NCBI GenBank assembly: GCA_046861395.1
Contig: JBHHUC010000040.1
Span: 1-18,696 of the forward strand
From: Fidelibacterota bacterium
Lineage (GTDB): Bacteria > Fidelibacterota > Marinisomatia > Marinisomatales > JABMOV01
DNA: 18,696 nucleotides
Reading direction: 5' to 3'
Shown: in pieces, positions 1 to 18,696 of the stretch
How the letters are laid out: every line of letters begins with the position of its first letter
How positions within the stretch are numbered: the stretch's first letter is position 1
The notes under the pieces: generated by a model
What the model saw: only the letters and a program-made list of their open reading frames with translations
Databases searched by the model: none
Told to the model about the DNA's origin: nothing
Position numbers and translations under genes: made by a program

Positions 1-2
1 AA

Positions 3-1004
3 TTCGGAGAAGACCTGGGAACTTTCACGTCCTACATGATGGCTGTTACCGGATCCTACAGTACGCTTTTATCGCATAAATCCTCCATAGGTCTCAATGC
101 CAAAATATCCTACCAACATCTAGCAGAAATTGGTGCCGGAAACGAAAAGGGAAAGGGAACATCCCTCGATTTCGGTTTTGATATCGGCTATTTGAATAAA
201 GCATTTCTTACTGATCGTCTGACTCTGGGATTGACCGTCACGAATATTGGGCCGAAAGTATCCTTTATTGATCCCGCTCAGGCTGATCCCCAACCGACCA
301 ACCTGACACTGGGATTCAATCTGAAAGTAGTGAATTCCGAATTCAATAAACTCAGTCTGGTCTATGATGTGAATAAATTATTGGTTTCGGCTTATCCTGA
401 CATGGACTGGGACGGGGATTATCGCATTGGGGGATATGACACCGATGGTAATTATAACGGTGAAGGCGACTACAGCAAGAAGGGGGATTTGGAAGTGGCT
501 CATAAAGATCCCATCTATCTTGCGATTTTCACATCCTGGGTGGATGACTGGCTATTGGGCGGTGATTTGGATATGGCCCCTACCAACGGTACAGCCGACC
601 GCCAGATTGGCGGCTGGGACTGGGTGGATATTAACGGTAATGGCATAATTGATATCGACTCCGAGACCAATGAATTGGTGCGAACCTCCGATGTCGAACC
701 GGGTGATCCAGGCTGGGGAAAATATAATGAATACGGCCAGAAGGAAGTGGGCTCCGGTGATGCTAGATCAATTCAGGATGAATTGGATAAACTGATCCAT
801 AACATTGGTTTTGAATACTGGTACTCCACCTATTTTGCCATACGCGGTGGTATTTTAATCGATAAAACGGGTAAAATATATAATCCGACCTTCGGTGTAG
901 GCTTACGTTTCGCCGATTATGGTTTTGACTTCGGCTATACCTCCGGTCAGCCCGGCCATCCCCTGACCAATACGATGCGCTTTTCCCTCAGCTGGACATT
1001 TTAA
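3..1004 (+). CDS. PorV/PorQ-family (FadL-like) outer-membrane beta-barrel, 5'-truncated
   Basis: The frame is open from base 3 (FGEDLGTFTSYMMAVTGSY), so the true start lies upstream of the window. PorV-like motifs: GLNAKISY, FDIGYL, GLTVTNIGPKVSF, QADPQP, GFEYWY..FAIRGG, TFGVGL, DFGY, HPLTNTMRFSL, terminal Phe. Confidence 0.8.
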   Translation, partial: FGEDLGTFTSYMMAVTGSYSTLLSHKSSIGLNAKISYQHLAEIGAGNEKGKGTSLDFGFDIGYLNKAFLTDRLTLGLTVTNIGPKVSFIDPAQADPQPTNLTLGFNLKVVNSEFNKLSLVYDVNKLLVSAYPDMDWDGDYRIGGYDTDGNYNGEGDYSKKGDLEVAHKDPIYLAIFTSWVDDWLLGGDLDMAPTNGTADRQIGGWDWVDINGNGIIDIDSETNELVRTSDVEPGDPGWGKYNEYGQKEVGSGDARSIQDELDKLIHNIGFEYWYSTYFAIRGGILIDKTGKIYNPTFGVGLRFADYGFDFGYTSGQPGHPLTNTMRFSLSWTF

Positions 1005-1022
1005 CCGGGACACCACGGACTC

Positions 1023-3854
1023 ATGACACATAAAGCCACCTGCAGATGGTTGTTTATCTGCCTGGTGAGTCTGGTTGGTTTTATCCATCCCCAAATCACG
1101 GGAAATAAAAGGATAGCTGCCATCCGTGTGGATTTTCCGGCGGATGACTCCCCCGGGACCACTGGCAACGGCCAATTCCTGCTGACGGCCGCCGGTCAGC
1201 AACTATGCGAAGGTTATACCCTGGATGCCCCGCCACACGACCGGGACTATTTCCGTTCACATTTAACCGCACTGGATCATTATTTCCGAAATGTATCGCA
1301 CGACCGATTGACCATAGATTTATTGAATTCTACCGTATTTCCGCTGGAGCAGAATGGCGCCTATACAGTTCCTCATGCAATGAATTATTATCATTCCTAC
1401 GGAGCGGATGATACTCAGAATGAACTACTCATTACCGAGCTGTTTCGAGATGCGGTTCAGGCTGCCTTTGACCGGGACAGCATTGATTTTTCTCTTTATG
1501 ATATTGTTATCGTCTTCCACGCCGGGATAGGACAGGACTTTGCTTTACCGTTCCTCGATCCTACACCGGAAGACATTCCATCAACCTACGTGGATAATAT
1601 GATGATCCAGACCCATCTCGGGCTTCCCGCCATTCCTGTGGGGGATGCCAATATTGCTGAAGGCATTATTTTACCGGAAACACAGAATCATCTTCTTTAC
1701 AACGAAATGGTGGATCTCTTCGGTTCCGAATTCTCTTCTTGTGATTACCAGTTTGCCCTGACCGGTACAGCGTCGCTGTTGACCGGATTCCTGCTGGGTT
1801 TTCCGCCATTGTGGAATACGGACACGGGGGAAAGTGGCATTGGTATTTTCGGTTTAATGGATCAGGGATCGAATAATGGTCGAGGTGTCATTCCCGCTCC
1901 ACCGGATGCCTGGACCCGTCTCTATGCCGACTGGGAATCTCCGCAGATCATTCCCTTGCATTCCCGGTTTGATGCCATAAAAAGACCAGCCGGTGAAATT
2001 GGGAAAATTGAATTGGGACCGGATGAATATTATTTGATTGAGAATCGTTCCAACGAAATCTACGATGGCGTTTCCATCGATTCCCTGCGGTACGCCATTT
2101 GGGAAAGAACAAACACATATCCACCGTATATTCAGGTGTTACTGGATTCGGTCCCGGTCACCCGGGATTCCAATGGTGTCATCATCACCGTACCAAATTA
2201 TGATATTGGTTTGCCAAACTCCGGTTTACTGATTTGGCATATCGATGACAAGGTTGTCCAGGCCGGAATAGCTTCCAATCACATTAATTCCGACCCGGAA
2301 CATCGGGGAATCGATCTGGTAGAAGCCGACGGAGCCAAGGATATCGGTTTCCAATCGGTTTTTCCCTTTAATGATCCCTCTGCTGGATATTTTGCCGATA
2401 TGTGGTATCAGGGAAACCTGGAGTATGTTCGTTTTAATCCGGATTATGCCAATACCAAAATCAGTTTTGGCCCTTATACCATTCCCGATACACGAACGTT
2501 TTCCGGCGCTGCCAGCTATATTGCCATCGATTCAATCGGATGGTATGCGGATACAATGTCGATTGTTGTGAATTCCGTTTTCCTGGCTTCCGGATTTCCC
2601 CGGTCCGATTTATATTTCCGCCTCAGTGCCGATCTCAATGGAGACGGTCAGTTGGAATTCATCGGCGGGAAAGATTCCTTGTGGATTGCCTCTGGTGCGA
2701 TGGATAATCGCAACCTGTTTTATCCCACGGAAAATCCAACCATAGTCGTCTTGGTCGGGCAGGATGGGGCTCCGGCCATCGGAGTTGTGGAAGAAAGGAT
2801 AGATTCCACCATTATCAGTGTCTATTCCTATGACGGCAGTTTGGCGTTACAGGTCTGGACGATCACCATTCCATCCCAGGTAGAACTGACCATTCAGGGA
2901 ACACGAACGGCACAGGCCGTTGAATTTGTTTTCGCAGACCGGATCGTTCGCTATGATGGAATGACGGAAGATGTCATTCCTGTTGTTCGGGACGTTTCCC
3001 GTCTTTACCGGGGACGAATCATGACAGGGGCCGGCGAAGTGGATTCCCTGGAATTATATTTGGATGAAAATGACATGGCCTATCTGAATGGACAGGCCCT
3101 GAGTGAAGTCGGTCGGGTCAAACAGGCCGGTATCCTTGATCTCAACCTGGATGGACAATTGGATGCTTTGCTTCTGGACAACTATGACAACTTCTATGCC
3201 CTGGATTCTCATGGCCTCAAATTGTCCGGATTCCCGGTGAGGCTGTCGAATGGAAGCCGCTGGTTGAGTCGGCAATTAGTGGGAGATGAGCGACCGGAAA
3301 TCGTCATTCAGGATAGTGTGGGCAATGTTCAGATATATGATTGGCAAGGGAATCTAGTGTATTCCATTGCTAACCCTACGACGGGACAGTTAATTCAGAT
3401 GGGTCGATACGCCGGGCAGAATGCATTCTTTACGCGCGATGCCGTATGGGTATTTGATAACGCTGCAGATACGGGGCATGAAAATGCCTGGGCCATGGTC
3501 ACCGGTTCTCCGATAGGTGATCGGATTTCTTTTGTTTCAACAGAAACAATTTCGGATTATTCTGATAATCTCCTGGATAAATCAAGGACCTACGTTTACC
3601 CAAACCCGGTCACGGAAGGGAAAACCACGTTTCGCATTACCACCACCGACGCCGATTATATAGAATGTGAAATCTTTGATATTGCCGGGTATTTTACTAC
3701 TTCCCGTCGCATCGATATTCCCAATGGTCAATCTCCGGTGGAATGGACCTGGATCACCACGCATATCGAACCGGGGGTTTATCTGGCCCGGGTAAAAGCG
3801 GTAAGGGGATCACGAAGTGCGGCCAAAACAATAAAAATCGGGATCATCAAATAA
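1023..3854 (+). CDS. Secreted protein: M6 (immune inhibitor A)-like domain lacking HExxH, FG-GAP-like repeats, T9SS type-A C-terminal sorting domain
   Basis: Signal-peptide-like N-terminus. M6-type motifs IRVDFP, IVFHAGIG, GLMDQG, EYYLIENR and GLLIWHIDD. DLNGDGQLE / DLNLDGQLD / SGFP repeats. C-terminal YVYPNP..IFDIAG..PGVYLARV..KIGIIK. Confidence 0.8.
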   Translation: MTHKATCRWLFICLVSLVGFIHPQITGNKRIAAIRVDFPADDSPGTTGNGQFLLTAAGQQLCEGYTLDAPPHDRDYFRSHLTALDHYFRNVSHDRLTIDLLNSTVFPLEQNGAYTVPHAMNYYHSYGADDTQNELLITELFRDAVQAAFDRDSIDFSLYDIVIVFHAGIGQDFALPFLDPTPEDIPSTYVDNMMIQTHLGLPAIPVGDANIAEGIILPETQNHLLYNEMVDLFGSEFSSCDYQFALTGTASLLTGFLLGFPPLWNTDTGESGIGIFGLMDQGSNNGRGVIPAPPDAWTRLYADWESPQIIPLHSRFDAIKRPAGEIGKIELGPDEYYLIENRSNEIYDGVSIDSLRYAIWERTNTYPPYIQVLLDSVPVTRDSNGVIITVPNYDIGLPNSGLLIWHIDDKVVQAGIASNHINSDPEHRGIDLVEADGAKDIGFQSVFPFNDPSAGYFADMWYQGNLEYVRFNPDYANTKISFGPYTIPDTRTFSGAASYIAIDSIGWYADTMSIVVNSVFLASGFPRSDLYFRLSADLNGDGQLEFIGGKDSLWIASGAMDNRNLFYPTENPTIVVLVGQDGAPAIGVVEERIDSTIISVYSYDGSLALQVWTITIPSQVELTIQGTRTAQAVEFVFADRIVRYDGMTEDVIPVVRDVSRLYRGRIMTGAGEVDSLELYLDENDMAYLNGQALSEVGRVKQAGILDLNLDGQLDALLLDNYDNFYALDSHGLKLSGFPVRLSNGSRWLSRQLVGDERPEIVIQDSVGNVQIYDWQGNLVYSIANPTTGQLIQMGRYAGQNAFFTRDAVWVFDNAADTGHENAWAMVTGSPIGDRISFVSTETISDYSDNLLDKSRTYVYPNPVTEGKTTFRITTTDADYIECEIFDIAGYFTTSRRIDIPNGQSPVEWTWITTHIEPGVYLARVKAVRGSRSAAKTIKIGIIK

Positions 3855-6815
3855 TTGAATCGTTCTATTTTTAGCCTGATTTGTTTGGTTGCCTTGATAC
3901 CGGTTTTATTGTCGGGCCAAGTTCAGTATAATCACCCGGAATTGAATTGGCATACAATCGAAACGGAACATTATTATATCCATTTTCATGATGAAACGGA
4001 ATGGACAGCCCGCGAAGGGGCGGAAGTTGCGGAAAAAATTTATCCTTCCATAACCGGATTGTATGAGCATGAACCTGAGAAAAAAACACATTTGATTTTC
4101 ATCGATACCGACGATTTCTCGAACGGCGCTGCGTATTATTATGATAATAAAATCTATATCTGGGCTACTCCTCTGGATTATGATTTACGTGGCAGTCATC
4201 GCTGGTTGCAGAATGTAATCACCCATGAATTCACGCATATTGTTTCGATTCAAAAAGCCATGAAGGCCGGAACGAAAATTCCCGGGGCCTATTTTCAGTG
4301 GATGGGGTATGAAGAATATAAACGAAAAGATGTTCTCTATGGTTTTCCCGATCGTCTGATGAGTTATCCCATCCCCGGTACGGTTGTTCCGCCCTGGCTG
4401 GCTGAGGGCGTCTCTCAGTACATGTATGACGGTTCCACCTGGGATACGTGGGATTCCCACCGTGATATGATTCTCCGTGATCGGGTTATGCATCAAAACC
4501 TGCTGTCATTTGACGAAATGAATTCATTCGGGAAAAGGGGAATCGGAAACGAATCGGTTTATAATGCCGGCTATGCTCTTTGTCGCTATATCGGTGTAAA
4601 ATATGGTTCGGATGCTTTTCGCATCATCATGGAGGAATTATCCCGACCCCTGCAGTTTTCCATAAACTCCGCCATGGAAAAAGCGATTGGCCGACCGGGA
4701 ACGGATGTCTATGATGATTTCGCTCGCACCCTGGACCAGCGATACACGATACTGACCCGATCAGTCAGGTCACATTCCCAAACTGGAAAGATATTGCTGC
4801 AGGACGGGACAACCAATATTCATCCGGTATGGAATCCCAACGGAACGGCCTTTGCCTATTTGTCGAATAAGAATGGGGATTATTTCGGTCAGACCGAATT
4901 ATTTGTTTATGATCTTGACACCGGGGAGGATAAGAAAATCCTGGGTGGTATTTCCAGTGCTGTATCCTGGCATCCGGGCGGCAAGAAACTCTATATCAGC
5001 CGACGACCAGAGCAACCAAACCGCCACGGGTCCCGGTTTTACGATATTTATGAATATGATTTAATAACGGAGAAAGACAAGCGCCTAACCGTTGATGCCC
5101 GCGCTTTTTCTCCCGTTTTCATTCCGGGGGATTCAACCCTGGCTTATCTGGGGACTTATGATGGCGGCCAGAATATTCATTTTATAAAACTTGCGACAGG
5201 GGAGAGATATCAGTTGACCGATTTCAAGGATCACCGCATGATTCATTCCCTGATATATGTGGCGGCGGAAAATAAATTGATTTTCGATTATACGAATAAT
5301 CATTACCGCAATATTGGCTATTATTCCTTTTCCGATTCTAGTCTGGGGGACCTGTTGAGCGAGCCATTATGGGATGAACGGAACCTTACTATTACTACCG
5401 ACGGAAAAATCGTGTATGCCGATGACCGGACCGGTATTTATAATCTTTATCTGCTGAACCCAGCGACAGGGGAACAAGGTTTTATTACGAATGTATTGGG
5501 CGGCGCCTTCATGCCTTCCGTTTCTCCGCAGGGAAAAATTCTATATTCATTATATGATAACGGAAGATATAACATAGCATTACTGGATACAGTTAAAGTT
5601 TTGCCTGATACGGTGGTTGGCTATTCACCTCTTTTTTACCTACGTAATGAAGGGATAGCTGAACCATTGCAAGGCATGAATCAGGATACGGCGGTTACGT
5701 ATCATGATCAATTCGCCGAAATGTTTATCATGCCCAAACTTATGGTGGATTACGGGACTTTCAAGCCGGGAATATATTTTTATTCTGGTGAAATTATCGA
5801 TCGGCTTACGTTGTTCGGCGGGGCTTCCATAAACCGCGTCAATGATCTGGATTTGTTTTTTCTGTTTGAGTTTAAACGTTTTTATCCCACCGTATTTCTG
5901 GAATCCTTTTACCTGACACGGAATATCCGTGAAAACGATGTTTATTCGGTTTATCATCTGGATAACAATATTCGTTATCGCATGACATATTTTCGTGGTG
6001 GATTACGTTTTCCCATTCGGGGACGCCACAGTCTGGAAATGACCACTGCCTGGCAGGTCTATCGTGCATTCATTGATCAATCCGTGCCCGGCACAACAAT
6101 TCAGGCCGGGTTTGCCTATGATTATTATCGGGGTTGGGTGGGAGGCCTGCACTGGCAGACTGTCGCCCGAAAACCACGCTTTGACGGCAATATCAATCCG
6201 TCCAACGGTTTTCGCCTGGATGTGAATCTGAATTATGAGAAAAATGATTTCATCGAAGGATTAAATCTCTCCGATGCCGGAACCATTATCCCCGAATACA
6301 GTAAAGCCAATAACCTGTTGCGGCTGGAAGGGGAAAGTGAATATTCGCTGGAAATCCCCCGAACCAACCGCTGGACCGTATCTTTGCAAACAAAAATTGG
6401 TTGGATGAATAATACCGAAGCCGATTCGTTCTTCAACTTTTTTGCCGGCGGACTATATGGCATCAAAGGATATCCCTTTTACAGTATCGAAGGCAATCGC
6501 CTGGCCACCGGATCGCTTATTTTCCGTATTCCTCTTTTCCGGGAAAAACAAATTCATATCGGCTGGGTGCATTTCCAGAATTCAGTCCTGGGATTCGAAT
6601 ACCAGTACGGGGATGCCTGGAGCGATCGATTCGCGGCGAAACCATCTCTGGGAATTCAATGGCGAATCAATGGCTATTCCTTTTATAATTTCCCCACTGC
6701 AATTGGCCTTGAAGTCCATAGAGGTCTAACAAGCATTCATAATCAAGTCAATGATCAGGTGTACACCTATGGTAAAGAAAACAGATATTATTTCACACTT
6801 TTATTCGGCTTTTAA
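3855..6815 (+). CDS. Gluzincin (peptidase MA-like) + TolB/PD40 beta-propeller + C-terminal outer-membrane beta-barrel fusion
   Basis: TTG start immediately after the previous TAA, with a signal peptide. HEFTH (4224-4238) and downstream PPWLAEGVSQY. PD40-like blades (HPVWNPNG, VSWHPGG, MPSVSPQG). FFAGGLYGIKGYPFYS resembles the Omp85 GG..RGY loop, and the protein ends YYFTLLFGF. Confidence 0.78.
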   Translation: MNRSIFSLICLVALIPVLLSGQVQYNHPELNWHTIETEHYYIHFHDETEWTAREGAEVAEKIYPSITGLYEHEPEKKTHLIFIDTDDFSNGAAYYYDNKIYIWATPLDYDLRGSHRWLQNVITHEFTHIVSIQKAMKAGTKIPGAYFQWMGYEEYKRKDVLYGFPDRLMSYPIPGTVVPPWLAEGVSQYMYDGSTWDTWDSHRDMILRDRVMHQNLLSFDEMNSFGKRGIGNESVYNAGYALCRYIGVKYGSDAFRIIMEELSRPLQFSINSAMEKAIGRPGTDVYDDFARTLDQRYTILTRSVRSHSQTGKILLQDGTTNIHPVWNPNGTAFAYLSNKNGDYFGQTELFVYDLDTGEDKKILGGISSAVSWHPGGKKLYISRRPEQPNRHGSRFYDIYEYDLITEKDKRLTVDARAFSPVFIPGDSTLAYLGTYDGGQNIHFIKLATGERYQLTDFKDHRMIHSLIYVAAENKLIFDYTNNHYRNIGYYSFSDSSLGDLLSEPLWDERNLTITTDGKIVYADDRTGIYNLYLLNPATGEQGFITNVLGGAFMPSVSPQGKILYSLYDNGRYNIALLDTVKVLPDTVVGYSPLFYLRNEGIAEPLQGMNQDTAVTYHDQFAEMFIMPKLMVDYGTFKPGIYFYSGEIIDRLTLFGGASINRVNDLDLFFLFEFKRFYPTVFLESFYLTRNIRENDVYSVYHLDNNIRYRMTYFRGGLRFPIRGRHSLEMTTAWQVYRAFIDQSVPGTTIQAGFAYDYYRGWVGGLHWQTVARKPRFDGNINPSNGFRLDVNLNYEKNDFIEGLNLSDAGTIIPEYSKANNLLRLEGESEYSLEIPRTNRWTVSLQTKIGWMNNTEADSFFNFFAGGLYGIKGYPFYSIEGNRLATGSLIFRIPLFREKQIHIGWVHFQNSVLGFEYQYGDAWSDRFAAKPSLGIQWRINGYSFYNFPTAIGLEVHRGLTSIHNQVNDQVYTYGKENRYYFTLLFGF

Positions 6816-7722
6816 ACAAACGGGACTGCCGGCGTTGTGTGTCCTCGGGATTCTCATGGCCGGAAACCCAATGGCTCGTTACGACTATCGCTATGCCACA
6901 CGGTTCAGCATATTGCCGGGCGATTCGGTCATTACAAAGGATTCCCTGGCTGCAACTCCCATCTATCCCGGAAGGCCCATGCTCATGTCCCTGATTATCC
7001 CCGGCACGGGTCAGGCATACAATCATGATTCCTGGCTGAAAATCGGCGCCATGGCCGGCGTGGAAATTTCCAGCCTGGTGGCCTATGGTGTCTTATTGAA
7101 GAAAGCCAACGGGTTGCAGCGGGATTATGAAAATTTTGCTGATGATAACTGGAGTCTGTCCGATTGGGTGACCAATACGAATAATCCACCGGATTCAAAA
7201 TTCCTGGAATATAACGATTTCCGCATTGACGGTACCCATAGTCTGCTCCTTCATCTAACCGGTGATTTATTGAATGATTACAATGAATTTGTCGCTTCCG
7301 ATTCGCTGGTCATCCATCCCGACTGGGCCCTGAACCCCGATGTAAGTGTGGTGCGCGACCGGGATTTCTATGAAAATATTGGTAAATACGATCAGTTTGT
7401 CGGGGGATGGAGTGATTTTACCACCGAATGGCTGATAGAAGAAAAAGATGTAGGCGGTGATTCAATCGAAATCATATTGTCAACGAAGAAGAAAGACAAA
7501 TATGTCGAAATGCGGTATGAAAATAACCGATACCTGAAAATAGCCAATTATGCCATGACAGCGACGCTTTTCAATCATGTCTGGAGTGCCATCGATGCCG
7601 TCATCGTTGCTAATCGCCGGAACAAGGAAAAGGGAACGGAGATTAAGACCGATGTGGGCTTACTTTATGATCCCCACACGAAATATGGCATCGGCGGTAT
7701 ATCATTATCACTGCAATTCTAA
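6769..7722 (+). CDS. DUF5683-like membrane/outer-membrane hypothetical protein
   Basis: Motif LMSLIIPGTGQAYN..WLK, then SAIDAV and C-terminal GISLSLQF. Start is uncertain: 6769 was chosen (AGGT 8 nt upstream, MVKK followed by a hydrophobic segment), but 6751 or a later start is possible. Confidence 0.6.
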   Translation: MVKKTDIISHFYSAFKQTGLPALCVLGILMAGNPMARYDYRYATRFSILPGDSVITKDSLAATPIYPGRPMLMSLIIPGTGQAYNHDSWLKIGAMAGVEISSLVAYGVLLKKANGLQRDYENFADDNWSLSDWVTNTNNPPDSKFLEYNDFRIDGTHSLLLHLTGDLLNDYNEFVASDSLVIHPDWALNPDVSVVRDRDFYENIGKYDQFVGGWSDFTTEWLIEEKDVGGDSIEIILSTKKKDKYVEMRYENNRYLKIANYAMTATLFNHVWSAIDAVIVANRRNKEKGTEIKTDVGLLYDPHTKYGIGGISLSLQF

Positions 7723-7732
7723 GGATAAATTG

Positions 7733-8497
7733 ATGAAAAAACTCATTATACTTTTTCTTTTGACTGGATTATGGTTGGGGTGTTCGTCATCGAAACCTGA
7801 TTTAACCAGCAATTTCAATGCCCGGTTTGAAAAGGGAATGGAATACCTTGAAAAGAAAAAGTATCTCAGGGCTCAGGAAGAATTTAATTATGTTGCCATC
7901 AGTGGCGGCCATACCGAACTGGGTGACGATGCTTTGTTCTATTTGGGGGAAGCATATTTCAGGAATAAAGAATATATTCTGGCACGGGCCGAATACGACC
8001 GCCTGGTCCGCCGCATGAGTTTCAGTCCGTTTCTGGAGCAAGCCCGCTGGCGCATTTGTCAGTGTTATGTCAACGAATCCCCCAAATATTACCATGATCA
8101 GACCAGCACGGAAAAGGCGCTGGATAAACTCCAGGAGTTTATAGAGGATTTTCCTACCTCGGAATATCGTGAGGAGGCGGGAAAAACCATGGTGGAATTA
8201 CGGGAAAAGCTGGGGATGAAGGCCTATCAGACCGGAATCCTGTATATCAAGCTGGGCGCTTATGACTCGGCAATTTTGGCCTTCGAACAGGTTCTCCAGA
8301 ATTATTATGACACCGACCTGGTGCCGCAAGCCCATGCCGGTATTATTCAAAGCCATTGCCTGGTACTGAATGTGGCAGAGGCGGAGTCGTATTATGCCGG
8401 TGTACGGGAAATAATTAAAGAGGCGGGATTGGAAGATGATGTAAATTCTTACCTGGAGAAGGCCCGAAAAAAATTGGCCAGAAAGAACCGGAAATGA
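7733..8497 (+). CDS. bamD: Outer-membrane protein assembly lipoprotein BamD
   Basis: AAGGA at 7721, then ATG 7733 giving MKKLIILFLLTGLWLGC (lipobox-like, Cys17). TPR helices, SPKYYHDQTST..A...Q.FIEDFP.SEY, and LYIKLGAYDSA. Confidence 0.88.
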   Translation: MKKLIILFLLTGLWLGCSSSKPDLTSNFNARFEKGMEYLEKKKYLRAQEEFNYVAISGGHTELGDDALFYLGEAYFRNKEYILARAEYDRLVRRMSFSPFLEQARWRICQCYVNESPKYYHDQTSTEKALDKLQEFIEDFPTSEYREEAGKTMVELREKLGMKAYQTGILYIKLGAYDSAILAFEQVLQNYYDTDLVPQAHAGIIQSHCLVLNVAEAESYYAGVREIIKEAGLEDDVNSYLEKARKKLARKNRK

Positions 8498-9081
8498 AAA
8501 TTTGCCTGTTTGGGGGTACCTTTGATCCGCCGCATATCGGACACCTGCTGGTTGCACAGACCATTACGGAAGCGGAAAATTTTGATAAAATAGTATTTAT
8601 TCCGGCCTGGAAAGCACCGCACAAGCTGGAGAACCATATCACACCAATGAAGGACCGCTTGGCGATGCTGGAAAAAGCCATTGCGGATAATCCCCACTTT
8701 GAAATATCCGATATTGAGATTAAACGGGGTGGTATTTCCTATTCCCTTGATACAATTCTGGAATATAAAGAACAACATAACCTGACGCGAAAAGAGCTTT
8801 ATTTCCTGATTGGGAGCGATTCCCTGAAAGAATTTCATACCTGGCATAAGCCAAAACGTATTCTGGAAGAATGCCAGGTCATCGTGGCCCTGCGCCCCGG
8901 ATTTAACCCCACCACCATACAGAATTTCATCCTGCATGAGATCCAGTTTGCCAATATTCCCCGGTTTGAAGTGTCATCAACAAACATCCGTCGCCGCTGG
9001 CGCGAAAATAAAACAATCCGGTATATGGTAACCCAGCAGGTCTGGGATTATATCAACGATCATAATCTGTACGACAGATGA
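8494..9081 (+). CDS. nadD: Nicotinate-nucleotide adenylyltransferase
   Basis: GGTFDPPHIGH, SYSLDTI, FLIGSDS..F.TW and VSSTNIR. ATGA overlap with bamD. Confidence 0.95.
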   Translation: MKICLFGGTFDPPHIGHLLVAQTITEAENFDKIVFIPAWKAPHKLENHITPMKDRLAMLEKAIADNPHFEISDIEIKRGGISYSLDTILEYKEQHNLTRKELYFLIGSDSLKEFHTWHKPKRILEECQVIVALRPGFNPTTIQNFILHEIQFANIPRFEVSSTNIRRRWRENKTIRYMVTQQVWDYINDHNLYDR

Positions 9082-10001
9082 TTCTGTATTTACTTCTTTT
9101 ATTCATCGGATCCGTTCTCCTGTACTATGGTGCCGATCTGGTCGTGAAAGGGGGAATACATATTGCGGAAGAATTCCGTGTTTCCCATCTTGTCATTGGA
9201 TTGACTGTGGTTGCCTTCGGAACATCCCTGCCGGAACTGGTAGTCAGTCTGAATGCGGCCATTTCCGATGCGAATACCATCGCCATTGGAAATATTATCG
9301 GTTCCAATATTGCCAATGTGGGACTGGTCCTGGGAATCAGTTCGCTCCTTTTTCCAGTCACAATACAGCTCCAGGAAATCAAGCGCGACCTGTTGTATTA
9401 CGTTATCGTTTCCTTTGTTTTCGTTCTCATGATTATGAATGGAATCATATCCCGTTTGGAAGGTGTATTTCTGTTTGGCGGTATCATCGGTTACACCATC
9501 ATGATGATCCGGCGTCCACCGGCCGAAGTGACGGAACGGGAAGACCATTTTACATCCATGAAGGCGGCCGCCGTTGCACTGGTGGGGGGCGTCATTCTGT
9601 TATGGTGCGGGGCGGAAGTTTTTGTCTATGGCGCGATCCGTATCGCCAGGATTTTAGGCGTCAGTGAAATTGTCATCGGAATGTCGATTGTAGCCCTGGG
9701 TACGTCCCTGCCGGAATTTGCCACGTCGTTTGTGGCCGCTCTGAAAAAACAGAGTGCGATTTCGATCGGAAATATTGTGGGTTCCAATTTATTTAACGTT
9801 CTCTCTGTTCTGGGGATTACGGCCATGGTGGCACCGCTGGCCTCACCGCGGCATATTCTGTTTCTGGAAATTCCTTACATGCTGGTTTACGGAATCATTC
9901 TTTTCCCCATCGCCTTCATGAAACAGCCGGTACCCCGCTGGGTATCGCTGCTCCTATTTGCCGGCTATATCATTTTCCTCAGCCAACTCTTTTATTCCTG
10001 A
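9078..10001 (+). CDS. Calcium/sodium antiporter (YrbG-like, CaCA family)
   Basis: Two alpha repeats GTSLPE...GNIIGSN and GTSLPE...GNIVGSN, with many hydrophobic helices. Confidence 0.93.
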   Translation: MILYLLLLFIGSVLLYYGADLVVKGGIHIAEEFRVSHLVIGLTVVAFGTSLPELVVSLNAAISDANTIAIGNIIGSNIANVGLVLGISSLLFPVTIQLQEIKRDLLYYVIVSFVFVLMIMNGIISRLEGVFLFGGIIGYTIMMIRRPPAEVTEREDHFTSMKAAAVALVGGVILLWCGAEVFVYGAIRIARILGVSEIVIGMSIVALGTSLPEFATSFVAALKKQSAISIGNIVGSNLFNVLSVLGITAMVAPLASPRHILFLEIPYMLVYGIILFPIAFMKQPVPRWVSLLLFAGYIIFLSQLFYS

Positions 10002-10022
10002 CGGAATTTCCGGGGATTTTCA

Positions 10023-10057
10023 TTGGTTACACAGAAGCCTAAATCCTATATTTTCCC
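10023..10057 (+). promoter_or_regulatory. Putative promoter for a leaderless ftsE transcript
   Basis: TTGGTT (10023-10028), 18 nt spacer, TATATT (10047-10052), then 5 nt to ATG 10058. No Shine-Dalgarno. Confidence 0.35.
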
Positions 10058-10708
10058 ATGATCCGGTTCGAAAATGTTTCCCATACCTATCGCAAGGGGG
10101 ATGGTGTAAAAAATATTTCCTTTGAAGTGTCAAAAGGGGAATTCTCCTTTTTGATCGGTCCCACCGGTTCCGGTAAAACAACGATCATGAAACTGATTTA
10201 CGGCGAACTGAAGCCTGACAGCGGTACCATCATTGTCAACGGACAGAAATTGAAAAACCTGAAACCGCGGCATTTATCAAAATATCGTCAGGATATCGGG
10301 TACATTTTTCAGGAATATTATTTAATGCCGGACCGCAATTTATTCCAGAATATTGCATTGGCCCTGCACATTGTCGGGGTAGCGAAGGATGAAGTGGAAG
10401 ATCGTGTCATGACTGTCTTAGAAGCGGTTGGACTGGCAGATAAGGAATTATATTTTCCAAAAGAATTATCTGGTGGTGAACAACAGCGGGCCTGCATTGC
10501 CCGTGCCTTGGTTAAGGAGCCGGAAATCCTGCTGGCCGATGAACCCACTGGAAATCTGGATCCCATAACATCCTTTGAATTGCTCAAGCTGCTGAATGCC
10601 ATCAATGAAGATGGGACTACAGTTCTCATGGCTTCGCATAACTATAATCTGATCAAAGGACAGGGACGGAAGATTTATGAAATCACGGATGGAGAAATGA
10701 AGACCTAA
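10058..10708 (+). CDS. ftsE: Cell division ABC ATP-binding protein FtsE
   Basis: GPTGSGKTT, LSGGEQQR and ILLADEPTGNLD. TAATG-coupled to an ftsX-like gene. Confidence 0.88.
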   Translation: MIRFENVSHTYRKGDGVKNISFEVSKGEFSFLIGPTGSGKTTIMKLIYGELKPDSGTIIVNGQKLKNLKPRHLSKYRQDIGYIFQEYYLMPDRNLFQNIALALHIVGVAKDEVEDRVMTVLEAVGLADKELYFPKELSGGEQQRACIARALVKEPEILLADEPTGNLDPITSFELLKLLNAINEDGTTVLMASHNYNLIKGQGRKIYEITDGEMKT

Positions 10709-11571
10709 TGTCCAAATTGGCCTTTCTATTTTCCGAGGGACTTAAAAACCTTTGGCGGCATAAACTCACCGCTTTTGCCGCCATTGTTACGAATGCGATC
10801 TGCCTCACGTTCATCGGCTTATTCATACTGGTGGGAGACAATACGCATCAGGTGCTGGAATATTTTCGGGGCAAATATAAAATTGAAATCTTTTTTAATG
10901 AAAATGTGGGAGAATCGGCGGCTCAGGAACTGGTGAATACCTTTCAATCCTATCCCAATGTACGTTCGGTGACACTCATTACCAGGGATGACGCCGCCCG
11001 GATATTTCAACAGCAATACGGCGAAGATGTCATCGCCATGCTGGGATATAATCCCTTTCCTCTCAGCTGTGTGGTAAATGTGTTGCAGGACCCGAACGCA
11101 TCCCTGGACATTGATCAACTGGTAAGAAAAATCGGAAAGACCCAGGGCGTGGCAGAAGTCCATCACCAGGGACGACTGATACGACGAATTGAATGGTTTT
11201 ACAATAAAGCGGTTGAGTTGGGAATGTACCTGATCCTGGGTTTGATAGTATTAACCATCATCATTGTCTCCAATACGATTCGTCTTACGGTATATGCCAA
11301 GCGGGATCTCATTACTATTCTGAGAACTATTGGTGCATCCAAAATATTTATCCGAACTCCGTTTATGCTGGAAGCCATGTTCCAGGCTCTGATCAGTTTC
11401 GGATTGGCGACTGGCACCATCTATGGCCTCATAACTGCTTTCAATAAAGTCGGTCCCCGACTAATTGCCACAACGATTCATATTGAATATACCAGTTTTA
11501 TCATTCTGGGTGTGATCTCCATCTGCATGGCCTGGGTGGGGAGCTACCGGGCAACATCTAAATTTTTATAG
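10708..11571 (+). CDS. ftsX: Cell division permease FtsX
   Basis: EGLKNLWR, TM1, periplasmic loop containing NPFP, then SNTIRLTVYAKR..I..L..IGA...FIRTPFMLE and further TM helices. Confidence 0.9.
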   Translation: MSKLAFLFSEGLKNLWRHKLTAFAAIVTNAICLTFIGLFILVGDNTHQVLEYFRGKYKIEIFFNENVGESAAQELVNTFQSYPNVRSVTLITRDDAARIFQQQYGEDVIAMLGYNPFPLSCVVNVLQDPNASLDIDQLVRKIGKTQGVAEVHHQGRLIRRIEWFYNKAVELGMYLILGLIVLTIIIVSNTIRLTVYAKRDLITILRTIGASKIFIRTPFMLEAMFQALISFGLATGTIYGLITAFNKVGPRLIATTIHIEYTSFIILGVISICMAWVGSYRATSKFL

Positions 11572-11593
11572 TATTATCATGCGATTTCCAACC

Positions 11594-11630
11594 TTGACTG
11601 TGCCTCGAGGGAAATTCTAATTTTTCGGTC
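11594..11630 (+). promoter_or_regulatory. Putative sigma70-type promoter for a leaderless hrcA transcript
   Basis: TTGACT (11594-11599), 18 nt spacer, TAATTT (11618-11623), then 7 nt to ATG 11631. No Shine-Dalgarno. Confidence 0.5.
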
Positions 11631-12647
11631 ATGATTCAGTCAAAAAATATTCAATTGACACCGCGGGAAGAGGCCATATTAAAGGCCACCATCGAGGATT
11701 ATATTGAAACAATCCAACCGGTGGGGTCCAGTTTTCTGAAGCGTGTACATCATTTTGACTGGAGTCCCGCGACGATCCGACATTCCCTGGCCCGACTGGA
11801 ATCGTTCGGATTGCTAACTCATCCATTCACGTCAGCCGGCAGAATGCCCACCGATGCCGGTTATCGCTATTATGTGGATCATCTGATGAATGCGGATGAT
11901 GTAGACATTGCCTTGGATGAAATGCTGGAAGAATTAAAACGTTTTAACAACCAAATTGACAATTTATTATCGGCCACGGCGATAGTTTTGGCCCGCTCCA
12001 GTCAATTATTAGGTGTGGTTCTCCTATCCAATGTCCGTAAAAGTATTCTGACCGGATTGGAACTGATTGAACTTTCTTCGGAACGGATCATGCTGGTGCT
12101 GGAAGTTGACTCCGGCTTGATTCAGTCCCTTGTATTGAATTTAAATGTGGCCATTGACCGGACCCGGCTGGCGAAGATCAATCGCGTATTACGGGAAATG
12201 CTTATTGGGTTGACCCTGGAAGACATCCGTGAATCTTTCCAGCATCGGGTGCAGGAAGCTGATGTTTCGGATCATGAGATAGTTCAGATACTGCTGAAAA
12301 AACCGGCCGCCTATTTCTCGTTTGATACAGGAGAAAAAGTATTTACATCTTCATTCGAACCTTTATTGCAATACCCCGAATTTCAGAATATCGAAGCTAT
12401 CCGGGATATTATTTCAGGACTGAGCAGCGGATCAATTAAATCCTATCTGAAAGAAATTTCTCAGGATACTGTTATCGGTCATGAAAATGAAGATGAACGG
12501 TTTCACGATTGTGCCATTTTGAAATGTGATTTTCATCTGGATTCACTTCAGGGACGGTTGGCGGTAATCGGACCTAAACGCTTACCCTACCGGATTGTCA
12601 GCAAAACCTTAAACACATTTGCGGAGTTACTGCCTTATGTCATCTGA
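11631..12647 (+). CDS. hrcA: Heat-inducible transcription repressor HrcA
   Basis: LTPRE..IL...IEDYI....PVGS, SPATIR, TSAGRMPTDAGYRYYVD and GRLAVIGPKRLPY. Lies upstream of grpE. Confidence 0.93.
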   Translation: MIQSKNIQLTPREEAILKATIEDYIETIQPVGSSFLKRVHHFDWSPATIRHSLARLESFGLLTHPFTSAGRMPTDAGYRYYVDHLMNADDVDIALDEMLEELKRFNNQIDNLLSATAIVLARSSQLLGVVLLSNVRKSILTGLELIELSSERIMLVLEVDSGLIQSLVLNLNVAIDRTRLAKINRVLREMLIGLTLEDIRESFQHRVQEADVSDHEIVQILLKKPAAYFSFDTGEKVFTSSFEPLLQYPEFQNIEAIRDIISGLSSGSIKSYLKEISQDTVIGHENEDERFHDCAILKCDFHLDSLQGRLAVIGPKRLPYRIVSKTLNTFAELLPYVI

Positions 12648-13167
12648 AGATAAAAAAACGAAGAAATCCACCCGGAAAAAACCTGCCAAGCCCCGGGTTT
12701 CCAAGGATAAACAGCAAATAAAAAAAATAACGGAAGAATTAAAATCGCTCGAGGAAAAACATCTACGCCTGAAGGCCGAATTTGAGAATTTCCGTCGGCG
12801 CAAGGAACGGGAAATCCAGAAAATGCTGGAATACGAAGGCCAGGACATCTTTGCCGATTTACTGCCGATCGTAGATGATCTGGATCGATCCGTGAAATCA
12901 TTCCAGGATGGGAAAGAGGCCAGTGAAGAATCCCTGAAAAAAGGCATCACCATGATTCACAATAAATTTGAAAAATTCCTGTCCAACTGGAAACTGAAAC
13001 CCTTTGGGGAGTCCGGCGATACCCTGAATGCCGAAATTCATGATGCCTTGATGATTCGTCATGATGAAAACGCCGGGGATGATGAAATTCTTGAAGTATT
13101 TGAAAAAGGCTACACGTATAAAGATCGCGTTATTCGTCATGCCAAAGTAGTTGTAAATAAATCGTGA
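12637..13167 (+). CDS. grpE: Nucleotide exchange factor GrpE
   Basis: LRLKAEFENFRRR, LLPIVDDLDR, HDALM and KGY..KDRVIRHAKVVV. GGAG at 12623-12626 favours ATG 12637. Confidence 0.95.
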   Translation: MSSEDKKTKKSTRKKPAKPRVSKDKQQIKKITEELKSLEEKHLRLKAEFENFRRRKEREIQKMLEYEGQDIFADLLPIVDDLDRSVKSFQDGKEASEESLKKGITMIHNKFEKFLSNWKLKPFGESGDTLNAEIHDALMIRHDENAGDDEILEVFEKGYTYKDRVIRHAKVVVNKS

Positions 13168-14291
13168 AAGATTTATACGAAATCCTGGGTGTCGCCCGGG
13201 ATGCCAGCGCCGACGAAATAAAACGAGCCTATCGTAAAATCGCAATGAAGTACCATCCGGATAAGAATCCGGGTGACAGCGAAGCCGAAACCAGGTTTAA
13301 AGAGGCCGCTGAAGCGTACTCCATTTTAAACGATTCCCAGAAGCGGGCCCAGTATGACCAATTCGGACATGCCGGTGTCGGTTTGGGGGAGCAGGGAGGA
13401 ACCGGCGGCTTCGGTGGTGGTATTCACATGTCCATGGAAGACATTTTTCGCCAGTTTGGTGATATTTTCGGTGGCCGATCACCATTTGATGATATCTTTG
13501 GTGGCGGTGGGTCACGGGGAGGAGGATATGCCCGTAAAGCAAAGGACCTGAAAATCACACTGACCTTAAGTCCTCAGGAAATATTGACGGGTGTGGATAA
13601 AACCGTTAATCTGAATCGATTTGAGACCTGCGATACCTGTAACGGTAACGGTGCCCGGCCGGGGACCATGCCATCCCGCTGCCGACATTGTGGTGGTAGC
13701 GGACAGGTCCGACAAATTTCCCGTTCCTTTTTCGGTCAATCCGTTGTGGTCTCCGATTGTCCAGTGTGCCAGGGAGAAGGTGAAATTGTGGAAACGCCCT
13801 GCCAATCCTGCGGCGGTAAGGGAATCCAACGCAAGAAAGTGGCCATAAAGATCAAAGTACCAAAAGGTGTGGCCAGTGGCAATTACATGACGCTGGAAGG
13901 CCAGGGGAATAAGGGTGGCAAAGGGGTTTATTCCGGTGACCTGGTCGTGTTCTTCGAGGAACAGGAACATCCCTACTTTGTACGTGATGAACAGGATGTT
14001 CATATGACAGTGAAATTGTCCCTCACGGATTGTGCGCTGGGTACGACTATAGAGGTTCCTACCATCGAAGGAAAGGCGAAACTGAAAATTCCGGCAGGTA
14101 TCCAATCGGGGCAGAAGTTGAGGATGAAAGGCAAGGGTTATCCGCGGCTACGATCCTCCCACCGTGGGGATCAGTATGTAAAAGTACAGGTCGTTACACC
14201 TAAATCGCTGTCAAGAAAAGAAAAAGAATTATTACAGGAGCTGCAGGCCATCAGCAAACAGAAACCATCCTTTTCCCTTGGAGATATCTAA
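13164..14291 (+). CDS. dnaJ: Chaperone DnaJ (class A)
   Basis: J domain with HPD, G/F-rich region, four CxxCxGxG motifs and the C-terminal domain. GTG start overlaps the grpE stop. Confidence 0.97.
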   Translation: MKDLYEILGVARDASADEIKRAYRKIAMKYHPDKNPGDSEAETRFKEAAEAYSILNDSQKRAQYDQFGHAGVGLGEQGGTGGFGGGIHMSMEDIFRQFGDIFGGRSPFDDIFGGGGSRGGGYARKAKDLKITLTLSPQEILTGVDKTVNLNRFETCDTCNGNGARPGTMPSRCRHCGGSGQVRQISRSFFGQSVVVSDCPVCQGEGEIVETPCQSCGGKGIQRKKVAIKIKVPKGVASGNYMTLEGQGNKGGKGVYSGDLVVFFEEQEHPYFVRDEQDVHMTVKLSLTDCALGTTIEVPTIEGKAKLKIPAGIQSGQKLRMKGKGYPRLRSSHRGDQYVKVQVVTPKSLSRKEKELLQELQAISKQKPSFSLGDI

Positions 14292-14687
14292 ATGTTGTTC
14301 ACTCCCCGGGAAAAGCTGGTACTGCAATTTATCCTAACGGTTGCTGGAATAGGTCTCATCACCGGCATTGTTCGACGATCCTGGACAGTAGATCATATTC
14401 CAATGAAAATTTCGCACGTGAAAAAACCGGTTTTAACTGAACCCGAAACCAAGTTACCGATAACCGCAGAAAAGGCTACTGACGATTCCTTAGAAATCGT
14501 TAATATTAATATTGCGAATATTGATGAATTGACATCACTGCCGAATATTGGTCCCGTGGCAGCGCAGCGAATCATAGCCTATCGGGAACAATACGGTGAG
14601 TTTAAAACTGTGGATGAGATTCAGCGCGTAAAAGGCATTGGTGCCAAAACGTATGCCAAAATTTTATCCCGGATAAGCGTTAAATAG
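14292..14687 (+). CDS. comEA: ComEA-family membrane-anchored helix-hairpin-helix DNA-binding protein
   Basis: N-terminal TM, linker, then VNINIA..DEL.SLPNIGP..AQRII.YRE..G.F and RVKGIGAK. Confidence 0.82.
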   Translation: MLFTPREKLVLQFILTVAGIGLITGIVRRSWTVDHIPMKISHVKKPVLTEPETKLPITAEKATDDSLEIVNINIANIDELTSLPNIGPVAAQRIIAYREQYGEFKTVDEIQRVKGIGAKTYAKILSRISVK

Positions 14688-14695
14688 GATTAAAG

Positions 14696-15457
14696 ATGGA
14701 TGTAAAGAAAAGACAAAGATATGCCGATTTTCTGGAGCTGTTAATTGTTCTGGCGCTTGTGTTCCTGTTTATAACCTTGTCTGTTCCGACGGCGATCTGG
14801 GAAGAAGAAGCCCAGGTTGAGGAACAAGCCCATTTCCGGATGTCAACGATTTATGGAGTATACAATTTCTGCCGGGAATTAACGGGAGAATATTTTGATG
14901 ATGGTTTCCTTGCCATGAATCTCGTCAATGCCGCCCGTGACTCTGTTGTTGCCGATTCCACCTTCATCGGGGAACAGGAAATCACCCTGTTTGACCGGAA
15001 TTTTAAAGTTACCATACCTGAAGCGTTTGATGTAGAGTTCGATACGACATTTGGTTTTCAGAAAACCCGCCGTGACACCATTATTGATACCTCTGTAACC
15101 ATATTGAAATATGCCCTTACGCCTGACGGCTTCCGCGATGAATCGCGTATTGATACCGTTTATATTCAAATGAAACAGCTGGCGGCACAAAAACAGGATT
15201 CCCTCTTTATTCGCGTCCTGGAGGAAAAACCCTTGGAACGGGTGGAAGTGATCTCTTATTTCGATTCGTATAAACCAGATTCATCCATGTTTTTCTGTCC
15301 CGTTACGAATAAATCCTTCGTCATTGATATCCAGGAAGATAATATTCGGATTGCCAGTCCCATAACCGATGTCGTGAAAGAACCACGATATTTTATTTTT
15401 TCTTTCCAGGCTAACAATCATGGGTATATCGACGGCGGTGCGACCAGCTGGGATTAA
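14696..15457 (+). CDS. Hypothetical single-pass membrane protein with a degenerate type IV pilin-like N-terminus
   Basis: 253-aa ORF in the operon with AGGA upstream. KKRQRY-ADFLELLIVLALVFLFITLSVP. The CDS is well supported; the pilin relationship is inference. Confidence 0.6.
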   Translation: MDVKKRQRYADFLELLIVLALVFLFITLSVPTAIWEEEAQVEEQAHFRMSTIYGVYNFCRELTGEYFDDGFLAMNLVNAARDSVVADSTFIGEQEITLFDRNFKVTIPEAFDVEFDTTFGFQKTRRDTIIDTSVTILKYALTPDGFRDESRIDTVYIQMKQLAAQKQDSLFIRVLEEKPLERVEVISYFDSYKPDSSMFFCPVTNKSFVIDIQEDNIRIASPITDVVKEPRYFIFSFQANNHGYIDGGATSWD

Positions 15458-15466
15458 ACGGTTCCC

Positions 15467-17059
15467 GTGTATATTTTCGTCCTAACCAATGATAGCCTAT
15501 ACGGCTTATCTTGGTTTGAGGATGAAGGTCACAAAAAGATAACCGAAACTTTTACATTTTCTTTTGAAAAACAAATTCTATCCTGTATTGCCGATGAACA
15601 GCAATTAGCCAACACCATCGGCGGCATTCTGAGCCGAGTAGCGGAAGGGCGTGACTTTGCCGGTGAAACGGTACATGTTTTCCTCGATGAAACACTTGTA
15701 TTTGAAGAAATCATCATTCTCAGGGATGACCTGGATACATCCGAACTGCAGCAATATTTCGAACAAAAAAAACAATGGTTTTTAGGTGATATCGGTGCCC
15801 ATTATACTTACCGCTGGATCGAAAATCCTGATGTCAGACAGGAATATCACGTAACATTCATCCCGGCCGGACTACCCGATGCACTCAAACTGTCCATCCG
15901 TGAATTGGGGGCAAAGCCGGGACATCTGTTGGCTCCGGGGATCCTTGCTTTCATACCGGATGAGGTGCAGGTTCGACATGCCGTATTCGAATCGGTCCGG
16001 GGCTACACCGTATATGGTTACACCGTTCGTGGAAATTTTATTACCGACCTGAAATTCCTGTCCGGATTGCCGAAATATTCCAATTGGTGTGGTGATACTA
16101 CCCTTCAGGAGCATCTGTTTGCAGATGAAATGGATGAAATTGATTCCCGGATTGCGTTTATCGGGACTTATACACCTAACCAGAAAAGTCATTGGCTGGA
16201 ATCCTGCGGCTATGTGGAAATTCCGCTTTCCGACTGGGAAATTCCCACCGATTTAGCCTTATCATCCGATGAGATTTCCGTATGCCAGTGGGTTGCGGAT
16301 ACTATGCCCCAAGCCTTGCCCAATCTCTATGATTCGCACGGATTGACTTACACCGTAACGTCGGAGCCGGAGTTGAAGCAGGCAGAGAGGCCTGCAGTAC
16401 ACCCCGAGAAGGAATCGGTGGAGGCAGAACTAGTACACCATTCCAGATATCATGGCGTTCTGGTTACAATATTTCTTCTCACGAGCCTGACCTATATAGC
16501 CGCAAATTGGAATTCGATTCGGGAATGGCACTATGTTGGCTATAAGCCGCCGGAATACACCATCAATACCTACGCCTCTCTTCCTGAAACGGCACAGTTT
16601 TGGCAGGAACAATCCCGGAATTATCTGTCAATTCTGACGCAAATCATAACAAAACCGGCACTGCAAGACTTCAATGACGTTGTCATCAGTTCCGATGAAT
16701 TGGAATTGCTTTACCCCGATACGATTCAGGTACAGAATATTTTGAGCGAAATCCTGTCAGACAGTTCGCCCGGAGAAGAAAAGGAAAGAACCGGATTTTT
16801 CATAGCTCCTCCGCAATGGCGGTCGCAGTTCTTACAATTATTCCCCACCGGGACACTGGATGTATATCGGGTTATCCACAAGGCTGGCTTTGATTATGTC
16901 CCCGTCACTCTGCGCCTGACCAGCGGGGATTCCATCGTTCGCTGTCTCAGATGGTTGGAGGGAAGCTACGCCAACATCATTGTCAGGAAGGCAGAATTAC
17001 ACCGGGATGACTCACGGTATTCCATCGTATTGTACATTGCCCTCCTGTCTCAATCCTGA
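15467..17059 (+). CDS. Hypothetical bitopic protein; N-terminus resembles a degenerate actin-like (PilM/GspL/DUF3822-like) domain
   Basis: 530-aa ORF with GTG start filling the gap between neighbours. One TM (GVLVTIFLLTSLTYIAANW, about 16454-16510). The fold assignment is by pattern only. Confidence 0.5.
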   Translation: MYIFVLTNDSLYGLSWFEDEGHKKITETFTFSFEKQILSCIADEQQLANTIGGILSRVAEGRDFAGETVHVFLDETLVFEEIIILRDDLDTSELQQYFEQKKQWFLGDIGAHYTYRWIENPDVRQEYHVTFIPAGLPDALKLSIRELGAKPGHLLAPGILAFIPDEVQVRHAVFESVRGYTVYGYTVRGNFITDLKFLSGLPKYSNWCGDTTLQEHLFADEMDEIDSRIAFIGTYTPNQKSHWLESCGYVEIPLSDWEIPTDLALSSDEISVCQWVADTMPQALPNLYDSHGLTYTVTSEPELKQAERPAVHPEKESVEAELVHHSRYHGVLVTIFLLTSLTYIAANWNSIREWHYVGYKPPEYTINTYASLPETAQFWQEQSRNYLSILTQIITKPALQDFNDVVISSDELELLYPDTIQVQNILSEILSDSSPGEEKERTGFFIAPPQWRSQFLQLFPTGTLDVYRVIHKAGFDYVPVTLRLTSGDSIVRCLRWLEGSYANIIVRKAELHRDDSRYSIVLYIALLSQS

Positions 17060-17061
17060 TT

Positions 17062-17577
17062 ATGCGTATTCTGACGGGACGATTCAAAGGTCATACCATA
17101 CTGACGAAAGATTTACCCTATCGTCCCACTCAGTCACGGGTCAGGAAAAGTTTATTCGATATACTGGGACCACTGGATGGGAAAACATTTTGTGACGGTT
17201 TTGCTGGTTCAGGAATCATGGGTATGGAAGCCTTGAGCCGTGGGGCGGAAGCGGTAACCCTTATCGAAAAAAACAAGGCCATCTATTCCTTGCTTAAGCG
17301 GAACACGGAACGATTTGAGACATCCCGACTACAATGCCTATTCGGTGATTATGTTCTCCGGATGGCCAGCCTGAGTGGATTTGACATTGTTTTCACTGAT
17401 CCGCCCTATCAGCTGGCGGCGGATAAGACGGAAATGACGCAGTTGATTGATACGTCACTAGCAGCACTGAATCAGGCCGGGATTTATATATTGGAAACAG
17501 CCAGTGATCTGGCCCAATTTCCTGCTGATCGTCATAAGAAATATGGTGATACAACCCTTTTATTTTGGAGAAAATAG
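17062..17577 (+). CDS. rsmD: 16S rRNA m2G966 methyltransferase, RsmD family
   Basis: MRILTGRFKG, RPT..RVR.SLF, FAGSG..G.EALSRGA, DPPY and KYGDT. Classic rsmD-coaD pairing. Confidence 0.92.
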   Translation: MRILTGRFKGHTILTKDLPYRPTQSRVRKSLFDILGPLDGKTFCDGFAGSGIMGMEALSRGAEAVTLIEKNKAIYSLLKRNTERFETSRLQCLFGDYVLRMASLSGFDIVFTDPPYQLAADKTEMTQLIDTSLAALNQAGIYILETASDLAQFPADRHKKYGDTTLLFWRK

Positions 17578-18060
17578 ATGAAACGGGTTATTTATCCAGG
17601 TACCTTTGACCCTATTCATAATGGACACATTGATATTGCCGAGCGGGCATCGAAACTATTTGACGAACTGATCTTTCTGGTTGCCGAGAATCAGCAGAAG
17701 CAGGCCTTATTCTCCGCCCAGGAGCGAAAAGGGATGATAACCGATGCCACGAAACATATACCAAATGTGGTCATTATGTCGACCCAGGATCTTGTGGTGA
17801 ATATCGCACGGCAGGAAAAAGCCATAGCCCTGATTCGGGGATTACGCCATGTAAGTGACTTCGAATTCGAATTTCAGATGGCCATGATGAATTATCACCT
17901 GAATCCTGAGGTAACCACGGTATTAATGATGCCGGATGAAAAATTTATTCATTTAAACTCTACCGTTGTGAAGAATGTGGCAAAATTAAAAGGCGATATT
18001 CGCGATTATGTTCCTGCCATTGTGGAACGTTACTTAAATCTGAAATTCCACTCCAGATAA
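17578..18060 (+). CDS. coaD: Pantetheine-phosphate adenylyltransferase
   Basis: IYPGTFDPIHNGHIDI, IRGLR..SDFEFE.QMA.MN and NSTVVK. Confidence 0.96.
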   Translation: MKRVIYPGTFDPIHNGHIDIAERASKLFDELIFLVAENQQKQALFSAQERKGMITDATKHIPNVVIMSTQDLVVNIARQEKAIALIRGLRHVSDFEFEFQMAMMNYHLNPEVTTVLMMPDEKFIHLNSTVVKNVAKLKGDIRDYVPAIVERYLNLKFHSR

Positions 18061-18092
18061 TTGTAAATTTTATACTCAAAATTTTCGGATAA

Positions 18093-18098
18093 AAGGAG
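18093..18098 (+). promoter_or_regulatory. Shine-Dalgarno site for the zinc-ribbon gene
   Basis: AAGGAG ending 11 nt before ATG 18110, in an AT-rich spacer that also has TATACT at 18071-18076 (possible -10). Confidence 0.55.
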
Positions 18099-18109
18099 AA
18101 AAACGTTCA

Positions 18110-18379
18110 ATGCCTACTTACGACTATTTGTGCCAAATATGTGGTTGTCGGTTTGAATATTTTCAATCCATGTCTGATGAACCATTAAATAAATGTCCCG
18201 AATGTGGCGGATCAGTTCGGCGACTGGTCAGTGGGGGATCCGGATTAATTTTCAAAGGAACCGGGTTTTATCTGACGGATTATAAAAAATCCAATTCCGG
18301 CACAAACAGGGAAAAGAAAACAGACGTTAAACCAGCCGCCACCATTAAATCAAAACAAAAGACGAAAAAGGATTTATAA
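18110..18379 (+). CDS. FmdB-family zinc-ribbon protein
   Basis: [14 protein letters not shown]....MSD....CPECGG...R..S....[11 protein letters not shown], with a basic low-complexity tail. Confidence 0.9.
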
Positions 18380-18696
18380 TGTCAACCTATCAATATTCAA
18401 GTATCCCGGCCGGTGGGGAAAAAATCACGGCCGAGAAGGGGAAACTGAACGTTCCGGATAATCCCATTATTCCTTTCATTGAAGGTGATGGTATCGGACC
18501 CGATATCTGGAATGCCGCTGTACGTGTCTTCGATGCGGCAGTGAATAAAGCCTATAATGGAAAAAGAAAAATTCATTGGATGGAAGTATTCGCCGGTGAA
18601 AAAGCCTTGGAAAAGACTGGCAGCTGGCTGCCGGATGAAACATTGGCCGTCATTCGTGAATTTTTAATTGCCATTAAAGGTCCTCTGACAACACCA
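18379..18696 (+). CDS. icd: Isocitrate dehydrogenase (E. coli Icd-type), 3'-truncated
   Basis: Not in the ORF track; translated by hand: [84 protein letters not shown] overlap with the previous gene. Confidence 0.95.

Follow-up and report, generated by a model that had tools for sequence, protein, structure and literature searches.

The described systems closest to the locus analyzed here are linked to type IV filaments. The PilM-PilN-PilO proteins of T4aP, as in Myxococcus, Pseudomonas, and Thermus, comprise an actin-fold cytoplasmic domain, a motif of the INL type, a single membrane helix, and the periplasmic domain of PilO, in the gene order M-N/O; the module described below shares these features, its periplasmic domain being PilO-like. 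In the T2SS, GspL, a PilM-PilN fusion, is a single-pass protein without ATP motifs, as is ORF3 of our locus, which also matches the cyto-GspL fold, and EpsG, a GspG, is the best structural match for ORF2. DUF3822 of Bacteroidota (PF12864; BT_3980, PDB 3HRG) has the position and fold of ORF3 and a pilin-like gene upstream; it has been a solved structure with no assigned function since 2009. The ComEA/ComEC machinery is represented by ORF1, a membrane-anchored ComEA-type HhH protein, and by a comEC gene elsewhere in the genome. Finally, PilM, PilN, and PilO of H. pylori, a bacterium without pili, are reported to belong to its flagellar motor cage (PMC10823254), so that pilus homologues are kept there, as may be the case here, as a membrane scaffold.

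A conserved locus between dnaJ and rsmD

In the window, the whole stretch of 18,696 nucleotides that was analyzed, ORF1 (14292-14687, + strand, 131 aa), ORF2 (14696-15457, +, 253 aa), and ORF3 (15467-17059, +, 530 aa) follow hrcA (11631-12647), grpE (12619-13167), and dnaJ (13164-14291, +), the latter being a conserved upstream flank. Directly 3' of ORF3 lies rsmD (17062-17577, +), which forms with coaD a downstream flank (17062..18060, +) that is conserved in every phylum examined. The gaps between dnaJ, ORF1, ORF2, ORF3, and rsmD are 0, 8, 9, and 2 nt, in agreement with the three-gene set proposed in an earlier note on this DNA, and from this spacing we infer that ORF1-ORF3 are co-transcribed with the flanking genes. 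A promoter and terminator scan of the locus gave counts equal to those of shuffled sequence, i.e. the chance level.

Among 65 hand-picked Marinisomatota loci, an ORF3-type gene adjoins ORF2 in 62, rsmD is found downstream in 64, dnaJ upstream in 61, and comEA upstream in 48. The recurrence of these neighbours indicates that the arrangement is non-random, but linkage by itself is weakly informative, since the neighbours form a conserved housekeeping array. The genes stay linked in this survey and in loci of other FCB phyla, and folds of the pilin and actin-like types are predicted (see below), so that neither of the outcomes named in the earlier note as counting against it, i.e. no such folds or genes unlinked in relatives, has occurred. 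We also considered a recent genomic island, which is rejected by the conserved position and by a GC content of 43-48%, as in the flanks.

The pilin-like ORF2 and the fused ORF3

ORF2 (14696..15457, +), an orphan, has a short N-terminal tail, one hydrophobic segment (aa 12-30) predicted to span the membrane, a long helix reaching aa 63, a β-rich insert at about aa 90-190, and a conserved C-terminal motif, HGxIxxGxxSW, that ends with W252. Searches of Pfam and NCBIfam gave no match of note for ORF2 or ORF3. The predicted model of ORF2 (pLDDT 86) shows, with moderate strength, a long N-terminal helix that packs against a β-sheet at the C-terminus, as is typical of pilins, and the ten best VIA-align matches consist entirely of type IV pilins and pseudopilins (Z 4.8-6.5), the first being EpsG (4lw9, Z 6.5, rmsd 3.8, 98 aligned). 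Foldseek returned no match to this model at E ≤ 0.001, and the ESM Atlas matches belong to Fidelibacterota clusters only. The pilin fold match of the model lies below Z 8.

In sequence comparisons, a profile of insert-free ORF2 relatives matches M. xanthus PilA (E 5.9e-6), seven wider relatives out of 31 reach E ≤ 0.01 against GspG TIGR01710, and the ORF2 profile matches the pilins of its own genome weakly (E 0.005, probability 7%). E14 and P31 of ORF2 align in register with E5 and P22 of pilins. The E5-equivalent Glu is present in all 115 scored homologues out of 120 close ones and, phylum-wide, in 39 of 65 members, the P22-equivalent Pro being found in 65/65. The class III signal, i.e. the G/A|F prepilin-peptidase site, was detected in 0/65 Marinisomatota and 0/31 wider members by a motif search that was positive for 7 canonical pilins of the source genome, and just one of the 65 Marinisomatota members has G/A followed by a hydrophobic residue at this site. 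Pilins are thought to require cleavage and a motor, and filament polymerisation is unlikely for a pilin that is not cleaved. From its model, ORF2 is predicted to adopt the type IV pilin fold, and it lacks the prepilin-peptidase site.

The first region of ORF3 (aa 1-283; 15467..16315, +) is a predicted PilM/GspL-like actin-fold domain whose ATP-binding motifs are gone. Its model matches PilM 2ych (Z 13.4, rmsd 5.3, 249 aligned) and cyto-GspL 4pht (Z 12.1), and Foldseek retrieved 5eox (E 2e-10) and 1yf5 (E 3.4e-10). As a direct homologue search gave a single relative, ORF3 relatives were gathered by gene position; in some of them PilM and PilN/O are separate genes. When 68 neighbour proteins were scanned with Pfam, PilM was hinted at just twice, both times below the threshold. 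The split PilM-like forms match M. xanthus PilM (E 1.9e-27), 28 of 43 match PF11104, which ORF3 alone does not, and the fused and split profiles are linked at 98.7% (E 3.6e-16). The actin-like fold with the FtsA-type subdomain of PilM is thus found in the ORF3 model and the sequence homology in its split relatives. The phosphate-1 DxG motif occurs in 0/43 split and 1/38 fused forms and in 0/23 and 1/27 members of two further sets; the adenosine GG motif occurs in 2/43, 3/38, 1/23, and 2/27, respectively, vs 24/27 canonical PilM, a comparison set (n=27) that was itself chosen by the DxG motif.

At the fusion joint, N286-L287-Y288 (16322..16330, +) is probably a relic of the PilN N-terminal motif: an INL-type motif is found in 31/31 split forms and an N-aromatic motif in 34/37 fused forms. 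A predicted transmembrane helix follows (aa 330-346; 16454..16504, +), with a hydrophobicity of 2.0 over 17 residues and a helix in the model; this single hydrophobic segment of ORF3 is seen at 17 residues and falls below the 19-residue threshold. The remainder (aa 372-530; 16580..17059, +) is probably periplasmic, with a reduced PilN-like region and then a PilO-like domain. For the former, a weak domain match is seen with the split forms (E 7e-4, probability 27%) and no match with the fused alignment. The PilO-like domain matches PilO 2rjz in structure (Z 8.7, rmsd 2.1, 85 aligned), in agreement with the ferredoxin-like periplasmic domain that follows the membrane helix in PilO/GspM, with weak support from sequence (E 0.007; PilO in 3/31 and T2SSM_b in 5/31). 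ORF3 is thus predicted to be a PilM-PilN-PilO fusion whose degenerate PilM domain lacks the ATP motifs. The suggestion that the locus encodes two unannotated single-TM proteins, one resembling a pilin and the other a fused alignment subunit, agrees with these data, namely with the fold match of ORF2, the match of its short forms to PilA, and the PilM, TM, and PilO-like parts of ORF3.

Compared with T4aP PilMNO, the module has lost the ATP motifs, N and O form one chain that is here also fused to M, and the locus has no pilP or pilQ, is preceded by an uncleavable pilin, and is kept without PilB and PilC. In contrast to the T2SS, GspE, GspF, GspD, and GspO are missing from the locus and from several carriers, split-form profiles match PilM and not GspL, and ORF2 has no class III signal.

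Relation to pilus motors and DNA uptake

No ATPase, platform protein, prepilin peptidase, or secretin is encoded within the locus, and the module has none of these components of a type IV filament system of its own. Indeed, ATPase, platform, secretin, and ComEC had been noted as absent from the window, and a genome-wide search finds all four, and a prepilin peptidase, elsewhere in the source genome (G000), which has at least two pil clusters, canonical and with their own PilM. As these clusters sit elsewhere, the module is not the competence pilus of this genome. Among 80 ORF2-positive genomes that are at least 90% complete, a PilB-type ATPase is present in 54 and was not found in 26, and ComEC was not found in 17. 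Three single-contig genomes from three families (G071, G134, G017) gave no PilB, PilC, secretin, PilD, or N-methyl pilin, and G071 (1.0 Mb) also gave no ComEA, ComEC, or FliG. In ten genomes of 0.8-1.1 Mb from one genus, in which ComEA, ComEC, and FliG were likewise not found, ORF2 is more constrained than dnaJ (median dN/dS 0.051 vs 0.071, identity 80% vs 75%), and ORF3 is loosely constrained (dN/dS 0.43, identity 37%, with dS near saturation).

These data bear on the very improbable reading that ORF2 and ORF3 are trans-acting accessories, a minor pilin and a second alignment complex, that serve the canonical type IV pili or secretion systems and are decaying relics where such systems are gone. 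The PilB-type ATPases of 54/80 genomes, the multiple pil clusters of the source genome, and the complete conservation of E5 in scored close homologues would fit such a role, but ORF2 has no cleavage site, and genomes without any pilus gene found still carry it undamaged and strongly constrained by purifying selection. In addition, in a quick tree used solely for this split, the orphan family and the PilM of canonical clusters fall on separate branches (SH-aLRT 97). A role in a flagellar cage is rejected as a general explanation: a match of FliG strength (E<1e-30) is found in only 24/80 ORF2-positive genomes. Since G017 and the ten genomes of group f3 have no FliG match, the flagellum is not the general partner of the module, which also differs from the H. 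pylori cage by including a pilin-like protein in its locus.

ORF1 (14292..14687, +) has an N-terminal membrane anchor (aa 9-27) and an HhH DNA-binding domain (aa 68-127), i.e. the anchor and tandem HhH domain of ComEA. It matches PF12836 (E 5.7e-19) and passes the cut-off of TIGR00426 (64.1 bits vs 53.1), in line with its first description as ComEA-type; for the full-length TIGR01259 it scores 79.1 bits, below the cut-off of 152. ORF1 is the sole HHH_3 match in the source genome. comEA adjoins the module in 37/39 ComEC-positive genomes vs 2/17 ComEC-negative ones, whereas ORF2 and ORF3 are kept in 17/17 ComEC-negative and 22/22 PilB-negative genomes, 10 genomes of each set belonging to one genus. 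Co-occurrence with ComEA and ComEC is thus seen for ORF1 and not for ORF2/ORF3, which differ in their loss pattern from comEA and comEC, and therefore ORF1-ORF2-ORF3 do not form one functional cassette. comEA is a linked neighbour that tracks comEC, probably lies outside the ORF2/ORF3 module, and would serve ComEC.

An unlikely alternative is that the module is a non-canonical aid to DNA uptake, in which the membrane-bound pilin and the PilMNO-like scaffold help ComEA to hand DNA over to ComEC with no pilus retraction involved, and lineages that lack competence have kept the module for a secondary use. comEA lies directly upstream in the 48 Marinisomatota loci mentioned above and in numerous loci from KSB1, Kryptonia, and elsewhere, ORF1 is the only ComEA of its genome, and at least 11 genomes in which PilB was not found have comEA and comEC together with the module (12 PilB-negative loci carry comEA, one of the 12 being ComEC-negative). 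Naturally competent Riemerella is reported to rely on a machinery in which no pilus homologues are known (PMC8459023). Nevertheless, all 17 ComEC-negative genomes keep ORF2/ORF3 and only two keep comEA, ORF2 is more conserved than DnaJ in competence-less small genomes, and comEA is absent from the best DUF3822 loci (see below). Furthermore, the four essential Riemerella transformation genes of unknown role are listed with other domains (DUF5689/DUF5017, carboxypeptidase-regulatory, HhH, DUF1343; PMC8459023), by which their identity with ORF2/ORF3 is rejected. We found no genetic data in the literature on a need for ORF2/ORF3 in DNA uptake. Where the earlier note had proposed a reduced or repurposed DNA-uptake or envelope module, the envelope part fits best and the DNA-uptake part is weakened by retention in ComEC-negative genomes.

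DUF3822 and a candidate motorless complex

ORF2 is matched in 245/251 Marinisomatota genomes, and an ORF2/ORF3-type pair also precedes rsmD in KSB1, in Calditrichota, and in Bacteroidota, the PilM-like protein of the last group being DUF3822. In the 30 best DUF3822 loci, the gene precedes rsmD or coaD in 30/30 and no comEA lies within 1.5 kb. In the class bearing DUF3822, this PilM-like gene is found in 133/151 genomes and a pilin-like gene in 64/151, the PilB-type ATPase not being found in 49 of these 64. All 29 pilin loci of this class, 5 of which contributed to the search profile, have DUF3822 next to the pilin-like gene, and dnaJ or comEA was detected upstream in 0/29. The ORF3 model matches 3hrg (Z 11.4) and a DUF3822 profile matches intermediate forms (95%, E 2.5e-8), while the PF12864 model matches neither ORF3 nor any of 43 split relatives; homology of ORF3 and DUF3822 thus appears supported by way of the intermediates and the predicted structure. 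The hypothetical-DUF3822-rsmD locus of Bacteroidota, named in the earlier note as a possible counterpart, is recognizable as the same module by profile, fold, and position. Unlike DUF3822, ORF3 adds TM and PilO-like parts, and in many genomes with DUF3822 a pilin-like gene is not seen.

It is distinctly unlikely that ORF2 and ORF3, from one pilus operon, now have separate roles and remain together only through the conserved housekeeping operon. Their evolutionary rates differ about eightfold, either is sometimes lost alone (three genomes of group f2 keep ORF2 with no ORF3 found), and the flanking housekeeping genes are equally conserved in position, but the pair is still adjacent after the upstream context was swapped, as in the 29 pilin loci above and in Calditrichota. 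A complex prediction for ORF3 and ORF2 scored 0.00, which is evidence in neither direction.

We lean towards the reading that ORF2 and ORF3 form an old, motorless, pilus-derived inner-membrane module, independent of DNA uptake. A repurposed membrane complex, and not a pilus, is likely because relatives persist where the motor and the DNA-uptake channel were not found. The uncut ORF2 would cross the membrane once and expose its head to the periplasm, the PilM-like domain would be a cytoplasmic scaffold that binds no nucleotide and is held at the membrane through the PilN-like motif, and the PilN/O part may be an optional periplasmic brace, gone from the Bacteroidota loci seen. ORF2-type proteins range from 146 to 900 aa, depending on insert size, and the job of the module is probably structural or sensory, in that it would connect the scaffold in the cytoplasm with a stalk in the periplasm whose length varies. 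More tentatively, we hypothesize that uncleavable pilin, nucleotide-free PilM (DUF3822 in Bacteroidia), and optional PilN/O brace might constitute a motorless envelope complex inherited from the FCB ancestor, which does core work and is as strongly conserved as DnaJ in ocean-type genomes of 1 Mb that have shed pili, flagella, and competence.

If true, a pilin would serve as a fixed membrane stalk instead of a filament subunit. The present data give an identity to a near-universal, unannotated Marinisomatota gene and connect DUF3822 with PilM and with a pilin partner that had been hidden. A family that is strongly selected without cleavage or motor points to a second role for type IV filament components. 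We found no description of the module in a literature search that reached few subscription papers. BT3980 is outside the genes listed as essential for B. thetaiotaomicron in BHIS (PMC8121099 Table S1), and a DUF3822 gene has been reported to carry a phage insertion (10.1101/2024.03.08.584156), so the module is not universally needed and essentiality in all carriers is rejected; BT3980 and BT3981 are absent from the further supplementary files searched. The module could be tested in cultured, genetically tractable Bacteroidota that have both genes.

The locus and its two unannotated proteins

By the names of its homologues, the genome belongs to Marinimicrobia / Fidelibacterota. On its contig C82, which makes up the window, three forward-strand genes lie between dnaJ and rsmD: ORF1 (14292-14687, 131 aa), ORF2 (14696-15457, 253 aa), and ORF3 (15467-17059, 530 aa). 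They stand as the earlier note had described them, with gaps of 0, 8, 9, and 2 nt on re-measurement, and their GC content is that of the flanks. Family searches identified ORF1 as the ComEA-type protein claimed and left ORF2 and ORF3 without family annotation, as had been said of both. The gene array at 8494-18696 of the window (nadD, Ca/Na antiporter, ftsE, ftsX, hrcA, grpE, dnaJ ... rsmD, coaD, fmdB, icd) is conserved into KSB1 and partly into Kryptonia. Elsewhere in the window, a PorV/PorQ-family gene precedes that of an M6-like metalloprotease of 943 aa bearing a T9SS type A sorting domain (36-3854), pointing to type IX secretion substrates in Marinisomatota. A protein of 986 aa combines an HExxH peptidase-like N-terminal part with a TolB-like propeller and what is probably a beta-barrel at the C-terminus; its gene (3855-6815) lies upstream of those encoding a DUF5683 protein and a BamD-like lipoprotein.

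Of 251 genomes in the phylum, 245 match ORF2, as do 163 of the 167 that are at least 90% complete, almost always at a single place; in the five genomes whose double matches were checked, these proved to be a single gene carrying a long insert. A word-indexed search returned 121 homologues and an exhaustive profile search 346 proteins (both E<=0.001), among them insert-free forms of 153-170 aa and others of up to 903 aa. In the model (pLDDT 86), the N-terminal helix spans 60 residues, the insert is rich in beta structure, and the C-terminal part forms a sheet. Its ten best structural matches are all pilins or pseudopilins, with modest Z scores of 4.8-6.5; Foldseek gave no match with this model at E<=0.001. 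A profile of 14 shorter forms matches M. xanthus PilA (E 5.9e-6) as well as T. thermophilus PilA4 and PulG (3e-4), and E14 and P31 of ORF2 align with pilin E5 and P22. The profile match to the genome's own pilins is weak, which counts against a pilin; the structural matches and the short-form profile bear out the resemblance first proposed. The class III cleavage motif, present in 7 canonical pilins of the genome, was found in 0 of 65 Marinisomatota ORF2s and 0 of 31 wider members. The family tolerates very different inserts (P0242, P0267, P0176, P0238), from acidic DxNGNGxWD-type repeats (858-903 aa) and internal duplications (about 740 aa) to long helical bundles in Calditrichota (about 565 aa), with the N-helix and C-terminal motif constant.

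Because ORF3 evolves fast, with a direct search returning one relative, its relatives were gathered by position after ORF2 in related genomes. Most loci of the order carry one ORF of 460-650 aa; other classes carry two genes, the first of about 290-325 aa and the second encoding a TM protein, and profile comparison joins the fused and split forms. Residues 1-283 of the ORF3 model (pLDDT 85) match PilM (2ych, Z 13.4), GspL (4pht, Z 12.1), BT_3980/DUF3822 (3hrg, Z 11.4), and FtsA, and residues 372-530 match PilO (2rjz, Z 8.7, rmsd 2.1, 85 aligned). ORF3 is a predicted PilM-(PilN)-PilO fusion, in agreement with the fused alignment subunit suspected earlier. With a profile built from Marinisomatota alone, the split first gene matches M. 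xanthus PilM at E 4e-5, and adding other phyla brings this to 1.9e-27; 28 of its 43 members match PF11104. The ATP-binding motifs sought in the PilM-like family are lost. An INL-type motif opens the split second gene in all 31 members, and the family gives weak matches to canonical PilN and then PilO, in that order, at low probability (E 7e-4, 8e-4).

One family branch (L043, L222, and L223, in G178, G148, and G164) shows no PilM/N/O gene and keeps comEA and the ORF2-type gene, the latter directly before rsmD. At seven loci of several families (L044, L046, L048, L217, L220, L221, L225), the PilN/O gene has shrunk to 100-130 aa, consisting of INL motif, linker, and TM only, which suggests that what counts is the tether to the membrane.

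Linkage, loss, and selection

The window does lack ATPase, platform, secretin, and ComEC genes, as claimed, and the genome-wide check found canonical sets on other contigs: pilin, pilT, minor pilins, and pilMNOPQ on C78; pilB, pilD, pilT, pilU, secretin, and a PilM fusion on C55; pilB and pilC on C59; and comEC on C81 (some pil names being assigned from sequence pattern). In a hand-picked set of 80 ORF2-positive genomes, each at least 90% complete, a PilB-type ATPase occurs in 54 and ComEC in 63. We consider an accessory of canonical pili very unlikely. The PilM-like gene follows ORF2 in 22/22 PilB-negative genomes, and no PilB, PilC, secretin, PilD, or N-methyl pilin was found in three single-contig genomes (G071, G134, G017).

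The linkage counts come from loci read in 65 genomes, picked for spread and enriched for PilB and ComEC negatives, 56 having both statuses; 40 of the loci fed the profiles, and of the 25 others, 23 yielded the PilM-like gene. comEA is adjacent in 37/39 ComEC-positive and 2/17 ComEC-negative genomes, whereas the PilM-like gene follows ORF2 in 17/17 of the latter. The three-gene cassette was correctly spotted, but comEA is a neighbour, lost with ComEC, and probably not part of the unit. A non-canonical aid to DNA uptake, to which the comEA neighbourhood might point, seems fairly unlikely given this persistence. We claim no statistic for the loss counts, since ten genomes of each negative set belong to one genus; the other seven ComEC-negative genomes represent three families.

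In these ten genomes (0.8-1.1 Mb), which lack FliG in our search, median identity over 45 pairs is 80% for ORF2, 75% for dnaJ, 57% for rsmD, and 37% for ORF3. Median dN/dS, with dS near saturation, is 0.051, 0.071, 0.26, and 0.43, respectively (15, 15, 32, and 25 usable pairs of 45). Three genomes of one family-level group keep ORF2, with ORF3 not found. That ORF2 and ORF3 are independent genes, as such partings might indicate, is distinctly unlikely in view of their linkage elsewhere.

Relatives in other phyla and DUF3822

When named genomes were scanned with six short ORF2-type forms, 39 loci emerged, from Calditrichota, KSB1, Kryptonia, and further groups. The proposed synteny survey, extended to these loci, placed a PilM-like gene downstream in 36; the exceptions are a contig end, a score under threshold, and a gene hidden by the ORF filter. 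In the phylum holding Kryptonia (Bacteroidota), 62 of 151 sampled genomes carry the ORF2 family, and the loci read comprise pilin-like, PilM-like, and rsmD genes, without an N/O gene.

The best 30 DUF3822 loci all end in rsmD or coaD, with a pilin-like gene directly upstream in 9. In the class to which one DUF3822 genome belongs, presumably Bacteroidia, DUF3822 was found much more often than the pilin-like gene (133 and 64 of 151 genomes, with a PilB-type ATPase in 29, tallies that include the unpublished genome G482). Among the best 30 pilin-like loci of this class, DUF3822 is next in all 29 examined (G482 left out; five helped build the profile), confirming the hypothetical-DUF3822-rsmD locus named in the earlier note; the actin-like fold given with it agrees with the 3hrg match of the ORF3 PilM domain. 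DUF3822 aligns with intermediate PilM-like forms at 95% profile probability (E 2.5e-8) and less well with a wider set (73%). A quick tree of 69 rows, with long branches and the careful search unfinished, separates canonical PilM and FtsA from all orphan forms and DUF3822 (branch support 97). We read the pilin-like and PilM(NO)-like genes as derived from type IV filament components, spread across the FCB group, and independent of a motor.

The literature searched treats DUF3822 only in passing; the one mention of 3HRG in the available part of PMC3984277 is as a protein structurally close to PilO2. BT3980 is not on the B. thetaiotaomicron essential-gene list consulted (PMC8121099, Table S1), and a phage insertion within a DUF3822 gene is reported in the available text of 10.1101/2024.03.08.584156. 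With ORF2 and ORF3 able to part, it follows that the module, old and broadly distributed as it is, is not required in every carrier.

A putative fixed module of the inner membrane

A pilin that escapes cleavage keeps its inner-membrane anchor and cannot be pulled out to join a filament; the N-terminus of PilN is the binding site of PilM, and PilN pairs with PilO on the periplasmic side. By analogy, uncut ORF2 would stay anchored rather than being drawn into a filament, the NLY/NFF motif at the ORF3 fusion joint would supply the PilN-type PilM-binding N-terminus in cis, and PilN-PilO pairing would occur in the periplasm within one chain. Homologies, predicted folds, linkage, loss patterns, and selection, together with this mechanism inferred from filament biology, lead us to favour a fixed, motorless inner-membrane module over the three alternatives, with slightly better than even confidence.

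Judged from genes and predicted folds, the module may work like the PilMNO alignment complex, and ORF3, like GspL, is a fused protein predicted to be free of nucleotide; by motor, platform, and peptidase tests, the module falls outside every type IV filament system. Our literature search found no description of it. For reuse, the closest precedent is the PilMNO motor cage of H. pylori, from the sections available of PMC10823254. The Riemerella transformation genes were rejected as this module, being different proteins in the accessible part of PMC8459023.

The PilM fusion on C55 (840 aa, 7248-9767) lies in a second pilus-like cluster, and similar fusions of 680-1150 aa occur in many Marinisomatota. 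Most Marinisomatota searched, although not the ten small genomes, G186, G005, or G017, also encode a second FliG_C-domain protein of about 310 aa (C112, 5485-5793, and counterparts). It occurs also in genomes without a match of true-FliG strength, and is possibly another orphaned nanomachine part.
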